64,000 nucleotides of DNA, from the NCBI GenBank assembly GCA_000004985.1, contig GG738852.1; one strand, given 5' to 3'. The position numbers and the translations under genes are program-made. Of this stretch, positions 1-64,000 are shown piece by piece (positions within the stretch are counted from its first letter, which is position 1; each line of letters begins with the position of its first letter). The notes beneath the pieces are model-generated. The model made no database searches. It had not been told where the DNA came from and saw nothing but the letters and a program-made list of their open reading frames with translations. This DNA is from Naegleria gruberi. Lineage: Eukaryota.

Positions 1-23
1 ATTTAAAATTCTAATAATAAAAA

Positions 24-728
24 ATGAGCAAGGCCAATCAAACACAACAGAAGCAGGACAAGGTTAACAATAATAATAACGCAAAGACCAATAAACAAGA
101 ACAAGCAAAATTAAAACAACAACAGCAACAACAACAGAAAAAGAAGAATGTAAAAAAGGTGAAAAAAACCATGGCTAACCCGTATGAATACAAATTCAAA
201 ATTCTGTCATCGGAACAACAGAAAAAGGTCACAAATATGTATGTAATTTAAATTGGTGGAATTTATTGGAATTTTGAAAGAATCAAGGATAATATTAATG
301 AATTGGACATTATTTTAGATGTAAATAGTATTGTGGAGAAATTATCAAAAAATTGCAATGATATTGAAATTTTAATCTTTCCAGATGCACATCATAAACA
401 AATGATGAATATCCAAGTGGATCATATTAAAATTCAGTGTGGATACTCATCAATACCGTTCATTAATTTAGATATGAGTTTGGAGGAATTTTCTGACATT
501 TTCAAGGAGTGCACCCAATTCAATCAAGTGCACAAGAATAACGTCATCAAGGTAATTGGAATAGTGAAAAACTCAAAACTGAGAGAAATGATTGAAAAGG
601 ATAATGAATTTGGACCTGCAATATTGTCAAATGACTTGTATTTTAAAGTTCCAACAATGAATTTTAGATTTATGGATACCATTGTTGAAGATGTCTCTCC
701 AATATATCCTAAAAGGAATAAAGCTTAA
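24..728 (+). CDS. Hypothetical protein, probably two exons (24..238 and 281..728). Exon 1 is Q/K/N-rich.
   Basis: ATG at 24 sits in the A-rich context (taaaaaATG) seen at most starts in this window. A GTATGT donor at 239 and an AAG acceptor ending at 280 join ORF 24..251 in frame to ORF 303..728, which otherwise has no ATG before its TTG. No recognisable domain. Confidence 0.3.
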
Positions 729-1038
729 TTTCATTTCATATCCCTTCAAATTAATTTGAAGTTTACAATGATACTACTTTCTTGTATGAAACTTTTTCAT
801 GGAGGATAACTTTCTTAATTGAAGAAATAGTATTAAACAATTCGGTTTAGTTACTCTCCATCTACTTCAAATAGCACACTTAGCACAAACAGAATATTTT
901 CTTTTTTAATCAACTTGGTCATTTGAAAGAGAGCAACACAAATTCGTAAAACGAACCAAAAAGGACCTTGCCAAGCAAAAAAGCATTTTTCTCTTGATCA
1001 ATTTTTTTTAAGCCACAAAAAATACAACAACAATAACC

Positions 1039-2555
1039 ATGGACAGACAACCAGTAAGTTTTTTTAAAGATTTTCAGTCGGTACATACCAATCAAAATTA
1101 TTTATTAATCAAATACAGATTAGCGAATATCTTCAAAACAACAATCTCCAAAAGTTGGTAGAAGATGCTTTAAATGAATGCTACAATGCTAATGCTTCAG
1201 ATGTTCATTCCTTCCTCGGAAACTTCTTCTTGTCTCGTGGTAAGAAGTCATCTGGTCAAATTGATAAGATTGTTGGTAGAGAAATTTTGGACTCTAGAGG
1301 TAATCCAACTGTTGAAGTTGACGTTTATGTTAATGGTCAAAAGAGACCAATTGCCACTGCTTCTGCTCCATCTGGTGCTTCAACTGGTAGTAATGAAGCC
1401 CACGAACTTCGTGATGGTGATAAGTCAAGATTCCTCGGAAAGGGTGTTTTGAAGGCTGTTAAGAATGTTAATGAAACTCTCTCAAAGGCTGTTGAAGGTA
1501 AATCACTTGATAGTCTTGCTGAAGTTGATCAAGCTTTGATTGATGCTGATGGTGATGAATTGAAGAGCAATTTGGGTGGTAATTCCATTACTGCTGCTTC
1601 ATTTGCTCTTGCTACTGCTGGTGCTGCTGTTAAGAATGAAGAATTATTCTTGTATTTGGCCAATGCTTTCCACAATGGAAAGACTGAAGGTTTAAAGTAT
1701 CATCTTCCAACTCCTATGGTCAATATTTTGAATGGTGGTAAGCACGCTGGTGGTCGTCTTCAAATTCAAGAATTCATGATTTTGCCAAAGGAAAATCAAT
1801 CATTCCGTGAAAAGCTCAGATGTGTTGCTGAAGTTTATCAACATTTGGGTAAGATTCTCGTTGAAGCTGCTGGTCCAAGTGCTAAGAATGTTGGTGACGA
1901 AGGTGGTTTTGCTCCAAACTTGGAAACTGCTGATGAAGCTTTGAACTATATTGAACAAGCCATTGTTAAGGCTGGTTATAAGGTTGGTGAAGACGTCTTT
2001 TTGGCTTTGGATGCTGCTTCAAGCGAATTCTATGATTCTGAAACTAAAAAGTACGAAATTACTCAAGGAAAGGATTATTATACTTCCGAAGAAATGGTTG
2101 AATATTATGCCCAATTAGTCGAAAGACACCCTGCTATCGTTTCTATTGAAGATGGTTTGGAAGAAAAGGACTATGAAGGATGGAAGAAGTTGACCGAAAG
2201 ATTGGGCTCAAAGATCATGTTGGTTGGTGATGACTTGTACACTACTAACACCAGATTGATTAAGCAAGGTATTGAAGAAAAGTGGGCTAACTCTTTGTTG
2301 TTGAAGGTTAACCAAATTGGTTCTATCACTGAAGCTATGAATGCTGCTAGAATGATTTTCAATGTCAACCAAAAGGTCATTGTTTCCCACAGATCTGGTG
2401 AAACTGCCACTAATTTGATTGCTGATTTGGTTGTTGGTATTGGTGCTACTCACATTAAGACTGGTGCTACTGCTAGAGGTGAACGTGTTTCCAAGTACAA
2501 TAGATTGTTGCAAATTGAAGAATACCTCGAACAAAATGGTTTGCTCTCTCAATAA
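1039..2555 (+). CDS. ENO: Enolase (phosphopyruvate hydratase) with a ~50-aa N-terminal DPY-30/RIIa-like extension. Exons 1039..1053 and 1119..2555; 65-nt intron GTAAGT...ACAG.
   Basis: The translation carries canonical enolase blocks (SRGNPTVEVD, SGASTG.NEA, NILNGG.HAG, SHRSGETED-like tail). Codon use is strongly biased (GGT/GCT/TTG/AGA), typical of a highly expressed gene. Without the ATG exon the frame is open from 1068 with no in-frame ATG. Exon 1 (MDRQP) splices in phase 0 to ISEYLQ... Confidence 0.9.
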
Positions 2556-2671
2556 TTTTCTTTTCTAATTAAATAAAACAATTGTAAAATTAATGTAATT
2601 TATCTAATGTTTAAACTGATCATTTCTACGGTTCGTAATTGCTTTCTTAATATTTGATTGTGTCTTGTGAC

Positions 2672-3382
2672 ATGAGCGCCATTAAGATTGGCGCCAAAAC
2701 CAATTTTAAAAAAAGTACAGAAAAAAACCACCATCAAATAAGCAACATGAATAATAGTAACAAACAATCTTCATCAACGGAAAGACAATTTAATCAAGTA
2801 ACTCTTCAAAATAGTAGAGATCAGAGAAAAGCAGAACGGGATAAACATTCTCTAGAAAGAGGACGACTTGCAAATAGGAAAGAGGGTTTTCAAAGACACT
2901 CACCCTCAACAAATCCTCTCGAAATGATGGAATCAGCAGTTGGTTTTGTTTCTGATGCTAAACGATTTCACGGAGATAGTGCAGGAGAGGAGAAGGCAAA
3001 GAGGGATATGGAAGTAAATCGAGTCAAGAATATTACTGAGAGAAAGAGAAATGAATTTACTCAGAGAGAGCAGGAACGTCTTGAAAAGAGAAAGGAGGAA
3101 TTTGAAAAACAACAAAAGACATTCGAGAATAGGGTTGGAACTGAAAAGAAGAATCAAGGATTGGCAGGTTATAATATCATTACAAAACAACCCTTAGATG
3201 CTGAACACCGAAAATTACAAACCTATGAAGATCAAATGAGACAATATAGAGGAGCTGTCAGAGCAGATTTACTGTACCAGAGAGGATCAAGTACAGGTTG
3301 TAATCCAATCACTGGTGATCCTCTTCCTCAAAGAGTTAACATTCCTCAAAAGCCATCATTTGATTCAAATAAATTTTATTGA
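2672..3382 (+). CDS. Hypothetical charged, coiled-coil-prone protein (K/E/R-rich; many ERK/EKR repeats).
   Basis: Long ORF from the first ATG at 2672 (the ORF track starts at TTG 2654). Low-complexity charged composition; no family recognised. Confidence 0.35.
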   Translation: MSAIKIGAKTNFKKSTEKNHHQISNMNNSNKQSSSTERQFNQVTLQNSRDQRKAERDKHSLERGRLANRKEGFQRHSPSTNPLEMMESAVGFVSDAKRFHGDSAGEEKAKRDMEVNRVKNITERKRNEFTQREQERLEKRKEEFEKQQKTFENRVGTEKKNQGLAGYNIITKQPLDAEHRKLQTYEDQMRQYRGAVRADLLYQRGSSTGCNPITGDPLPQRVNIPQKPSFDSNKFY

Positions 3383-3490
3383 AATAATAATGAGAATTTC
3401 AAATCACACAAATTGTTTCTATAATATATTATGAATTTATTATAAAAGGGATTGAAAATAGATAATAATACTAAAAATAATATTAAAAAA

Positions 3491-4036
3491 ATGTTAAAAA
3501 AACTCTTTCCTTCAAAAATTGCTAACAATGATCGTATCGGATTTGGGTACTTTTATGATAGATATTATACCAATGCTAAAAGACCTGGCATGAAAATCTT
3601 CCTCTTCTATGCAGCATTTATTGTATGCAATTATTATCCATGTAAATTCATCTACCGATATATTTATGAGCACCCGTACTGGGAGAAGAGACAAATTGAA
3701 AAGGATAAACAAAAGGAAATTAGACAAGCCATACTCATGTCTTCAAGTAGAGACAGAAGAGAGGATTTACGTGATTTTTACAAAGAGTATTACCTCACAC
3801 AATTATTAATTAATTCTTCCGATAATCATACTTCTCAATCACCATCCAAACATTCCGAATCACCTTCATCCAACAACTCTACTTCCCAACAACATGACAT
3901 CATTAGCAAGGAAAATGATGATGCCTTGCTTCAAATTATCAAGACATGGAATGTAATTGGAGAGGAAGAGTCAAATCTAATTAGTAGAATTATCAGAACA
4001 AATGAAGTTCTCCAGCTATTTCCAAACAGAAAATGA
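3491..4036 (+). CDS. Hypothetical small membrane protein with an S-rich C-terminus.
   Basis: ATG at 3491 in an AAAAAAATG context. Hydrophobic segment FLFYAAFIVCNYY. No recognised domain. Confidence 0.3.
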   Translation: MLKKLFPSKIANNDRIGFGYFYDRYYTNAKRPGMKIFLFYAAFIVCNYYPCKFIYRYIYEHPYWEKRQIEKDKQKEIRQAILMSSSRDRREDLRDFYKEYYLTQLLINSSDNHTSQSPSKHSESPSSNNSTSQQHDIISKENDDALLQIIKTWNVIGEEESNLISRIIRTNEVLQLFPNRK

Positions 4037-4365
4037 GCTTCATGGCTAATTAGAAAGTATCCATGCTCAATATTTCCCTTTTTGTAGAAAATACAACGAG
4101 TAAGCAACTGAAAAATTTCACCTATTGCAGATTATTGCAGAATGGGATTGAAGCAGAAAAGCCTTTGGCAAATTGATTTTGGCATTTTTCTCTTGCCCAA
4201 AAAAATTCTAATTTTGATTTGTGACTGGAAAGGGTTTGGTACAGTATCATTTTTAGACAAGTTGCATTACTGTGGGATGCACAAAACATCAAATGAAAAT
4301 TATCAATAAAAATTGCCCTAATTGACAGTTGGCATTTGCTTCAAGTACTGCGCAATACTTCAATC

Positions 4366-5520
4366 ATGCAACAAAATAATGGCCAGAAGCAACAAGAAAC
4401 TGTTTTACCAAGTTTTCATTCATTGATATCAACATTGGGTGTTTCAAATGATTCAACTTTACCTTCCATCAACATCAACACAAGTACTTGGGATAGACAA
4501 CAACCATCAACGAGTTGCATTAATCCATCTCTTCCCTCATTACAGTCATCGTTAGAACAAACTACCTTAGAATGTAATTATAATAATGGCAATATTGGAA
4601 CATGTATAATAGATTCACCTTCAGTGAGTTTTCCAACATGTCCATTCAATTATCATTCCACTCAAGATTCTCAATTGTCTTCGCCTTTTCCACCTCACTA
4701 CTGCCACAATCCATTTACCCCATTGTACAATTCCTCTCATAACCAAACACAATATCAACATGTTACACCAATCATTTCAGCAACCTCGTTATTGCTCTCT
4801 CCAACATCACCTCCTCAACAACAATACCTCACCACTCAAAACAACACACTCCTTTCATCACCTTCAAACATGAATCAACAACCACAGCTTAACAATAGTC
4901 CTATAAGGAGTAGGCGAAGAAATAATTCACCTCCAATAACACCTAATACAGATGCGCTCATTGAATCACAACAGAATAAGAAGGAAAAGAAAAAGCAAAT
5001 CAAGTTTATGCCAAATAACAATTTCAAATCATTGAATTCATCCTCTCAACCTCAGCTACCAAGACCTCCTTCAGTTGATGCTGATGATGTAGAGGTAACC
5101 AATGTAACATTCTCTATGGAAAAGCAATCCCAACCTAAAAAGAAACGAAAGGGAATTTTTCAATCAAAAAACTCGAAACTTTCTCCCATTGTAAATCAAT
5201 CAGAAAGTACTAACGATTCAGATTACAGTTCAACAGGATCTTATCCCTTTCAGAATGGTACTACCAATGGTCCATCAATCTCAACAGATAATTCCTCACA
5301 AAATGTTTCAAATCCAACACAGTCCAACAATATAATGAATAGTGGACTGTTTATGGAATTTATTGGAACTTCCACAAAGAAGAGAAAACAATATCGAGAT
5401 ATTATCAATTACAAGGATGAATTCTTTACAGATTCTTACTCAGCTGAGAAGAGATTAAGAGAATCAAGCACAAAATATCGATCCAAGCAACCACTCAATC
5501 CTAACAATAAAGAAAAGTAA
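4366..5520 (+). CDS. Low-complexity S/T/Q/N/P-rich nuclear-type protein with basic clusters (KKEKKKQIKF, KKKRKG).
   Basis: 385-aa uninterrupted ORF with biased composition and putative NLS-like basic patches. No conserved domain seen. Confidence 0.35.
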   Translation: MQQNNGQKQQETVLPSFHSLISTLGVSNDSTLPSININTSTWDRQQPSTSCINPSLPSLQSSLEQTTLECNYNNGNIGTCIIDSPSVSFPTCPFNYHSTQDSQLSSPFPPHYCHNPFTPLYNSSHNQTQYQHVTPIISATSLLLSPTSPPQQQYLTTQNNTLLSSPSNMNQQPQLNNSPIRSRRRNNSPPITPNTDALIESQQNKKEKKKQIKFMPNNNFKSLNSSSQPQLPRPPSVDADDVEVTNVTFSMEKQSQPKKKRKGIFQSKNSKLSPIVNQSESTNDSDYSSTGSYPFQNGTTNGPSISTDNSSQNVSNPTQSNNIMNSGLFMEFIGTSTKKRKQYRDIINYKDEFFTDSYSAEKRLRESSTKYRSKQPLNPNNKEK

Positions 5521-5683
5521 CACTTTGTTTTTTGTGAAACAACAATCAGAGCTCTACTTCAAAGTTCAATATTGATAGGGAATTGTAAACACCAGTGCGA
5601 CGCTTATTTATTCAAAGTACGCACGCACCACCTGGACATTAAATTGCTTAACATCTTTCTAGGAATAAACACAATCAAAAAAA

Positions 5684-6139
5684 ATGTCTCTCGTTGAAAA
5701 GTATCCACTCGTTCTCTCTGCCTCTGCTGTTAATCTTTTGTATTATATTTATACTGCCTTGAGAGTTGGTAATGCTAGAATCAAGTATGGTGTTAAAGCT
5801 CCTGCTGTTACCGGTATGTAGAGTTTGATATTTTGATTATTAATTTTGATCGGAATTAAATTTAGGTCATTTGGAATTTGAAAATGCTTATAGAGTTCAA
5901 ATGGTCTTGAATATTTGCCAGTTACCATGTCATCTTTGTGGATTGCTGCTTTGACCTCTCAAAATGATGCCTTGGTTGGTGGATTGGGATTGACCTATGC
6001 TGTTGGAAGAGTTTTGTATGGTATTGGATATCCAGCTAAGAGATCTGCTGGATTTGGAATCTTCTTTTTGTCTCTTGTTGGCTTGTTAGGTATTACCAGT
6101 TATCATGCTTTTGGTGGTGTTTTGAAGAAGTATTTGTAA
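5684..6139 (+). CDS. MGST3: MAPEG-family microsomal glutathione S-transferase 3-like protein. Exon 1 is 5684..5813, then a 52-nt intron (GTATGT...TTTAG), exon 2 from 5866. An apparent 1-nt frameshift sits in an A-run near 5898-5902.
   Basis: The two-exon conceptual protein (...KYGVKAPAVTG | HLEFENAYRVQ[fs]NGLEYLPVTMSSLW...GLGLTYAVGRVLYGIGY...) shows MGST3-like signatures around the frameshift (an R(V/A)(H)QN(G/T)LE(Y)(L)P segment) and downstream (GLGL and GRVLY(A/G)(I/Y)GY segments). Reading through needs one extra A at caaa(a)tgg. This is either an assembly indel or a real disruption. Confidence 0.6.
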
Positions 6140-6432
6140 ACTTTCAAATTTAATTAAACTTGATTTTTTTAATTCAAAAGAATATTGAAATTATTCACAG
6201 CTATATCATTTGAAATCTCTGTAATTCACAGTTTTCATCTGATCTCTTCTTGTGAAGTTTGAATGCATTTGAAGAAAGGATGTACTAATTCATCACCTTA
6301 TTTGCCAAATTTCAAAAATCCATTCCGTTGGACATTGGGTGTCGGTAATCTTTAAAGCGTGCGTTCTAATTTTCTCACCTCATTAAAGAGGTCAGCGTAT
6401 CCAACCAATCCTCAAATAACAAATTCAAAAAA

Positions 6433-7296
6433 ATGAGTCAACATCAAGAAGCATACATTTGTGGAGAAGATTCTTGTCAAAGAACGACCACAACCAGCAG
6501 CAGCACATCAACAACCAATTCTGTAAATAATGAATCATCATCTGTTTTAAATGTAGAAATCATTTCGGATATTGCTTGTCCATTCTGTTTCCTTGGTAAA
6601 TTGCAATTGGAAAAAGCATTGGAACAATTAAATATTAAACCAATTGGATCCGATTCATCATCCGATTTAAAATATACCATTTATTGGAAACCATTCTTGT
6701 TGAATCCAAATGTACCAGCTGGAGGAATGTCACGTGATCAATTTTTCAAAATGAAATTTGGAATGAATTTGAGTGAAGATATGAAAAATGATCCAAAATT
6801 ATTACTCAAATCCATGCCAATGCTCAACCATATTGAAAATAGTGGATTGGAATTGGGAATTAAAACAATGAATGTTGCCAATATGAAAGTACCAATCAGT
6901 AATACATTAAATGGACACAGATTGATTCGATATGTTGAACAATTATATCCACATCAAACTTCTGATATGCAAAATAAGGTAGCTGATAGAGTTTTTAGAG
7001 CTTATTTTGAGGAAGGAAGGGATGTCTCTCAAGTTTCAGTTATGAATGATATTGTTAAGGATTTGAAATTACAAGATCAAATTTCTGAAACCTTCTTTTT
7101 GGAGGATGTTCATTCAGTCTCTGCCTACACAGATGAACAATTAAAAGCTGTCAAGGAAGAAGCCAAAAAAACACAACGTGTCACAAGTGGAGTTCCTTAT
7201 TTCACATTTACCCATGCTGGAAAAAAGACTTCAACTTCTGGAGCTATTGGTATTCAATCATTTGTTAAATTACTCAAAGCTTTCATCTCTAAATAA
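6433..7296 (+). CDS. DsbA/FrnE-like thioredoxin-fold oxidoreductase (the DSBA-like family that also contains kappa-GST).
   Basis: VEIISDIACPFCFLG has a CxxC motif in the position typical of DsbA-like proteins, and a C-terminal GVPYFTF resembles the cis-Pro loop region. ATG in an A-rich context (aaaaaaATGagt). Confidence 0.55.
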   Translation: MSQHQEAYICGEDSCQRTTTTSSSTSTTNSVNNESSSVLNVEIISDIACPFCFLGKLQLEKALEQLNIKPIGSDSSSDLKYTIYWKPFLLNPNVPAGGMSRDQFFKMKFGMNLSEDMKNDPKLLLKSMPMLNHIENSGLELGIKTMNVANMKVPISNTLNGHRLIRYVEQLYPHQTSDMQNKVADRVFRAYFEEGRDVSQVSVMNDIVKDLKLQDQISETFFLEDVHSVSAYTDEQLKAVKEEAKKTQRVTSGVPYFTFTHAGKKTSTSGAIGIQSFVKLLKAFISK

Positions 7297-7364
7297 ACCT
7301 ATAACGTTGTAAAAACACAAAAACTCTTTCTCAGTAAACTTCCAACTTGTTTTCAATTTCAGAA

Positions 7365-9089
7365 ATGATTCTGTCAAACATTTCGTTTACAAGTTCTAAA
7401 AAAATGTCATCACACCAATATAAACCATTCAAAAGTAAACTTGTAGAGGAGTACTCGTCGGAAGATTTCCAATCATCGTCTTTTAATGATGTTGGTATGG
7501 AATCAGGTACTCTCTTTCGTTATTTATGTTCATTAGCACATCGATCTCTCGGACTTGATACCATCCACAATTTGATGAAGAAGGGAGAGGATGAATTTCA
7601 TCTGTGGGAACATTGTGATTTAAATGATAGTTTTGATTCTCTGGTGTATGGTGCTTGTGATAGATTAATTAGTGTTCAATGCAGATTCAGAGATCAAGAT
7701 GTCGATTCAACTTATTATTTTCATCCGTTAGTAATTTGGCAAAGATGGCCAATGTTACTTGGATATGCACTCAATTCAGAATTGAAAGGAGAAATTAAAA
7801 GAGAGGAACTGGCTATTGTCACTGAAAATGATTTATTCCTTGCTACTTTAAATACAAACAAGCAAATTGAAAAGTATTTTGGAAGTATTAATGATAAAGT
7901 ATTGGATCAATTGGAATTTAGAAATCAAATTAGACAATTGAAACTTGAAATTGCAAAAGCAAAGAGTAATATTGAACAACATTCCTCAATATTTGTAAAG
8001 CATGAAAAGAAGATTCAAAATCTTCATGAATGTTTGAAACAATTTGATGAAACAGGTTTAAAATCTCTCCTTCTTCCAACAAGTCAATTGTGGAATATTC
8101 ATTTAGGAAATATTGATTTTCACAAACAAGCTTTCGATGAGATTGTCTTTTATTTATATACTTCAAAATTTGTTAATTTAGATAATGATCCAACTGAGAG
8201 CACACTCCTTCCACCTGTTAGATCATTAGAAGATTTAATATTAGGAAAGGATAAGGAATATTTCCAAGAAATATTAACCCTGTTGAACTCTCTTGGTATT
8301 CAACCAATCAATTCCCTTCTATATAAGGATTCAGCCTCTCTCAATAATTTTGAAAGTGAGAGTGAAATTAGAAAGGCAAAAATCTATGACACTCTCTTTG
8401 GAATGCTAAAGGAACAATTAGCTGATGGAATTTTCTTCACAACAACTCAACCACCAAATAATCCCTTGGAAACTCTCAAAAAATTTATGTGCAATTTAAT
8501 TATTGAGCAACAACCTCCAGAAGCTACTGATGATCATGTCGATGAATTTACTGAATTGCCAGAACACTCAGAGGAGCAAATTTTTGGACACAAATCATTC
8601 TTAATGAAACACTGTCCATTCATTGATGTTTTAATTAATAGTGATTTTCAAGAGGCATTCCAAATTAGAGAAACTGAATCAAAGAATGAAATACCGGTCA
8701 TACATGTAGAATGCTCCAACTTTCAAATATTGACAGATATTATTCGATACATTTATAGTAATAGAATTTCAATTAACAAGAGTAATGTATTTGAACTCTT
8801 GTTACTCTCTCAAAAATTAGGACTTGATGATTTAACTGAACTATGTGAAAAATCAGTTCCTGAGATGGATTTCTTTGATTTTGAATTGGTTCAAGTCATT
8901 TCCCTCACCATTTCACTTTCTCTTCCACATTTGAAAAATATTTTCGAGCAAAAGCTATTCTCACAATTAAAGACAATGATAAAAGGAAGATTAATGGGAT
9001 CTGATGAAGCTCAAGTAATTCTGGAACAATGTGGATATTCATTTGAAGAGGTCAATGACTTGCTGGTACAATTAATTTGGGCAGATTAA
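7365..9089 (+). CDS. BTB/POZ domain-containing protein.
   Basis: A C-terminal segment (IPVIHVECSNFQILTDIIRYIYSNRISINKSNVFELLLLSQKLGLDDLTELCEK) matches the BTB fold pattern. First ATG at 7365; the ORF track starts at TTG 7347. Confidence 0.4.
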   Translation: MILSNISFTSSKKMSSHQYKPFKSKLVEEYSSEDFQSSSFNDVGMESGTLFRYLCSLAHRSLGLDTIHNLMKKGEDEFHLWEHCDLNDSFDSLVYGACDRLISVQCRFRDQDVDSTYYFHPLVIWQRWPMLLGYALNSELKGEIKREELAIVTENDLFLATLNTNKQIEKYFGSINDKVLDQLEFRNQIRQLKLEIAKAKSNIEQHSSIFVKHEKKIQNLHECLKQFDETGLKSLLLPTSQLWNIHLGNIDFHKQAFDEIVFYLYTSKFVNLDNDPTESTLLPPVRSLEDLILGKDKEYFQEILTLLNSLGIQPINSLLYKDSASLNNFESESEIRKAKIYDTLFGMLKEQLADGIFFTTTQPPNNPLETLKKFMCNLIIEQQPPEATDDHVDEFTELPEHSEEQIFGHKSFLMKHCPFIDVLINSDFQEAFQIRETESKNEIPVIHVECSNFQILTDIIRYIYSNRISINKSNVFELLLLSQKLGLDDLTELCEKSVPEMDFFDFELVQVISLTISLSLPHLKNIFEQKLFSQLKTMIKGRLMGSDEAQVILEQCGYSFEEVNDLLVQLIWAD

Positions 9090-9329
9090 AATTTGAGATT
9101 TGACATAAAAACGTACTGTGGCCACACACAGTAAAATAATTATCATTTTCATTCATTTATTAAATAACTTGGTTGATTTATTTGTAAATAATTCTTCGGA
9201 AGCAAAATTTCCGAAAAGTAAGAAACTTAAAAATAAATTTAAAAAAAAATTGATCAAAAGAACAGGAATCAATCTTCGAGGTCACCTGCACTACTACATC
9301 ATCGGAATCACCAGATTTTTTAGATCATC

Positions 9330-9881
9330 ATGAGCAGCAACGAAATTCCAGATAGCAATGAAGAAAAGATTAATTTTGCTAAAAAATTAAAGGAAGAAGG
9401 AAATGAACATTTCAAGAAGGGCGAATATTTGAAGGCCATCAAACAATACAAGACAATCTTTCTCTATGTAACTGGACTTGATTCGAATTTAATGTCTGTT
9501 ATGGGCGGAAACATGATGAAGGGAGCCTCTTCTGGTCAAAGTCTCTCAGAAACTGAGCAACTCCAAGTTCTTGCCAGTTTGAACCTTTCACAATGCTATT
9601 TGAAATTGAACAAATATGAACAAGCTCTTGATTATGCTCAAAGAGCCTTGAAATTGGAACCATCAAATACTAAAGGTCATTTACGTAAAGCTTTAGCCCA
9701 TGTTGGACTTGGAGATATTGACAATAGTGAAAGAGAATTGGAATTGGTTTCAAAAGAAATTCCAAATGACCCACTTGTCAAACAAGCTTACTCAAAATTG
9801 GAAGAATTGAAGAAACAATACAAGGTCAAGGAAAAGAAAATGATGATGGGAATGTTTGGAAAGGGATTAAGTGATCAATAA
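9330..9881 (+). CDS. Small TPR-repeat protein (TTC9/FKBP-C-terminal-like).
   Basis: 183-aa ORF with TPR-like helices (EEGNEHFKKGEYLKAIKQY...LNLSQCYLKLNKYEQALDYAQRALKLEP). Clear ATG at 9330. Confidence 0.55.
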   Translation: MSSNEIPDSNEEKINFAKKLKEEGNEHFKKGEYLKAIKQYKTIFLYVTGLDSNLMSVMGGNMMKGASSGQSLSETEQLQVLASLNLSQCYLKLNKYEQALDYAQRALKLEPSNTKGHLRKALAHVGLGDIDNSERELELVSKEIPNDPLVKQAYSKLEELKKQYKVKEKKMMMGMFGKGLSDQ

Positions 9882-9922
9882 TGTAAATAACATTGTAAAT
9901 ATATTTTCAAAATTAGAACATT

Positions 9923-11251
9923 TTATATAGCAACACCTTTTGGTTCAGTATTGGAACTACCTAGTTTCATTGGCCTCATTGTCGGGAATGTATTTGTGAC
10001 ATCTACGATTGGGATATCTGCAACTACTTGCGATTGAATTCTTGTATATTTGGTACATGGCCACAAATCGTCTGTTGGACATTGTTTTGGATCAAAAGCT
10101 TCAACTTCAAATGAAACTGGATAAATCAAAGTTTCCCAACATTTTGGCATATCGTAGTGTTCAGTTGCTCTGATGGTACTAACTTTACCAAGATGAAATA
10201 ACAAGTTATACTTATAGGCAACCATATATCTATTTCCAAAATAGGCTAGTGAACTTGGTGTTTCTCTTGCAGCAAATTCAGTAAATAAGTGATCTGGAGG
10301 TCTCTTTCCAATTCTCTTAATCAAATGCTCGGCATAAGCTGCAACATCTCCATTTTCATTTCTCATAATGATACCGTTGAGTCCACTTGCAATACGAATG
10401 GCAGCCCATCCATTTTCTCCATATCTAGCATTTGATTTTTCAATCAAGTGTAAGATTGTAGTGAGAGCAAGTTCACAAACAAGAAAATCATCTTCCACAA
10501 TTAGTAAATATTTGGTCTTTTTGTCAACAGAAGAGAGAAAATGTATAACATCTGAGGTTTGTCTGTGTGCAGTTGGAGGAATAATAGATTTTCCATCAGG
10601 AGCTTGATATACCTCACTAGTATCCAATTTGTTAAAATTCCAAACCTTTCTTTCCTCATTTCCATAAGTTGTTTCCTTATATTGATCGTGTAATTTTTCA
10701 AAAAGTTCATGTTTTTCATTTCCTCTCATGTTCATAACATACATGGAGATTAACTTGCCAAGAATTGGATGTTTTTGAAATTCTGCATGATATGAGGCCA
10801 AAGTTGGTGTGAAATAATCAACTTTTAATTGTTGCTTTGGACCTCTTGGTATTGTAGGCATAACAATACCCAAGTAAGGAAGAGTTTTCAAATCCTTGTT
10901 CAGGTAATCAGAAATTCCTTCATAATTTTCCAACTCTATTTCCGTTGGATTTTTAGCAATCCTTCCTGAACCTTTTTGGCGATTTTCATTGTTTTTTTCA
11001 ATATTATTATTATTATTTGGTTTTACCAAGAGAGGTAAAACTGCAGGGTTATTAGGTTTTGTTCCTTCATTACCTTCCAACTGTATTGGTTTCTTTTTCT
11101 TTATAAAAAATCCAAATTGATAAATCACCAGAAACACAAAACACACTCCTAAAATTCCCACCAATAATTTTCGAGGAGTGATCAGTTTTTGTGTTGATTG
11201 GTTTGATGATGGTGTTGCATTGAAATCTCTGCCAAGTGAGAAAGTGGGCAT
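9923..11251 (-). CDS. Type II membrane protein, putative GT54/MGAT4-like glycosyltransferase.
   Basis: N-terminal signal anchor (LLVGILGVCFVFLVIYQF). Segments GIVMPTIPRG and KYLLIVEDDFLV resemble the GnT-IV family (LLVGIPTVKR; IQLEDDIIV). A-rich start context (ctgaaaaaaATG). The family assignment is tentative. Confidence 0.35.
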   Translation of the reverse strand: MPTFSLGRDFNATPSSNQSTQKLITPRKLLVGILGVCFVFLVIYQFGFFIKKKKPIQLEGNEGTKPNNPAVLPLLVKPNNNNNIEKNNENRQKGSGRIAKNPTEIELENYEGISDYLNKDLKTLPYLGIVMPTIPRGPKQQLKVDYFTPTLASYHAEFQKHPILGKLISMYVMNMRGNEKHELFEKLHDQYKETTYGNEERKVWNFNKLDTSEVYQAPDGKSIIPPTAHRQTSDVIHFLSSVDKKTKYLLIVEDDFLVCELALTTILHLIEKSNARYGENGWAAIRIASGLNGIIMRNENGDVAAYAEHLIKRIGKRPPDHLFTEFAARETPSSLAYFGNRYMVAYKYNLLFHLGKVSTIRATEHYDMPKCWETLIYPVSFEVEAFDPKQCPTDDLWPCTKYTRIQSQVVADIPIVDVTNTFPTMRPMKLGSSNTEPKGVAI

Positions 11252-11322
11252 TTTTTTCAGTTCTTTTTACACGTTCCAAGCAGCAAAGTCAAGTTTTTCA
11301 GAAACAATTTAAAAAATCAAAT

Positions 11323-13185
11323 TTAATGGATAGCAAGAGTACTTTCACAGACTCCACAAGCAACTTTTCTCTTCTTGTACCCAAAGTATGGTCTAGCAAC
11401 TGCTCCAAGATAACCACCAAACAAGGCCATAATAATCCAAGTGTAACCATGAATGGACATGCAACTAACGCCTGAAAAGTAAGCTCCAATGTTGCAACCA
11501 TAACCGAATTTAGCACCAATACCCATAGCAATACCTCCAATAATCTTTGCAATAGCAATTCCAAAGTTATCCTTAATCCAATCAACAAATCTTGAAATAT
11601 AATTAGAAATGGTGAAAAACACAGAAGCTCTATCTCCATTTTCGTCAGTTCTCTTTGGAGCAAAACTCTTCAAAGACATTCCATCTAGGAAACTTGGGAA
11701 TTTACCCTTCAATAAAGTGGCAATAATGGCACCATAAACAATACCAAAATCAAGAATAAAGTTTGGATTGAAAAGCATGTTAGCCTTTCTAAGATCAGTA
11801 CCCTTCCAAGCAGACCAGCCAGGAACATTTAAATTTGGAGCAATGGCATCCAAAATCTTACAACCAATAATTGCAAATGGACCAGTAAGTCCCATAGGAT
11901 GTTGAGTGATGAGAAGGAAGAAAAAGTTGAAAAAGGCCAAAGCAATACCAGTGCTCATAATATCCCAAGGTCCATAAATTAATTTAAAGATAATATTTGA
12001 AAAGAATTCCTTGATCTTTTGAGATGTAGAAAGTTGAACTTCTTCATTCTCTACTTGATTAATTAATCCTTCTCTAGAAGCTTCTTTTTGCTTTCTCTTA
12101 TTATAGAAATGAACTCCAATAGCAAAAGCAAGTAAAATAGTAATTTGTGTACACATGGCAAAAACTGCAATCAAATATTCCAACCAAGCATGTTTTTGTA
12201 AAAAGGCAATTCCATAACCCTTCTTTAAGAAAGCTCCTGGGAAGAGCAATGAGAGACCGACATGATTTGGGAATGAAATGTTCCAATCTCCTGCACTTTG
12301 CAAAGCAGTAGCAATAACACTTCCAGCAACAAAGAAAACCAACAAATATACACTCCATAAACTACCAGCACCTATAATTTAAATATTATAGAAAATTGAA
12401 TTAATCAGTGAACATACCAATGGTAAATAAGGTACCACTTGCACAAGCATCACCCAATTGCTGTTTGTCAAGTTAGTGAAATATTTCACATCGTGATTAC
12501 TTACCATACCAAAACCGAACAAGAAACCTCCCAAAATGATTGAGATAGTCATTGGTGAAGCTTCTGGGGCGTACATTTTCCATCCAGCAGCCTTATCGAT
12601 AATGTATAACATTGAAAAGAGGAAGGTAGCAATTGCAATCATTACTGCATGAGCTTGCATTGTTGAAAATTGTGGTAATACTTTTGAAGGTGGTAAGATA
12701 TTCTTCATTTTCTTTTCCTCATCCTCACTTTCCTCCCTCAATTCAATCATGACTGGTTCATATTGTTGTTTATATAAAACTCTAAAGTGAGCTCCAAATC
12801 CAAAAGCTCCTTGAATCAAAACAAATCCAAAACTAACAGAAACCAACATGAGTAAACCAAGTTTCCATGTTGGAGCTCCTTTCAAATCATGTTCTCCAAA
12901 ATATGCTCCTGCAAATCCCAACACGGAAAGAATAATAATAATTGCCAAAATGTGTGATGTAATTCTTCTCCACCCTTTCACTTGTTCCTTCCATTTAGTG
13001 CAAGATGATGATTTTTCTTCCAATGATGATGACGGAAGTGATGAAGAGTTTGGTATTGTTGAATAGGGAGATGAATAGAGTGCTGCATTATTATTAATGA
13101 GTGGTTTGGAAACCTCTCCTCCTTGATGATTTCTGAACGACATTTTTTTGAACACAAACGAGATTTCAATGGAGCGAGAAACCAT
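11323..13185 (-). CDS. YeeE/YedE-type (sulfur-transport domain) multipass membrane protein with two tandem repeats. Exon 1 is 13185..12418, then a 46-nt intron (GTATGT...TTATAG), exon 2 is 12371..11323.
   Basis: The two large minus-strand ORFs join in phase 0 (...VVPYLPL | GAGSLWSVYLLVFF...). Both halves carry the family glycine-rich motif (ILGGFLFGFGM; IGGIAMGIGAKFGYGCNIG with the conserved Cys) and many TM helices. The nested opposite-strand ORFs are spurious. Confidence 0.5.
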
Positions 13186-13609
13186 GTGATCGCCGAAATT
13201 ATTTGGTGAAGAATACTAGTTGACAATTTAATGGTTTAGAATGAAAATCTAATAAATCTAATTGATATTCTCTACTCTCTCAGTACCAAAGTGGAAGGTT
13301 TCAAGGAGTTTTGAGGAGTTTGATATTTATTGGATTTTTTTGTAAACATTGTTTCTATTCAAGATTTTATAAAAGGATTTTTAATCTTACCTTGCTACTG
13401 TTAACTTACATTTAGTATTAGTGATTAATTATTTCTAGAAAGGAAGAGAACATGACATTACATTCATCTAATACAACCAACAAATTATTACTCGTAAATA
13501 GTTGTTGTTTATCATCAGTAAAAAATTTAAACGCAAACAACTCTCCTCATCTTGGTTGTTTCCTCTTAATCAACATCACCATCAGTTAAATAAATTATTT
13601 AAATTAAGG

Positions 13610-14410
13610 ATGAGAGTTGTTGTGGAGTCTTCCAGAAAGGATCGTGTTGGATTCGTCATCACAATTGTAATGCTCTGTGCAATTGTTTTATTATTTGCAA
13701 CTGGGAGTGTTCACTCAGCAAAGACATTAAAAACCTCCAAAACAACAAAAACCTCAACAACAACAGCTATTAAGGAAGGTATTCCAAACATTTCTATTGA
13801 TAACTTTGGAGATATACAATTCATGAATGTGGAACACTCTCTCACAGAAGAAGTGGCTAGTAATCTTACCAAGACAGACCTCTCTATTCAGGTTGGAGAG
13901 ATGGTTTCAAAACAATTATCCAAAATCACCAATGTAAGGGAATCATTCCTACATGCTGATCCATTCGGAACTGTGTATCAAATTGAAGATTTTTCCAAAA
14001 CAACTCAATCCTTAATGACCAACAGTAACAACGACACTAAATTACCACCATTGAAATTAGAATTAACATTTGATAAGAAAAATCCAAATAGTGATAATGC
14101 AACCCGATACTTGGATATTGTTACTCCAGTGACACAAATATTGAATAATGAAAACAATCCAGTTGCCTACTGTGTTGGTAGGGCTGCATCTAATTTGTTA
14201 GCCAATCAAATAACTCTTCAAGTATTGGCTGATCTTTATGGAAAAGTCTCCACTCAATACTTGTCTTCTAAATTTACATTTGAGGTTTCAAAGAGTTCCT
14301 ACGAGAAGGAATTGAATGTTTACAATCCTATTGTGAAGAGGTTCAACAAAGCCTTAGAGAATATGAAGAATCTTATCAATACAAAGAAAGAACTTCTCTC
14401 CAAACAATAA
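13610..14410 (+). CDS. Hypothetical secreted or membrane protein with an N-terminal signal sequence and a T-rich stalk.
   Basis: The first ATG (MRVVVESSRKDRVGFVITIVMLCAIVLLFATGSVHS) encodes a signal-peptide-like start. No recognised domain. Confidence 0.3.
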   Translation: MRVVVESSRKDRVGFVITIVMLCAIVLLFATGSVHSAKTLKTSKTTKTSTTTAIKEGIPNISIDNFGDIQFMNVEHSLTEEVASNLTKTDLSIQVGEMVSKQLSKITNVRESFLHADPFGTVYQIEDFSKTTQSLMTNSNNDTKLPPLKLELTFDKKNPNSDNATRYLDIVTPVTQILNNENNPVAYCVGRAASNLLANQITLQVLADLYGKVSTQYLSSKFTFEVSKSSYEKELNVYNPIVKRFNKALENMKNLINTKKELLSKQ

Positions 14411-15325
14411 ATTACTCCCTCTTTTTAAAATTGATTACTTGATAATTATCTGTGTTAAAAATCCGAAAAGATTCTAATTTAATTATTATAATAATTTTAA
14501 ATCTTTTTTATAATAATTGATTAACTCGTCCGTGGTTACAATATTGAAGAGTAATCTATTAAACTATGTTACTAGCAATAATTAAATACAACTGTAGAAT
14601 AAAACATACTACAAGATCTAGAATTGTCTCGCTTTGCGTATAATAGTAATTTGAAATTACTGGAGAGTACCTAAAAGTAACATGCCAGCTTTCACACCAT
14701 AATCAAACTTTGTAATCCAAATACATCAGGAAAACTTGGCCCGATTGAACAATTATCTATTATTACTTTTAAATACTTTCATCTTTTCAATAAAAAGTGT
14801 CAGAAAAAGTGATTCTAACAAAAACATCATCCCTTCAACTAACACGTGTTTGACTCTCAACGTTGAGCTGCCAACACCATACATCCAATCGTTTTTTGTT
14901 TGCTTCCGTAACAAACCGAACTTTCAGTATTGTAATCACCTTGATTTGCGTCATTGGTTCCATTTCATTTCTTCATCCTTGCCTATTTTAAGTTTCACAG
15001 TTCACGTTACCAACTGTTGTGTGTAACAACAAACAGCTGTTTTACTCCCACCACGCATCAACAAACTCCTTTCTTGCCCTCTGCCTATTTTCTCTCTGAG
15101 GCAAAGTGTCTTTGAGGAGTGACTCAACGGTTAAGATAATTTTAATAACTACATTAGCTAAAAAAATTTTGCAAACAAGAGAGGTCCTGACCACGTTCAG
15201 TCTTTTTATTCCTCCTCATCCTCTTCCAACTATTTACTGTTGTTTATTAATCCAACCACTATTGATTGTTCAACTATTCTATCACTAGCACCAATAACAA
15301 CACTTGTGTACATACATTTAAAAAG

Positions 15326-17239
15326 ATGAGTTACGCCTCCCCAACAAATAACTTTGACTTTGAATCCCTCTTCTTAGAAGAAGAACAGGAAGTACCACTC
15401 AACTTTTATCAAAGTCCAACTGAAAGTTTATTATCAACTAGTAGCAGTGGTACCGATCATACCAATTCTTCTAATGAACAACAACAACAAATTACCTATG
15501 ATGTTATCAGTGATGGTTATGTTTTTGGTAACGACTTTGATATGAATGCTCAAAAGCAAAAGGGTTTAAAACAAGAAGATTTGGCTGCTGCTAATCCATT
15601 CTATAATCAAACTAATACTCCAAATGCTAATAATCAATTCTCCTCACTTAATCCACTGAATAACTTTATGTATAATCAAAACCAAAAACCAGGTTTTATG
15701 GGATATCAAAATCCACAATTGATGGGACAACTTGGAATGTACTTCCCACACACCTTCCCTAATGTATTCCCACAATTCGGTAATCAACCATTCCCATTCC
15801 CAAACAATAATCTTATCTATACATCACCAAATACATCACCAATTGGTCTTGCAACAAGTCCAAACTCGAATAATAGTAATGGTGTTACACCTTCATCGAA
15901 TACATCAAATAGTACAACTGCTACTACTACTTCAGCAGCCACTACACAACCAGCTGAATCTAAAACAAAGGCCTCCAGAAGAAAATCAGCAAAGAAGAAT
16001 ACTAAATCAACAACAACCACAGCAACTACTACAACAACTACTTCTTCAACAACATCCAAGAATGAAGAAACAACTACAACAACTAGTCCTTCTACAACCA
16101 CTTCAGATGAACAAAAATCGACAAAGGCCTCTACACCAGAACCAACAGACTCTGATAACTCTAATCAATCCTCTGAAAAGGAAGAAATTGACTCTTCTTC
16201 ATCTTCATCTGAAAAGAAATCTGAAGAAAAGAAGAGAAAGAGAAAATCCAAGAAGGATGGTAAAGATGGTAAAGCTTTGACTCCTGAAGAAGAAAAGGAA
16301 TTAAAGAGACAACGTCGTCTCATCAAGAATCGTGAGTCTGCTCAAGCTTCTAGAGAACGTAAAAAGATTTATATTCAAGGTCTGGAAAAGAAGGTTGATG
16401 GTCTTGCCCAAGAATTCAATGAATTACAAGGACACGTTGTATCTTTGGAAGAAGAAAATGAAATTCTCAGACAACGTTTAAAGATGCTAGGTGAACATGT
16501 TGAAGAACCAAGCAATAAGAAGAGAAAGATGGCTCCAATGACATCTTCTGGACAAATGAAGGTACCAATTCCAATGGATTCCAGATCATTTGCCAATCCA
16601 TTCATGTTAGATTTTTGGAGTCTCTTTGGTATGCAACAACAATTGCAACAAACACAACAAGCTGCTCCTGACATGGCTCAACTCAATCCAAGAGCTGCCT
16701 CATCATCTAGAAGAGTTGTCATGTTTATTATGTTGTTCTGTGTTGCTATGTTTTTGGTTTTACCACATTCTTCTGATATCAAGTTTGATAGTCAAACTAC
16801 TACTACTACAACAACTGAACAAACTGAATCTGTTACTAGTAGATTGAGTCCAGCTTCCAGAAAGCTTGCATCAACAGATCAAAAGGATACAATGGTAGAT
16901 GTTTCTATAGATGCGTCCCAAAAACCGTTTGTTGATGAGGACTTTAAGAAGAATGTTGCTGAAATTTATCAAACATTCCAACAAGTCAGATCTGAAGCTT
17001 CTGAAAATTCTGAAGAATCTGAAAAGCCAACTATTGATGATTTGGCTTCCCGTATCAATGTTGTTTTTGATACTGACAAGATTTCTCTCTCCTTCCCAAA
17101 GTCTATTTTGGTTAAGAAGGAAGAAGAATCTGATGAAATGGTAGATGAAGAACAATTCTCCAACTCAACCTACGATGAAAAGATGTCCTCACTTTCTACT
17201 AAACTTTTGAAGGAAATTTGTCGTGTTGTCAACCATTAA
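15326..17239 (+). CDS. Membrane-tethered bZIP transcription factor (ATF6/CREB3-like architecture).
   Basis: Basic region and leucine zipper at ~16295-16500 (KRQRRLIKNRESAQASRERKKIYIQGLEKKV...LEEENEILRQRLKML). A hydrophobic TM segment (VVMFIMLFCVAMFLVLP, ~16716-16766) follows, then a luminal tail. The N-terminal part is Q/N/T-rich. ATG at 15326 in context aaaaagATG. Confidence 0.7.
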   Translation: MSYASPTNNFDFESLFLEEEQEVPLNFYQSPTESLLSTSSSGTDHTNSSNEQQQQITYDVISDGYVFGNDFDMNAQKQKGLKQEDLAAANPFYNQTNTPNANNQFSSLNPLNNFMYNQNQKPGFMGYQNPQLMGQLGMYFPHTFPNVFPQFGNQPFPFPNNNLIYTSPNTSPIGLATSPNSNNSNGVTPSSNTSNSTTATTTSAATTQPAESKTKASRRKSAKKNTKSTTTTATTTTTTSSTTSKNEETTTTTSPSTTTSDEQKSTKASTPEPTDSDNSNQSSEKEEIDSSSSSSEKKSEEKKRKRKSKKDGKDGKALTPEEEKELKRQRRLIKNRESAQASRERKKIYIQGLEKKVDGLAQEFNELQGHVVSLEEENEILRQRLKMLGEHVEEPSNKKRKMAPMTSSGQMKVPIPMDSRSFANPFMLDFWSLFGMQQQLQQTQQAAPDMAQLNPRAASSSRRVVMFIMLFCVAMFLVLPHSSDIKFDSQTTTTTTTEQTESVTSRLSPASRKLASTDQKDTMVDVSIDASQKPFVDEDFKKNVAEIYQTFQQVRSEASENSEESEKPTIDDLASRINVVFDTDKISLSFPKSILVKKEEESDEMVDEEQFSNSTYDEKMSSLSTKLLKEICRVVNH

Positions 17240-17452
17240 TTTTGTAAATAAATCTAGTTTTTTTAATTAAACCTCAGACATTGATACAATCTTATTTATT
17301 GAAATAGTATTAATAAATAAACCTGAGAGACCACAAATAGTATTAATAAGCTGGAGTGTTTGAGGAGTATTCAAGGAGTTACTGAACAATAAAACAAATT
17401 AATTCTGAGAATAGCTTTCTGGACAATTCTCACAATTTAAAAAATCAAAAAA

Positions 17453-18682
17453 ATGCTTTCAAAAACACTTTTCAACAGAAAGTCAGCATCAGTCTTTCAA
17501 CAATACACCAAGTCTTCATTATCCCAAAGACTCTTTTCCACCACTACTAATTTATGCAATAATAACACATCATCAATTAATAGAGTTGTTTTTTCGGGAA
17601 TTCAACCAACAGGAAATCTTCACCTCGGAAATTATTTAGGAGCTGTTAAAAATTGGGTTACATTATGTAATGATGATAACATTCAACAAATTGAAACCCT
17701 GATCCATCCAAAGGATAAGGAAACACAAAAACCATCAACAATTCCACTCGATGGAAGTGGTCCATTATTTCACAAGAAATTCTTTTGTGTTGTTGATTTA
17801 CATGCCATCACAGTTCCTCAAGATCCTAAAACCCTCAAAGAGTCATCATTTAATTTAATTGCCATGTTGCTTGCCTGTGGATTAGATCCTAAAAAGTGTT
17901 CACTCTTTTTCCAATCTCAAATTCCAGCTCACTCTCAACTTTCTTGGATTCTTGGATGTTTTATTACAGAAAATAGATTAAAGAGAATGCATCACTATAA
18001 GGATAAAAAGAATGATCTCAGTTCAATTGGTTTAGTGAGTTATCCTGTATTAATGAGTGCTGATATTTTACTGTATAGTTTAAAGGGAAATGAATTGTAC
18101 ATTCCAGTTGGTGACGATCAAAGACAACATTTGGAATTGGCACAAGAAGTTGCTCAACAAATGAATTTCAAATTTGATGGATTGTTTGATGTTCCTAGAG
18201 GAATTTATCCACCTCATGCCTATCGTGTTATGAGTTTGAGAGATGGCACTAAAAAGATGAGTAAGAGTGATACAAGTGACATGTCTAGAATTAATTTAGT
18301 TGATGAAGATGATGTCATTCTTCAAAAGATTAAGAAGGCCAAGACTGACACATTGGATGGGCCTATTTACTATAATAAGGATACAAGACCTGAGGTTACA
18401 AATTTGATAGATATTTATGCAGCATTGAGAGGAATGACAGCAGAACAAGTTGTTCAATCCTATTCCCACATTACTGAACAAGCTAATTCTAAATTCAAAA
18501 AGGAATTGGCAGAGGTTGTTATCGAATCTATTAGGCCAATCAGAGAAAATTACAAACACTACTTGAATAACCCGGAATTCATTCATCAAGTTGTTCAAGA
18601 TGGTGCTGATTATGCTAATCATGTAACACAAGTGGCACTTCGTGAAATTATGGACCAAGTAGGATTCTACAAGAAACCTTAA
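17453..18682 (+). CDS. WARS2: Tryptophanyl-tRNA synthetase, mitochondrial type (bacterial-like class I).
   Basis: GIQPTGNLHLGNYLG carries the HIGH-class signature typical of TrpRS. KMSKS is present (KKMSKSD, ~18252). The N-terminal presequence is S/T/R-rich. A-rich start context. Confidence 0.8.
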   Translation: MLSKTLFNRKSASVFQQYTKSSLSQRLFSTTTNLCNNNTSSINRVVFSGIQPTGNLHLGNYLGAVKNWVTLCNDDNIQQIETLIHPKDKETQKPSTIPLDGSGPLFHKKFFCVVDLHAITVPQDPKTLKESSFNLIAMLLACGLDPKKCSLFFQSQIPAHSQLSWILGCFITENRLKRMHHYKDKKNDLSSIGLVSYPVLMSADILLYSLKGNELYIPVGDDQRQHLELAQEVAQQMNFKFDGLFDVPRGIYPPHAYRVMSLRDGTKKMSKSDTSDMSRINLVDEDDVILQKIKKAKTDTLDGPIYYNKDTRPEVTNLIDIYAALRGMTAEQVVQSYSHITEQANSKFKKELAEVVIESIRPIRENYKHYLNNPEFIHQVVQDGADYANHVTQVALREIMDQVGFYKKP

Positions 18683-18741
18683 TAAACATCAGCTTGAAAG
18701 CTGGTTGGAATATAAATAAATATATGGGAGTAGAAATTGAT

Positions 18742-18832
18742 GGTGAGTTGGTCGAGTGGTCTAAGACGACACGTTAAGGTATGATTAATACCGTGTTCCG
18801 CAAGGGCGTGGGTTCAAATCCCACACTCATCA
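18742..18832 (+). tRNA. tRNA-Leu(AAG), type II with a long variable arm and an 11-nt intron (TATGATTAATA) 3' of anticodon position 37.
   Basis: Hand-folded cloverleaf. The acceptor stem GGTGAGT/ACTCATC has one G-U pair. The D-arm contains an A-box-like GTCGAGTGG. The anticodon stem ACACG/CGTGT has a loop TTAAGG|intron|T. The variable arm is TCCGCAAGGGC. The T-arm GTGGGTTCAAATCCCAC carries a B-box. The discriminator is A. A T4 run follows at ~18836. Confidence 0.85.
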
Positions 18833-19082
18833 AATTTTGCCCTCAATTTTCAACGTTTTTCCAACTTTGAGAAGTAAGCCTGTTAATTCTTATTTACTTT
18901 TCAACATGCTTTTTATAAATTAAATCTTGCAATAATCTGACTCTTTTTACAAAGGTTGGAGTAAATCTTTCTTCGCTATACATTTTGAGAATATTTTGTA
19001 AATCCTCTGGTGTGAACAATCTTGCACAGTGAATTACAAATGTTTCCACAAAGTCCTTGCACAATGAATCAACTTCCAGTAC

Positions 19083-21561
19083 CTAAACAAACCTATTAGA
19101 TTCAAATTTTTGAAATAAAATACTTACCGTAGCAAGATAAAAGAATAAATGAATATTACTCTTGTTTCCAACAGATAAATGCTTGATCAGCTCGGTACAA
19201 CAATGTTTTACAATAAACTCCATTTGGAATTGATGAGAAATGAAGAGAATACAAATCCATTCATTTAGGTCATACTCTTCAAATTTACCATAACACATTT
19301 CCAAGACAATTCTTAGAATTTCACATCTAGATTTTTTGCAATGCTCGAAAAACATCTCATTCAAATTGTCTGACATCATTAAAATAAACTCGAGCAAATT
19401 AATGGTGGAATCTTCTGATAGATTGGATATCATTGTTGAAAGAACTGGGCTGTTCACAGCTAGGACACATTTGTGAAGATTCATAACTTGCTCAGAGTTG
19501 GAATCAATAATTACCTTCAAATCACTAGATGTATCTTCTATTAAGGTGACCAAAGATTGTTCCAAATTCATTAAGATATTGTCTTCCTTCCATTGAACCT
19601 GAACAGCAAAGAATGTCTTTTTAGTTTGATCTATTTTTGGTTTGATTTTCAAAAAGGAATCCAATGATCCATACCTATTGTGACATTCATTATAGTTGGC
19701 CTTAATAAAAGCAAAACATTTCTTGACAAGTAGGAGCAAGATACTAGTTTCTGAATTTTTTAAAACTTTCCATGATAGATAATTGGAGGTCCATGTAAGA
19801 ATATCCATTACATTCTCAACAGTTATTCTGTTTGCTAACTCATTGAATAAAAATGTCTTGAAATAAATTCCAACATCTGAAATGTCATTAAGTATAAATA
19901 AACAAGTGACTAAATCCTTTTCAATATTTTCTTCAGATAATTTGGATAAGAATCTATCGAAATAAATGAATAATCTGTCAGAGTATGATTCTTCCTCTTT
20001 TGTTGTATTGGATGTTGCCTCATTTGATTGAAAATTGTTGGTGAATTCTTCCTCAGTCGCCAAAGATAGCTCACAACTGATAAATTTACAAATTCTAAAT
20101 AAAATTTCGCCTTCTTCAGCTTTAAGCCTCTCAGTAAACTCTCTATTGATAAGTAACGAATGCAAATCTTTGGATATCCTTTTGATTAAAGGTAAAAAGA
20201 CATGAATCTTTGAATTTTCTACATGGAAGAATTGACTACAGTCTCTCAATTCATCGATAAGCATTACGGTATTGGTTGCAATTAATTCTTGAGTGGATAG
20301 TAATGGAGTTTCATGCATTACAAGAGTACTATTATTGCCACATATTACTCTCACATCCTCTCCTTCCTTCCATTCAAAAGGTAGATTGATAAGTTGTGGC
20401 TCCCTAAATGAGACAGTCTTTGAGTTCTTACCAAGCTCTCCAAATCGATTAGAGCCAAATGCATATAATTTTCTGCTAGATGTTTTTAAAATCACATGAT
20501 AGGGCCCACTCCAAACATCATCAATATATTCATCATTGAGAGGAATTTTCTCAAATGGGTAAACCTGCTCACGTGTTCCAATACCCAATAAGGTTCCAGC
20601 TCCACTCACAAAGCATTCTCCATTCGAATGAAGAGAAATGATATTTGACTTTCCCAGAACTATCTTTTTGACACCCTCTGCAACCAATTGAGCTGCTGGT
20701 TTTACATAACATGGATCATGTTGAGGTCTATTATTGGCATATTCAACTATCATATAATCTGAATTCGAAAAGGTGGCCTTTTGTCCTTTTTCTAGAAAAA
20801 CACTTCGAGTTTCTCCTCCAACAATATCATCTGCTATTGGAAAGGATCTAGAAGTGTGTAGACATAAATTACAGAAAATGCTTGTTGGTGTATTGACTTG
20901 AAAAGTCATCTTAAAATCACCGTCATCAATGAGGAAACATTGTTCAATATTATTATTTCCACATGCATAAACGGTTGTCTTTTCAGAAACAAAAAAGGAT
21001 TGGGAAGGGCCTGTGAAAATCTTTCTAATTGGTGAATCAAACAAGCTCTGTAATATTTCCACAGGTTTGTTGCATTCCTTTCTCAAAGGATTACCCAATT
21101 GACCTGTACTATTACTTCCACATGAAAAAACTCTTCCCAACCTGGACAAGAATAAGGCATGTTTCTCTCCGAGTCTAATCTGTACAATCTGATCATCATT
21201 ATTTAAATCCTCAAATTCTATTGGGGTGGGAATTTGTCGTGAGTCTAAATCTCCTACACCCAGCCATCCACAATCATTTCGTGTTCCGAGAGTGTACACC
21301 TTACCACTTTTTGTTAGGAAACAACAAAATTCATACGAGTAGGTGGAAGTTATTTCAAATTGTATGATCGGATCATGGAAGGAATAATATTCTAGAAAAT
21401 CAATTTTTGAAAAGGTTGATTGATCTGGTTGCTATATTATAGATTTTAATGTACATTATACATTGCTATTAACGTACTATATCCTTTGTCCATGGAAGGG
21501 CAGACAATGTCGACCAAAAACCTTGTCCACATCCATAAAATGTTTGTTTGGTTTCTGTCAT
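19083..21561 (-). CDS. RCC1-repeat plus BTB-domain protein (RCBTB-like). Exon 1 is 21561 (or 21576)..21478, then a 46-nt intron (GTACGT...TATAG), exon 2 is 21431..19083.
   Basis: The big ORF has no in-frame ATG; its frame is open to 21431. An upstream mini-exon (MTETKQTFYGCGQGFWSTLSALPWTKDI) starts RCC1 blade 1 and splices in phase 0 to QPDQSTF... There are multiple RCC1 blades (CGSNSTGQLG...). A BTB-like C-terminal region runs VMNLHKCVLAVNSPVLSTMI...LEFILMMSDNL. Confidence 0.6.
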
Positions 21562-21607
21562 TTTTTTGTTTGACATTACGTTTGATTTTATTCTTGTATG
21601 AAAAATT

Positions 21608-21698
21608 TGATGAGTGTGGGATTTGAACCCACGCCCTTGCGGAACACGGTATTAATAATACCTTAACGTGTCGTCTTAGACCACTCGACCAACTCACC
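21608..21698 (-). tRNA. tRNA-Leu(AAG), second copy in inverted orientation. The exon sequence is identical to the copy at 18742; the intron differs by 1 nt (TATTATTAATA).
   Basis: It is the exact reverse complement of the 18742..18832 gene except for one intron base. A T5 run lies on the minus strand at 21601..21605. The 3' end lies ~30-45 nt upstream of the RCC1-BTB start codon. Confidence 0.85.
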
Positions 21699-21783
21699 AT
21701 CGATTAGGGAAATATTTATAGCCTTAACATCACTTTATACAGCTAAAAACTGCATTAATTTTGCTGCAATTTTTACAATGTTT

Positions 21784-22335
21784 TTACAATCTAGGTGTCA
21801 ATGAGGATGGTAATCTAGCTGATGAAGAGGTTGATTCATTCTGATAGAGTGGTAATTGTTCATCCACTGTTGGTCCATAAATTGATTGCAATATTGGATG
21901 TTGCAACTTGTATCTGAATTGTGACACATCATTCTCTTCAACTTCAACAAAAGCAAAATCAATAAACATTTGCTGTGGAGCCCTATCAAAATGATCCAAA
22001 AATTGTTTCAACCTTTTCATCAAGTGTGGTTTCGTGTAAATGCTCACAACAGGAGTTGTCCCAATACCACCTGATGATCCCGATGGTGAACCCAATACTG
22101 GTGGAGTGTAGGTTTTTACTTGTGATCGATGATGAACCTGTTGATAATTATTCAATGTCGGTTGCGCCGTAGTAGTAGTATTCATATTTTGTTCTCCATC
22201 TTCTATTTTGTTATTGATTTGTTTATCATTATCGGTCTCGTGGGTATTTGTCTCCGAGAGGAATTGTTTTTCATTCTTGTTGTCTTGCTGTCTATTTAAT
22301 ACGCTTCCATTGTTGGTTTGTTTTGACTCTTGCAT
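21784..22335 (-). CDS. Hypothetical protein with an N/Q/T-rich N-terminus.
   Basis: 183-aa ORF with an A-rich start context (ttaaaaaATGcaagag). No recognised domain. Confidence 0.3.
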   Translation of the reverse strand: MQESKQTNNGSVLNRQQDNKNEKQFLSETNTHETDNDKQINNKIEDGEQNMNTTTTAQPTLNNYQQVHHRSQVKTYTPPVLGSPSGSSGGIGTTPVVSIYTKPHLMKRLKQFLDHFDRAPQQMFIDFAFVEVEENDVSQFRYKLQHPILQSIYGPTVDEQLPLYQNESTSSSARLPSSLTPRL

Positions 22336-22920
22336 TTTTTAAATGAATGATTAAATGGTGATGTGTAATGCACCTTACAGTATTTCGATTTTGTTAAGAG
22401 AGATTTTCCTGATGCTGTAATAAATATGATGAATAAACCATTGACTAAGAGGTTATTTTAAATTATTAAATTGTTAATGATAAAGGATTTTCTTTCATAA
22501 AATCAAAATAAATCATCAAGGAAAAGGGACAAATGCAATCACATTAATGGAAAGCCACTTTCCCAATTATTAAATTTCTTTAATAGGCCACTCACTTCCT
22601 TAATAGCACGTGTAATCTTTGCCAAAGAACTGAATTAATGCCAAATGAAGCCAAATAGCTTCTTAAAAAAACTCTCACATTTTCAATAGAGATATCTAAG
22701 CAAATAAATTTCACATTTGCTTGAGTGTGAAGTTATTGTACATTATATAACCGAGAGAAGGGAAAATCAATTAATTTTCACAGCAAGGAATATCCACCTT
22801 TTGTATTACTATCACTCCTCTATTATAATAATTCTTTCGTTAAATCCTCTGAGAAATTATTATTATATCACTTTATTATAATAATATTCACACTTTAACA
22901 TTGATTCTCAAAAAACAGAG

Positions 22921-25126
22921 ATGAGAACAAGAAGTAGGAGCTTGTTCACCGATTTCATACCTCACAATAATACTACTAGTAATAATAGTGGGAGTAATAC
23001 AAACTCACCAACTAGTACTAGGGAGGGAAGACAATTCTCTCCCACGAGTCCAATATTGCAATCCTTCAGAACTACTCAATCACTTGTGGAGGAAGATGTT
23101 GGAACCGAGCCAAAAACACTCTCCATTTCATTAAGGGATAACTCACCTACTGTAGGATCAAATTCCTCTTCACCATCATCTAATCCATCATCCTTTTCCT
23201 CAGCGTTGAATGGTGGAACGACCACCTTCTTTACACCTCACAGTCCAACCACACCCTCTCCAAGTACTTCAACTCCAAGAAGAAGAAAACTCTCACTAGG
23301 ATTGAGTAGTATGCAGAATATGAATTCTACTCCACTCTCCTCTTCACCAACACCTTCACCCCTAACAATGAATCCCTCCACAACTGTACAACAAGCAACA
23401 AGTGGGGGAACTTATGTTCCAGGTACTTTTAATCAATCCCCTTCCCCACCAAGTTCAACATCTCCTTCAAGTCTCTCCTCCTCTCCTTCTAATTCTCTAT
23501 TCATTAATGATGCAGCTGGATCTTCAAGCCCTAGAAATTACTCACCACGAAGATATTCAATAATGCCTGCTGTTGGATTTGCCACTCCTCCCCCACTAAG
23601 TTCTTCATCAAATGGTTCTTCCACACCTACTGGAGGTAATAGTAGAAGAAATTCATTGGAGAGGAAGGTCTCTGAAGCTTTTGCCTTTCCAAACATTAAT
23701 GAAAAACCAATGAATAATCGTTTGAGGGAAATTAAATCGATGGAACTTGATGAACAAATGGACTATAATTCATATAACAATTCATCGAGTAATAACAACA
23801 ATAATAATAACGACTCATCAAGTAATAATATCATTGATGACATGGGGGGATTGCTTAATTACATTTCACCCCAATTCCTTCAACCTGCAGTTCCTGCACA
23901 ACCAGTGTTGGAGAGAAGAAGGAGTTTCAAGAGAAATCCATCATCGCCATCTGTTGTGGGAGATCATGAAGTACCATCTCTCATTCCAACTTTCCAAAGG
24001 AAGGACAGTGTATCTTCTCTGGAACAAGTTAGAGAGCTGCAAAGAGTTCCATCAAAAAGCTCCAACCTAACAGTTGTAGCAAGTCCATCATCAAACAGTA
24101 CTTCCTCAAACAGCATTGCCCCAATTAGAGGAAAAATCTCCTGCAACTCCTTGTAAAATATATGCTGATGAACAACAGAATGAATCGTCACCTAAAATTA
24201 TTACTACACCATCAACTCCTTCCAAGTCGGTAGCTTCTTCTTCCTCTTGTAACATGTTGAATGAGAATACTCCAAACAGAGCTCAAACACCTGGATCAGA
24301 GGATAATAGCTTACTTAAATCACTCTTATCAATACAATTGACATCTGAAATGTTAACAACTGAACCACATGCTGAAAACCAGGGCAGAAGAAGACATCAA
24401 GAGAAAGAAGACACCTCAGGTCAAGATTCTTCATTTGATCGTTTAGTTTCAAACTTTTCTAGTATTCAAAGACAGAAAAAAGATGTTAAGCGAATTCCAG
24501 AATTTGAAGAACACTTGAAAGAATTCTCTTCACTCGTTCGTCAATTCCAAATTAAGGGAGTTGTCCTAAACCAACAGGAAATTGAGGAATTTCTTCGTGA
24601 TGATAGAAAGGGAAACGATGAAGTTGATCCAAATGTTTTGAGTAAGATTAGAAGTAAGGAATTGGAGAGCTACATTAGAACTCTTGGTCCAAAAACCATT
24701 CAAATGATGTGTGATTGGAGAGATCGTTTCCATAGTGTTCATGAAAACTCAAATGCAGTTCTCGACTTTTCTGATAAGAAGAAAAAGGTTGAGGATAATA
24801 TGAAATTAATGAAGAAGGCCATGGAAAATGTAAATGCAATTCCTCCAGCACGTAGGGATAGCTTATCAACACCAGTTGGTGGTAGTGGAAGGAGAGATTC
24901 CTTACCTCTCATCAACTCGTCACCAACTGGCTCACCATCAGCAGGTAGTGGAATGACCCTTACCACAACTCCTGGAACTCCAACAAGTCAAATCAGAAGT
25001 GGAATGACACAATCTAAAAGCAGTGTAAATATGTTGTCTCCAACAACTACAACATCTTACAGCCCAATACCTAGAGCTAGTAGACAGAGATCAAAATCTT
25101 TGAATGTTATTAAAAAACTTGATTAA
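22921..25126 (+). CDS. Large S/T/P/N-rich low-complexity protein. Two ORFs (22921..24156, 24116..25126) are joined by a 1-nt frameshift in an A5 run at ~24132-24136.
   Basis: Both ORFs share composition and orientation and overlap by 40 nt. Dropping one A (gga aaa tct cct) reads seamlessly ...SIAPIRGKSPATPCKIYADEQQ... A-rich ATG context at 22921. The C-terminal half is more structured (EFLRDDRKGNDEVDPNVLSKIRSKELESYIRTLGPKTIQMMCDWRDRFH). Confidence 0.4.
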
Positions 25127-25407
25127 GTTGAATGAAACCAATTCTATTATCTTTGTAAAAAGATATGCTCGAGACAGTACACCAACAATGATAATGTCAA
25201 CCAAAGTTGGACAGTTACTAAATCTCCAATACTACTATTTCTTCCGCCGTGGACGGATTAAGAATTAATGGGATTCTTATCACTGGTTAAGGAAGAACAG
25301 GTAATACCGATAAATGGTAAATGCTGTTCACAATATATAAATGTATAATGTTTAGGAATGGCATTGTGGGTTGTTAAAATTTTAATAATAAATTAATGTG
25401 AAATTTT

Positions 25408-26186
25408 TCAATCATTCTTTTTGGATGTAGCTGTCTTGGCTTTCTTTTCTGCTTGAATGTTCAATTGTCTTCTCTTCACTTGTACAACCATTGAAGCAGA
25501 GGTTATCAACATGTTGATCTGGTTCAAAAATTGTTAAATATTAAATGGTGCGAATATTTTTGTAAACCTACCACAATGATCACCAATAAGAATAATAGAG
25601 GGAAGGCATACACAACTGCAGCAAAGAAACCGCGTGAATCGAAATAATTAAGTGTTGAGAAGGATTTCCAATTCATTCCACACCATCTATTCAAAGTTTC
25701 TGACATGTATGTCATAAAGCCTATTTGACACGACAAATATTCTGATAAATACTCCTCCTATTCCACAATAATAAACTTACAAATAATGGCAAATAAAACA
25801 GCTTGAATATTCATATTTCTTCTAGACATTATAATACAAATAAAAAGTACAATATGCATAGCAATAAGTCCTTGTAACCAAACCTCATCTCTCCAATAAA
25901 CACCATTGACAAATGCAGAGGTATCCGATTTAAATTGATCCCATCCTTGACGTCCATATTTAAATAATATATCAAAATCAAAGTTGGAATTTATAAATTC
26001 TTGAACAACATTCTTTGTAGTCGGAAAGTTTCCAGCATTACCACCTCTTGAAGTTGGTGGTACTTGTTGTTGTTGTTGACCATCCAATGCATTCAATCCG
26101 AGACCATACAATAATAAATTGATGAGTTTTGCCTGATTCTCAAAGACATTTTCCAATACGTTCCACCAAGTTGAATTGTTACTCAT
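25408..26186 (-). CDS. TMEM18: TMEM18 homolog (three exons): 26186..25781, a 60-nt intron (GTAAGT...AAATAG), 25720..25572, a 53-nt intron (GTAGGT...ACCAG), 25518..25408.
   Basis: VYWRDEVWLQGLIAMH aligns with TMEM18 TDWTEPWLMGLATFH. MNWKSFSTLNYFDSRGFFAAVVYAFPLL aligns with [28 protein letters not shown]. The C-terminal exon is basic (KRRQLNIQAEKKAKT), like the TMEM18 tail. The unspliced reading has an in-frame TAG between the conserved halves; intron 1 removes it and restores the conserved Cys codon (t|gc). Confidence 0.65.
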
Positions 26187-26467
26187 TTTTTTATGTTTTT
26201 TAATTTTACTCAAAATTGTTTTTTAGTTTCAACATTGTTGATTGTTTGGATGTTTACAATAAGTTGAAATTTTGTAAATAAATGAGAACTCCTGATTGGG
26301 GTAGTGTCAGATACGAAACTAATTCGAATGGTTTATATTTTAATTTCATTTCCAAAATTGTGCCATGTTGAAAATCCAAAACAAGTCTTTGGAATGTATG
26401 AGAGGTGAATTTTCAATACTTTAAACATGCCGAGATCAACAAATAGTTTCAAAACACAAAAAAACAA

Positions 26468-27101
26468 ATGAAAGATACTCCAAAGAAACTCAGCNNNNNN
26501 NNNNNNNNNNNNNNNNNNNNNNNNNNNNNNNNNNNNNNNNNNNNCGCTTAAGGAAGTTCCTCCTCAAGAAGAAAAGAATGAAGAATCTGTGGTTGACCAA
26601 GCAGTAGACTCTGTTGAAACAATTGAAAATGAGAAGGAAACAAAAAGTGATGATTCGAAAATGAAACATCAAAGAGATCAAGTGAAGAATTCTCAAAAGT
26701 CAACATCCCTCTCAATGTACATTATCTTATCTCTTATGGTTGCAGTAATGGGCTATTTAGTCAACCAACAAATGATAATCAATCAATACAACAAGAATCT
26801 CGAGAGTAAATTAGCCAAACTTGAAAATCCTCAATTAGAATTCAAAATGGTTTCCAAAGTAGGCCTTGGTGATATATTCGTTGAGTGTCCAGCAAGTTTC
26901 ACCCTTCTTTCTTGTGGAATCAATCACTCTGATAATGGACACAACACAGGTCATCGACCATTCTCCACCACTGGATGTGTTTGTTCTCAAAATGCAGACG
27001 AAACAAACCTTCACCTTAAATACACTTGTTTCGCTTACTGCATGAAAAATCCATCACTCTATCAATCCAAAACAAAACCTTATCCATTAAGCATTGAATA
27101 A
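26468..27101 (+). CDS. Hypothetical single-pass membrane protein with a Cys-rich C-terminal domain. The CDS spans the N-gap, so the frame across the gap is unverified.
   Basis: ATG at 26468 in context aaaaaaacaaATG. The downstream frame (..LKEVPPQEEKNEE..) stays open into the gap. TM segment MYIILSLMVAVMGYLV. Confidence 0.25.
26496..26544. other. Assembly gap (run of N).
   Basis: 49 consecutive N characters. Confidence 0.99.
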
Positions 27102-27307
27102 TAATAAAACATAATGTTCTTTGTTCCAACTAAATTAATCCATGAAGGAGAAGTGCTATCCCAGCAACAACAAGTGGGATAACGGATTTTGGTGGACTTT
27201 GAAACCGCAACCCCTTTTCAATGTCCTTACAATGTCCATCGCATGATGGTGTTGAGGTTTTAAAAAACTAACTTTCCAAAACATGTATGGAGAAATAATT
27301 TGAAAAA

Positions 27308-28944
27308 ATGGTTTCTGCACAATTATTACAAACTCCTTTCGAAGATATGAACAGAATGCAACTAATTCTCAATTCAGTGTTGGTTGTAATTCTTGTTGCC
27401 TTGCTCATTCATGTCATTCGTTTCTTGCATGTCTATTTCAAGTTTAGACACATACCTGGATATGTTTCAATTCTACCACCCATGCTAGCTAGCATATTTG
27501 CAGGTGAAATGTATGTCGACTATGGATACAAATGTACATTGAAAGCATTCTTGGACAATCCAGAGGCAAACCTTGTTAAAGTTCAAAATGGTTATGGTAT
27601 TGTGTTTGCTGTGGCCAGAGATCACGATTTAATCAAGGAAATGCTAGTGAGAAAGTACAAAACATTTGCTAAGGATGAAAAGATGTGGGAACCATTGGCT
27701 CTCTTTGGACACAATATTTTGTCTGCAGATTCAATGAATCCAATTTGGAAAAAACATAGAACACTTGCTAATCCAATATTTTCGAATGCATCACATTTGA
27801 GAAATGTATTTAGAGTTACAGTGGAGGAATTGCCACACATGATTGAGTATCTTAGAAGACATTATTCAGTTGACCAAGAGAATCAATCTATTAGAAATGT
27901 TAATATTACCCAAGAACTCAAATCCATTACCTTGACGGTTATTAATAAGGTTGCATTTGATTATGACATTCAATTATTTGACAGACTCCAAGACATAGTG
28001 AGGAAATGCATCAGTCAATTGGACATTTATTGAGTGGAATTTTGTATCAATTCATTTTCCCAAAGTGGTTCTTTGATTATATTCCTATTGGAATTTTCAA
28101 ACAATTTAAGGAAGCAAAACTGAGATTCCACGACAGAGCCATGACCATGGTAAGAAAAAAACAAGCCGAAATTGAAAAGAATATAGAAATGAAAGATGAC
28201 GAAGATTTATTGAGTCTATTATTGAAGAGCTTTGCTGCACAAAACTTGTCAGATGATGAAAAATTATCCAATGATGAATTGGTCAGTGCAATTTTCATTA
28301 TCTTCTTTGCTGGATTTGAAACTAGTTCAACATCTTTGAATTTCTTTCTGAGAATATTGGCAACTCATCCAGATGTTCAAGAAAGATTGATTGAGGAAAT
28401 TGATTCAAATATCAACTCTATTGATTCAATGACTTTTGAAGATTTAACGGAAAAGCTTCCACTTATGAATTCTTTCATTAAGGAATCGTTTCGAGTTAAA
28501 CCAGCCGTTGGAGCTGTAGCAAGAACTGTCTTGAAGAAGGAAGGTGAATCTATTGGCAAGATTCACTTGGAAAAGGGGTCAGTTTTAATTTGTAACATGA
28601 TGGTTCATCATCAACTCTCTCAGAATACAGCTTTGGATACCTTCAAATTTAACAGATATTATCAAGATCCAACTCTTGAAGAGAAGATTGACAGGGGAAC
28701 TATGGGACATTTGGCACTCGATTTTACAAAGGATGATTTGATTCCATTCTCACTAGGACCAAGAGATTGTCTTGGAAAACGTATGGCACTAATAGAAATT
28801 AAGGTCATTCTCGTTTTCTTATTAAAACAATTCAGGTTGAAAGTTCCAGATCATTTGAAAGAATCTCAATCAAAAATTAAGGAAGGTTATTTCATGACAA
28901 GAACAACAGACTCTCCATTCATTCTTGATTTTGAAACTAGATAA
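27308..28944 (+). CDS. Cytochrome P450 monooxygenase. Exons 27308..27997 and 28066..28944; 68-nt intron GTGAGG...CAAAG.
   Basis: N-terminal membrane anchor. The I-helix AGFETSS, the ExxR segment ESFRVKP, and the heme-binding FSLGPRDCLG (~28747) are present. The two ORFs (27308..28033, 28006..28944) are joined in phase 0 by the intron. The intron model is the only canonical join of plausible length. Confidence 0.8.
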
Positions 28945-28991
28945 TCTTTCCTTTTTCATAGGACGGTCAATCAATTTCTTATTAAAAAAAA

Positions 28992-30137
28992 ATGAATACA
29001 AAACTCACTTCACACTTGCCACATTTGATAAAACACAATTTTCCGAGTGTAAAGTATGCCTTTGCCTATGGATCGGCAGTCTTTAAACAAAAAGGGAATG
29101 AGGCACTTCATGAAGATTTTGATAAATTACACGACACTAAAATTATTGATGTGTCCAAGCCTGGTGAGGAGGAGAAGGCTGTAGTTCCGATTGTTGTGGA
29201 TAGGAAAAAGATGATGGTAGATATGGTGCTTGCTGTGAGTGATTCGTATGAATTTCACAAACAGAATTTATTATTAAATCCAGAGCATTATTCAGTGTTG
29301 ATGAGGATTTTGGGACCGAGAGTGATTACATTGCTACAGGAAAAGTTTGGAGCTAGAATTTATTATAATACAATGGTGGATTTGGATGATATTCATACTG
29401 GTGTTAGGTCACCATTTTTGTTTAAATATGGAGTTATAAAGGCACAACATTTAATTAAAGATTTGAATAATTGGGAAACTTTGTATGTGTCTGGAAGATT
29501 GCAAAAACCAACCTTTACAATTGATACAATTGATGAGAATGTTAGATCACTGCCAGGACATGTGGATACATGGCATCAAAATATCTGTCTAGCTCAGGAA
29601 CACAATTTGGAGCATGCCTTATTTACTGCATTGAAAATTATTTTATCTGAAAATCAATTGACAAATGGAACAGATCAAGAACAGGATATCAAAATTAATT
29701 TATTCGATTTATTTGTAATGATTGCCTCGCTATCCTATCAAGGAGATGTTAGAATGAAAATCAAGGGAGCAGAAAATAAGAATAAGGTGACTAATATTGT
29801 CACAACAAATTATGAACATTTTATAGAACTGTACGAACCAATTATGGAAAAGAGTAAATTATCGATCAAATTGGATCCAGATACTAAACAAAGTTATGTG
29901 AATATTACCAAATCAGATGTGGAGAAGGTTCGTGGTAGAGATCTACCTTTGAATGTTCAACAACAGCTCAGTAATCAATCAAAGATTACTGCTGATAGCA
30001 TCCAACAAGCTATTGCCAAGATTGTTTCCTCATCTAGTACATCACAAACTCTGAAGGGTTTAATTTCGGCTGGTCCTGTAAAGAGCTTTCACTATGTTTT
30101 GGAAAAATTGAAAAAAGGATTAAAGAGCCACAAGTAG
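28992..30137 (+). CDS. TAMM41: TAM41/MMP37-like mitochondrial phosphatidate cytidylyltransferase.
   Basis: N-terminal FAYGSAVFKQ matches the Mmp37 family YGSGV motif region. Length (~380 aa) fits the family. A-rich start. Confidence 0.5.
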   Translation: MNTKLTSHLPHLIKHNFPSVKYAFAYGSAVFKQKGNEALHEDFDKLHDTKIIDVSKPGEEEKAVVPIVVDRKKMMVDMVLAVSDSYEFHKQNLLLNPEHYSVLMRILGPRVITLLQEKFGARIYYNTMVDLDDIHTGVRSPFLFKYGVIKAQHLIKDLNNWETLYVSGRLQKPTFTIDTIDENVRSLPGHVDTWHQNICLAQEHNLEHALFTALKIILSENQLTNGTDQEQDIKINLFDLFVMIASLSYQGDVRMKIKGAENKNKVTNIVTTNYEHFIELYEPIMEKSKLSIKLDPDTKQSYVNITKSDVEKVRGRDLPLNVQQQLSNQSKITADSIQQAIAKIVSSSSTSQTLKGLISAGPVKSFHYVLEKLKKGLKSHK

Positions 30138-30267
30138 TTATGCTGCCTTGTGGATATATTTAATGGTTACAAAATTTCAAAATTCAAAACTTTTTCATCC
30201 TCTGCCTCAATCCTTCTCTTTTTACTGATACCATGTCTAGCAATTCATCATCAAAAATCATACCAAG

Positions 30268-30705
30268 TTATTCAGAAACACTCTTGTACTTTTCCTCCAA
30301 TTCCTTCTTTTTTTCCACCCATCTCTTCAATCCACTTGGAGAAAGTTTATCCTCTCTTGGATCGAGAGCATACTTCCTCTCAAAACTAGGTGACAAGTTT
30401 CTCATAAAAGAGAATACAAGCAGGAGTGATGATGAAACAGTCAAAATATTGGCTTTACCAGTTTGTGGTGGATTTCTTCTCTTTCTTAAAACTCCACTCA
30501 CATATGCAGATCCGAGAGCTAAATTAAAAATTAAAACATTGAATGCAATTGGAGAGTTTAATCTTGTCTCATAAACTGCTCTTTCGGCCACTAGTAATGT
30601 GCTCCTATCATCGGGTCCGATTGGTTTTTGTGTTTGACGAAGAAGTTTGTTAGTATTTGTTGGAATGATATTTGGTTGTGGTGTAGGGCTATTGCTTTCA
30701 GACAT
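30268..30705 (-). CDS. Hypothetical small membrane protein (145 aa).
   Basis: ATG in an A-rich context. One or two predicted TM helices (IAFNVLIFNLALGSAYVSGVL). No family recognised. Confidence 0.3.
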   Translation of the reverse strand: MSESNSPTPQPNIIPTNTNKLLRQTQKPIGPDDRSTLLVAERAVYETRLNSPIAFNVLIFNLALGSAYVSGVLRKRRNPPQTGKANILTVSSSLLLVFSFMRNLSPSFERKYALDPREDKLSPSGLKRWVEKKKELEEKYKSVSE

Positions 30706-30829
30706 TTTTTAGTAATTAAAAAGTAAAATTTAAATATTAAATAGTAATTGATTATTCATGATTAATTATTTATTATTTTAAATAGTTTCACACCAATATG
30801 TACATTAAATATTTTCATAATAATTATTA

Positions 30830-31657
30830 TTACTTCTTTGAGAATTTTCCTTTGAAAATGGTACTAATAGATTCTTCAGTTTCTCTCCTCGTCTTACTCA
30901 GGGCAGCTTTGATTGGTTCGAAAAAGTTCGTATCCTTGAAATCTTTCTCCTTTTGAACTGGAGGTGCAGTGTTTGATTTATGACCATGATCTTCACCTGG
31001 TTTGACACCAACAAACTTTTCAATTACAATTCTTTCAGTAGCTTGATAATTGAGTGTATAGGATGAATTTTCTTGGTCAACTGTGAGTGTAGCAGATGAT
31101 TCAGTGTTATCTGTTGATTCATCGGCTTCAGATGTCTTGTTGAAATTAAATTGTGAATCATCATATCTTTTACGTGGCTTTTTACCTTCGGAAACATCTT
31201 GTATAAGTAATTTCATAGCAAAATCAGGTGTCTTATTTTGCTTTTGCATTTCCCACAGAATACTATTCACTCTCTCGGTTCTATCTGTTTGACCAGCACA
31301 TTCCTCAATTTGTTTTCTAAAATGGTCAATAGAATGATCAATGGTCAACATCTTTTCAGCAATCTTTCTAGCTTCATCCTCTGTTAATGAAATCTTTCTA
31401 TCCACTTTGGTTTCACTAATTTGTTTTGATGTTTCTTCCTTAGATTCAAATAGTGTTCCAAAATTTCTCCTTCCATGTACTCCCTTCTTATTCATCAATT
31501 CAAAAACATCTTGATCGGCCGGTATTTCTCCTCTCAAAAGACACGATGATGAAAATTCGAATTTTTGCACCCGAATAATATTATTACTAATTAAATTCCG
31601 ATAATTATTGCAACAAGGATAACGACGAAGTGGCTTTGCGAGCACGTTTTTAATCAT
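30830..31657 (-). CDS. Hypothetical protein, possibly mitochondrial (basic N-terminus).
   Basis: 275-aa ORF. Start context aaaaaATGatt. No recognised domain. Confidence 0.3.
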   Translation of the reverse strand: MIKNVLAKPLRRYPCCNNYRNLISNNIIRVQKFEFSSSCLLRGEIPADQDVFELMNKKGVHGRRNFGTLFESKEETSKQISETKVDRKISLTEDEARKIAEKMLTIDHSIDHFRKQIEECAGQTDRTERVNSILWEMQKQNKTPDFAMKLLIQDVSEGKKPRKRYDDSQFNFNKTSEADESTDNTESSATLTVDQENSSYTLNYQATERIVIEKFVGVKPGEDHGHKSNTAPPVQKEKDFKDTNFFEPIKAALSKTRRETEESISTIFKGKFSKK

Positions 31658-31888
31658 TTTTTATTTTATTATTATTTTGCAACAGGTGAATTTAACAATG
31701 GAGAACGGTATTGGATGATTCTCATCAATTTACTAATATTTGCATTTTAATAACAATTGGAGAGTAGTATCAAAAGTGAGCGAGGATGTAATTATTATTG
31801 TTGCTTACAGATATCAAAAGTGATTCTTCTTGGAATTGAATTTTGAAACTTTCATGGTTTGATAATTGAAAAGCAAGATCCAAAAAAA

Positions 31889-34306
31889 ATGAATTTAGCA
31901 GCTAATCTTGTGAGTACCTCCACTGCAGCAGTTGCTGCTGGCTCACAGAGACAATCACTGCCCTCCGTAGGAGCAAGTGTTGGTGCTGGTGATTCTGTGC
32001 AGCCACACCAGCAACAATATCATTTAAACACAACTGCAGGAAGTAGAAAATCAGAACATTTGGATGATACGGAGAGGGATGCCTTGTCTGCTGATGAAGA
32101 TGTCTTTCCAACATTTCGATCAGTAATTATGGGAATGGAGGAGGGGAATGATTTGGAGAGAGCTCCATCTTCCTCACAACATCATTATAGAGATGGATTT
32201 GGAAGGAATGATGATGAGGATCATGATTTCAAACTGGGTCACAGTTGGGAAACTAATAAGTGGTTGAGGTGAGTTTACTTGTTTGGAATTTTTAGTTTAA
32301 ATTGGTGAATTTACAGAATTGGAGTTGTTGTAACGTTTAGTTTGATGGCAATTCTTCTTTTTGCCTTTCTCATTGTAATAATTACATTAGCGAGTCGATC
32401 TGTGCCAACTAATGGAAATAATGTTATCAATAATTCAACATCTTGGGAACCACCAGTTACAGAATCTGGTATTGTAAATTTGATTAGAGCAACAAATGGT
32501 GCAACAGCTGCAGACAATGAAATTTGCTCAAATATTGGAGTGAAAATAATGAGAGATTATGGGGGAAATGCTGTGGATGCAGCAATTGCGACAAGTTTTT
32601 GTATTGGAATTATGAATCCTTTCAGTGCAGGAATAGGAGGTATGTTTCTCAATTCATTTTCGAAAGTTGAAATATTTTCACATCAATAATACTTGGATGA
32701 ATCAGGAGGAGGAATTATGGCAATTTCCAAACCAAGCACAAATGGAGAATCGATTGTGGAATATATTGACTATAGAGAAACAGCACCCTCTGGAGCATCT
32801 TGGGATATGTTTTCAAATATGCAACCAGTTGACGGAGCACCTCCTTCTCAGAGAGGTGGAAAAAGTATTGCTGTTCTATCAGAAGTGAAAGGTCTTTATA
32901 CTGCCTGGCAAAGGCATGGCTCTATTAGTTGGAATTTACTCGTTGAACCATCAATAGAGTTGGCTAGAAATGGAGTAAAGGCTAATGCAGTGATAGCTGG
33001 TCATTTACAAAAATACAAGAATTGGGTTGTCAGGGAATCATTTGGTTCAGGAATGAAACAAGTTTATGGAACAGCTGATGGAGATGTTAAAAAAGAGAAT
33101 GATTTATTGGTCTATCCTAAACTTGCCCAAACTTTGGAACAAATTGCTATTTATGGAGCTAATGCGTTGTATAGCTTGAATGGCTCTCTGATTCAAGATT
33201 TATTATCAGATTTACAACAAGCTGGAAGTATCGTTACAATGGACGATTTACTCAATTATCAAGTTAAAATTTATTCAACTCTTAACACCAACGAAGAGCA
33301 GCAACCTCTTTCAACCTACTTTATGGGCTACAAGGTATTTGGTCCACGACCAGTAATATCAGGCGGCTCTTGTATCATTTTCATGTTGAACATGTTGGAA
33401 AATTTTGTTGGAGAATTATACTCTTCTGCAATGAACAGTGAAAAGGGAGAATATGAGAGGGGAGAGGAATTTCATCTCTCACAGAAAAAGTATGCTCTCT
33501 TTGTGGAGGCACTCAAGTACGCATTTGCACATAGAGGTGACTTGGCAGATCCCGACTTTATTGACATTAAGGATGTTCTTGGAAAAATGACAAGCAAAGA
33601 TTATAGCTCAAAATTGAGAAATGAATTGGAAAAGGCTCTGAGCAATAATTTAACATTCTCTGATCCTCTTCATTACAAATATCAGAAAGATTCAGGATTT
33701 GTCAGAGATGATCACGGAACTTCTCATCTCAGTGTGTTGGATAAGAATGGAATGGCTGTCTCTGCTACCACAACAGTCAACCTGATTTTTGGAAGTTTTA
33801 TTATTGGTGAGAGGACTGGAATTATATTTAATGATCAAATGGATGACTTTTCCCTTCCAAACACCACCAATTATTTTGGACTGGCTCCTTCACCAAGTAA
33901 TTATATTGCAGCAGGTAAGAGGCCACTCAGCTCCATGTCTCCAATGATTATCCACAAGAATAATCAAATCTATCTTACCATTGGTGCCAGTGGTGGCTCC
34001 AGAATTATATCTTCAGTATTTCAAACTATTTGGAATCATATTGTTGGTGGTTTGGATATTGCCAAGGCGATTCAGTTCCCAAGAATTCACCATCAATGGA
34101 GCCCTGACTCACTCGCAATTGAGCAAGGTATTCCTGATGACCTAGTATCATTTTTGAAGAATTATGTTAATGGAGGATCCATTAGTAGAGTTCAAGGTAA
34201 TCCTGAATTCAGTGTTGGAATAGTTCAAGGAATAGTTAAAAAGGGAGCTAATGAAATTGAGGCGGCTTCAGATATTAGAAAAAAGAGTAAAGCTGCAGGG
34301 TATTAA
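31889..34306 (+). CDS. GGT: Gamma-glutamyltranspeptidase (type II membrane, three exons): 31889..32268, a 48-nt intron (GTGAGT...TTACAG), 32317..32639, a 66-nt intron (GTATGT...AATCAG), 32706..34306.
   Basis: Exon 1 encodes a cytoplasmic tail. Exon 2 starts with the TM anchor (IGVVVTFSLMAILLFAFLIVIITLA). The exon 2/3 junction gives GIGGGGGIMAI, matching GGT AGIGGGGFM. GGT small-subunit motifs TSHLSVLDKNGMAVSATTTVNLIFGS and GSR are present. Confidence 0.8.
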
Positions 34307-34377
34307 TCATCTCAATTAACCAACATTGATCAATTAGATTTCTAATTTAATAAAAATCTAATTAGAAAATCAAAAAA

Positions 34378-37300
34378 ATGAAAAGAAATGTAAATAAACC
34401 ACCACTCAAATCATCTCGAGGAAGTTCATTAGATATTGCCATAAGGAAGGGATTATATGGAATGTAGGTGTTGTTCTTTGTGATGAAAGATTAATTTGGA
34501 TAATTTTATCAAATAATTAACTGCACGGAACGAATAATACTATTTTATATTTAAATGGAAGAACTTTGGAACAATTACAAGAGTTTAATGATAATCATGA
34601 TGTTTATAAATTACAAAACGAATATGGAGGAGCCCACGGGTTGGCACAAGCTCTCGGATCAAATATTAAAGAGGGAATTAGTAATTATGAAGTTCAGGAA
34701 AGAGGATTTCATTTCGGAAAACATTTTAGTTTGCAACGAGTGAGTCCAACACGATATAATTCATGGTTCCGATTATTTATTATTACATTTAAGGATTCTT
34801 TCATGAAAACCTTCTTAATTTTGGCAATAATTTCAATCATTCTGGGAGTTATTCTGCCCACAGAACAAAAAGAGAGAAGAAAGGGTTGGATAGAGGGTGT
34901 CTCGCTTCTGATTGGGTGTCTCTTTGTTTGTGTGGCGAATAGTTTTATTGGCTGGCAAAAAAAGAGAAAGTGGAATGAGATTCACACCTTACAAGATGCT
35001 CAATACAGAGTAAAGGTAACACGTGATGGAAAAATTACATCCATTCTTATGGAAAATTTAGTGGTTGGTGACATACTTCATGTAGAACCTGGTGATTTTG
35101 TTACATGTTCTGGAATAGTTGTTGATTCACATAATTTAATTTGTGATGAAAGCTTTTTTACTGCCAACGATACTAACTCACTCAAAGATAAGAATTTGAA
35201 TCCTTTTATTGATCCAGAAACGTTTATTGTAGAAGGTTATGGTAGCATTCTTGTCACTTCAGTAGGAGTTAAACAAATCCTTTTGGATGCTTTACTGAAT
35301 TCTAAAGATGAGGAGTCTTCCTCTCCTTTGGAAACTCGTCTTTTCTCCATAGCTAATAATATTTGGAAAATAGCTATTGGCTTTTCATTGAGTGTTTTTG
35401 CACTCTTGATGGTTGGGTGGACCATTTATAAGATTGGACTCATACAAAACTATCAGGAGGAATGGATTGTTACTGATCTATTGACAGTTCTCAAAATGAT
35501 ATGTTTATGTTTTTCTGTACTCTTTGTTTGTACTCCGAATGGAATTTACAAGATAATTACCACTTCAATGGCCTACTCTTCACGTAAAACTATAAGAGAC
35601 AATATCCTTCTGAGTGTGAACCAGAATATGGATGTGAGTGAAAGGTTGGGATATACTTCACAAGTGATTATTGGAAAGTCGGCCCTTACACAAAAATCAA
35701 TGGAAGTTGTCAAAGCGATCATTGCAGGTGAAAATATTGAAATTGGCACAGGAGATGTTCAAATTGATGAAACTCTTTTACAAATTTTATCGAGTGCCTT
35801 ATCTGTGAATTCGAGGGCTGATATTAGAAATGATGATAATATGCAAATAGAGGAGAGTATTGGGGATTCTTTAGACTGTTCCCTATTGATTTTTCTTCAA
35901 CAAATTGGAGTAGATTATGCACCTATAAGAAACTATTATTTTGAGAATAACAAAATTGTAAAAATGTTTACAAAGAAAAATGGAACCATGACAACTATTG
36001 TGAGGAATAATGGAAATTATATTCTATTTACCAAAGGATGTTATGAATCCATTCTTGAAAATTCATCTGGAGAATTGTTGAAAGAAGGAGTTGTTGCTTC
36101 ATTCACTGATAACAGAAAAGAAGAGCTCCGAGAAACTATGAGCAAACACATTCAAGAAGGATATACAATAATTGCAATAGCTTACAGAGAAATTGAAGAC
36201 ACAAACATTCTCTTTGAGAATAATTTAACCATTGATGACGACTGCTACAGTAATTTAGTATTAATATCATTCCTGATTATTCTTAACCCATTAACCACAG
36301 GAATTAAGGAATCCATATCTCAATTGAGAGACGCTGGTATTTTTGTGAGGTTGGTTACTGGAGAAAGTGTTTCATCCGCAAAGAGACTTGCAACTGAATG
36401 TGGAATTATGACTGAAGATGGTACATGTCTAGAAGGCCCTTCGTTTTTCAATCTGAACGAAGATGAGCTCATTAAAACTCTTCCTAATCTGCAAGTGGTT
36501 GCCAGAGCAAATAATGCACACAAGTACCATCTCATTTCTGAATTACAGAAACAGGGGGAGTTTGTCACCATCCTCTCTTCATCTCACAAAGATGTCCCCT
36601 CCATAAGAAAAGCAGATATTGGAGCTGTTTGTGGAATTAAAGGATCACATTGGAGCAAATACTACGCCGATTTGTTTATTACAGATGATAGACTGAGTTC
36701 TCTTGTGAGAGCCATCGCTTGGGGAAGAGCTTTGTTTTACAATATTCAAAAGTATCTAGTTTTTCACATGACTATCAATATTGTAGTCATGACATTGACT
36801 GCAGTTACCTCTATAACTGCCTATCTTTTGAGCCCAGTTCAGTTTCCACCCTTCAATCCAGTCCAATTGTTATTTGTACATATTATCATGGACATTTTTG
36901 CAGCTCTTTCTCTGGCTTCTGATCCTCCTCATAAGGAAACTATGAAACAAGATCCAATCAAACCCAAATCAAGTATTGTAAGAAAGAATATGAAATTTCA
37001 CATTGTTGGTCAAATTCTCTATCAGTTAGTGGTATTGATGATTTTGCACTATAGTGGAATTTATATTTGTATCAACAATAAGGATGGCGACAAGTTGTGT
37101 CTGAGTGATCCTGGAACCTCCTTCAAATCATCCAAATCATCCCAAGTTGTGGAAACAATGGTATTCAATACTTTCATATTTTGTCAAATATTTAATGAGA
37201 TTAATTGTAGAAGAATTGATAATGGGATGAATCTATTGAAGAATATTCACCATTCATTATTATTTGTGGCAATCTTCATTCTTAATATTGCATTTCAAGT

Positions 37301-37523
37301 ATTCTTAGTTCAGTTGAGTTTGGCAAGTTTAGTGCCATTGACTTGGTACCAGTGGTTAGTTTGTGTTGCCATTGGTTTTATTTGCGTACCTTTTGGTTAT
37401 GTGTTACGATTTTTATCTTCAAGAATAATTACATCAAACAAATTGAAAAAGGGAATGAACAAGATATTTAAAAGAATGGTTCGTAGTGTGCCTAGTCGAA
37501 ATCATAACCTTAACATCACATGA
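34378..37523 (+). CDS. PMCA-type (P2B) P-type ATPase homolog lacking catalytic residues (pseudo-ATPase). Exons 34378..34463 and 34562..37523; 98-nt intron GTAGGT...GGAAG.
   Basis: The splice junction yields ...KGLYG|I|TLEQLQEF..NEYGGAHGLAQALGSNIKEGIS, matching the PMCA N-terminus (FGITLAELR..YGDVYGICTKL..EGLS). TM domains align with the PMCA family throughout. The 3' region (VTGESVSSAKRLATECGIM; IVRAIAWGRALFYNIQKYLVFHMTINIV; LLFVHIIMDIFAALSLASDPP) resembles PMCA. The phospho-Asp motif SDKTGTLT is replaced by IGKSALTQ. The actuator TGES is replaced by TAND. GDGTNDGPAL is replaced by SSHKDVPSI. Confidence 0.7.
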
Positions 37524-37593
37524 TTCATAAAAACATTTGTTCATTTAAAACTGGAAAAGTAATTGGTAAAATCTAGTAAAAATTGGAAGTTAA

Positions 37594-40500
37594 ATGAAAA
37601 ACAAAAACAAAAAAATGCCAAAAAACAAGGAAGTAGCAACTTCGGAGGAAAATGATCAACAAGATGAAGTCATGGCCGATTCTATAGAGGAGGAAACATC
37701 CAACACTAGTCGTAAATCGGATCAATCTAGAAATTCTGATGAATTGATGAAAATTAGTAAAGGCTTGATAGATTTGTCTAACAAGACAAATAATTCAGCA
37801 AATGAACAATTACTAAAATACATACAAGAAAATAAGTTGGTCGATTCTCTAAAAGAAATCAAGTCAATCATGACGCAATATTTACTCAAATCAAATTTTG
37901 ATCACTTATATCAATTTATGAAAGCCTATTTTCAAAGTTGTAGACCAAATGTCATATCAGAGAGTGTTTTCAATACTGATGTGAATAGCACTAGTTCCGA
38001 TAAGAGTGAATCTACTAATCAATTTAAACTCTCACGTGAGAGGGCCTTCATGCTGAAATTACTCACATGTTGGATGTTTGAAGGAAGATTAGAAGGAAGA
38101 GTGGCTAAGAATGGTTTAGGTATCATATTCGAAGAATTGGATTATTTACCAGATGCAATGCTTGTCTCATTAATTCAAGCAATTTATACATTGTTCAAAG
38201 ATGGTGGACAAGCATCAGATGTAGTTTCACCCCTCTTTGGAAATAATTCAAATTTTGATAGCATGGAAAATAATGCAGGACTAGTATTGGATATTTGGAC
38301 ACAGTGTATTTCTGCAGTAATGGCCAAGGATGAAATTGAAATCAATTCCAAAACAAAAAAGAAGAAGAAATCGGAAGAATACAAGACTGGTATTATCAAG
38401 GACATGTGTAAATGTGATTGGTCCCAAAAAGTATTGGCATTTGCCAATGCTTTCAAGGATATGCCACTCAATGACAATGAATTAGAACTAGTGGTAGACA
38501 AATTTTTCAAATACTTGAACAAGATGAACTTGAACGATTGTGCTCCACTCATTTACCAACTATTGATTCTTTCTTCAAGAGGAAAGAGACAGAAAATCTT
38601 ACTAGGAATTATTGCATATTTTGATAACTTGGAAAAAGAAAAGAGGCGAAACTCACTAACATCTACTGAAGATTCAGTTAACCAATTAGAAGGAACAGTT
38701 TTACACTTTATCGATTATGCGACCAAACAGAACCAAGAATTAGCCACAGAAATGTTAAAAATAATGAAGAATGAATCAAGTGGAGGACTAAATACCTTTA
38801 AAGCTTCCTTCTTACTAATCATTTCAGGTTTGATGAATTTTGAGGAAAAGGCGTTCAAGGTTTTAAAAACTTTTGTAGATGACGATTACAAAAATTCCAC
38901 CAAAATTCACCTCTATCTCTCTGAGGAAGAAGACCAGTTATTATCCTTCAGATACAAATCTAGTAACGTAATTTTAGATACAGTGAAAAAATGTGGAAGA
39001 GGAAGAGATTTCATGATCAAGTCTGTTGTTGACTTTGCATGCTATCTTTTAGATGCTAAAAAGGTTAAAGCCTCTAGTGATGACAATTTTGTTTTAACTA
39101 AGGTGGCAATGCACTCACATGACTTGGGATTGGAAATATTAGGCAAAATGTTCGAATTGAGTCAATTTGTTAGATCCGATATTCTCTCCAGAATTTTTAA
39201 TCGTGTGGTGACAAATTATGGAAACACTGAAAAATATATTGACCTCTTGAGAAATATATCAAAAAATCAAACCAATTGCCTTCTTGACCATATTTCCAAA
39301 CTCAAAGAAACCATTGAATACCTATCAACTATGCCTACAGATATATCAAATGCACTTCTCACTGCCGTGCAACCACTTTATAAGAATAGCCAAGAATTCC
39401 AAGATCAAGTAGTATTGGTTTTGCGTAAGTCAATGTATAGCAGAGAATTGGATTCAAGACTTGTTGCCTTGAACGGATTTTTACAAATTTTATTAGCTTC
39501 TGGAGAATTGGAAGAATCAAATGTTGGATCAAGTAGTGCTAGCAGCTCTTCCAGTAGTATTGCACAACACAGAGCAAGCACAATAGATTTGGAAATTATT
39601 GGATTTTTAAGAAGATGTCTCGGTCAGCAAATGATCGTTAGAAAGACGCTCTATGGTGGATTGTGTGACCTTGTCACAAAGAAGCCAGAATTGAGAAAGG
39701 AAATTACTCCAATCATGATTGACCATCTTAAAAAGTACATGTCCATGGAAGATGAAGACAAGCCAGAGGTATTTTTCGATAGTTGTATTGGTACCAAAAC
39801 AATGACAATTGCTGAACCTCTTCCTTCTCTCTTTTATTATTTAGTCCATGTAGCAGATGATGAAAGGGATAAGGACGCCTACAACATGTTGATTGGTATT
39901 ATGAATTATTTATTTTCCAAATCATTGAGTGAGCTCTCCATTGATAAACCTTTCGATGATACTAATGAAGGAAAAAAGAATAGACTTGTTGCCACCATAT
40001 ATGCTGGATGTATTGAGGCATTATTTGAGTTTACATTGTTAATTCTCTCCAAAGATGAGGACAATGGTAGTCAAGCAATGGAAGTATTGAATACTTTTTG
40101 GGCTAACTATTCCAAAGTAATAGAAAATCTTAATAAGAAACCAGCTTCAACAAGCAAGAAAAAGACATCCACCACTGAAAAGTTTGATCCAACTTCTTTC
40201 CTACCAGAATTATCCATTCAATTTTGCACATCAGCTATTAGCGCTGCTTCTGAATCTGTGAAAGATGTAGAAGTATCAGAGAATGCTATTGCTGATAGTA
40301 AATTCCATGCCTACCTACTCAAGTTAATTGCAAAGAAAACAAAGGCTGCCAAGAAGATAAATCAAAAACTTCCAGATGATGGCTTGCTAGGTATTGTAAA
40401 GGGTCTCTATATTTTCTTGGTAAGACTGACCAATAAGGGCTCATCAGCCTCTACTGACGACCCGAAAAAGAAGGATAAGACCACAACACAAACTTCAGAA

Positions 40501-41724
40501 GTGTTTGAAGAATTAATACGTATGAAAACTCAAAATAGTTCTCCAGCTGAAATAATCGATTTTTATGAGGGCTTTATTCGATTGTCTAAAAGTCAAACCT
40601 CCTCTAACAATGATAGTAGAATTAGTGACATTATGCAAACTCTTCAGAAAAATATTAGTAGTATTCTCAAACAAAAATCATTTGAGACAGCCACTTCATT
40701 TGTTAGAATTCTCACCAGCTTGGTTCATTTTATTGAGGGCAAGTGTGAAATTTTAGAAAATTCTGGACACTACTCTTGGATAATTGATATTTGTAAAGGA
40801 AATGAGTTTGGTCATAATGATTTAGGCCATGCTCTTATCAATCACCTTGTAACATTAGCTTGTATTTTTATGGATGTTCCAAAGCTCCAAGAACTTGCCT
40901 CAGACGTGTTGGGTAAAGTTGGCCATATTGAAGATGCTGGTGAAAGAACTGTTACCAACATGTTAGCCATCAATTGTCCATCAGAAACTGCAGATGTATT
41001 AATTTCTAGAATTGGATTAATCTTAGATGATCTGGATTGGAAATATCAACGATTAGAAACACTCAAGGACACATTAAGTGATAATTATGAGGACACAAAG
41101 AAGAATATTTTCCATCAAACTACTCTCTTTATTGATACTTTGGAGCATTTAATTTGTGCCAAATTGGAAATGGAAATATCTGAAAAGCTCTTTTCTCCAC
41201 TTATCAAATTCTATACAATGTTAGCTAAGTTTACAGATACCTATCTTTCCCTTCCTAAAGATTCTGGAATTGAGTTATGTGAAGAATATTGTGAATTGGT
41301 GGATAGATCTGGTGATTTTACCACCACTTGTTACTCATTCATCAATTATCATAATGAGGAAGAAAAGTCCACCTCAATGAAAATTGTTAGAGAGGCAAGA
41401 AATATTCCAGAACTCATCTTTAGAATGGAAACCTCAGAGCAAAAACTCATTCTCCTCTCCAAACATATCAAACAAAACTTGCTCAAGAACTATAAGAGAT
41501 CCCAAGTTAGAGCTTTTACCATTGACAATCAAAAGGTTATGGAAGCAGCCGAAGAAAAGAAGAAGCGTAAAAAGAAAGATGATGAAGAGGAAGAGCAAAT
41601 TAAGGAAGAATCAGAGAATGAACAAGAGGAAGAAGAAAAGAGCAGTAAAAAGAAAAAGAAAGCTTCCAAAAAGAGAAAATCACCAACCAGTGAAAAGTCA
41701 ACCACAAAGAAAAAGAAGAAATAA
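37594..41724 (+). CDS. FANCI: FANCI (Fanconi anemia group I protein) ortholog.
   Basis: FKDMPLNDNELELVVDKFFKYLNKMNLNDCAPLIYQLLILSSRGKRQKILLGIIAYF aligns closely with human FANCI [57 protein letters not shown]. The C-terminal CYSFINY...IPELIFRMETSEQKLILLSKH matches FANCI CYSFISY...[21 protein letters not shown]. An acidic/basic KKKRKK-type tail is present. The alternative in-frame ATG at 37615 has the better A-rich context. Confidence 0.75.
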   Translation: MKNKNKKMPKNKEVATSEENDQQDEVMADSIEEETSNTSRKSDQSRNSDELMKISKGLIDLSNKTNNSANEQLLKYIQENKLVDSLKEIKSIMTQYLLKSNFDHLYQFMKAYFQSCRPNVISESVFNTDVNSTSSDKSESTNQFKLSRERAFMLKLLTCWMFEGRLEGRVAKNGLGIIFEELDYLPDAMLVSLIQAIYTLFKDGGQASDVVSPLFGNNSNFDSMENNAGLVLDIWTQCISAVMAKDEIEINSKTKKKKKSEEYKTGIIKDMCKCDWSQKVLAFANAFKDMPLNDNELELVVDKFFKYLNKMNLNDCAPLIYQLLILSSRGKRQKILLGIIAYFDNLEKEKRRNSLTSTEDSVNQLEGTVLHFIDYATKQNQELATEMLKIMKNESSGGLNTFKASFLLIISGLMNFEEKAFKVLKTFVDDDYKNSTKIHLYLSEEEDQLLSFRYKSSNVILDTVKKCGRGRDFMIKSVVDFACYLLDAKKVKASSDDNFVLTKVAMHSHDLGLEILGKMFELSQFVRSDILSRIFNRVVTNYGNTEKYIDLLRNISKNQTNCLLDHISKLKETIEYLSTMPTDISNALLTAVQPLYKNSQEFQDQVVLVLRKSMYSRELDSRLVALNGFLQILLASGELEESNVGSSSASSSSSSIAQHRASTIDLEIIGFLRRCLGQQMIVRKTLYGGLCDLVTKKPELRKEITPIMIDHLKKYMSMEDEDKPEVFFDSCIGTKTMTIAEPLPSLFYYLVHVADDERDKDAYNMLIGIMNYLFSKSLSELSIDKPFDDTNEGKKNRLVATIYAGCIEALFEFTLLILSKDEDNGSQAMEVLNTFWANYSKVIENLNKKPASTSKKKTSTTEKFDPTSFLPELSIQFCTSAISAASESVKDVEVSENAIADSKFHAYLLKLIAKKTKAAKKINQKLPDDGLLGIVKGLYIFLVRLTNKGSSASTDDPKKKDKTTTQTSEVFEELIRMKTQNSSPAEIIDFYEGFIRLSKSQTSSNNDSRISDIMQTLQKNISSILKQKSFETATSFVRILTSLVHFIEGKCEILENSGHYSWIIDICKGNEFGHNDLGHALINHLVTLACIFMDVPKLQELASDVLGKVGHIEDAGERTVTNMLAINCPSETADVLISRIGLILDDLDWKYQRLETLKDTLSDNYEDTKKNIFHQTTLFIDTLEHLICAKLEMEISEKLFSPLIKFYTMLAKFTDTYLSLPKDSGIELCEEYCELVDRSGDFTTTCYSFINYHNEEEKSTSMKIVREARNIPELIFRMETSEQKLILLSKHIKQNLLKNYKRSQVRAFTIDNQKVMEAAEEKKKRKKKDDEEEEQIKEESENEQEEEEKSSKKKKKASKKRKSPTSEKSTTKKKKK

Positions 41725-41760
41725 ACATACATTTGAATAATAAAAAAGTTATTAAATAAT

Positions 41761-42492
41761 TTATTGAGATTTATCTTTTGGTGGAGCCAAAACCTTCTTA
41801 CGTTGGGCAAACATGTACATGTACAATTGAGGGAAACCTGGCAAGTATGAGAACATGACAATCCAGACAAAAATGTAAGAATCAAATGACATATTGTAAG
41901 CATTTGGCATGGTCAAACTCATTGGACGATGTTCCTTCAAATAATTCAATCTAAAGTAAGTCAAAGCCAATTCACTTGAAACACCCAATGGATACAAGAC
42001 AATGAAAGTAGTATAACGCAACCACACAATAAAGTGAGGACAGATATCATAAAGCTTGAAAGCATAGAAACTGTAACGAATAACTTCAGTAACACACCAA
42101 GCAATCAAGAGAGTAGTGATGAAGAGAGCTTCAAATTCAGTATATTTAACACTGTGTTCAAGATAGAGGGAAACCCAGACAACAAAAATACGAGAGAAAA
42201 CTTGCATAAGAGTTGTCATGATTGGAGAACTGACCAATCCGAGAATAGAGTGAAGAATTTCTAACAAGGCCAATGATTGGAAAAATTGCAAAGGACGTTC
42301 GATAGTATCATATAAATCAACATTCTTCTTTCCTTCAACGTGGTGCATTCCGACCAAGTAGAGAACATATCCCCAGCCAAGACAGAGTACAATATTGTAC
42401 AAGAACAAGTAGGCCTTGCCGATTGGTCCTGGACCTCTTGCACGCTTTGGTGCAGCTGTGGTTGTTGCAGCGGTAGCGGTTGTGCTTGACAT
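41761..42492 (-). CDS. HACD: Very-long-chain 3-hydroxyacyl-CoA dehydratase (HACD/PHS1/PTPLA family).
   Basis: Multi-TM, 243 aa. The family-typical YPLGVSSE motif and a conserved Y/E catalytic region are present. The stop lies only 36 nt from the FANCI stop (convergent). Confidence 0.7.
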   Translation of the reverse strand: MSSTTATAATTTAAPKRARGPGPIGKAYLFLYNIVLCLGWGYVLYLVGMHHVEGKKNVDLYDTIERPLQFFQSLALLEILHSILGLVSSPIMTTLMQVFSRIFVVWVSLYLEHSVKYTEFEALFITTLLIAWCVTEVIRYSFYAFKLYDICPHFIVWLRYTTFIVLYPLGVSSELALTYFRLNYLKEHRPMSLTMPNAYNMSFDSYIFVWIVMFSYLPGFPQLYMYMFAQRKKVLAPPKDKSQ

Positions 42493-42732
42493 TTTTTCCT
42501 TTAATTTTTTGAGCGCTAAAAATTTGAAGCATCATCACTCTTTGATCATCTTCATGTGTTGATGATAATAATAATCATGAGAACAGAGAGGAATTTTTAG
42601 TAAAACTAAAGAAAATCGGAGGAGAATAATGTTGATATTAAATTTTTTTATTTAATAATTTTACAATGAATTTAAGGTAAATTGTAAAATTGAAATTCAA
42701 AAGTTTTTGGTAATATCAACCATTGAAAAAAA

Positions 42733-45134
42733 ATGACTCTTTCAGATGGTGTGATTGGTCCACTCGGAGATGATGAGGTTAGAGTGATGGATAAAGCTAG
42801 TGATGGTGAATTATTACCAGTGGAAGAGGAGGAGAAAACTAATAACGAGTGTGGAAATGGTAAACATTGGAGTTTGGCACAATTTTTCAATAATCAATTG
42901 ACTATTGATAAACTTCAGACAGATTACATGCTCGAATATTATACTAATTGCCACAAGATTCATTTGGAGAAAAAGCTGCAACGAAAAGGTTTAGAATTTT
43001 CACCAAGTTTTTCCAGAGACGATTTCAACACATTGTTGGACGCTGTTGAAACATTTACAATATCTCAAAGTGATTTTCCAAGAGATCCATCTGAAGAGGA
43101 TCCACTTTGTATTGGAGAGGAGGGATGGCATATATTGTGTCATTGGATGCAACCTCTTTTTAAAAAACAGGGAAAGAATGCATCTTCACTTGAAGTGGAG
43201 CCACAATGTGAAATATGCCAAAAACATGAGAATATTAGGCAAGCTTTTGAGAAATTTAACAATACGAGAGTTCAATTATTTGAAGGAACTTGTCATACTC
43301 CACTGAGTGTATTTGAAAAGTTTGTTGATTTGTGGAATCAACAAAAATATTTACAATATTCTCGATTTGAATTGAGTGATCATGGATGTGCCAATATATT
43401 TGCAAGTGGACTATTGAATTGTACACTTACTCATTTTGTTTTTGTAAGTATAATGAGATTTTTTAAAAATCAAACAAATTCATGAAGGGAAGAGATTCAC
43501 AAGGTGAAAATCCACAAGATCCTCATCAATGTGTTTGTATACTGAACGCTCTCGAGCATAACACATCAATTGTTTCAATTGATTTAACTGATCTAATCAT
43601 TGTTCATGACTCTGTTGCAAAAGCAATTGCTAGCATGCTTAGAAATAAGAAGAGTCTCAAAAGATTGGTCATTTCAAAATTGAGTTTATCCAAGACAATT
43701 TACAACACCAGTATTATTGATGCTATAGTAGATTCATCAATAACCCAAATAGAGATTTACACCTATGATGGTAAATTGAATAGCAATTTCAGATTTTTAG
43801 AAAATTCGAGTAGAAATGATTTGAAAAAGTTGGCATCCAAACCATTCACCAGTTTTATGTTTATCAGTTATAATTTTACTTTCCCAATTGATTATTGCTA
43901 TTTATTTGCGGAAATGCTAAACAACAAATCCATAGATTATTTGCATTATAGTATTGACGATATTGATGGAGTTGTCAGATCTGAAGATGATCCAGTTAAT
44001 GAATATCAGCAATTTATTGACAATCTCTATAGTGTCATTGAGAAAACTGAAGAATTTTATTTCAAAGGTCATTATCTACTCAATTCCACTCCTAAACAGG
44101 AGCATCATATTGTTAAACATGGAAAGCGAATAACATCCTATTCACCCTATTTGAAATTCCTACAAGTAGCCACAAATTCAGAAGAAGATGTGAAACTTTC
44201 CCAAATAGGATTTTTACGTGTAAAATATTTTATCAATGTTGGATTCCCTCGAATAATTCCATTCTTTAGTAGGGTCGTAAAGACTACACTCAAATTGAGT
44301 AAAATGAACGATGAGCGGATGCAAATATTTTCAAAGGCAATTTTGAGTGCTCCACTCTTGGAAAAGCTAATTCTGATTAGAGTTGATAAATTAGGTGTGG
44401 AAACCCCATTCTCACAATATTTCAAAGTTCAAAACAATAGCAAGTTGAGAAAGATAATTTTCTCAGGAACAAACAATAATACTCTTATGGATGCATTCTC
44501 CACATTTTTGGATTTGAATTATTTCCCTCACCTTACTGCTTTTTATGTACGAGGAAAAGAAGGAGAGATAAGCTTTGAGGCTATTGAAGTATTGATTAAT
44601 TCGATACAGAGACAAGACCCATTCTATCCTAAAGGTTTAAGAAAGTTAGAACTTTTGGAGGGATCCATTAAAGACGCTCAAAGCACAGAATATATACTGA
44701 AATCCCTTACTAGCAATAGACTTTTAGAAACATTGGGTATAACCAAAGCACCTCTCGAAAATATAGATATATTTGTAGATTTCATCATTAATAACAAGTC
44801 AGTGACCGAACTCAAACTTAATTACTCAGATTGTGTCACCATACCTGCGGATTTAATGTGTACAGAAGAACAGGTTACACCTCTATTTTTGAAAGTTTTT
44901 GGAGCTTTTCAAATCAATTGGACCCTACTTGCAATAGATTGGTACGTTGAATACTATTGGAATACCTTTGAGTTTGGTACAGTGAATTATGTTGGAGAGC
45001 GTTTCCTTGTAGAAAGAATAATGAGTAGAAATAAGGCTCAAAAACATATCAACTCTCTCATGCAACCAATCCTTACACAAGTTGACAAGTTTAATCAATT
45101 GTCTGATATTACTTTAATTTGCAACAACCAATAA
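42733..45134 (+). CDS. Leucine-rich-repeat (RNI-like) protein. Exons 42733..43443 and 43488..45134; 44-nt intron GTAAGT...TGAAG.
   Basis: Two ORFs abut at the tcATGAagg overlap. A phase-0 GTAAGT donor and AAG acceptor join ...LNCTLTHFVF | GRDSQGENPQDPHQCVCILNALEHNTSIVSIDLTDL... LRR-like periodicity continues downstream. The intron model has moderate confidence. Confidence 0.45.
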
Positions 45135-45171
45135 ACAATGTGTGTTTACAAATTTTAATCAATAATAAAAA

Positions 45172-45557
45172 ATGAATCCACATATTCGTAGGCAGTCCAT
45201 CGAGTTGTAGGTATTTTCCGAAATCACCAATAAGTAAACTCTACTCATTTGGATTTACAATTTTTTGTGACAATAAATAGATACAAAAGATTTATTACTA
45301 TTTTACCACTGTATCCAGGAGAGCAAAGTGTTTCTCTTCTCAAGGAAAGAGTAAAACGAGCATTTAAAGCCAATATTGGAAAAAGTGATTCGGAAATTGA
45401 ACAAGCATTGGCTAGAGGAAATTATGTTTACAAAGAGGTGGAGGCACTAATTCAATTGAAAAAGTATAGAACATTGGATAAAAGATATTCTAGTCACAGG
45501 CAGGAAATGTCTGCTGAACTCTTACAATATTTACAATCAAATGAAAATATCAATTGA
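45172..45557 (+). CDS. LYR-motif (Complex1_LYR family) small protein. Exons 45172..45206 and 45281..45557; 74-nt intron GTAGGT...AAATAG.
   Basis: Splicing gives MNPHIRRQSIEL|L|YKRFITILPLYPGEQSVSLLKERVKRAFKAN... The junction creates the LYK (LYR-like) motif, and the downstream basic/Phe pattern is typical of LYRM/ISD11/NDUFA6-type proteins. Start is only 38 nt after the LRR gene stop. Confidence 0.5.
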
Positions 45558-45559
45558 AC

Positions 45560-46844
45560 CTAATGTTCATAATCCTGAACTTCTAACCATGCAATTCTTG
45601 CTTCAACAAGGTGTCTACCTTTGTATTCAACAAGAGTTTGGAGTTCCTTTCCACCAATCTTCATTAGCAAAATGTTATCCTCCTTTTGAGTCCAAATATT
45701 TCTCTTATCATCCTCTGACAAGATTACATTATCATCTAATAAACGAGCAGCCAGTTTGGCATTACCACTACAAGCATAGAGTGAATGAGTGACATATTCG
45801 GTTGGCTTAGAAGAAATATATTTAAGGTCTGTAACTAATTTTTGAGCTTTTGTAGTTTCTTCATCATCTGGTGTAGCTGATGAAGAGCCTTCATTGCCTG
45901 GTGTTGATTTCTTAGGTGTTGATGACTTTTTTGGTGTCGAACCTTTCTTAGGGGTGGCAGCTTTTGGTGGTTCAGGTTCTTCGATTCTCTCCAATTCTCC
46001 TAGTTGTTTTGATCTCCTTTTTGATTCTGCTTCCTCCACTTCCTTGGCAATCTTTTCTTTCAATTCAAAGATAAAATCTTGGTATGGTCTAAAGAAGTCA
46101 TTATCCTCCTCGTCATGATCCTCAATATCTTTTGGTGTAAATTCAAATTTAGCAGTTCTGTAGAAACGTCTACTGATTCCAGAACTTTGTCCTTGTCTTT
46201 CCTGTAAAATATTTGACAACATTGTAAATACTGCCTTGTCGACTACTGATGGAATTTGGCCATCGTAAATATCATTCACAAGACGGAAAATTCTTCGATC
46301 CTCCTCTTCAGTGAAATTTTTGGCTCTCTTTCTATCACTTGGTGGTGTTACAATCCTCTCCGAAGTTTCATCACCTTCTCTTGATGGAATTCTGTAGGAA
46401 GATGGAGTTGAAATGTAGGTTTTTTTCTTCTTTGGAGTGCCTTGATTATCATCTGCAGAATCTTCTTCTTCTTCTTCCATCATCGTCAATCTGTTGTTTT
46501 GCTGTACGTGGTCTCTTGAGATATTCTCTTGCTTCTTCATCCTCAGAGTCCGGAACGATTTGTTGATCATCATCAGCAGCTTGTGTTTGTAATGTTGTTT
46601 CTGTACGTGGTGATTTCTTTGGTGTATTACTATTCTTACTTGGAGTATTGTTGCTCTTGCTTGGTGTGTTACTTTTCGAAGAAGAAACAACAGGTTGTGA
46701 GTCGACAGGACTCATTTCCTCTTCCAATCGGTCATTTTTATCCCTTTGAAATAATGGTTGACTAAGCTCTGGTGTACTGCCGTTACTGCTAGCAGTAGCA
46801 CGTGATGGTGAAGATGGTCTTTTTGGTTTCCTTCCTCTAGGCAT
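45560..46844 (-). CDS. Charged nuclear-type protein with an AT-hook-like N-terminus (MPRGRKPKRP) and a C-terminal Myb/SANT-like segment. An apparent 1-nt frameshift lies near 46465-46480 in a GAA-repeat.
   Basis: Strong A-rich start at 46844. ORF 46449..46844 and ORF 45560..46690 are in different frames. Removing one G in gatgatGgaagaag reads ...KQQIDDDEEEEEDSADDNQGTPKKKK... seamlessly. The C-terminus (NIWTQKEDNILLMKIGGKELQTLVEYKGRHLVEARIAWL) is Myb/SANT-like. The stop is 2 nt from the LYR gene stop. Confidence 0.4.
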
Positions 46845-47050
46845 TTTTTTTAATTTTATTTTTGGAGGGAAAATCTTATCACTATCATTTCCATGGATTC
46901 ATCAAACCACCAAACTCTACATTGCCCATAAGAGTATTAATAAAATAGACCATTCATAAACCAGTTACAATATTGGGTATTATATTTATTTTGTTTACAG
47001 TTATTAATTTTACTTGTATTGCTTTTTATTTATATTTAATAATTAAAAAA

Positions 47051-49318
47051 ATGCCAACCTACTTTCTATTTATTACGGCTGTGCAGGCGTCATCGTCCTT
47101 GTGGCTTCAGAATACTTCGGACACATTGAAGAGTTGTAGGTTTTAATAGTTTTTATTCATGTGATTAAAATACAAAAATTTATTCTTGTTTGACAATATT
47201 GGATCGGATCTAGATGCAAATAAAATTGCTCACAAAATTCAACAAAATCACAAATTGGAGGAAATTGGAGTTGTTTCATATTGTCAAGATCTTGTGGAGG
47301 AATGTTATCCTTCTAAGGATACTAATGAAATTTGTACAAAAATTGAAGAATTAACATTTAGGAATTTTGATTATTCTCCAGATATCATGTCTGGATTAGT
47401 ATCATGTTTTAAAAAGATTGAAGAAACTCAAGGAATGCACACTCATATACAAATTATAATATTTACCGATTATAATGAATTGAATGAAATGTTCTTCAAA
47501 ATCAGACCACCATTCCCTGTAAAATTACATGTATTTTCTATGGCCAAATCACACCACGTTTTGAAACATATTCCTATAACAAGTACAATTGAATCAAGCA
47601 CTGCAACACCATCAGAATCAACAAAGTCATCAGATATTTCTACTAATACCAATAACTTGAAACAATTGACCAAACTTTATACAGGTCATTGTTATTTCTT
47701 GATACCTACCACTAAGAATAATATTGACGAATCAATATTGAGTGAATTTATCAAGAAGTGTTATGACAAGTATAGTGGATATTTGGTGTTTGGTCACTTG
47801 GTTTCACCAATTGAATTGCATCCTGATCCAAACCTTGTCATGTGGCTTTTGGATAGACAACATGATGGAATCCATCCAAGTGCCTCCATGTTGGAATCTT
47901 CTTCATGTTCTGCCAATGAAAGACAATGCCATGTACCACCAATTTTGAATATTGTAGGATTTATTCCAGGTACTGAATTGTCCTCACCAAAATGTATATC
48001 AAAACATACCATTCTTCCTCTCAATGCTGATGACAATGAAGTACCTTATGGTGTCAGAATGTCCAGAAGAGATAAGGAAATTCAATTTGGCAAGTTTAAA
48101 AAAATTGTCAAGGCAGATGCATGCAAGGCTGATGAAGCACCAGCCAGTTTTTACCAACTTTTACACATGACACTTTCAAAATCTAGATCTTTGGATATTC
48201 CACCACCACCTGTAAATAGTGAAATCGAAGAGACTCAAAATCAAAATGAAGCAAAGAGAATTTGTGCCATTGTAAGTCTAGGAGGAATCCCAGAGAGATT
48301 TGCCTATGTGACAGCATGTAATGATGGCGAATTGTCCTCTCTTGTCTTGGGTATTTTCAATGAGGAGCTTGAGTTTTCTGTCAGTGAAGAGTATTGTAGA
48401 AATATTCCAAAAACTCAACTAGCTCACAACAATTTGGCCTATCCTTGGTTAGAGACCGGTGTCGGTCAAATGGTAGAAGAAATGTCAATAGCCAATGCAA
48501 AAGATATAGAAAAGACTGGTGAGCAATTTGATCTCTTTTCCAAGTGTACAAATTTAAAAACCTACAATTATGATCTCAAGCAAACCAAGAATGTAATTGT
48601 ACCTTTCCAAAAAGTTGAAACATTATCAAATGATTTTGGTAAAATCATTAGAAATATCAAGAACCTTCCAAAGAAGACTGATTTGGTCACTAACGAATGC
48701 GAAAAACTGAGATATATCTCCCAAGTCTTTCACAATAGCTCCATTATTGATACTCTCAAGCAATTGTTGGAAGAATCAATTGAGAAGAATAAGGAGAAGG
48801 TAAAGACTGAACAATCCACAGAAGCACAAGAACAATTACTCAGATCGAATAGAATTTTGAGAATTATCATTGAGCAATTAGAAAAGAATCCAAAAGCCAA
48901 ATTGAAACCACCAAAAGGAGAACACTTGTTCGAATCAGTGAGTCAAGAGCTTGCCACTATTAAGCATCAACACTATGAACAAATGCAACACCAAGTTCAT
49001 CCTCAACAGCAAATGCCAATACATACTGCCCACCATGTTGTTCCTCAACACCATTATATGGTACCAATGCCAGCAGATTCATCCCCACACGTCATGCCAC
49101 AATATCCATACGCAGCTCAACCATTGCCTTACGAATCAGGTTACCCACTCCCAATCCAACAAGCACCTCAAGTACCTTATCCTTATCATTCACACGCTCA
49201 TCCTCCACCAACAGCTCACTATGCTCAGTACGATCAACACTACATGGGTCAAGCCAATCAAATACCAATGGATCCTCATCAACAACATGCACCGCCTCAC
49301 AAGAAGCAAAAACAATAA
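47051..49318 (+). CDS. Hypothetical protein with a hydrophobic N-terminus and a Q/H/P/Y-rich C-terminus. Exons 47051..47135 and 47214..49318; 78-nt intron GTAGGT...TCTAG.
   Basis: The main ORF has no in-frame ATG for ~200 nt. An upstream GC-richer mini-exon with a consensus aaaaaaATG start (MPTYFLFITAVQASSSLWLQNTSDTLKS) splices in phase 1 to (Y)ANKIAHKIQQNHK... The intron model is moderately supported; function is unknown. Confidence 0.4.
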
Positions 49319-49488
49319 AGTTTATTTTCAAGTTTTGTGTGAATAAATTCTTGTTTGAGATCTTTTTTGTAACTGGCTCCATCTTTCAAAAATCATCCAA
49401 CATATTACATGTAAAAGGGATGCTTGGCAACTTAATGAGAGAATCAGTATTTTGTGAGTGATTGCTACAAAATTTCAATTTGAAAAAA

Positions 49489-51270
49489 TTAGTTTTCATA
49501 GAATGGAAACATGTTCTGATTGCTTTGGTCTTGATTAGTTTCTTGTCCATTAAATAAAAAATCTTCTAGAGACGAATTGAAAAACAAGTAATTGTCTTCG
49601 GAGAAATTACCAGCAGCAAAGGAGGAAAATGATGCAGAACTAGTGAGCCCAGATGAACCTTGAGGAACAACATTGTGATTCATTGTGGAGGCTGTCATGT
49701 TTGAATCTTGGGGAGGTTGTGAAGGTGGTTGTTTTTGTCTCATAAATTCTGACATGAGTTGGTTTTGAATCTGGAATGGAACATCCAACTGTCCATACTT
49801 TAGGGCTTGCTCATAGAGTGGTAAAAGTTGACCAAAAGGATTATCGCTACCAATGGCATTCACCAATTGATGATTATTTCGTTGTCTTTCTAATATTGTA
49901 CCGAGGATATCTTGAAGTTTGTCCTCTTCCTTCTTCTTTGATGACATGACCTTGTTGGTGATAACAAAATTACCAGTCAGTGAGGATGAGGATGAAGGAT
50001 TTGGCATTCCATTATTTCCCATCATTAAATTATTTTGATAATAGCCATTCATAGCTATTCCATTCATATACCCTCCATTATTATTGCTAGGTGATTGATT
50101 ATTTGATGATGAATTATTTGATGACGATGAAGAGTTTGTACTATTGGGCGTTTGCAAACTTGATCCCAAATGTTGCCCCGATAAAGATGTATTTGTTGAT
50201 GATGAAACACCACCAAGCATTAGACCATTCTGTCCACCACCACCAACACTACCATTATTACCCACCACCATATGAAGTTGATGATGTAACTGTTGTTGTT
50301 GTTGTTGAGCAACGGAGGAGGGAACTTGTTTCATTTTTTCACTCTCTGTTACGAGTAATTGTCTGAGGAGGTAGAGTTGTTCCAATTCTTTTGGAGTGAG
50401 AGAAGTATTCGAGTTGCTATTGGTGGAGGTGGTAGTATTGGAGGAGGTTTGGGAGATTGGTGTTGTTGTTGGTGTTGTATTGTTGTTGCAGCTGCTGCTA
50501 TTATTGTTAGAGGAGTTATTGTTGTTATTATTATTGGAGGAGGTTGGTTGAAAGTGAACAGAGCAATTGGCACCATTGTTATTATTGTTCTGGGGTGAGA
50601 GTGTATTGAGGAGGGAAGTAAAGAGCATGGAGGAGGGAACTTGATTAGGTTGTTGTTGGAGAGACATTTGTATGAGTTGATTAATCATTTGTTGATTATT
50701 ATTAGTATTGGAACCACCACTATTAGCACTGATTGGTGTCAAATTGGAGGATGAATTGTTATTGTTGTTGGGTGTTGTTGTGGTACTCATTTGTTGATTA
50801 TTATGATTCGGAGGAGAGGATGAATTGTTGTTGGCAGCTCCCATGAGCATCTTCATCATGGTTTGTTGTTGTTGGGGAGTCAAATTAATATTATTATTAG
50901 TAGAGGAGGAATTGGATGAGCCTGTTGAGGAGACTGGTGATTGTTGCTGCTGTTGATTCACTACATGGGAAAGAGCCTGTTGAATCCAATGATTGGGTTG
51001 TTGATGATGATTCGGAGAGTTTGTTGCATTCGATAGTAACATGCTTGTCAATTGTTGCTGTTGGAGTGCACTCAATGTTGGAGGGTTGTTGTTAGCATTG
51101 CTCGGAGAAGAGGAGGATATATTGTTGTTATTGTTATTACTCGACAGCATTGAATTATTATTGGGAGTAGTATTACTTCCTGATTGTTGTTGTTGTTGTT
51201 GTTGATTCATCATTAATTGAATCATGGATCCTAGCAATTGTAAGGATGGATTGTTATTATTATTGTTCAT
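49489..51270 (-). CDS. Q/N/S-rich low-complexity protein (593 aa), possibly a transcriptional coregulator.
   Basis: Uninterrupted ORF with long poly-Q and poly-N tracts flanking short structured islands (LTPKELEQLYLLRQLLVTESEKMKQ; DKLQDILGTILERQRNNHQLVNAIGSDNPFGQLLPLYEQALKYGQLDVPFQIQNQLMSEFMRQKQ). Confidence 0.4.
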   Translation of the reverse strand: MNNNNNNPSLQLLGSMIQLMMNQQQQQQQSGSNTTPNNNSMLSSNNNNNNISSSSPSNANNNPPTLSALQQQQLTSMLLSNATNSPNHHQQPNHWIQQALSHVVNQQQQQSPVSSTGSSNSSSTNNNINLTPQQQQTMMKMLMGAANNNSSSPPNHNNQQMSTTTTPNNNNNSSSNLTPISANSGGSNTNNNQQMINQLIQMSLQQQPNQVPSSMLFTSLLNTLSPQNNNNNGANCSVHFQPTSSNNNNNNNSSNNNSSSCNNNTTPTTTPISQTSSNTTTSTNSNSNTSLTPKELEQLYLLRQLLVTESEKMKQVPSSVAQQQQQQLHHQLHMVVGNNGSVGGGGQNGLMLGGVSSSTNTSLSGQHLGSSLQTPNSTNSSSSSNNSSSNNQSPSNNNGGYMNGIAMNGYYQNNLMMGNNGMPNPSSSSSLTGNFVITNKVMSSKKKEEDKLQDILGTILERQRNNHQLVNAIGSDNPFGQLLPLYEQALKYGQLDVPFQIQNQLMSEFMRQKQPPSQPPQDSNMTASTMNHNVVPQGSSGLTSSASFSSFAAGNFSEDNYLFFNSSLEDFLFNGQETNQDQSNQNMFPFYEN

Positions 51271-52228
51271 CTCTTTTCTACAGAAAACTTGTTAAGAAGA
51301 AGGAGGATGAAAATGTAAATACTGATATTAATGTAATGGACAATTGATGATATCTTGTCTCTCTCAAAATTACGAAAAATGTGTTGACTGATTCTTTTTA
51401 CTTTGGGATATTCTGCCCAATTATGCAATATCTTTGACAATTGACGTTTATGCAAGACAATTCACAGTAATAAATAAACCTATTTTCCACAATCTTGCTC
51501 TATTACTCCTCTATTGATTCTTATGTGTTTTGAGGCAATCGAAGAAATGAATGAACAAGCAAATAAGAGGGCAATGAAGTGTTGTGTTTTTTTTGTTCTC
51601 CGTAGTTGCGTGGGATTCTCAAACATTTGGATCATACGTTGCATGCAACTTGTTTAACAAGTTCTGAAAAATTCAGATTTTCATATGTGGAAGGATGAGC
51701 TGTCTAAGACATGTATGGAGTGATCTTTTTATTGTGATAAGGAAGGAAGATGATGACGTTGTTTCAAATTGAAACATTCATTGTAAAATCAAATAACAAA
51801 GAAGAAATGTATTGCAAAGAAGGATAATTATGATGAACTAGCTCTTTTAAAGATGTGAAAATACACCAAACACAAGAGTTGGCAGATAGCAATTAGAGCT
51901 TACTAAAATTGTCACACCGAATTGTAACAACCCGTTTCAACGAAAATTTCACTAATCGAATTTTCCAATCAAATATTAACAATTAGTCCTCAAACTCTAC
52001 TAATCCATCTTCTCACATTATTGACCTCAATCATGACAAAACCATACCTTCCACCAGCTGGCATAAAAATCACTATAAAAGGTCATGATCATAAATTAAC
52101 CACAAAATAAACATCCACATCGCTCCACTCGTTTAAACAACACAAAAAAAATTGACAACACAACTATTGCACACAGTATCTGTTTACTGCATTCAACATT
52201 GTTATCATCGATCATCTTTTTTGAAAAT

Positions 52229-52945
52229 ATGATCTTTAGACAACTCTTCTCTGCTGATACATGCACTTATACATTCATTTTGGGATGTGAAGAGACTGGA
52301 CAGGCTGCTCTCATTGATTCAGTCTATGAAGAATTGGCCAGAGATGCCAAATTGGTTAAGGAATTGGGACTCACTGTTACTCATTTACTTGAAACTCATG
52401 TTCATGCTGATCATGTAACTGGTGGTTTGGAGATGAGGAAACAACACTTTCCACAAGCTACTCAAGTATATAGCATTCATTCGGGAGTTAATTTCAGTGA
52501 AGGATTGACTTTGGTCAAGGAGGGAGACGTTATTCAAGTTGGTTCCTCTGTAAAGCTTCGTGTGTTGGAAACTCCTGGACACACCAATGGTTGTCTCACT
52601 TTTTTCACTGAAGATAAGACAAGGGTCTTTACTGGAGATGCCTTATTCATTAGAGGATGTGGAAGATGTGATTTCCAACAAGGAAGTGCCTCCAAATTGT
52701 ACGATTCCATCATGAAGATTTATTCAACCTTACCTGATGAGTGTATTGTCTATCCTGGACATGATTATAAGGGAATGATTTCATCAACTATTGGTGATGA
52801 GAAGAAGAATAATCCGAGAATATTTGCCACTCAAACTCGTGAGGGATTTAGTGAAATTATGAATAATTTGAAATTGCCAAATCCTAAATATATTGATATT
52901 GCCTTACCTGCTAACTTGTTGGGTGGTGTCAAGAAGACTAACTAG
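52229..52945 (+). CDS. ETHE1: ETHE1 persulfide (sulfur) dioxygenase, metallo-beta-lactamase fold.
   Basis: Near-collinear match to ETHE1. The N-terminus IFRQLFSADTCTYTFILG matches ILLRQMFEPVSCTFTYLLG. Further matching motifs are THVHADH (metal site, ~52394), ETPGHT.GC, FTGDALFIRGCGR.DFQQG and YPGHDY.G. The ORF track starts at TTG 52199; ATG at 52229. Confidence 0.85.
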   Translation: MIFRQLFSADTCTYTFILGCEETGQAALIDSVYEELARDAKLVKELGLTVTHLLETHVHADHVTGGLEMRKQHFPQATQVYSIHSGVNFSEGLTLVKEGDVIQVGSSVKLRVLETPGHTNGCLTFFTEDKTRVFTGDALFIRGCGRCDFQQGSASKLYDSIMKIYSTLPDECIVYPGHDYKGMISSTIGDEKKNNPRIFATQTREGFSEIMNNLKLPNPKYIDIALPANLLGGVKKTN

Positions 52946-53048
52946 ATTTGAAAATTTATTCTTTGTATATTTTAGTAAAAAAAGTATTGTAATAACTACA
53001 ACTGTATTAATTGAAAATTTGAAAAGTTATTCTGTGTAATCAATCCGT

Positions 53049-56000
53049 TTAATTAAAGTAAATACAATTATCACACATTTTCTTTTCTGGTTGATTCTTT
53101 GAAATTTCCTCATCCATACATTTTGTACATCTTTTGAGAACTGATCCAACCCGATTGACCTTTCTATCTTCATACAATTCTTCTAGACACAACTTGCAGG
53201 CATACATTTTCATTTGAGAATTACCTTTCAAGAAAACTTCCCTCAACTCAGATCTTGGTTGTAAACAATAATCACAAACCATTACTTTGGATTTGCTTGT
53301 TTCATGAAGTTGTGAATTATCTTTTTGATTACATTGAATGCACATGTATTTGGAACAACTCTTACACCAAAATCTTGCAATTCCACCACAATCACCACAT
53401 AATAGATATTTAGGACCTTGATTTTCTTTTTTAGGTTGTGGTTTTGGAAGAGGTTTCTTTCTTACTATGTTTCTATTCGAATGAGTAGGAGTCTCCTCTT
53501 CAATGATGTCACTATTTGAAACTCTTTCAGTTTTCATTTGATTATTTCTTGAAGATGATTCAGAGGATGATTGTGGAAGGGATGGAAGTGGTTTGTTGCC
53601 AATAACATTTCTTCCATTCAATCGATTTCTTGAGGCTCCAATATTTTGTAATTTCACATCAACTTGATTATTGAACGATTCTTCTTTGAATCTTGCTAAG
53701 GTTGGACGAGAAGGTAATGTTTTTTTTTCTGGAATATTTCTAACGGCGTTTTCAACAATGGTAATTCGTGCTTCTCTTTTTGGAACATTGGATTCATTTC
53801 TCTTTTTGGACAATGGCTTGGATTCAGAATCGGATGAGTCATTGTTACTGGAATCATCTTCATAGCTATCATCTTCCTCACTTCCACTTTCATCGCTTGT
53901 TTCCTCATTATTCGAATCACTTTCGTCTGTTTCACTTCCACTCCTTTCGCTACTATTGTTCTCACTATCCAACAACTCATCTGCATCATCAAATCCCTTC
54001 TCCCTCAATGGTGGTGGTAGGAATTGTTTCAAATACTCCTCCATATCTTTCTTCTCCTTCAAATATTGTTTTACCTTCTCCTTTCTCTTTCGATTAATTC
54101 TCCTTGCCACACAAAACCTAATCACCACCAACAAGACAACATATCCAATAGCCACAACACCTGAAACAATTGGAAACCACAAATAATTCGGATAGGTCAA
54201 AAACCATTCCACAAACGGATTGAAAACCTGATACAAAACAGATGCCTTCTTCTTTTCTTCATTTTCTTTCAGATTTTCTTGTTTCTTTGCAAGATTTTCA
54301 TTAAAAACTTTTTGTTTTTCAATAAAAGACAATTGAGCTTCAGAATAGGTCCTTTCATAATAGTAGGAAATAATTGGACCAGGTAATCTTTGAAAATTTG
54401 GACCATAGGAGAAGGTTTTCACATGGAGTGGAGGTCCAAATATGTATAATTGCTTTTCATCGTATTCGAGACAGGTCATGTTGGATTCTTCTCTTCCATA
54501 ACAGAGAATGACAATACTTGTCTTGGTTTTGTAGGGTTGTAAAAGTCGAAGTTGGAAGGGAGAATCGAATTGGTGATCGGTTGGTTTGGGTTTGATGAGT
54601 GGTTGTAAATCTCTTTCTCTAATGTGAAATGTTATTTTTGAGAGAAGTCCAGCTCTGTGTCCATCACAATCGGTGGACATGGACAAATCATAGTCACCGG
54701 TAATATTGGCTTGATAGGTAAATTGTTTCAATTCTTCCAGATTCATTGCATAACTCCACACAACTTTGGTCTGATTGAAAACTAGCTTAATATTGTAAAC
54801 ATAATCCATTGGACTTGTTTCATTATTATGAAATTCATCGAATTGAAATTCTATAGGACTAAATGAAATCTTCATCTCCCCGACTGGATAATACATTTGT
54901 GAGAGGATGGTCGATTCCAATTCCTTATAACTTCCCATCGAATTGAAAAAGTGAAATTCAGCACTTGGTGGCGAGAGTGAAGATTTCGCCAAGACACACG
55001 TTTCGTATTTGGTACTGTAAATATAATCAGGGAGGCATTGACAATCCTTGATGGATTTTCTTGGAAGGAGACTTCCTGTAGTTGTTTCCATTGGACATGC
55101 TTGACATTTACTTGTGTCCTTATTGAAGAATCGACCGAATGGACATAGACACGTGGATGTCGATGGCTCCTGAATCATTTTAGAATCTGGACATGATAAA
55201 GTCAAGCATTTGCCGTTTCCATAGAGAACTGAAGTTTCGAATGAGCAAGTTTGGGGTGTGAAATAGTTTTGATTGAGTATTTGATTTCCAAGTAGGGAAT
55301 TGTAGAGTTTGAAATTGGAAATCATTCCTGGGAAGAACATGGTTGGAGTTGGGCTGAGAAAGTTGACTAAACCTCCAATAACTAAAGAGCTAGATGAAGA
55401 TTGACTAAGGGAAAAGTAACAAGTACCAATTACTGAATTATCTCTGAAAAGAGTTAGTATCTTGTTTAGTTCATCATATTGTAAAGTAAATAAATGCCAA
55501 TCTGTATCGTGGGCGAAACTTGTCGAAATGAGAAATGTTTCTGTTGAATTAATCTTTTTAACTTGCATATAAACTGACTTGTAGGGAGATGCTGCTGAGA
55601 ATGAATCTAAATTCATTTGGAAAATCCAATCAGAGAATGAAACTATTCCATAGCCAATTTTGTAATTCTTCAAAATAAAATCAAATTGATTGAAATCGGC
55701 AAGTTTCAGATGCATTGAAATTGTGAAAGAAGATTCGAATGAATGTTTCGTATAGACATTTGGAATGGATAAGAGTTTTTTCAGGGCCACCTGACATGAA
55801 TTTTCTGAGCCTTGATTTCCACTTGAAATTATTGTTAAATGTTCTTGTTGTAAACTTTCGTCTAAAATACCAAATGAATTTCCTTTCAAGGTACATGGAG
55901 CCAACACTTCACCTCCAGAATCTTTCGAATAATATCCAATAGGAATAGGTTGACATGAATTTCCAACTCTATACCTTTTGCCATCTTTACATTTGAAAGC

Positions 56001-57668
56001 ACAATTTTCAGAACTTTCTCCCGATTGAGTATAAATCACCTGATTAATTGGTCCATTATTACAGACATACAATAATCCATCACCTGGCGAATAATTTCCA
56101 GGACTACATAATTTACAATTTGGTCCATATCTTCCCTTCTCACAGTTATAAGTTGTGGTTGTCCTTGAAGTTCTCAATTTACTTGTTTTACCATTGATTG
56201 TGAAAGAGTTTGTTGATGGTTGGTTAATGAGGATTGAATTGATGGATCTTGAAGAGGATTCTGTTGTTATCAAGCTGTTAAAGATGTTCTTGTAATCTCC
56301 TTCAATATTCGAATCTCTTGTCCATGAAAGTGAGTTAATTGCTTGTATGACATCAAATGTTGAAGTTTGTAATTGAGAATCAGAGTGAAAGATTGAGCCG
56401 GGTTTGTTTTTCAATGTGGGATCATAGATTTGAACTTCAATTGCATCTGGAGTGAGTACAAGTGTTTTACTTGCGTTTTGTGAATTACTTGATAGGGAAT
56501 AGCCAAAAGAAATGGTCAATTGTGGATCAGGCATTGTGAAATAAGAAATTGTTTCTTGATAAAATTCATTCAAGAAATCAAATTCAGATTCTTGAATAAT
56601 TGCGTCACCCTGAATGAATAGAGTTGCTAATTGCTCTGTCACTTGTCCATTGAGTGTGAATTTGTTTTCAACAATTTCCATCAGTTGACTAACAATAGAG
56701 TTGTGTCTATCGATAAATTCAATGGATCCACAAAACGAAGCTACCAAATCAAATGTCTTTCCTCCAGCACCTTCACTAATCACATCATTTTTCAAAGTAT
56801 GAAAACATGACTTGGAATTATATGTGAAAGTTAATGTTGAATTGACCAGGTTATATCTTCCAGAATTGATAAATGTTTTCAACTTGGAGAATGCCAAACT
56901 CGTATCTTCATTCAAATTATAATAAATGTCAAATTGATTCACATATTGATTCAATGCATCTCTATATCTTTTTACAATTTCATTGAAAATTGTTTGTAAA
57001 CTTCTCAATTCCAATTTGAATGCAAGAACTTTATCAGCAAACATGTCAGCATCCATTCCAGCATCTCTTCCCCAAATTACAATAGTTTCTAAATGTTGAG
57101 ATAGGATGAATAATCTCTTTTCCTGAAGCAACATTTGTATCAAGTCTGATTTTAAAGTTGAGACAAGAGACAAGTGATAGAACATATTTCTTGTAGGGAG
57201 GAGAGTCAGCAAACTATTACTTGCGCAATTGGTAAAGAAAGTTCCCATTGGATATATACAAGAATCGGTATTCTGCAAATTGAGATAACATCTATAGGTG
57301 GATGACCAATGTCCAATTAAATTTCCATTGGCATCCCTTAGATAGCCAACTAAATGTTCGAGATTTGCCAATTTAATTCGATCATAGAATTGAGAGGGTG
57401 TTCCACAAACATAGGTTGCTCCAGATTGATAACTGGTCGATGAATAGGGAACAGTTGGGGTGATATTCTTCATAAGTTGTGGAATACTCAAATCAATAGA
57501 TCTGGCCTCAAGTTGTGAGAGGAGAAGATTTGTAATCTTGTTGATGATTTTATTTTCAACAGTGGAGAGGGAGTTACCATCGTCCTGGAATGAAAATGTA
57601 CAGAGAAGAAGTGTTACTAAGAGAAGGAGTGTGAGTGATGGTGTTGAAAGGTAAATTGTATTTTTCAT
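53049..57668 (-). CDS. Giant type I receptor-like membrane protein (~1540 aa). It has a signal peptide, a ConA/LamG-like region, Cys-rich ephrin-receptor/TNFR-like repeats, one TM helix, an acidic Ser-rich tail, and two C-terminal B-box-like zinc-finger clusters.
   Basis: ATG at 57668 in context aaaaaaaATGaaaaat. The signal sequence is TLLLLVTLLLCTFSF. Cys-rich repeats include CEKGRYGPNCKLCSPGNYSPGDGLLYVCN...CAFKCKDGKRYRVGNSCQPIPIGYYS. The TM segment is WFPIVSGVVAIGYVVLLVVIRFCVARRI. The tail ends CGDCGGIARFWCKSCSKYMCIQCNQKDNSQLH...CDYC, and CKLCLEELY...CTKCMDEE...CDNC. Confidence 0.5.
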   Translation of the reverse strand: MKNTIYLSTPSLTLLLLVTLLLCTFSFQDDGNSLSTVENKIINKITNLLLSQLEARSIDLSIPQLMKNITPTVPYSSTSYQSGATYVCGTPSQFYDRIKLANLEHLVGYLRDANGNLIGHWSSTYRCYLNLQNTDSCIYPMGTFFTNCASNSLLTLLPTRNMFYHLSLVSTLKSDLIQMLLQEKRLFILSQHLETIVIWGRDAGMDADMFADKVLAFKLELRSLQTIFNEIVKRYRDALNQYVNQFDIYYNLNEDTSLAFSKLKTFINSGRYNLVNSTLTFTYNSKSCFHTLKNDVISEGAGGKTFDLVASFCGSIEFIDRHNSIVSQLMEIVENKFTLNGQVTEQLATLFIQGDAIIQESEFDFLNEFYQETISYFTMPDPQLTISFGYSLSSNSQNASKTLVLTPDAIEVQIYDPTLKNKPGSIFHSDSQLQTSTFDVIQAINSLSWTRDSNIEGDYKNIFNSLITTESSSRSINSILINQPSTNSFTINGKTSKLRTSRTTTTYNCEKGRYGPNCKLCSPGNYSPGDGLLYVCNNGPINQVIYTQSGESSENCAFKCKDGKRYRVGNSCQPIPIGYYSKDSGGEVLAPCTLKGNSFGILDESLQQEHLTIISSGNQGSENSCQVALKKLLSIPNVYTKHSFESSFTISMHLKLADFNQFDFILKNYKIGYGIVSFSDWIFQMNLDSFSAASPYKSVYMQVKKINSTETFLISTSFAHDTDWHLFTLQYDELNKILTLFRDNSVIGTCYFSLSQSSSSSLVIGGLVNFLSPTPTMFFPGMISNFKLYNSLLGNQILNQNYFTPQTCSFETSVLYGNGKCLTLSCPDSKMIQEPSTSTCLCPFGRFFNKDTSKCQACPMETTTGSLLPRKSIKDCQCLPDYIYSTKYETCVLAKSSLSPPSAEFHFFNSMGSYKELESTILSQMYYPVGEMKISFSPIEFQFDEFHNNETSPMDYVYNIKLVFNQTKVVWSYAMNLEELKQFTYQANITGDYDLSMSTDCDGHRAGLLSKITFHIRERDLQPLIKPKPTDHQFDSPFQLRLLQPYKTKTSIVILCYGREESNMTCLEYDEKQLYIFGPPLHVKTFSYGPNFQRLPGPIISYYYERTYSEAQLSFIEKQKVFNENLAKKQENLKENEEKKKASVLYQVFNPFVEWFLTYPNYLWFPIVSGVVAIGYVVLLVVIRFCVARRINRKRKEKVKQYLKEKKDMEEYLKQFLPPPLREKGFDDADELLDSENNSSERSGSETDESDSNNEETSDESGSEEDDSYEDDSSNNDSSDSESKPLSKKRNESNVPKREARITIVENAVRNIPEKKTLPSRPTLARFKEESFNNQVDVKLQNIGASRNRLNGRNVIGNKPLPSLPQSSSESSSRNNQMKTERVSNSDIIEEETPTHSNRNIVRKKPLPKPQPKKENQGPKYLLCGDCGGIARFWCKSCSKYMCIQCNQKDNSQLHETSKSKVMVCDYCLQPRSELREVFLKGNSQMKMYACKLCLEELYEDRKVNRVGSVLKRCTKCMDEEISKNQPEKKMCDNCIYFN

Positions 57669-57810
57669 TTTTTTTAATCTAAGCAATTAAGGTAAATTCC
57701 TAATTTGGATGAAGAGTTTGCATATAATTTTTGTTGGATTCTTAATAATATGGAAATATTCTAACGATAAAATTAATAATAGTGGTCTTAGTTTATTTAT
57801 ATACAAAGAA

Positions 57811-60052
57811 TTATTGCTGCTCTTGTTGTCCTTTAAGTGCAACATCCAGAATGGCTTGAAGCTTGTCAACTTCACATTGTGCAACAGTTTTGAGAGATCC
57901 GTTTTCTGTTTTTTTGCCAGCAGTGTTTCCACTGTCTTTATCCTTATTTTCTGGAGGTCGTCTAAGATTTGGAGAAAGCTTTAATGTCTGTACGAGACCC
58001 TTGTCATCACCAACCAAAAGACAGAAGCTCATCTTGTGTAAAGCTTCAACAGCTTTTTGTTGAGCTTGTGGGTTCTTACTGTCAAAGAAGGAACTGTCAT
58101 ACAGATAATCAGCTGAAGTAATCGGATTGAATTGAACGTGGGTAAGTTTGGCCTTTTTCACAATCAACGAACAAGCATCTGTAAGAGAGTCTCTCTTGTT
58201 AATACTTAAATCATAAACTTGAACTCTACCGTCATCAGTGACAGCTGCAAAAATAGTGGAAGAGTATGGAGCCCAATCGACACCGCCAACACCACTGCCT
58301 AGATCGAATGTCATTAATGGTTGAGCATGATTCATATCCCAGAGTTTGACATTCCAGTCAGCACTAGCTGAAAGGAAAACGTTAGAGTGGAAATGATTCC
58401 ACTTGACACTATACACATTCATGTGGTGACCTTCATATGTTCTGAGATATTGAGAGTTGTAAGCTTTGGAGCATAAGTGAATTTTACCTTCCTCAGTACC
58501 AACAACAAACAAGTGTGGATGTTTTGGATTAAAGTCAAAGCAGGTACCACCAGAATAGGCTACCAAAAAGTCTTCCGTAATCTTTGAAGGATTCATTTGT
58601 GTGAAAGACGCATTTGTTGAGAAGGATTTTTCTCCATCAAAAGTTGCTGACAGAGCTTCAACTTTCAAATGCATAATGTCGGTATATTGCAATTCATTCT
58701 TTGAAAGAGTCCAATTAGTAACTCTACCGTCACTACTGACAGAGAATACTGAAAGAGATGATGAAAGACTTTCAGTTTCCCACTTGAGTTGCCACACAAC
58801 ACCATTGTGTTTACCATTTTTAACTGTTGAATAGATGAGTGGCTTTGTATCCTTTTGTCTAATATCGAAAATCATACAAGTACCATCATATAAACCAACA
58901 GCAAGAAGAGATGGATGTTTAGGATGGAAATCCAAACACATTGCGCCTGATTCAGTATGGAAAGAATATTCTGGAACACCTGGATTTTTCAATGTATAGA
59001 TACAGACCAAACCACCTGCTTGTTTCAAAAAGTTGTAACTACCATAACTGACTGCAAATAGATCAGAATATTTAGGATTCCAACAAACACCAGTGACAGA
59101 CATTTTCTTCTTTTCTGGATAAGGGAATCTCCAAAGTGGCAAGAGAGAACCTTCAGTTCTTCTCTTTTTATCTTCCACAACATCATCCGAAGGATCATCC
59201 CAGTATTTGTAATCGTGAAGAATTTCTTCCATAGAATTTTGATTTAGCATTCTTTCCATAAGTTTTAAGGTTGAGCTCATTTCCTTTGTGTGAATAATTT
59301 CTTGAGGTGTCTTGGCTCTAAGAGGCTTCTTTGATTTTCCTGATGATTTTCCGCTTTGTTTCTTTAATTCTTCAAAGTGCTGTTGATAGAAATCATGAAT
59401 TTCCCATTGTGTAGCTGTAATTTCGAAAAGTTCTGCTGCTGGAGGTTCTGTCATGATTTCCATTTCCTTCATTGGATAGTTGAATGTTTGTACTTCTCTG
59501 TCGGAATAGTTGAATTGATTTCTCAAAACATCCTTCTTTTGTAAAATATCTTCAGCCCCCATACCGTCAGTTTCCACATCGGCTTGTTCTTTGAGCTTCT
59601 TTTTTAATAATTCTCTTCTTAGTTCATTTTCTTCCTTTTGAAGTTTTGCTTCGGTACCATCTTTCAAAATAAGGAAACTATTTAAATTTCAATAACAACA
59701 ATTTTCTTAAAAACACATACCCATCATCGGCAAAGTGGAAAGCTGCTTGTTCCACCGTGTGATCGAATTTAAATGTTCTATCTTCGTGGTTAAATCTTAC
59801 AATATTTTCTGGAGCATTAGGATTTGTTCCTTCCAAAATTCTATCAACTTCCTGATTTAATTCCTCTTCACTAAGAGCTATTTGATCATCAATTTTATGG
59901 ACTTTCTTACTTAATTGTCCTCCAAAATGAGATGAAGGTGGTTCATCAAAACTTCCTTGAGCCTCAGGTCTTCTTCCAACATTTGCATTAGCAGCTTTAT
60001 CATTGCTTGGAATGGTCTTTTTAGCTGCTTGTGGGGCTGTTGCTTTTTTCAT
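57811..60052 (-). CDS. DNAI1: Axonemal outer-arm dynein intermediate chain 1 (DNAI1/IC78). Exons 60052..59721 and 59677..57811; 43-nt intron GTATGT...AAATAG.
   Basis: Extended collinear similarity to DNAI1. NQFNYSDREVQTFNYP...TEPP...TATQWEIHDFY matches NQFNFSERASQTYNNP..TEPPP..TANQWEIYDAY. LLPLWRF...CWNPKYSDLFAVSYGSYNF.KQ..G.....LKNP..PEY....SG.MCLD matches the WD region. KLTHVQFN...LKLSPNLR matches the C-terminus. The N-terminal exon (..EEELNQEVDRILEGTNPNAPENIVRF) matches the DNAI1 N-terminus. An A-rich start lies at 60052. Confidence 0.8.
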
Positions 60053-60785
60053 TTTTTTTGAATTGTATTTTAATGTAGATATTGCAGTCTGATTTTGGCG
60101 GGCTTTGTATTTCAACCTCCACTAACATTATTTATAATATCGTATCAGTTTTACTGAAAATACAAATTGCTATTATCGATTAACGAAAAAAGAGTAATTC
60201 AATCTCAAAGAACCATTTTTTGAAATATCTTACAATAAACAGTATCATGAACCAATTGGCTGTTTTTCATTATTGAACCCATGATTACAAACAGCTTCCT
60301 ATCCACAATTAGATATTTGAACAAAAGGAGTCTTGTGATGAAGAAAAATTAGCGAAAAAATTAACTTGAAGTTGATCTTTTGTTGCTCATCAACACAATC
60401 CTCCCTTACCCTGAAGGCGCTTCTTCATCAAGAGTCGAAATTCTCTCTCTATCATAATAGGAGGAACATCATAATTATCAATTTATTAAAAACCTAGTAC
60501 ATTCCCAATAGTATCACCGCCACCGATTTTTATCATCAACACAGACGAAAAATATACTTTGATTTTTTGAGCGTTGTCATCATCATATAATTGTATCATC
60601 ACACAAGAACCACCAATCTCTCTCCATTAATGAAAGAAAATTCCTATCAAGCCATCACCTTCTCCTTCTCTTCCTATTCAAACAACTTCTTTTTCAACAA
60701 TAACAATAATTTTCGATTTTTCAACAGATCCTCATCATCACAACAATATTAATCAACACATTTTCCGTACTCCTCCTTTGTCATT

Positions 60786-63398
60786 ATGAATTACTTTGGT
60801 AGTAGTAGAAATTCTGGAAATATTAAACTTAGTTCTAGCCAACAAAGTACTTCAAGCGTACTCAGCACTCAATCAAATCAAAGCGCAACAAGTAGCTTTT
60901 CAACAACTACATTTGCCAGTAGTATTAGTAGTTCAAGCACAGTAGGCTTACCAAACTATACTCAACCATCAAGAACATCACCAGAAGAAATGGAAGACAG
61001 AAATGAGATTCTCAATGCTGAGCCACATATTCTATGTTCCAATAGTATTAATATTAGTCCAAATCCACTTGAAAAGAAAGCTGGAGGTTCGGGACTTAAT
61101 GCACTCAGTGCCTCTCCAGATTCTAGATTAATTGCTGTTGGTGGTAGAAAATTGTTCAGAATTGTTAGAGCTTCTTTTCAGGAAGATGAGAAAAAGTTCA
61201 AACTTGATATTCCCATCACAATTTATTATTCTGGTAAGAAGAGTATGGATTTTGCTGTTGTAGATCTGAAATGGCATCCAACTTTACCTAATGTCATTGC
61301 GACTGCCCCTCCAAATGGTAAGGTAATTTTGTGGAATGTAAATAGTAGCTCAAAAAGTGGTAAAATCATTACCAGATTTAATGGTCACGAATGTACAGTC
61401 AACTCACTTTGTTGGCAACCACACCAAGAAAATCTTTTACTTAGTGCGAGTGTAGATCATACCTGTCGTTTGTGGGATAAGAGACAAGGTGGTGATTCAG
61501 TTCATACATTTAATTGTGGAAGTGTTGTAAGAAGTATCAAATTTAACACATTTTTCCCAAATGTATTTGCTGCAGCAACAGATGGAGGTGACTTCCAAGT
61601 TTGGGACATTCGTAAACCTAATCTGTATCAAAAGAAAATTCCTGCTCACAATGGTCTAATTTTATCACTAGATTGGCATCCAAAGAAGGGTGGGTTTATT
61701 GCAACAGGAGGTAGAGATCGTGTCATTAAGGTATGGGATTTGAATGACACAAAGAAACCAATCTCTACAGTTCAAACTATTGCTAGTATAGCCAAGATTG
61801 CCTGGAGACCTGGTAATTATAACTATCATTTGGCCAGTTGTGCTAAGAATGATGTTGGCTCAACTAGTAATATCAATTTGTGGGATATCAGTTCAAGATA
61901 TGTACCACTTTTGAGTTTTACTGGGCAACGTGCTGATGTCACAGATATTGCCTGGATGAATAATTATCCAAATTTAATGATGAGTTGCTCTAAGGATAAT
62001 ACTTTCATGATTCACAGTGTGTATGAAGCTGAATATGAAAAGGCTTCCCTTCCAACAAGTGCTCTCTCTTGGAATATTAATAATGAACTAGTGCACGCCA
62101 ATGACGAAATTGATAGACAACAACACGAACGATATCAAACCATCTTACAAACAGTTGCAACTAATCCACCATCAGTTATCAAGCAAATCAATAGAGAGAC
62201 TGAAATGTTTACTTTCAAAGAAGCACACATTGACAAATCAATCAATATCAGCAAGAATATTACTCAAGATAATGATTTATTTGCCGAATCAGATGTTTCC
62301 AATGTCAAGTACCTTGCTGAGAATTATGATCTCTTCAGTGATGACACCTACCAAGTTAAGTGTGACAGAAATGCCTTTGTTGCCTCTTCTATTAATAATT
62401 ACAAATTGGAAAAACTATGGAAATTGGTCAAGGATCTTCACACCCCTTCCACAACTAAGAATGAGGAACCAGAAATTTTGGAAGATAATATTGTTTCAGC
62501 CAGTGAAAACACTACCATCCATTCCAACATTTTTGAAGACTCTAATTCTCTCATTTTCCAATCTGAAGAAGGAGACGACACCTCTGAAGAAAAATACAGT
62601 CGCTCCAATTCATTCGACAATTACCCTTCTAACCATATGCTCTACTCACCTCTTAAAACTCCTAGCTCTTTCCACAATGATACCCTCAATTTATCAACTC
62701 CTCCTACAAACAACAGCATTCGAAAGAAGGCAAGAGATGCTATTTCTCAAGATTTCCCACAACCACCAAAACTAACTCTATTTACTACTGGCGAAGAAGA
62801 AAAACTCAAATCTAATATTCAATCATTTGATGATATGGAAAAACAACATGTATCCATTGCCAAAGAAGCCCACTCATCCAGTTTGTCCTTTGAAGATGAT
62901 GACGAACTGGAAAGTCTGTACGAGTCTTCTATTCAGGAAACAATTGAATATTATGCAGAGATGGGTGACATTCAAACTTGTGTATCACTTATTGAAGTAC
63001 TTGATAAGAAACAAAATATGAGTGGAGAAAGAGAGGCTCAATGGTATTTGAGTTATATTGAACTTTTGAATAGACACAAACTGTTTACATGTGCTAACGA
63101 GTTGATCAATGGGTGTACAAATTACGAGGTACACCACCTGAACAAGCAATCAACCTCTATTAGAACTAGCTGCGGAAAGTGTGACAGTCTTTTACAAAAT
63201 ACAGACACTACATGTAAGAAATGCTCAACCAGAACGAATATGTGTGTAATTTGTCACTTGCCAGTGGACGGTCTGTTTTACTGGTGTCAAAGATGTGGCA
63301 ATGGAGGACATCTCAATCATATGTGTGAATGGTTTGCCAAATACAAACACTGTCCAGTTTGTCTCAGTCACGTTAGCAAACTCCAAACTCTTACCTAA
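60786..63398 (+). CDS. WDR24: WDR24 (GATOR2/SEACAT complex WD-repeat protein with a C-terminal RING-like zinc finger).
   Basis: LNALSASPDSR..AVGGRKLFRI, TGGRDRVIKVWDL and VQTIASIAKIAWRP match WDR24 (LNALSANRDGT.., TGGRDKMVKVWDM, VQTIASVARVKWRP). The C-terminal CVICHLPVDGLFYWCQRCGNGGHLNHMCEWFAKYKHCPVC is the family RING-type module. Confidence 0.8.
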   Translation: MNYFGSSRNSGNIKLSSSQQSTSSVLSTQSNQSATSSFSTTTFASSISSSSTVGLPNYTQPSRTSPEEMEDRNEILNAEPHILCSNSINISPNPLEKKAGGSGLNALSASPDSRLIAVGGRKLFRIVRASFQEDEKKFKLDIPITIYYSGKKSMDFAVVDLKWHPTLPNVIATAPPNGKVILWNVNSSSKSGKIITRFNGHECTVNSLCWQPHQENLLLSASVDHTCRLWDKRQGGDSVHTFNCGSVVRSIKFNTFFPNVFAAATDGGDFQVWDIRKPNLYQKKIPAHNGLILSLDWHPKKGGFIATGGRDRVIKVWDLNDTKKPISTVQTIASIAKIAWRPGNYNYHLASCAKNDVGSTSNINLWDISSRYVPLLSFTGQRADVTDIAWMNNYPNLMMSCSKDNTFMIHSVYEAEYEKASLPTSALSWNINNELVHANDEIDRQQHERYQTILQTVATNPPSVIKQINRETEMFTFKEAHIDKSINISKNITQDNDLFAESDVSNVKYLAENYDLFSDDTYQVKCDRNAFVASSINNYKLEKLWKLVKDLHTPSTTKNEEPEILEDNIVSASENTTIHSNIFEDSNSLIFQSEEGDDTSEEKYSRSNSFDNYPSNHMLYSPLKTPSSFHNDTLNLSTPPTNNSIRKKARDAISQDFPQPPKLTLFTTGEEEKLKSNIQSFDDMEKQHVSIAKEAHSSSLSFEDDDELESLYESSIQETIEYYAEMGDIQTCVSLIEVLDKKQNMSGEREAQWYLSYIELLNRHKLFTCANELINGCTNYEVHHLNKQSTSIRTSCGKCDSLLQNTDTTCKKCSTRTNMCVICHLPVDGLFYWCQRCGNGGHLNHMCEWFAKYKHCPVCLSHVSKLQTLT

Positions 63399-63453
63399 AT
63401 TATTAAACTTTACCTTTTATTATCTTTTATTATTTCACAAATCTTACCCAAGT

Positions 63454-64000
63454 TTAAATATCTGGTGAGTAATAAATTGCATCAGATTTTGTGAGAGGAA
63501 TATGAAGCTCTGTTGGGGAGGATGACAATGGCACCTCTTCAACAGATTTTGGAATAATTGTGTGTGATTGCAAATCTTCTTGTTCTTGTTCTGTGAGGTT
63601 TGTTCCATCTTTGAATACCTTTTGTGTGAGTAAATGGAGAGCATACACATACACTTCATCTCTGGCTCTCTTTCCCCAAACAAAGTCATTATGCTTAAAA
63701 CCAATAATCTTTTTTGAATATACAAGTGAATATTGAAGCCCCTCCATTAAGAATTCCTCAATATCTGAAGGATTAGCCAAGTAATCAAGAGTGCCATAGA
63801 AAACAGCAATTGGTACATCAATTATCTTTTTAAGATCGTACTTTTCAACTTTTGGGGGTGTAGAATTCTTGGCAGAGCTTGCTGGATAAGTAAATGATTG
63901 GAATGATTCAGACTTGATCAATTGACCCCAGTGAATTAAATTTTGGAGAGAAGTTGGAGAAGGTTCATATTTTGATAGGATTGGTAAAATTGCATGATCA
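63454..64000 (-). CDS. Acid lipase (gastric/lysosomal lipase, alpha/beta-hydrolase) C-terminal part. The gene runs off the window edge and is partial.
   Basis: The minus frame is open to position 64000. The C-terminal region (ESFQSFTY..VPIAVFYGTLDYLANPSDIEEF....HNDFVWG) matches the acid-lipase family (KFQAFDWGS..VPIAVWNGGNDLLADP...HLDFIWA). Confidence 0.55.
   Translation of the reverse strand, partial: DHAILPILSKYEPSPTSLQNLIHWGQLIKSESFQSFTYPASSAKNSTPPKVEKYDLKKIIDVPIAVFYGTLDYLANPSDIEEFLMEGLQYSLVYSKKIIGFKHNDFVWGKRARDEVYVYALHLLTQKVFKDGTNLTEQEQEDLQSHTIIPKSVEEVPLSSSPTELHIPLTKSDAIYYSPDI

What the first reader, a model, noticed from the sequence alone, without database searches (positions are those of the whole stretch)
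1039..1260. Enolase carries an N-terminal DPY-30/RIIa-like dimerisation-docking extension
Canonical enolases start about 5 residues before SRGNPTVEV. This one has about 50 extra residues (ISEYLQNNNLQKLVEDALNECYNANASDVHSFLGNFF). The spacing YL..L..L....L......P.D...FL..YF fits the DPY-30/RIIalpha docking helix pair. Such modules tether proteins to axonemal or other scaffolds. Together with DNAI1 in the same window, this suggests a glycolytic enzyme targeted to the flagellum, giving local ATP supply. It is a fused targeting module rather than a separate adaptor.
Basis: partly seen in the sequence, partly recalled or inferred. Interest (0 to 1): 0.5.

Follow-up and report, generated by a model that had tools for sequence, protein, structure and literature searches.

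The report
Enolase with PKA-type docking domain
This amoeboflagellate's (Naegleria) glycolytic enzyme enolase really does start with a small two-helix "dimerise-and-dock" module of the kind that anchors protein kinase A and several flagellar enzymes; this enolase fusion is already catalogued in other protists and algae, so it is a new member of a known kind.

Summary
A two-exon gene (1039-1053, 65-nt intron, 1119-2555) encodes a 483-aa enolase. Its first 52 residues precede the Pfam Enolase_N domain and cannot be skipped, because the next in-frame ATG is codon 205.

The extension is a real docking/dimerisation (D/D) domain of the RIIa/Dpy-30 clan:
- The sequence alone scores only weakly against Pfam RIIa (E 0.04-0.09).
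- A profile of 19 enolase-attached extensions hits the PKA RI-alpha D/D domain at E=4.4e-7. It also hits AK7, RI-beta and DPY30.
- An AlphaFold model gives a short helix followed by a helix-turn-helix. Its best PDB match is RI-alpha D/D (TM 0.73-0.75).

The domain is homologous to the N-terminus of Chlamydomonas enolase, a subunit of the C1b projection of the flagellar central apparatus (PDB 7N6G/7SQC).

This is not new as a class. Dahlin et al. 2021 list "enolase" as an R1D2-type D/D protein outside animals. It is unrecognised in Naegleria: the N. fowleri enolase paper calls this region disordered, and its crystallised construct starts inside the domain.

Docking to the flagellum is inferred by orthology and was not tested here. 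DNAI1 is present 55 kb away, but that says nothing about enolase.

The parts
1039..1053 (+). Exon 1 of the enolase gene: ATG plus 4 codons (MDRQP).
   Evidence: The context is AACCATGG, with an in-frame stop upstream at 1009 and no upstream ATG. Residues Q4-P5 already align to the family profile.
1054..1118 (+). Intron of 65 nt (GTAAGT...ACAG).
   Evidence: Read directly from the sequence. Unspliced, the exon 2 frame has a stop at 1065-1067. Splicing joins ATG 1039 in frame to exon 2. The splice is inferred; no transcript data were available.
1119..1250 (+). D/D (docking/dimerisation) domain, residues 6-49. It has a flanking helix at residues 7-12 (1122-1139), helix I at 16-29 (1149-1190), a loop at 30-33 (1191-1202) and helix II at 34-49 (1203-1250).
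   Evidence: AlphaFold model with pLDDT 78.6; the same helices appear in the full-length model. The best Foldseek match is PKA RI-alpha D/D, 3im4_B, TM 0.73-0.75. The family profile hits RI-alpha D/D at E=4.4e-7. Pfam RIIa E=0.04-0.09.
1251..1259 (+). Short linker (residues 50-52) between helix II and the first enolase strand.
   Evidence: Residues 48-52 are 1/5 identical to N. fowleri, against 27/32 for the D/D domain and 385/429 for the core. pLDDT dips here in the full-length model.
1260..1658 (+). Enolase N-terminal domain (residues 53-185).
   Evidence: Pfam PF03952, E=3.3e-46.
1698..2537 (+). Enolase C-terminal TIM-barrel domain (residues 199-478). The catalytic and metal motifs are intact: IQEFMI, VGDEGGFAPN, LALDAASSE, SIEDGL, LVGDDL, LLKVNQIG, SHRSGET, IKTG.
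   Evidence: Pfam PF00113, E=3e-108. The alignment to E. coli and N. fowleri enolase shows the motifs conserved.
2553..2555 (+). Stop codon (TAA).

Best explanation
The gene encodes the glycolytic enolase of a Naegleria species. [quoted passage not shown]

Proposed mechanism, by analogy with PKA RI-alpha, DPY30, AK7 and NDK5:
1. Two copies of the domain pair into an X-type four-helix bundle. Enolase is already a homodimer.
2. The hydrophobic groove of the bundle clamps an amphipathic helix of an anchoring protein.
3. When the amoeba turns into a flagellate, this docks part of the cell's enolase onto the C1b projection of the central apparatus. That is where the Chlamydomonas orthologue sits, next to adenylate and guanylate kinase domains, and it would support local ATP regeneration.
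4. The rest of the enzyme remains the cytosolic housekeeping enolase.

Shown here: the domain exists, is obligatorily translated, is homologous to RI-alpha/Dpy-30 D/D domains and to the Chlamydomonas enolase N-terminus, and is conserved.

Inferred: dimerisation of the domain, binding of an amphipathic helix, the identity of the anchor, and flagellar localisation in Naegleria.
For: Gene model and obligatory translation:
- There is no in-frame ATG between residue 1 and residue 205.

Organism and enzyme:
- The protein is 89% identical to the N. fowleri enolase crystal structure 7UGH. That enzyme is catalytically active and is encoded by a single gene.

Homology to D/D domains:
- The profile of 19 enolase-attached extensions hits PKA RI-alpha D/D at E=4.4e-7 over the whole domain. 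It also hits AK7 (6.5e-4), RI-beta (3e-3) and Chlamydomonas DPY30 (0.011).
- In the per-member Pfam scan, the three families matched by most members are Dpy-30, RIIa and Tex55.
- Of the 30 Foldseek matches to the AlphaFold model, all but two (a bunyavirus polymerase and a Leishmania dehydrogenase) are PKA or DPY-30 D/D structures or short chains of axonemal complexes; the best is RI-alpha at probability 0.99.

Family membership:
- Leave-out profiles score the window sequence 45 and 34 bits.
- 481 proteins match the extension profile in a library of 1.84 billion proteins, including green algae and Rhizaria.

Link to the flagellum:
- The Chlamydomonas enolase chain in the central-apparatus structures aligns with this protein from residue 6.
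- In 7SQC that chain is modelled over 476 of 477 residues. It aligns with the full-length model here over 484 columns with TMq 0.87, against 0.80-0.83 for core-only matches.
- Enolase is a C1b subunit organised by CPC1.
- Loss of C1b lowers beat frequency, which is attributed to lower flagellar ATP.

Constraint:
- The D/D domain is 84% identical between the two Naegleria species, the linker 20% and the core 90%.

From my own memory of Banky et al. 1998, not checked here:
- RI-alpha F47 and F52 are needed for dimerisation. They align with F37 and F42 of this protein.
- The docking residues V20 and I25 align with L10 and L15.
Against: - No experiment or structure shows that this domain dimerises or binds a helix in any enolase. 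I could not read the 7SQC coordinates or the paper that describes them.
- The window sequence alone does not reach the Pfam thresholds.
- It lacks both prolines of the R1D2 PxxP loop.
- Land-plant ENO3/ENOc reportedly keeps the extension although the plant has no flagella, so the domain's role cannot be purely flagellar.
- In Chlamydomonas, enolase is also found elsewhere in the flagellum.
- In mouse sperm, C1b contains no enolase.
- The AlphaFold monomer packs the domain close to the core. An intramolecular role is therefore not excluded.
Confidence: 0.6

Rival explanations
1. The domain is a genuine D/D module, but in Naegleria it mainly serves a non-flagellar purpose. It might dock enolase on a cytosolic or cytoskeletal scaffold, link enolase dimers into higher-order assemblies, or regulate activity.
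For: - There is a single enolase gene in N. fowleri, so the same protein works in amoebae that have no flagella.
- Arabidopsis ENOc reportedly retains the extension without flagella.
- Polle et al. speculated about a role in oligomerisation or regulation.
- The loop prolines typical of R1D2 domains are lost here, which could mean altered specificity.
Against: - The only located orthologue is in the axonemal C1b projection.
- The named extension-bearing enolases found here come from groups that, to my knowledge, have flagellated stages: green algae, chlorarachniophytes, plasmodiophorids and Naegleria.
- D/D proteins outside PKA are predominantly ciliary.
Confidence: 0.25
2. The extension is a vestigial remnant with no current function in Naegleria.
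For: Both conserved loop prolines are replaced (A31, V34), and the sequence alone is below the Pfam thresholds.
Against: - The D/D domain is 84% identical to N. fowleri, while the adjacent linker is 20% identical.
- All core hydrophobic positions and the invariant Y and N of the family are kept.
- The fold is predicted with confidence.
Confidence: 0.06
3. The extension is a disordered N-terminal tail or an organelle-targeting peptide.
For: [quoted passage not shown] In 7UGH, the part of the region that was retained is not modelled: 434-436 of 477 residues are built.
Against: - The crystallised construct starts at QKLVEDAL, inside the domain, so disorder there is expected.
- The AlphaFold model has three helices with pLDDT up to 92.
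- Homology to D/D domains is significant.
- The composition (6 acidic and 5 basic residues, no hydrophobic run) is unlike a presequence or a signal peptide (read from the sequence).
Confidence: 0.03
4. The extension is a gene-model artefact: the true protein starts downstream or uses another first exon, so it is not made.
For: - The splice is inferred and no RNA data were available.
- N. fowleri annotations disagree about the 5' end, with models of 485, 512 and 662 aa.
Against: - There is no in-frame ATG in exon 2 before codon 205, which lies inside the catalytic domain.
- The open frame runs through the whole domain with the same strong codon bias as the core.
- The 485-aa N. fowleri model matches this one in length.
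- Relatives such as P0137 and the Chlamydomonas enolase start within a few residues of the same point.
Confidence: 0.02

Closest known systems
Enolase as an R1D2-type PKA-R-like D/D protein (Dahlin et al. 2021, J Biol Chem, PMC8339350; their example is Micromonas commoda)
   Same: The architecture is the same: an N-terminal D/D domain fused to enolase in non-metazoan eukaryotes. Both have the RI-like flanking helix with an aromatic plus a hydrophobic residue (here Y9-L10).
   Different: - The window protein lacks the PxxP loop that the paper uses as the R1D2 hallmark.
- Naegleria is not mentioned in the paper's text or in the one supplementary file held as text.
- The text I searched has no sentence assigning a function to the enolase D/D domain.
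Chlamydomonas reinhardtii enolase, a subunit of the C1b projection of the central apparatus (PDB 7N6G and 7SQC; Han et al. 2022)
   Same: The N-terminal domain is homologous: it aligns from residue 6, and the family profile scores it 66.6 bits. The full-length folds align over 484 columns. In green algae, as in N. fowleri, a single enolase gene is reported.
   Different: - Overall identity is only 45%.
- The Naegleria catalytic core scores higher against bacterial enolases than against the Chlamydomonas one.
- The Chlamydomonas domain has the PxxP loop (KPEEP).
- Localisation is known for Chlamydomonas and unknown for Naegleria.
PKA RI-alpha docking/dimerisation domain (PDB 2EZW, 3IM4)
   Same: It is the best structural and profile match, with the same three-helix layout. 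About 27% of residues are identical, including Y, the FL of helix II and a second F.
   Different: - The RI-alpha disulphide cysteines (C16, C37) are not at the same positions.
- It is attached to a metabolic enzyme and not to cAMP-binding domains.
- The partner is unknown.
Axonemal enzymes that carry Dpy-30/RIIa-clan domains: adenylate kinase 7 and NDK5/RSP23
   Same: The logic is the same: a nucleotide-metabolism enzyme fused to a D/D module that sits in an axonemal complex. Both are hit by the enolase-extension profile (AK7 E=6.5e-4, NDK5 E=0.5-0.8).
   Different: They belong to the Dpy-30 subtype, the domain is C-terminal, and they are dedicated ciliary proteins and not the cell's housekeeping enzyme.
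Naegleria fowleri enolase (NfENO, PDB 7UGH; Milanes et al. 2024, PMC11321563)
   Same: It is the orthologue: 89% identical overall, with the D/D region 27/32 identical.
   Different: - That paper describes the region as disordered.
- The crystallised construct (44-512) begins at helix I and so lacks the flanking helix.
- The retained part is not modelled in the crystal.
- N. fowleri keeps the second loop proline (SDPVGF); the window species has SDVHSF.

Membership tests
RIIa/Dpy-30 clan D/D domain (Pfam PF02197 / PF05186) | Sequence match to the curated profiles at or above the gathering score. | tested here: inconclusive
   The window sequence alone gives RIIa as the top hit but below threshold: 12.9-14 bits against 22.4, E 0.04-0.09. 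Homologous extensions do pass: P0002 scores Dpy-30 25.1 bits against 22. The enolase-only family profile hits RI-alpha D/D at E=4.4e-7.
RIIa/Dpy-30 clan D/D domain | A helix-turn-helix of about 40 residues that can form an X-type four-helix bundle. | tested here: met
   The AlphaFold model has helices at residues 16-29 and 34-49 plus a flanking helix at 7-12. Its best PDB match is RI-alpha D/D, TM 0.73-0.75 and rmsd 1.8 over 43 columns. All but two of the other 29 matches are PKA or DPY-30 D/D structures or short chains of axonemal complexes. Only the monomer fold was tested, not the bundle.
RIIa/Dpy-30 clan D/D domain | Homodimerisation (or heterodimerisation) of the domain. | not testable with these tools
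   Only monomer prediction was available. The residues that align with RI-alpha F47 and F52 are F37 and F42; their role in dimerisation is recalled from memory.
RIIa/Dpy-30 clan D/D domain | Binding of an amphipathic helix of an anchoring protein in the groove of the dimer. | not testable with these tools
   No partner sequence or coordinates were available. The answer may lie in 7SQC, where the Chlamydomonas domain is modelled.
R1D2 (RI-like) subclass, as defined by Dahlin et al. 2021 | A flanking N-terminal helix with consecutive aromatic and hydrophobic residues. | tested here: met
   Residues S7-N12 are predicted helical and contain Y9-L10. Y is invariant in the family alignment.
R1D2 (RI-like) subclass, as defined by Dahlin et al. 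2021 | [quoted passage not shown] | tested here: not met
   The window has A31-S-D-V34. N. fowleri has A-S-D-P. At least 90% of the 19 aligned extensions keep the second P, and many have both. The family as a whole meets the feature; this member does not.
Enolase (phosphopyruvate hydratase, EC 4.2.1.11) | Enolase_N and Enolase_C domains with the catalytic and metal-binding residues. | tested here: met
   PF03952 E=3.3e-46 and PF00113 E=3e-108. The catalytic motifs are conserved in the alignment to E. coli enolase. The core is 90% identical to N. fowleri enolase, which has measured activity.
Central-apparatus C1b enolase (Chlamydomonas type) | Physical presence in the C1b projection of a 9+2 axoneme. 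| not testable with these tools
   Only the homology of the N-terminal domain and of the whole chain to the 7N6G/7SQC enolase was shown. The organism encodes DNAI1.

The most novel reading that the evidence does not exclude
The D/D-enolase fusion may be an ancestral eukaryotic device, found here in three different kinds of enolase core:
- the canonical eukaryotic core of green algae;
- a bacterial-like core in Naegleria and its metagenomic relatives;
- highly divergent, possibly inactive enolase-like proteins in Rhizaria.

In Naegleria the single housekeeping enolase would then be partitioned on demand. It would be free in amoebae and captured by a central-apparatus anchor within the hour-long switch to the flagellate form. 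The degenerate, proline-less loop might reflect a changed or additional non-axonemal partner.

The domain would also be a parasite-specific handle, absent from human ENO1-3, on a validated N. fowleri drug target.
Probability: 0.25. Interest if true: 0.6.

Novelty: new member of a known kind. Interest (0 to 1): 0.35.

Why it matters
It links two bodies of literature. One is a catalogue entry stating that enolase carries a PKA-like D/D domain outside animals. The other is the structural finding that enolase is a built-in subunit of the flagellar central apparatus. Together they suggest how a glycolytic enzyme is anchored next to nucleotide kinases to feed dynein motors.

For Naegleria it corrects the view that the N-terminus of the N. 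fowleri enolase drug target is disordered. It also shows that the crystallised construct began inside a folded domain. That may help in designing a soluble full-length protein, and the domain is a feature that human enolases lack.

It is not a new kind of system.

Tried and rejected
Searches that failed or were unavailable:
- The word-index protein search with the 60-residue extension found nothing. With a 5-sequence alignment it found only three green-algal first exons. That database appears to lack Naegleria proteins.
It was redone with the exon 2 translation.
- The afdb50 fold library was not installed, so named AlphaFold-database enolases, including ENO4, could not be checked.
- These papers are not held: Mitchell et al. 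2005, Gui et al. 2022 (7SQC) and Nakamura et al. 2013 on ENO4.
- Literature searches for enolase with RIIa, or with 'dimerization and docking', found nothing.

Explanations rejected:
- Transit or signal peptide: the composition is wrong and the region is predicted helical.
- Downstream translation start: there is no in-frame ATG before codon 205.
- A second enolase or a second domain of this type in the window: none was found by tblastn or by a six-frame profile search.
- DNAI1 linkage as functional evidence: the 55 kb between the two genes holds unrelated genes.

Full report
**What is there**

The window is AT-rich eukaryotic DNA (34.5% G+C). On the + strand an ATG at 1039 lies in the context AACCATGG, with an in-frame stop upstream at 1009. 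Five codons (MDRQP) follow, and then a 65-nt intron, 1054-1118, with GTAAGT...ACAG ends. Removing the intron joins the ATG in frame to a long open frame, 1119-2555.

The spliced product is 483 aa. Pfam places Enolase_N at residues 53-185 (E=3.3e-46) and Enolase_C at 199-478 (E=3e-108).

Exon 2 has no in-frame ATG before protein residue 205. The extension therefore cannot be bypassed by a downstream start. The splice itself is inferred; no transcript data were available.

**Organism**

The protein is 89% identical to PDB 7UGH (413 of 466 aligned positions). 7UGH is the Naegleria fowleri enolase. The window is therefore from a Naegleria species other than the crystallised strain.

An orthologue of axonemal dynein intermediate chain DNAI1 lies at 57811-59667 on the - strand (E=1e-138). 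This fits an amoeboflagellate. The 55 kb between it and enolase carries unrelated genes, so the linkage says nothing about enolase.

**Is the extension a D/D domain?**

Alone, residues 1-60 give Pfam RIIa as the top hit, but below threshold: 12.9-14 bits against a cutoff of 22.4, E 0.04-0.09. A single-sequence search of PDB aligns residues 8-47 with the PKA RI-alpha D/D domain at a non-significant E=1.3. Neither result is conclusive alone.

I therefore collected homologues. A profile of five extensions, searched against 1.84 billion representative proteins, found 481 matches at E<=1e-3. They include:
- many green-algal first exons that end at a conserved intron after '...SFM';
- full-length enolases such as P0137, which is 62% identical to the window protein;
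- divergent enolase-like proteins of Rhizaria: Amorphochlora, Plasmodiophora and Spongospora.

Profiles built without the window sequence score it 45.1 bits. With its two nearest relatives also removed, the score is 34.0 bits. So it belongs to this family.

A profile of 19 extensions, all attached to enolase, was then searched against all PDB sequences. Besides the two enolases, it hit:

| Target | E-value |
|---|---|
| PKA RI-alpha D/D (positions 6-45 of 50) | 4.4e-7 |
| Adenylate kinase 7, Dpy-30 domain | 6.5e-4 |
| PKA RI-beta | 3e-3 |
| Chlamydomonas DPY30 | 0.011 |
| Human DPY30 and NDK5 | weaker |

Scanned one by one against Pfam, the families matched by most members are Dpy-30 (best 9.5e-6), RIIa (best 2.2e-4) and Tex55. 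To my knowledge Tex55 carries an RIIa-like end.

An AlphaFold model of the exon 2 N-terminus has mean pLDDT 78.6, rising to 92 in the core. It has a short helix at residues 7-12, helix I at 16-29 and helix II at 34-49. The best of its 30 Foldseek matches in PDB is RI-alpha D/D (3im4_B, probability 0.99, TM 0.73-0.75). All but two of the other 29 matches are DPY-30 or PKA D/D structures or short chains of axonemal complexes. Each E-value is weak because the domain is short; the agreement among them is what counts.

Homology to the RIIa/Dpy-30 clan is therefore established at the family level. The domain is closer to the RI type.

**Constraint**

Between the window species and N. fowleri, the D/D region is 27/32 identical, the linker 1/5 and the core 385/429. 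This is the pattern expected of a folded domain on a short free tether.

The family alignment has an invariant Y (Y9) and N (N24), and a nearly invariant loop proline. The window sequence has replaced that proline with V34.

**What it probably does**

The Chlamydomonas enolase chain in the cryo-EM structures of the central apparatus (7N6G, 7SQC) carries the same N-terminal domain. It aligns with the window protein from residue 6, and the family profile scores it 66.6 bits.

Enolase there is a subunit of the C1b projection. C1b is organised by the 'rachis' protein CPC1, together with FAP42, FAP246 and HSP70A. Han et al. describe this cluster as one of nucleotide-metabolising domains. Loss of C1b lowers beat frequency, which is attributed to lower flagellar ATP.

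In 7SQC the enolase chain is modelled over 476 of 477 residues. It aligns with the full-length model here over 484 columns at TMq 0.87, against 0.80-0.83 for matches that cover the core only. So the domain is ordered in the axoneme.

By analogy with RI-alpha, DPY30, AK7 and NDK5, I propose the following. Two copies of the domain pair, and the groove of the pair binds an amphipathic helix of a C1b protein. This docks part of the enolase pool in the flagellum. Dimerisation, helix binding, the identity of the partner and localisation in Naegleria are all inferred.

There are three caveats. First, N. fowleri has one enolase gene, so this is the housekeeping enzyme of amoebae that have no flagella. 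Second, Arabidopsis ENOc reportedly keeps the extension without flagella. Third, mouse sperm C1b lacks enolase. A non-flagellar docking or regulatory role is the main rival.

**Comparison with what is known**

Dahlin et al. 2021 classify the D/D superfamily. They list enolase among the PKA-R-like proteins found outside metazoa and place it in the RI-like R1D2 group. [quoted passage not shown] So the class is known.

Polle et al. 2014 had noted a conserved extension of about 45 residues in green-algal enolases, without identifying it.

In the text of Dahlin et al. that I searched, Naegleria is not mentioned. [quoted passage not shown] It used a construct (44-512) that starts at QKLVEDAL, at helix I, which removes the flanking helix. 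The retained remnant is not modelled in the crystal: 434-436 of 477 residues are built.

Of the two R1D2 hallmarks given by Dahlin et al., the flanking aromatic-hydrophobic helix is present (Y9-L10). The PxxP loop is not (A31...V34).

**Verdict**

The flagellar role is plausible by orthology but untested. This is a new member of a known kind, of moderate interest.

Noticed in passing
window 1260-2552 (enolase core): The catalytic core scores higher against bacterial enolases in PDB (E. coli 404-409 bits, B. subtilis 398) than against eukaryotic ones (Chlamydomonas 391 including the D/D domain, human ENO2 363, T. brucei 359, yeast 349). Euglena enolases are reported to cluster with bacterial ones. 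The window protein shares the motif APSGASTGSNEA with N. fowleri and with the metagenomic D/D-enolases P0137, P0199, P0002 and P0204. This looks like a eukaryotic docking domain on a bacterial-like core. No phylogeny was done.
   Followed up: partly
window 57811-59667 (- strand): A WD40 open reading frame of 618 aa is an orthologue of axonemal outer-arm dynein intermediate chain DNAI1/IC78 (E=1e-138 to mammalian DNAI1, 2e-130 to Chlamydomonas IC78). The ORF probably lacks the N-terminal exon or exons, since the match starts at target residue ~150-180.
   Followed up: yes
proteins P0262, P0191, P0265, P0169 and P0166: Enolase-like proteins of Rhizaria (Amorphochlora, Plasmodiophora, Spongospora), and two metagenomic relatives, carry the same D/D extension. 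Their enolase domains are weak (Enolase_N 57-76 bits or absent), and the SRGNPT motif is degenerate (for example SSSGAPT). They may be non-catalytic, ENO4-like paralogues. Whether vertebrate ENO4 keeps a related N-terminus, contrary to 'metazoans lost the D/D on enolase', could not be tested.
   Followed up: partly
proteins P0126, P0130 and P0261: Small non-enolase proteins contain two tandem copies of a domain that the enolase-extension profile recognises. P0261 also passes the Pfam Dpy-30 threshold at 27 bits. They could in principle pair with the enolase domain.
   Followed up: no
green-algal hits P0121-P0271: Scores of green-algal gene fragments end at exactly the same place, '...EP(L/I/M)SFM', followed by read-through. 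This indicates a conserved intron inside helix II of the D/D domain in green algae. The Naegleria intron lies elsewhere, after codon 5.
   Followed up: no
window 1039-2555 compared with the N. fowleri annotations: The published N. fowleri gene models give 485, 512 and 662 aa. The clean 5-codon first exon and 65-nt intron seen here agree with the 485-aa model. This suggests the longer models are 5' mis-annotations. It may also explain why the 'full-length' protein failed to express.
   Followed up: partly
window 6433-51270: Other genes recognised in passing: a DSBA-like thioredoxin (6433-7296), BTB proteins (7347-9089, and 19083-21299 with RCC1 repeats), a bZIP factor (15266-17239), a class I Tyr/Trp-tRNA synthetase (17453-18682), Tam41 (28992-30137), gamma-glutamyltranspeptidase (32693-34306), a P-type cation ATPase (34566-37523), FANCI (37594-41724), a Rap1 C-terminal domain protein (45560-46690) and a second large WD40 protein (60786-63398).
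   Followed up: no

Follow-up and report, generated by a model that had tools for sequence, protein, structure and literature searches.

A full-length PMCA-like protein of Naegleria without canonical catalytic motifs is probably a pseudo-pump kept by selection

Can a homologue of the plasma-membrane Ca2+-ATPases (PMCAs) that has lost the motifs of the catalytic cycle, and whose reading frame is unbroken, still be a pump, or is it a decaying gene or a protein with another job? The question is raised by a locus in the window, the 64,000-nucleotide stretch of Naegleria gruberi contig GG738852.1 (assembly GCA_000004985.1) that we analysed, in which a two-exon gene (XP_002680790.1) occupies positions 34378..37523 of the plus strand, the strand of every feature given below. 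Exon 1 (34378..34463) runs from the ATG to a phase-2 splice donor and encodes MKRNVNKPPLKSSRGSSLDIAIRKGLYG plus 2 nt. A predicted intron of 98 nt with GT..AG ends (34464..34561, GTAGGT...AAG) separates it from exon 2 (34562..37523, up to and including the stop codon), which encodes the rest of the 1015-aa PMCA-like protein. A 985-codon open reading frame spans 34566..37523, and splicing 34378..34463 to 34562..37523 gives a coding sequence of 3048 nt with zero internal stops and the peptide ...KGLYG-I-TLEQLQEF across the junction; the chance of such an ORF length at the local base composition is about 1e-34. We compared this protein with three others, from N. lovaniensis (C9374_009514), N. fowleri (FDP41_012712), and an environmental contig. 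The exon 1 peptide SLD[IL]A[IV].KG.YG is kept in all three, positions 34425-34473 of the window were matched in two loci (L001 and L002) by tblastx, and the intron lies at the same position and phase in the genes of all four proteins, with lengths of 94, 95, and 39 nt in the orthologues. Thus, the original prediction of an intact frame of about 1000 aa, without stop or frameshift, holds, and the conserved exon 1 and shared splice position and phase argue for the 98-nt intron that it had placed here. When the window was compared by tblastx with the N. lovaniensis, N. fowleri, and environmental loci, the gene alone matched and no neighbours did, so orthology rests on similarity, the common intron, and common derived residues. 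An exact-sequence look-up of the N. gruberi product in databases found no other record.

The earlier assignment to the PMCA family over the full length was borne out. The best family model for the N. gruberi protein was TIGR01517 (PMCA-type), at 501 bits versus 193 bits for the second-best family, and the protein is collinear with PMCAs over its whole length. The curated TIGR01517 cutoff is 507.05 bits; the N. gruberi (501.2) and environmental (479.2) proteins score below it and those of N. lovaniensis (535.6) and N. fowleri (538.6) above it, and the N. gruberi score is about half that of an active Amoeba PMCA (994 bits). We conclude that the N. gruberi protein is descended from P2B pumps yet is not a TIGR01517 equivalog. 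It scored 77.5 with TIGR01494 (cutoff 62.3), and its Pfam matches were Cation_ATPase_C (2e-36), E1-E2_ATPase (1.6e-15), and Cation_ATPase (4e-10), all above cutoffs, with weaker matches to Cation_ATPase_N (at cutoff) and Hydrolase (below cutoff). The closest solved structures were ACA8 (8qmp, 2e-109) and PMCA1/2. An AlphaFold2 model (pLDDT 84, pTM 0.82) predicted 10 TM helices together with the A, P, and N domains, and resembled the E1 states of mouse PMCA2 with TM-scores of 0.81-0.85 (Foldseek PMCA2 E=2e-59). By fold and by homology, the protein belongs to the P-type ATPase superfamily.

To read the catalytic motifs, we aligned the four proteins residue by residue with ACA8/PMCA1 and 128 active PMCAs and translated the coordinates given here. 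In the A domain, TGES has become TAND (35160..35171), just as first read from the sequence, and the orthologues have VGQQ, FGQQ, and YSET; this loop differs between lineages. The phosphorylation motif DKTGT reads GKS-AL (35673..35687), with a one-residue deletion that is present in all four proteins, and its counterparts in the orthologues are DKS-VL, DKS-VL, and D-TDAL. The phospho-Asp is gone in N. gruberi only, being kept by the other three in the shortened, degenerate motif. The original prediction, which gave the motif as GKSAL, was right about its loss in N. gruberi; the absence of the Asp turns out to be specific to that species. In the Mg2+-binding loop, GDGTNDAP has become SSSHKDVP (36576..36599), the SSHKDVPS quoted before being one residue out of register in a loop that is indeed degenerate. 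The orthologues have ASSYKDLT, ASSYKDLT, and ASRPGDLS, so that all four proteins have Ser in place of the first Asp and keep the last. Elsewhere, the N-domain KGxxE is KGCYE (36033..36047) with its Lys kept, the P-domain DPxR is NPLT (36285..36296), and the P-domain TGD is TGE (36357..36365). The last of these alternates between TGE and TSD among lineages, and the R560 equivalent is T/Y/I/K across the four proteins.

Several residues survive in N. gruberi, namely the K of KGxxE, the T of TGD, the K684 and D707 equivalents, and the DD hinge. The earlier statement that every catalytic signature is replaced holds for TGES, DKTGT, and GDGTNDAP but, given these survivors, is slightly overstated. 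Absent from all four proteins are the equivalents of D703, N706, K492, and R560, the G and second T of DKTGT, and TGES. In a check set beforehand, none of the three orthologues had the signatures intact: TGES, GDGxND, and the register of DKTGT are lost in each. Among active pumps, 107 columns reach 95% conservation or more; each of the four proteins keeps 57-64 of them, and 33 are lost in all four. The P domain keeps 19 of its 57 canonical columns; in 13 the loss comes with differences among lineages, and in 20 it is confined to some lineages, a pattern that indicates relaxed catalytic positions. Mutagenesis of SERCA and Na,K-ATPase has found D351, D703, D707, and the E183 of TGES each to be indispensable for formation or hydrolysis of the phosphoenzyme. 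With no D703, K492, or R560 equivalent and no TGES in any lineage, the E1P/E2P transport cycle should be unable to run.

The family is nonetheless under purifying selection, as had been proposed from the open frame. Between N. lovaniensis and N. fowleri, for which dS is unsaturated (0.6-0.8), dN/dS is 0.06-0.08, and every domain lies far below 1, from 0.008 in TM5-6 (the lowest) to 0.116 in TM3-4, with 0.06-0.11 in the A, P, and N domains. Pairs with N. gruberi were excluded from these estimates because dS is saturated (1.9-2.3 by NG86, >10 by ML). Catalytic residues are thus missing while purifying selection acts across species, the combination that defines a pseudoenzyme. The clade is also isolated: in an exhaustive profile search of 1.84 billion representative proteins it fell into a single cluster at 50% identity that scored 1948 bits, against 555 bits for the match ranked next, and 145 of the 148 other matches listed, the clade's nearest relatives, have DKTGT. 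Among the matches listed in a metagenome scan with the clade alignment, there were only two distant relatives (23-28% identity) and no new clade members.

Because the catalytic residues are lost and the gene is kept intact in at least four amoeba lineages, the protein should have a job other than pumping. Our preferred reading, to which we give a probability of roughly 75%, is that it is an old pseudo-pump of the Naegleria lineage, acting through its membrane domain and scaffold, a descendant of a P2B Ca2+-ATPase that lost the catalytic cycle and has been kept by selection as a full-length folded membrane protein. The cycle would have been lost before N. gruberi split from the N. fowleri/N. 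lovaniensis lineages. The ion pocket has been re-specified (M4 has P-x-G-I-Y, M5 a new His, and M6 H-x-x-M-D) and would hold a ligand without transporting it, the A/P/N headpiece perhaps serving as a folded interaction platform. We infer a non-pumping binding, sensing, or regulatory membrane protein whose most plausible field of action would be Ca2+/H+ or metal homeostasis.

The TM core is the most strongly preserved part of the protein, M5-M6 above all. In M4, the ion-site motif PEGLP reads PNGIY (35535..35549), where I has replaced L and Y has replaced P in every one of the four proteins. M5 has FH (36762..36767) where active PMCAs have FQ, the new His being present in 4/4 clade members and the Gln in 99% of the 128 active PMCAs. 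M6 has HIIMD (36879..36893) in place of NLIMD, its N to H change fixed in the clade and its Asp kept. Of the Ca2+-site residues of P2B pumps, namely the M4 Glu and the Asn and Asp of NxxxD in M6, only the Asp is thus present in all four proteins. Across the 29 canonical columns of the TM domain, 16 are kept, 9 have changed to one new residue that is fixed in 4/4, and 1 is variable, which indicates a re-specified, constrained site. Such a site could instead belong to a membrane domain through which H+, Ca2+, or a metal passes passively, as in a channel or uniporter. Consistent with this are the extreme constraint on TM5-6 and the fixed pocket residues, that is the two His and the retained Asp, as well as the fact that P-type pumps are convertible to channels (palytoxin-bound Na,K-ATPase, 9vj0, was among the fold matches). 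However, the predicted model resembles closed E1 states, and a simple pore needs no conserved whole cytosolic headpiece. Furthermore, the M4 acidic residue (E309-equivalent) varies as N/E/E/K across the four proteins, from which it follows that the membrane pocket binds no single conserved ligand in the canonical way. We consider a passive pathway improbable, if the best placed of the alternatives.

Two peripheral features accompany the pseudo-pump core. The exoplasmic L7/8 loop carries a clade-specific segment, CINNKDGDKLC (37068..37100), with two invariant Cys in the alignment, which is a predicted beta hairpin in the AlphaFold2 model (pLDDT about 60-70). Right after TM10, the model predicts a basic amphipathic C-terminal helix (LSSRIITSNKLKKGMNKIFKRMVRSV, 37413..37490). 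This segment aligns with the W-x-RG-x-x-RI-x-x-QI tail motif of the Albugo, Dictyostelium, and Amoeba PMCAs, where the basic helix NK[FL]K[KR]GMN[KR]I matches the first half of the protist motif only and the second anchor is absent. By its sequence, the helix resembles the start of the PMCA calmodulin-binding tail, and calmodulin binding is putative.

We also weighed whether the family is functional in other Naegleria while the N. gruberi copy has recently become a unitary pseudogene and is starting to decay. The phospho-site D to G and M4 E to N changes are specific to N. gruberi, whose branch is about 1.3 times as long as that of N. lovaniensis (121 vs 92 unique changes). The TIGR01517 score of the N. 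gruberi protein falls just below the cutoff that N. lovaniensis and N. fowleri exceed, and exact-sequence look-ups of its product gave no transcript. Since dS with N. gruberi is saturated, selection on its branch rests on ORF integrity and branch length rather than on direct dN/dS. On the first of these, we simulated neutral change in the N. gruberi ORF, ignoring indels, and found that 2% substitution leaves a 2.4% chance of no stop (P=0.024). The 1015 codons, free of stop or frameshift in a 34% GC genome, are incompatible with neutral divergence beyond about 1-2%. The splice sites and exon 1 are likewise intact and conserved, and identity to N. lovaniensis is 83% in TM5-6 vs 39-41% in loops, so that the N. 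gruberi copy follows the constraint profile of the family. Moreover, catalysis was already gone in the common ancestor, and the D to G change in N. gruberi therefore need not alter the retained function. A frame with no disabling mutation in 1015 codons and an omega of 0.008-0.116 in the sister species do not fit a unitary or decaying pseudogene. For the family, dN/dS far below 1 excludes decay, and for the N. gruberi copy we regard recent inactivation as very improbable.

Equally improbable, in our estimate, is that the protein still works as an energy-coupled transporter or phosphatase with non-canonical chemistry, and here too we favor the pseudo-pump. The idea draws on purifying selection on the A, P, and N domains and on the three orthologues, in which motif I still has D-K-S, TGD still has its T, and the equivalents of K684 and D707 are present. 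Set against it are the residues listed above as absent from all four proteins, a Gly at the nucleophile position in N. gruberi, and the variation of catalytic-site residues by lineage (TGE vs TSD; the R560 equivalent), which marks relaxed sites and not a new active site. As a caveat, residual non-canonical chemistry is conceivable in the three orthologues, which have an Asp at the phosphorylation position as well as the K684 and D707 equivalents. Finally, an artefact of sequencing, assembly, or gene modelling has a negligible chance of explaining the degenerate motifs: the N. gruberi reading comes from a single assembly, and the NCBI gene model is flagged partial and differs from the ORF, but the same substitution classes recur in three independent genomes or contigs, which excludes an assembly artefact, and the motifs lie inside one continuous exon, making their reading independent of the gene model.

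How does a pseudo-pump of this kind compare with known systems? Pseudoenzymes such as pseudokinases, pseudophosphatases, and iRhoms are enzyme homologues that lack catalytic residues and have a conserved fold under purifying selection, and the Naegleria protein matches this pattern. With P2B pumps (animal PMCA1-4, plant ACAs such as ACA8, and Dictyostelium PAT1) it shares full collinearity, the fold, 10 TM helices, the M6 Asp, the WGR and DD hinge motifs, and the K of KGxxE. Unlike them, it has no TGES, GDGxND, or K492/R560 equivalents, it lacks the phospho-Asp in N. gruberi, and it carries PxGIY, the M6 Asn to His change, and the M5 Gln to His change. Among published cases, human TMEM94 (ERMA) comes closest to a P-type scaffold that persists without the canonical cycle; it is a conserved 10-TM protein with P-type-like cytosolic domains and no TGES. 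Its activity is disputed: one structural study reported no nucleotide binding, phosphorylation, or ATPase activity (PMC12134183), and others still claim an ATPase (PMC13322241). TMEM94 is, however, a very distant animal-wide family related to the Naegleria protein no more closely than at the superfamily level, whereas the latter is an obvious recent PMCA offshoot whose Asp is absent in N. gruberi. P-type modules also serve signalling rather than mere transport in the P4-ATPase-like domains fused to guanylyl cyclases of Apicomplexa and ciliates (PMC7858053, PMC6592433). Those are of the P4 flippase type and cyclase-fused, and P. falciparum GC-alpha retains the Asp and depends on it, whereas the Naegleria protein is of the P2B type, stands alone, and has lost its catalytic residues.

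The view that dead P2B ATPases are not a described class stands as far as the literature goes: our searches for a pseudo-P2B-ATPase family, for the accessions, and for dead P-type ATPases found no description, and a 2023 review by Palmgren does not mention pseudo-pumps under the terms looked for. It needs qualifying in that degenerate PMCA-like sequences do occur elsewhere in databases, namely the Acrasis kona 'PAT1' KAL0488204.1, the ENA metagenome sequence P0258, and ACA13-like models of Brassica, Gossypium, and Cornus, which may be pseudogenes or model errors. These sporadic sequences share a PMCA backbone with at least one of TGES, DKTGT, and GDGxND altered. Their identity to the Naegleria clade is no more than 25-29% and they resemble active PMCAs more closely, so that we take them for independent events; their substitutions differ from those of the clade. 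The combination of PxGIY, M5-His, and M6-His is absent from all of them. An Acrasis kona sequence (P0175) and the metagenome sequence P0258 were considered as distant clade members and rejected, both being closer to active PMCAs and without the clade's fixed TM substitutions. The literature, and a homology search that started from the Acrasis PMCA-like protein, yielded no active Naegleria PMCA paralogue among the matches listed.

A bolder proposal, which we put forward tentatively and consider doubtful as a whole, is that this is the first conserved pseudo-PMCA family, an ATP-independent receptor/sensor or gated passive pathway. Its re-specified His/His/Asp pocket would bind H+ or a metal, or else Ca2+ in a novel manner, and the retained calmodulin-like tail would link it to Ca2+ signalling in amoeboflagellates, the pathogen N. 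fowleri among them.

P-type ATPases are among the best-understood membrane enzymes, and members without catalysis are almost uncharted. A PMCA derivative under strong selection implies that the pump scaffold has a selectable non-pumping use, and the drift of catalytic positions while the membrane core is re-specified provides a natural experiment on which parts of a pump matter without the phosphorylation cycle. Automatic annotation labels such proteins cation-transporting or calcium ATPases, so inventories of Ca2+ transport in Naegleria would overcount pumps. The protein is present in the brain-eating N. fowleri, where membrane proteins specific to a lineage attract interest as markers or targets.

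The window is AT-rich (~34% GC) with long, tightly packed ORFs. One of these, at 34566..37523 (985 codons; chance probability ~1e-34 given the window base composition), has as its top database match "predicted protein, partial [Naegleria gruberi]" (XP_002680790.1 / EFC48046.1), with which the aligned parts are identical; the window is thus nuclear DNA of N. gruberi. Exon 1 (34378..34463, +, 86 nt) opens with an ATG at 34378 and ends at a GTAGGT donor, and the intron (34464..34561, +, 98 nt) has AG at its 3' end, giving a spliced CDS of 3048 nt and 1015 aa with 0 internal stops and the junction ...KGLYG-I-TLEQLQEF. The same short exon 1 (...SLD[IL]A[IV]xKGxYG) occurs at the orthologous N. lovaniensis, N. 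fowleri and environmental loci, with introns identical in position and phase (94, 95, and 39 nt), which validates the splice, exactly as the original prediction had drawn it. The environmental intron (490-530 of its locus, L003) is just 39 nt, against 94–98 nt in the three Naegleria species. The NCBI model XP_002680790.1, flagged partial, is missing exon 1 (34378-34463) and also skips 17 residues (CLSDPGTSFKSSKSSQV) of continuous ORF (window about 37098-37148); because orthologues keep the Cys, Leu, and Pro of this stretch, the gap is probably a spurious intron call.

Profile matches and a predicted structure place the protein, in ancestry as in fold, among the PMCA-type P-type ATPases. Pfam matches were Cation_ATPase_C (2e-36), E1-E2_ATPase (1.6e-15), and Cation_ATPase (4e-10), with Cation_ATPase_N at threshold and Hydrolase (HAD), the domain that bears the P-type ATPase catalytic core, under its cutoff. 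The best NCBIfam model was the PMCA-type TIGR01517, with 501 bits against 193 for the next family. This narrowly misses the model's curated cutoff (507), and an ordinary protist PMCA scores roughly twice as much (994). Among solved structures the nearest were Arabidopsis ACA8 (2e-109) and human/mouse PMCA1/2 (1e-101), with bacterial Ca2+-ATPases, SPCA, Na,K-ATPase, and SERCA well behind. A confident AlphaFold2 model from a 50-sequence alignment (pLDDT 84, pTM 0.82) has A, P, and N domains and the ten TM helices previously proposed, and Foldseek placed it on E1 states of mouse PMCA2–neuroplastin with TM-scores of 0.81–0.85.

Catalytic motifs were read from residue-level alignments with ACA8 and PMCA1, with assorted PMCAs, and with 128 active PMCA representatives; the SERCA1a numbers attached here are those we take to correspond. 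We found TAND for TGES, PNGIY for PEGLP (E309), GKS-AL with one residue deleted for DKTGT (D351), G and T for the K492 and R560 equivalents, NPLT for DPxR, TGE for TGD, SSSHKDVP for GDGTNDAP (D703, N706, D707), and HIIMD for NxxMD in M6 (N796, D800). Still present are K of KGxxE (K515), T of TGD, the K684 and D707 equivalents, the DD hinge, and WGR. Thus the claim that every catalytic signature is replaced holds for TGES, DKTGT, and GDGxND but mildly overstates the case, and the Mg loop, correctly called degenerate, had been read one residue out of register.

Three further proteins scored far above all else in the homology search: N. lovaniensis C9374_009514 (57% identity), a Logan-assembly protein that is N. 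fowleri FDP41_012712 with an alternative start codon as the only difference, and a protein encoded by a contig from a JGI metagenome (52% identity). All are degenerate at the same sites, though residues are not always identical. In the order N. lovaniensis, N. fowleri, environmental, TGES reads VGQQ, FGQQ, YSET; DKTGT reads DKS-VL, DKS-VL, D-TDAL; GDGTND reads ASSYKD, ASSYKD, ASRPGD; and PEGLP reads PEGIY, PEGIY, PKGIY; the M6 Asn is His in each, as in N. gruberi. This shared pattern places the loss of the pump cycle before the split of the four lineages, and loss of the nucleophile Asp is a later step in N. gruberi only. Because the nucleophile is absent from N. gruberi, and every member lacks the first Asp that binds Mg2+, the ligands of the ATP phosphates, and the loop for dephosphorylation, the alignments indicate a protein without capacity for an E1P/E2P cycle, which would not be a primary active pump.

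What selection has kept is a complete PMCA-fold protein. Between N. lovaniensis and N. fowleri (90% protein identity, unsaturated dS of 0.6–0.8), dN/dS was 0.06–0.08 by four methods, not near 1, and every domain is under purifying constraint: omega was 0.008 in TM5-6, 0.04–0.06 in TM1-2, TM7, and TM8-10, 0.064 in the A domain, 0.065–0.086 in the P domain, 0.108 in the N domain, and 0.116 in TM3-4. Pairs with N. gruberi, in which dS is saturated, were left out. We also followed 107 canonical columns (at least 95% conserved in the 128 active PMCAs), of which all four proteins keep 46, some lose 28, and all lose 33. The P domain (57 columns: 19 kept in all four, 5 with a new fixed residue, 13 lost in all four and variable, 20 lost in some) looks like relaxed catalytic positions. 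The membrane domain (29 columns: 16, 9, 1, and 3, respectively) looks like a re-specified, still-constrained site; among its new fixed residues are I for L and Y for P in the PEGLP motif, Y for F, H for Q, and V for A in M5, and H for N in M6. Strong purifying selection thus maintains the fold, and it is in the M4–M6 ion-pocket region that constraint peaks and novel residues have become fixed.

We infer a function carried by the membrane domain and by interactions of the preserved scaffold with other proteins or with ligands; most plausibly, the protein serves ion homeostasis by binding, sensing, or regulating instead of transporting. The M4 residue varies N/E/E/K across the four proteins, an argument against Ca2+ coordination of the canonical kind. 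A live alternative to such a role is a passive conduction pathway. Two further features are conserved and clade-specific: a segment with two invariant cysteines in the exoplasmic L7/8 loop (CINNKDGDKLC, 37068-37100) and a predicted basic helix immediately after TM10 (NK[FL]K[KR]GMN[KR]I...), which MAFFT aligned to the tail motif W-x-RG-x-x-RI-x-x-QI found in PMCAs of Albugo, Dictyostelium, and Amoeba. This helix also resembles the first part of the calmodulin-binding domain in animal PMCAs, a lead only, and coupling to calmodulin is possible. We put the pseudo-pump reading as a whole at about 75%; any particular downstream role is individually doubtful.

A decaying pseudogene is rejected by the low dN/dS in relatives, the intact N. 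gruberi frame, its branch length, and its constraint profile. Under simulated neutral substitution, a frame free of stops had a probability of 15% when divergence was 1% and of 2.4% when it was 2%, indels not counted. The N. gruberi branch is ~1.3x that of N. lovaniensis (121 versus 92 unique amino-acid changes, with the environmental sequence as third taxon), and the copy tracks the family profile, with 83% identity to N. lovaniensis in TM5-6 versus 39–41% in the N-terminus and L7/8 loop. An assembly artefact is likewise rejected, as none of the three orthologues has intact DKTGT or TGES. The tests proposed with the original prediction thus favor its interpretation, a non-catalytic protein under purifying selection, the non-catalytic role itself being one that we infer.

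The upstream neighbors are Tam41/Mmp37 mitochondrial phosphatidate cytidylyltransferase (28992-30137, +) and gamma-glutamyltranspeptidase (32693..34306, +; Pfam 4e-122), whose ORF was called with a TTG first start and whose true 5' exon(s) probably lie further upstream. Downstream, beginning 70 nt 3' of the pseudo-pump gene, is a 1376-aa ORF (37594..41724, +) with five FANCI Pfam domains (S1, HD1, S2, HD2, S4), a Naegleria homologue of Fanconi anaemia group I; spacers on both sides are ~70 nt. When the three orthologous loci ±10 kb were compared with the 64-kb window, the ATPase-like gene was the sole match. N. lovaniensis and N. fowleri share an Ank protein upstream and F-box and WD40 genes downstream, and on the environmental contig, too, an F-box-like gene lies directly downstream.

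The family is narrow and long-branched. When 1.84 billion representative proteins were searched exhaustively by HMM, the whole clade formed one 50%-identity cluster (1948 bits; next 555 bits), 145 of the 148 other matches listed carry DKTGT, and the ten best remaining matches looked up were PMCAs of unrelated eukaryotes (e.g. Amoeba, Anaeramoeba, Dictyostelium, Albugo); no active sister of the clade was found among the matches listed. Dead P2B ATPases had been called an undescribed class, and our literature search found no paper on the clade accessions or a pseudo-PMCA family, but degenerate PMCA-like sequences also occur outside Naegleria: Acrasis kona KAL0488204.1 (TGTD, GDDARD), an ENA metagenome protein (GKSGT, TDSTRD), and several plant ACA13-like models, from Brassica (P0039/P0041; HKTGI, MGTN, GKGIRD), Gossypium (P0033), and Cornus (P0037). 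Another PMCA-like protein, P0100, has degenerate signatures of its own. The Acrasis protein is heterolobosean too, yet nearer to active PMCAs than to the Naegleria clade, and these cases seem to have arisen independently. Among published P-type scaffolds that lack a clear cycle, the two nearest precedents are related at the superfamily level only: TMEM94/ERMA, for which one structural study reports no TGES, nucleotide binding, or ATPase activity (PMC12134183), although others still claim activity (PMC13322241), and P4-ATPase-like modules of alveolate guanylyl cyclases, of which P. falciparum GC-alpha has a conserved and required Asp (PMC7858053).

We conclude that the clade most probably represents a pseudoenzyme of P2B-pump ancestry that has been conserved. 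Its significance is tempered because pseudoenzymes are common and the clade is narrow. Despite P2B descent, the protein lacks the defining functional features, and the label calcium-transporting ATPase should therefore not be applied to it; a conserved P2B-derived pseudoenzyme would hold some surprise for P-type ATPase specialists and is tractable by experiment.
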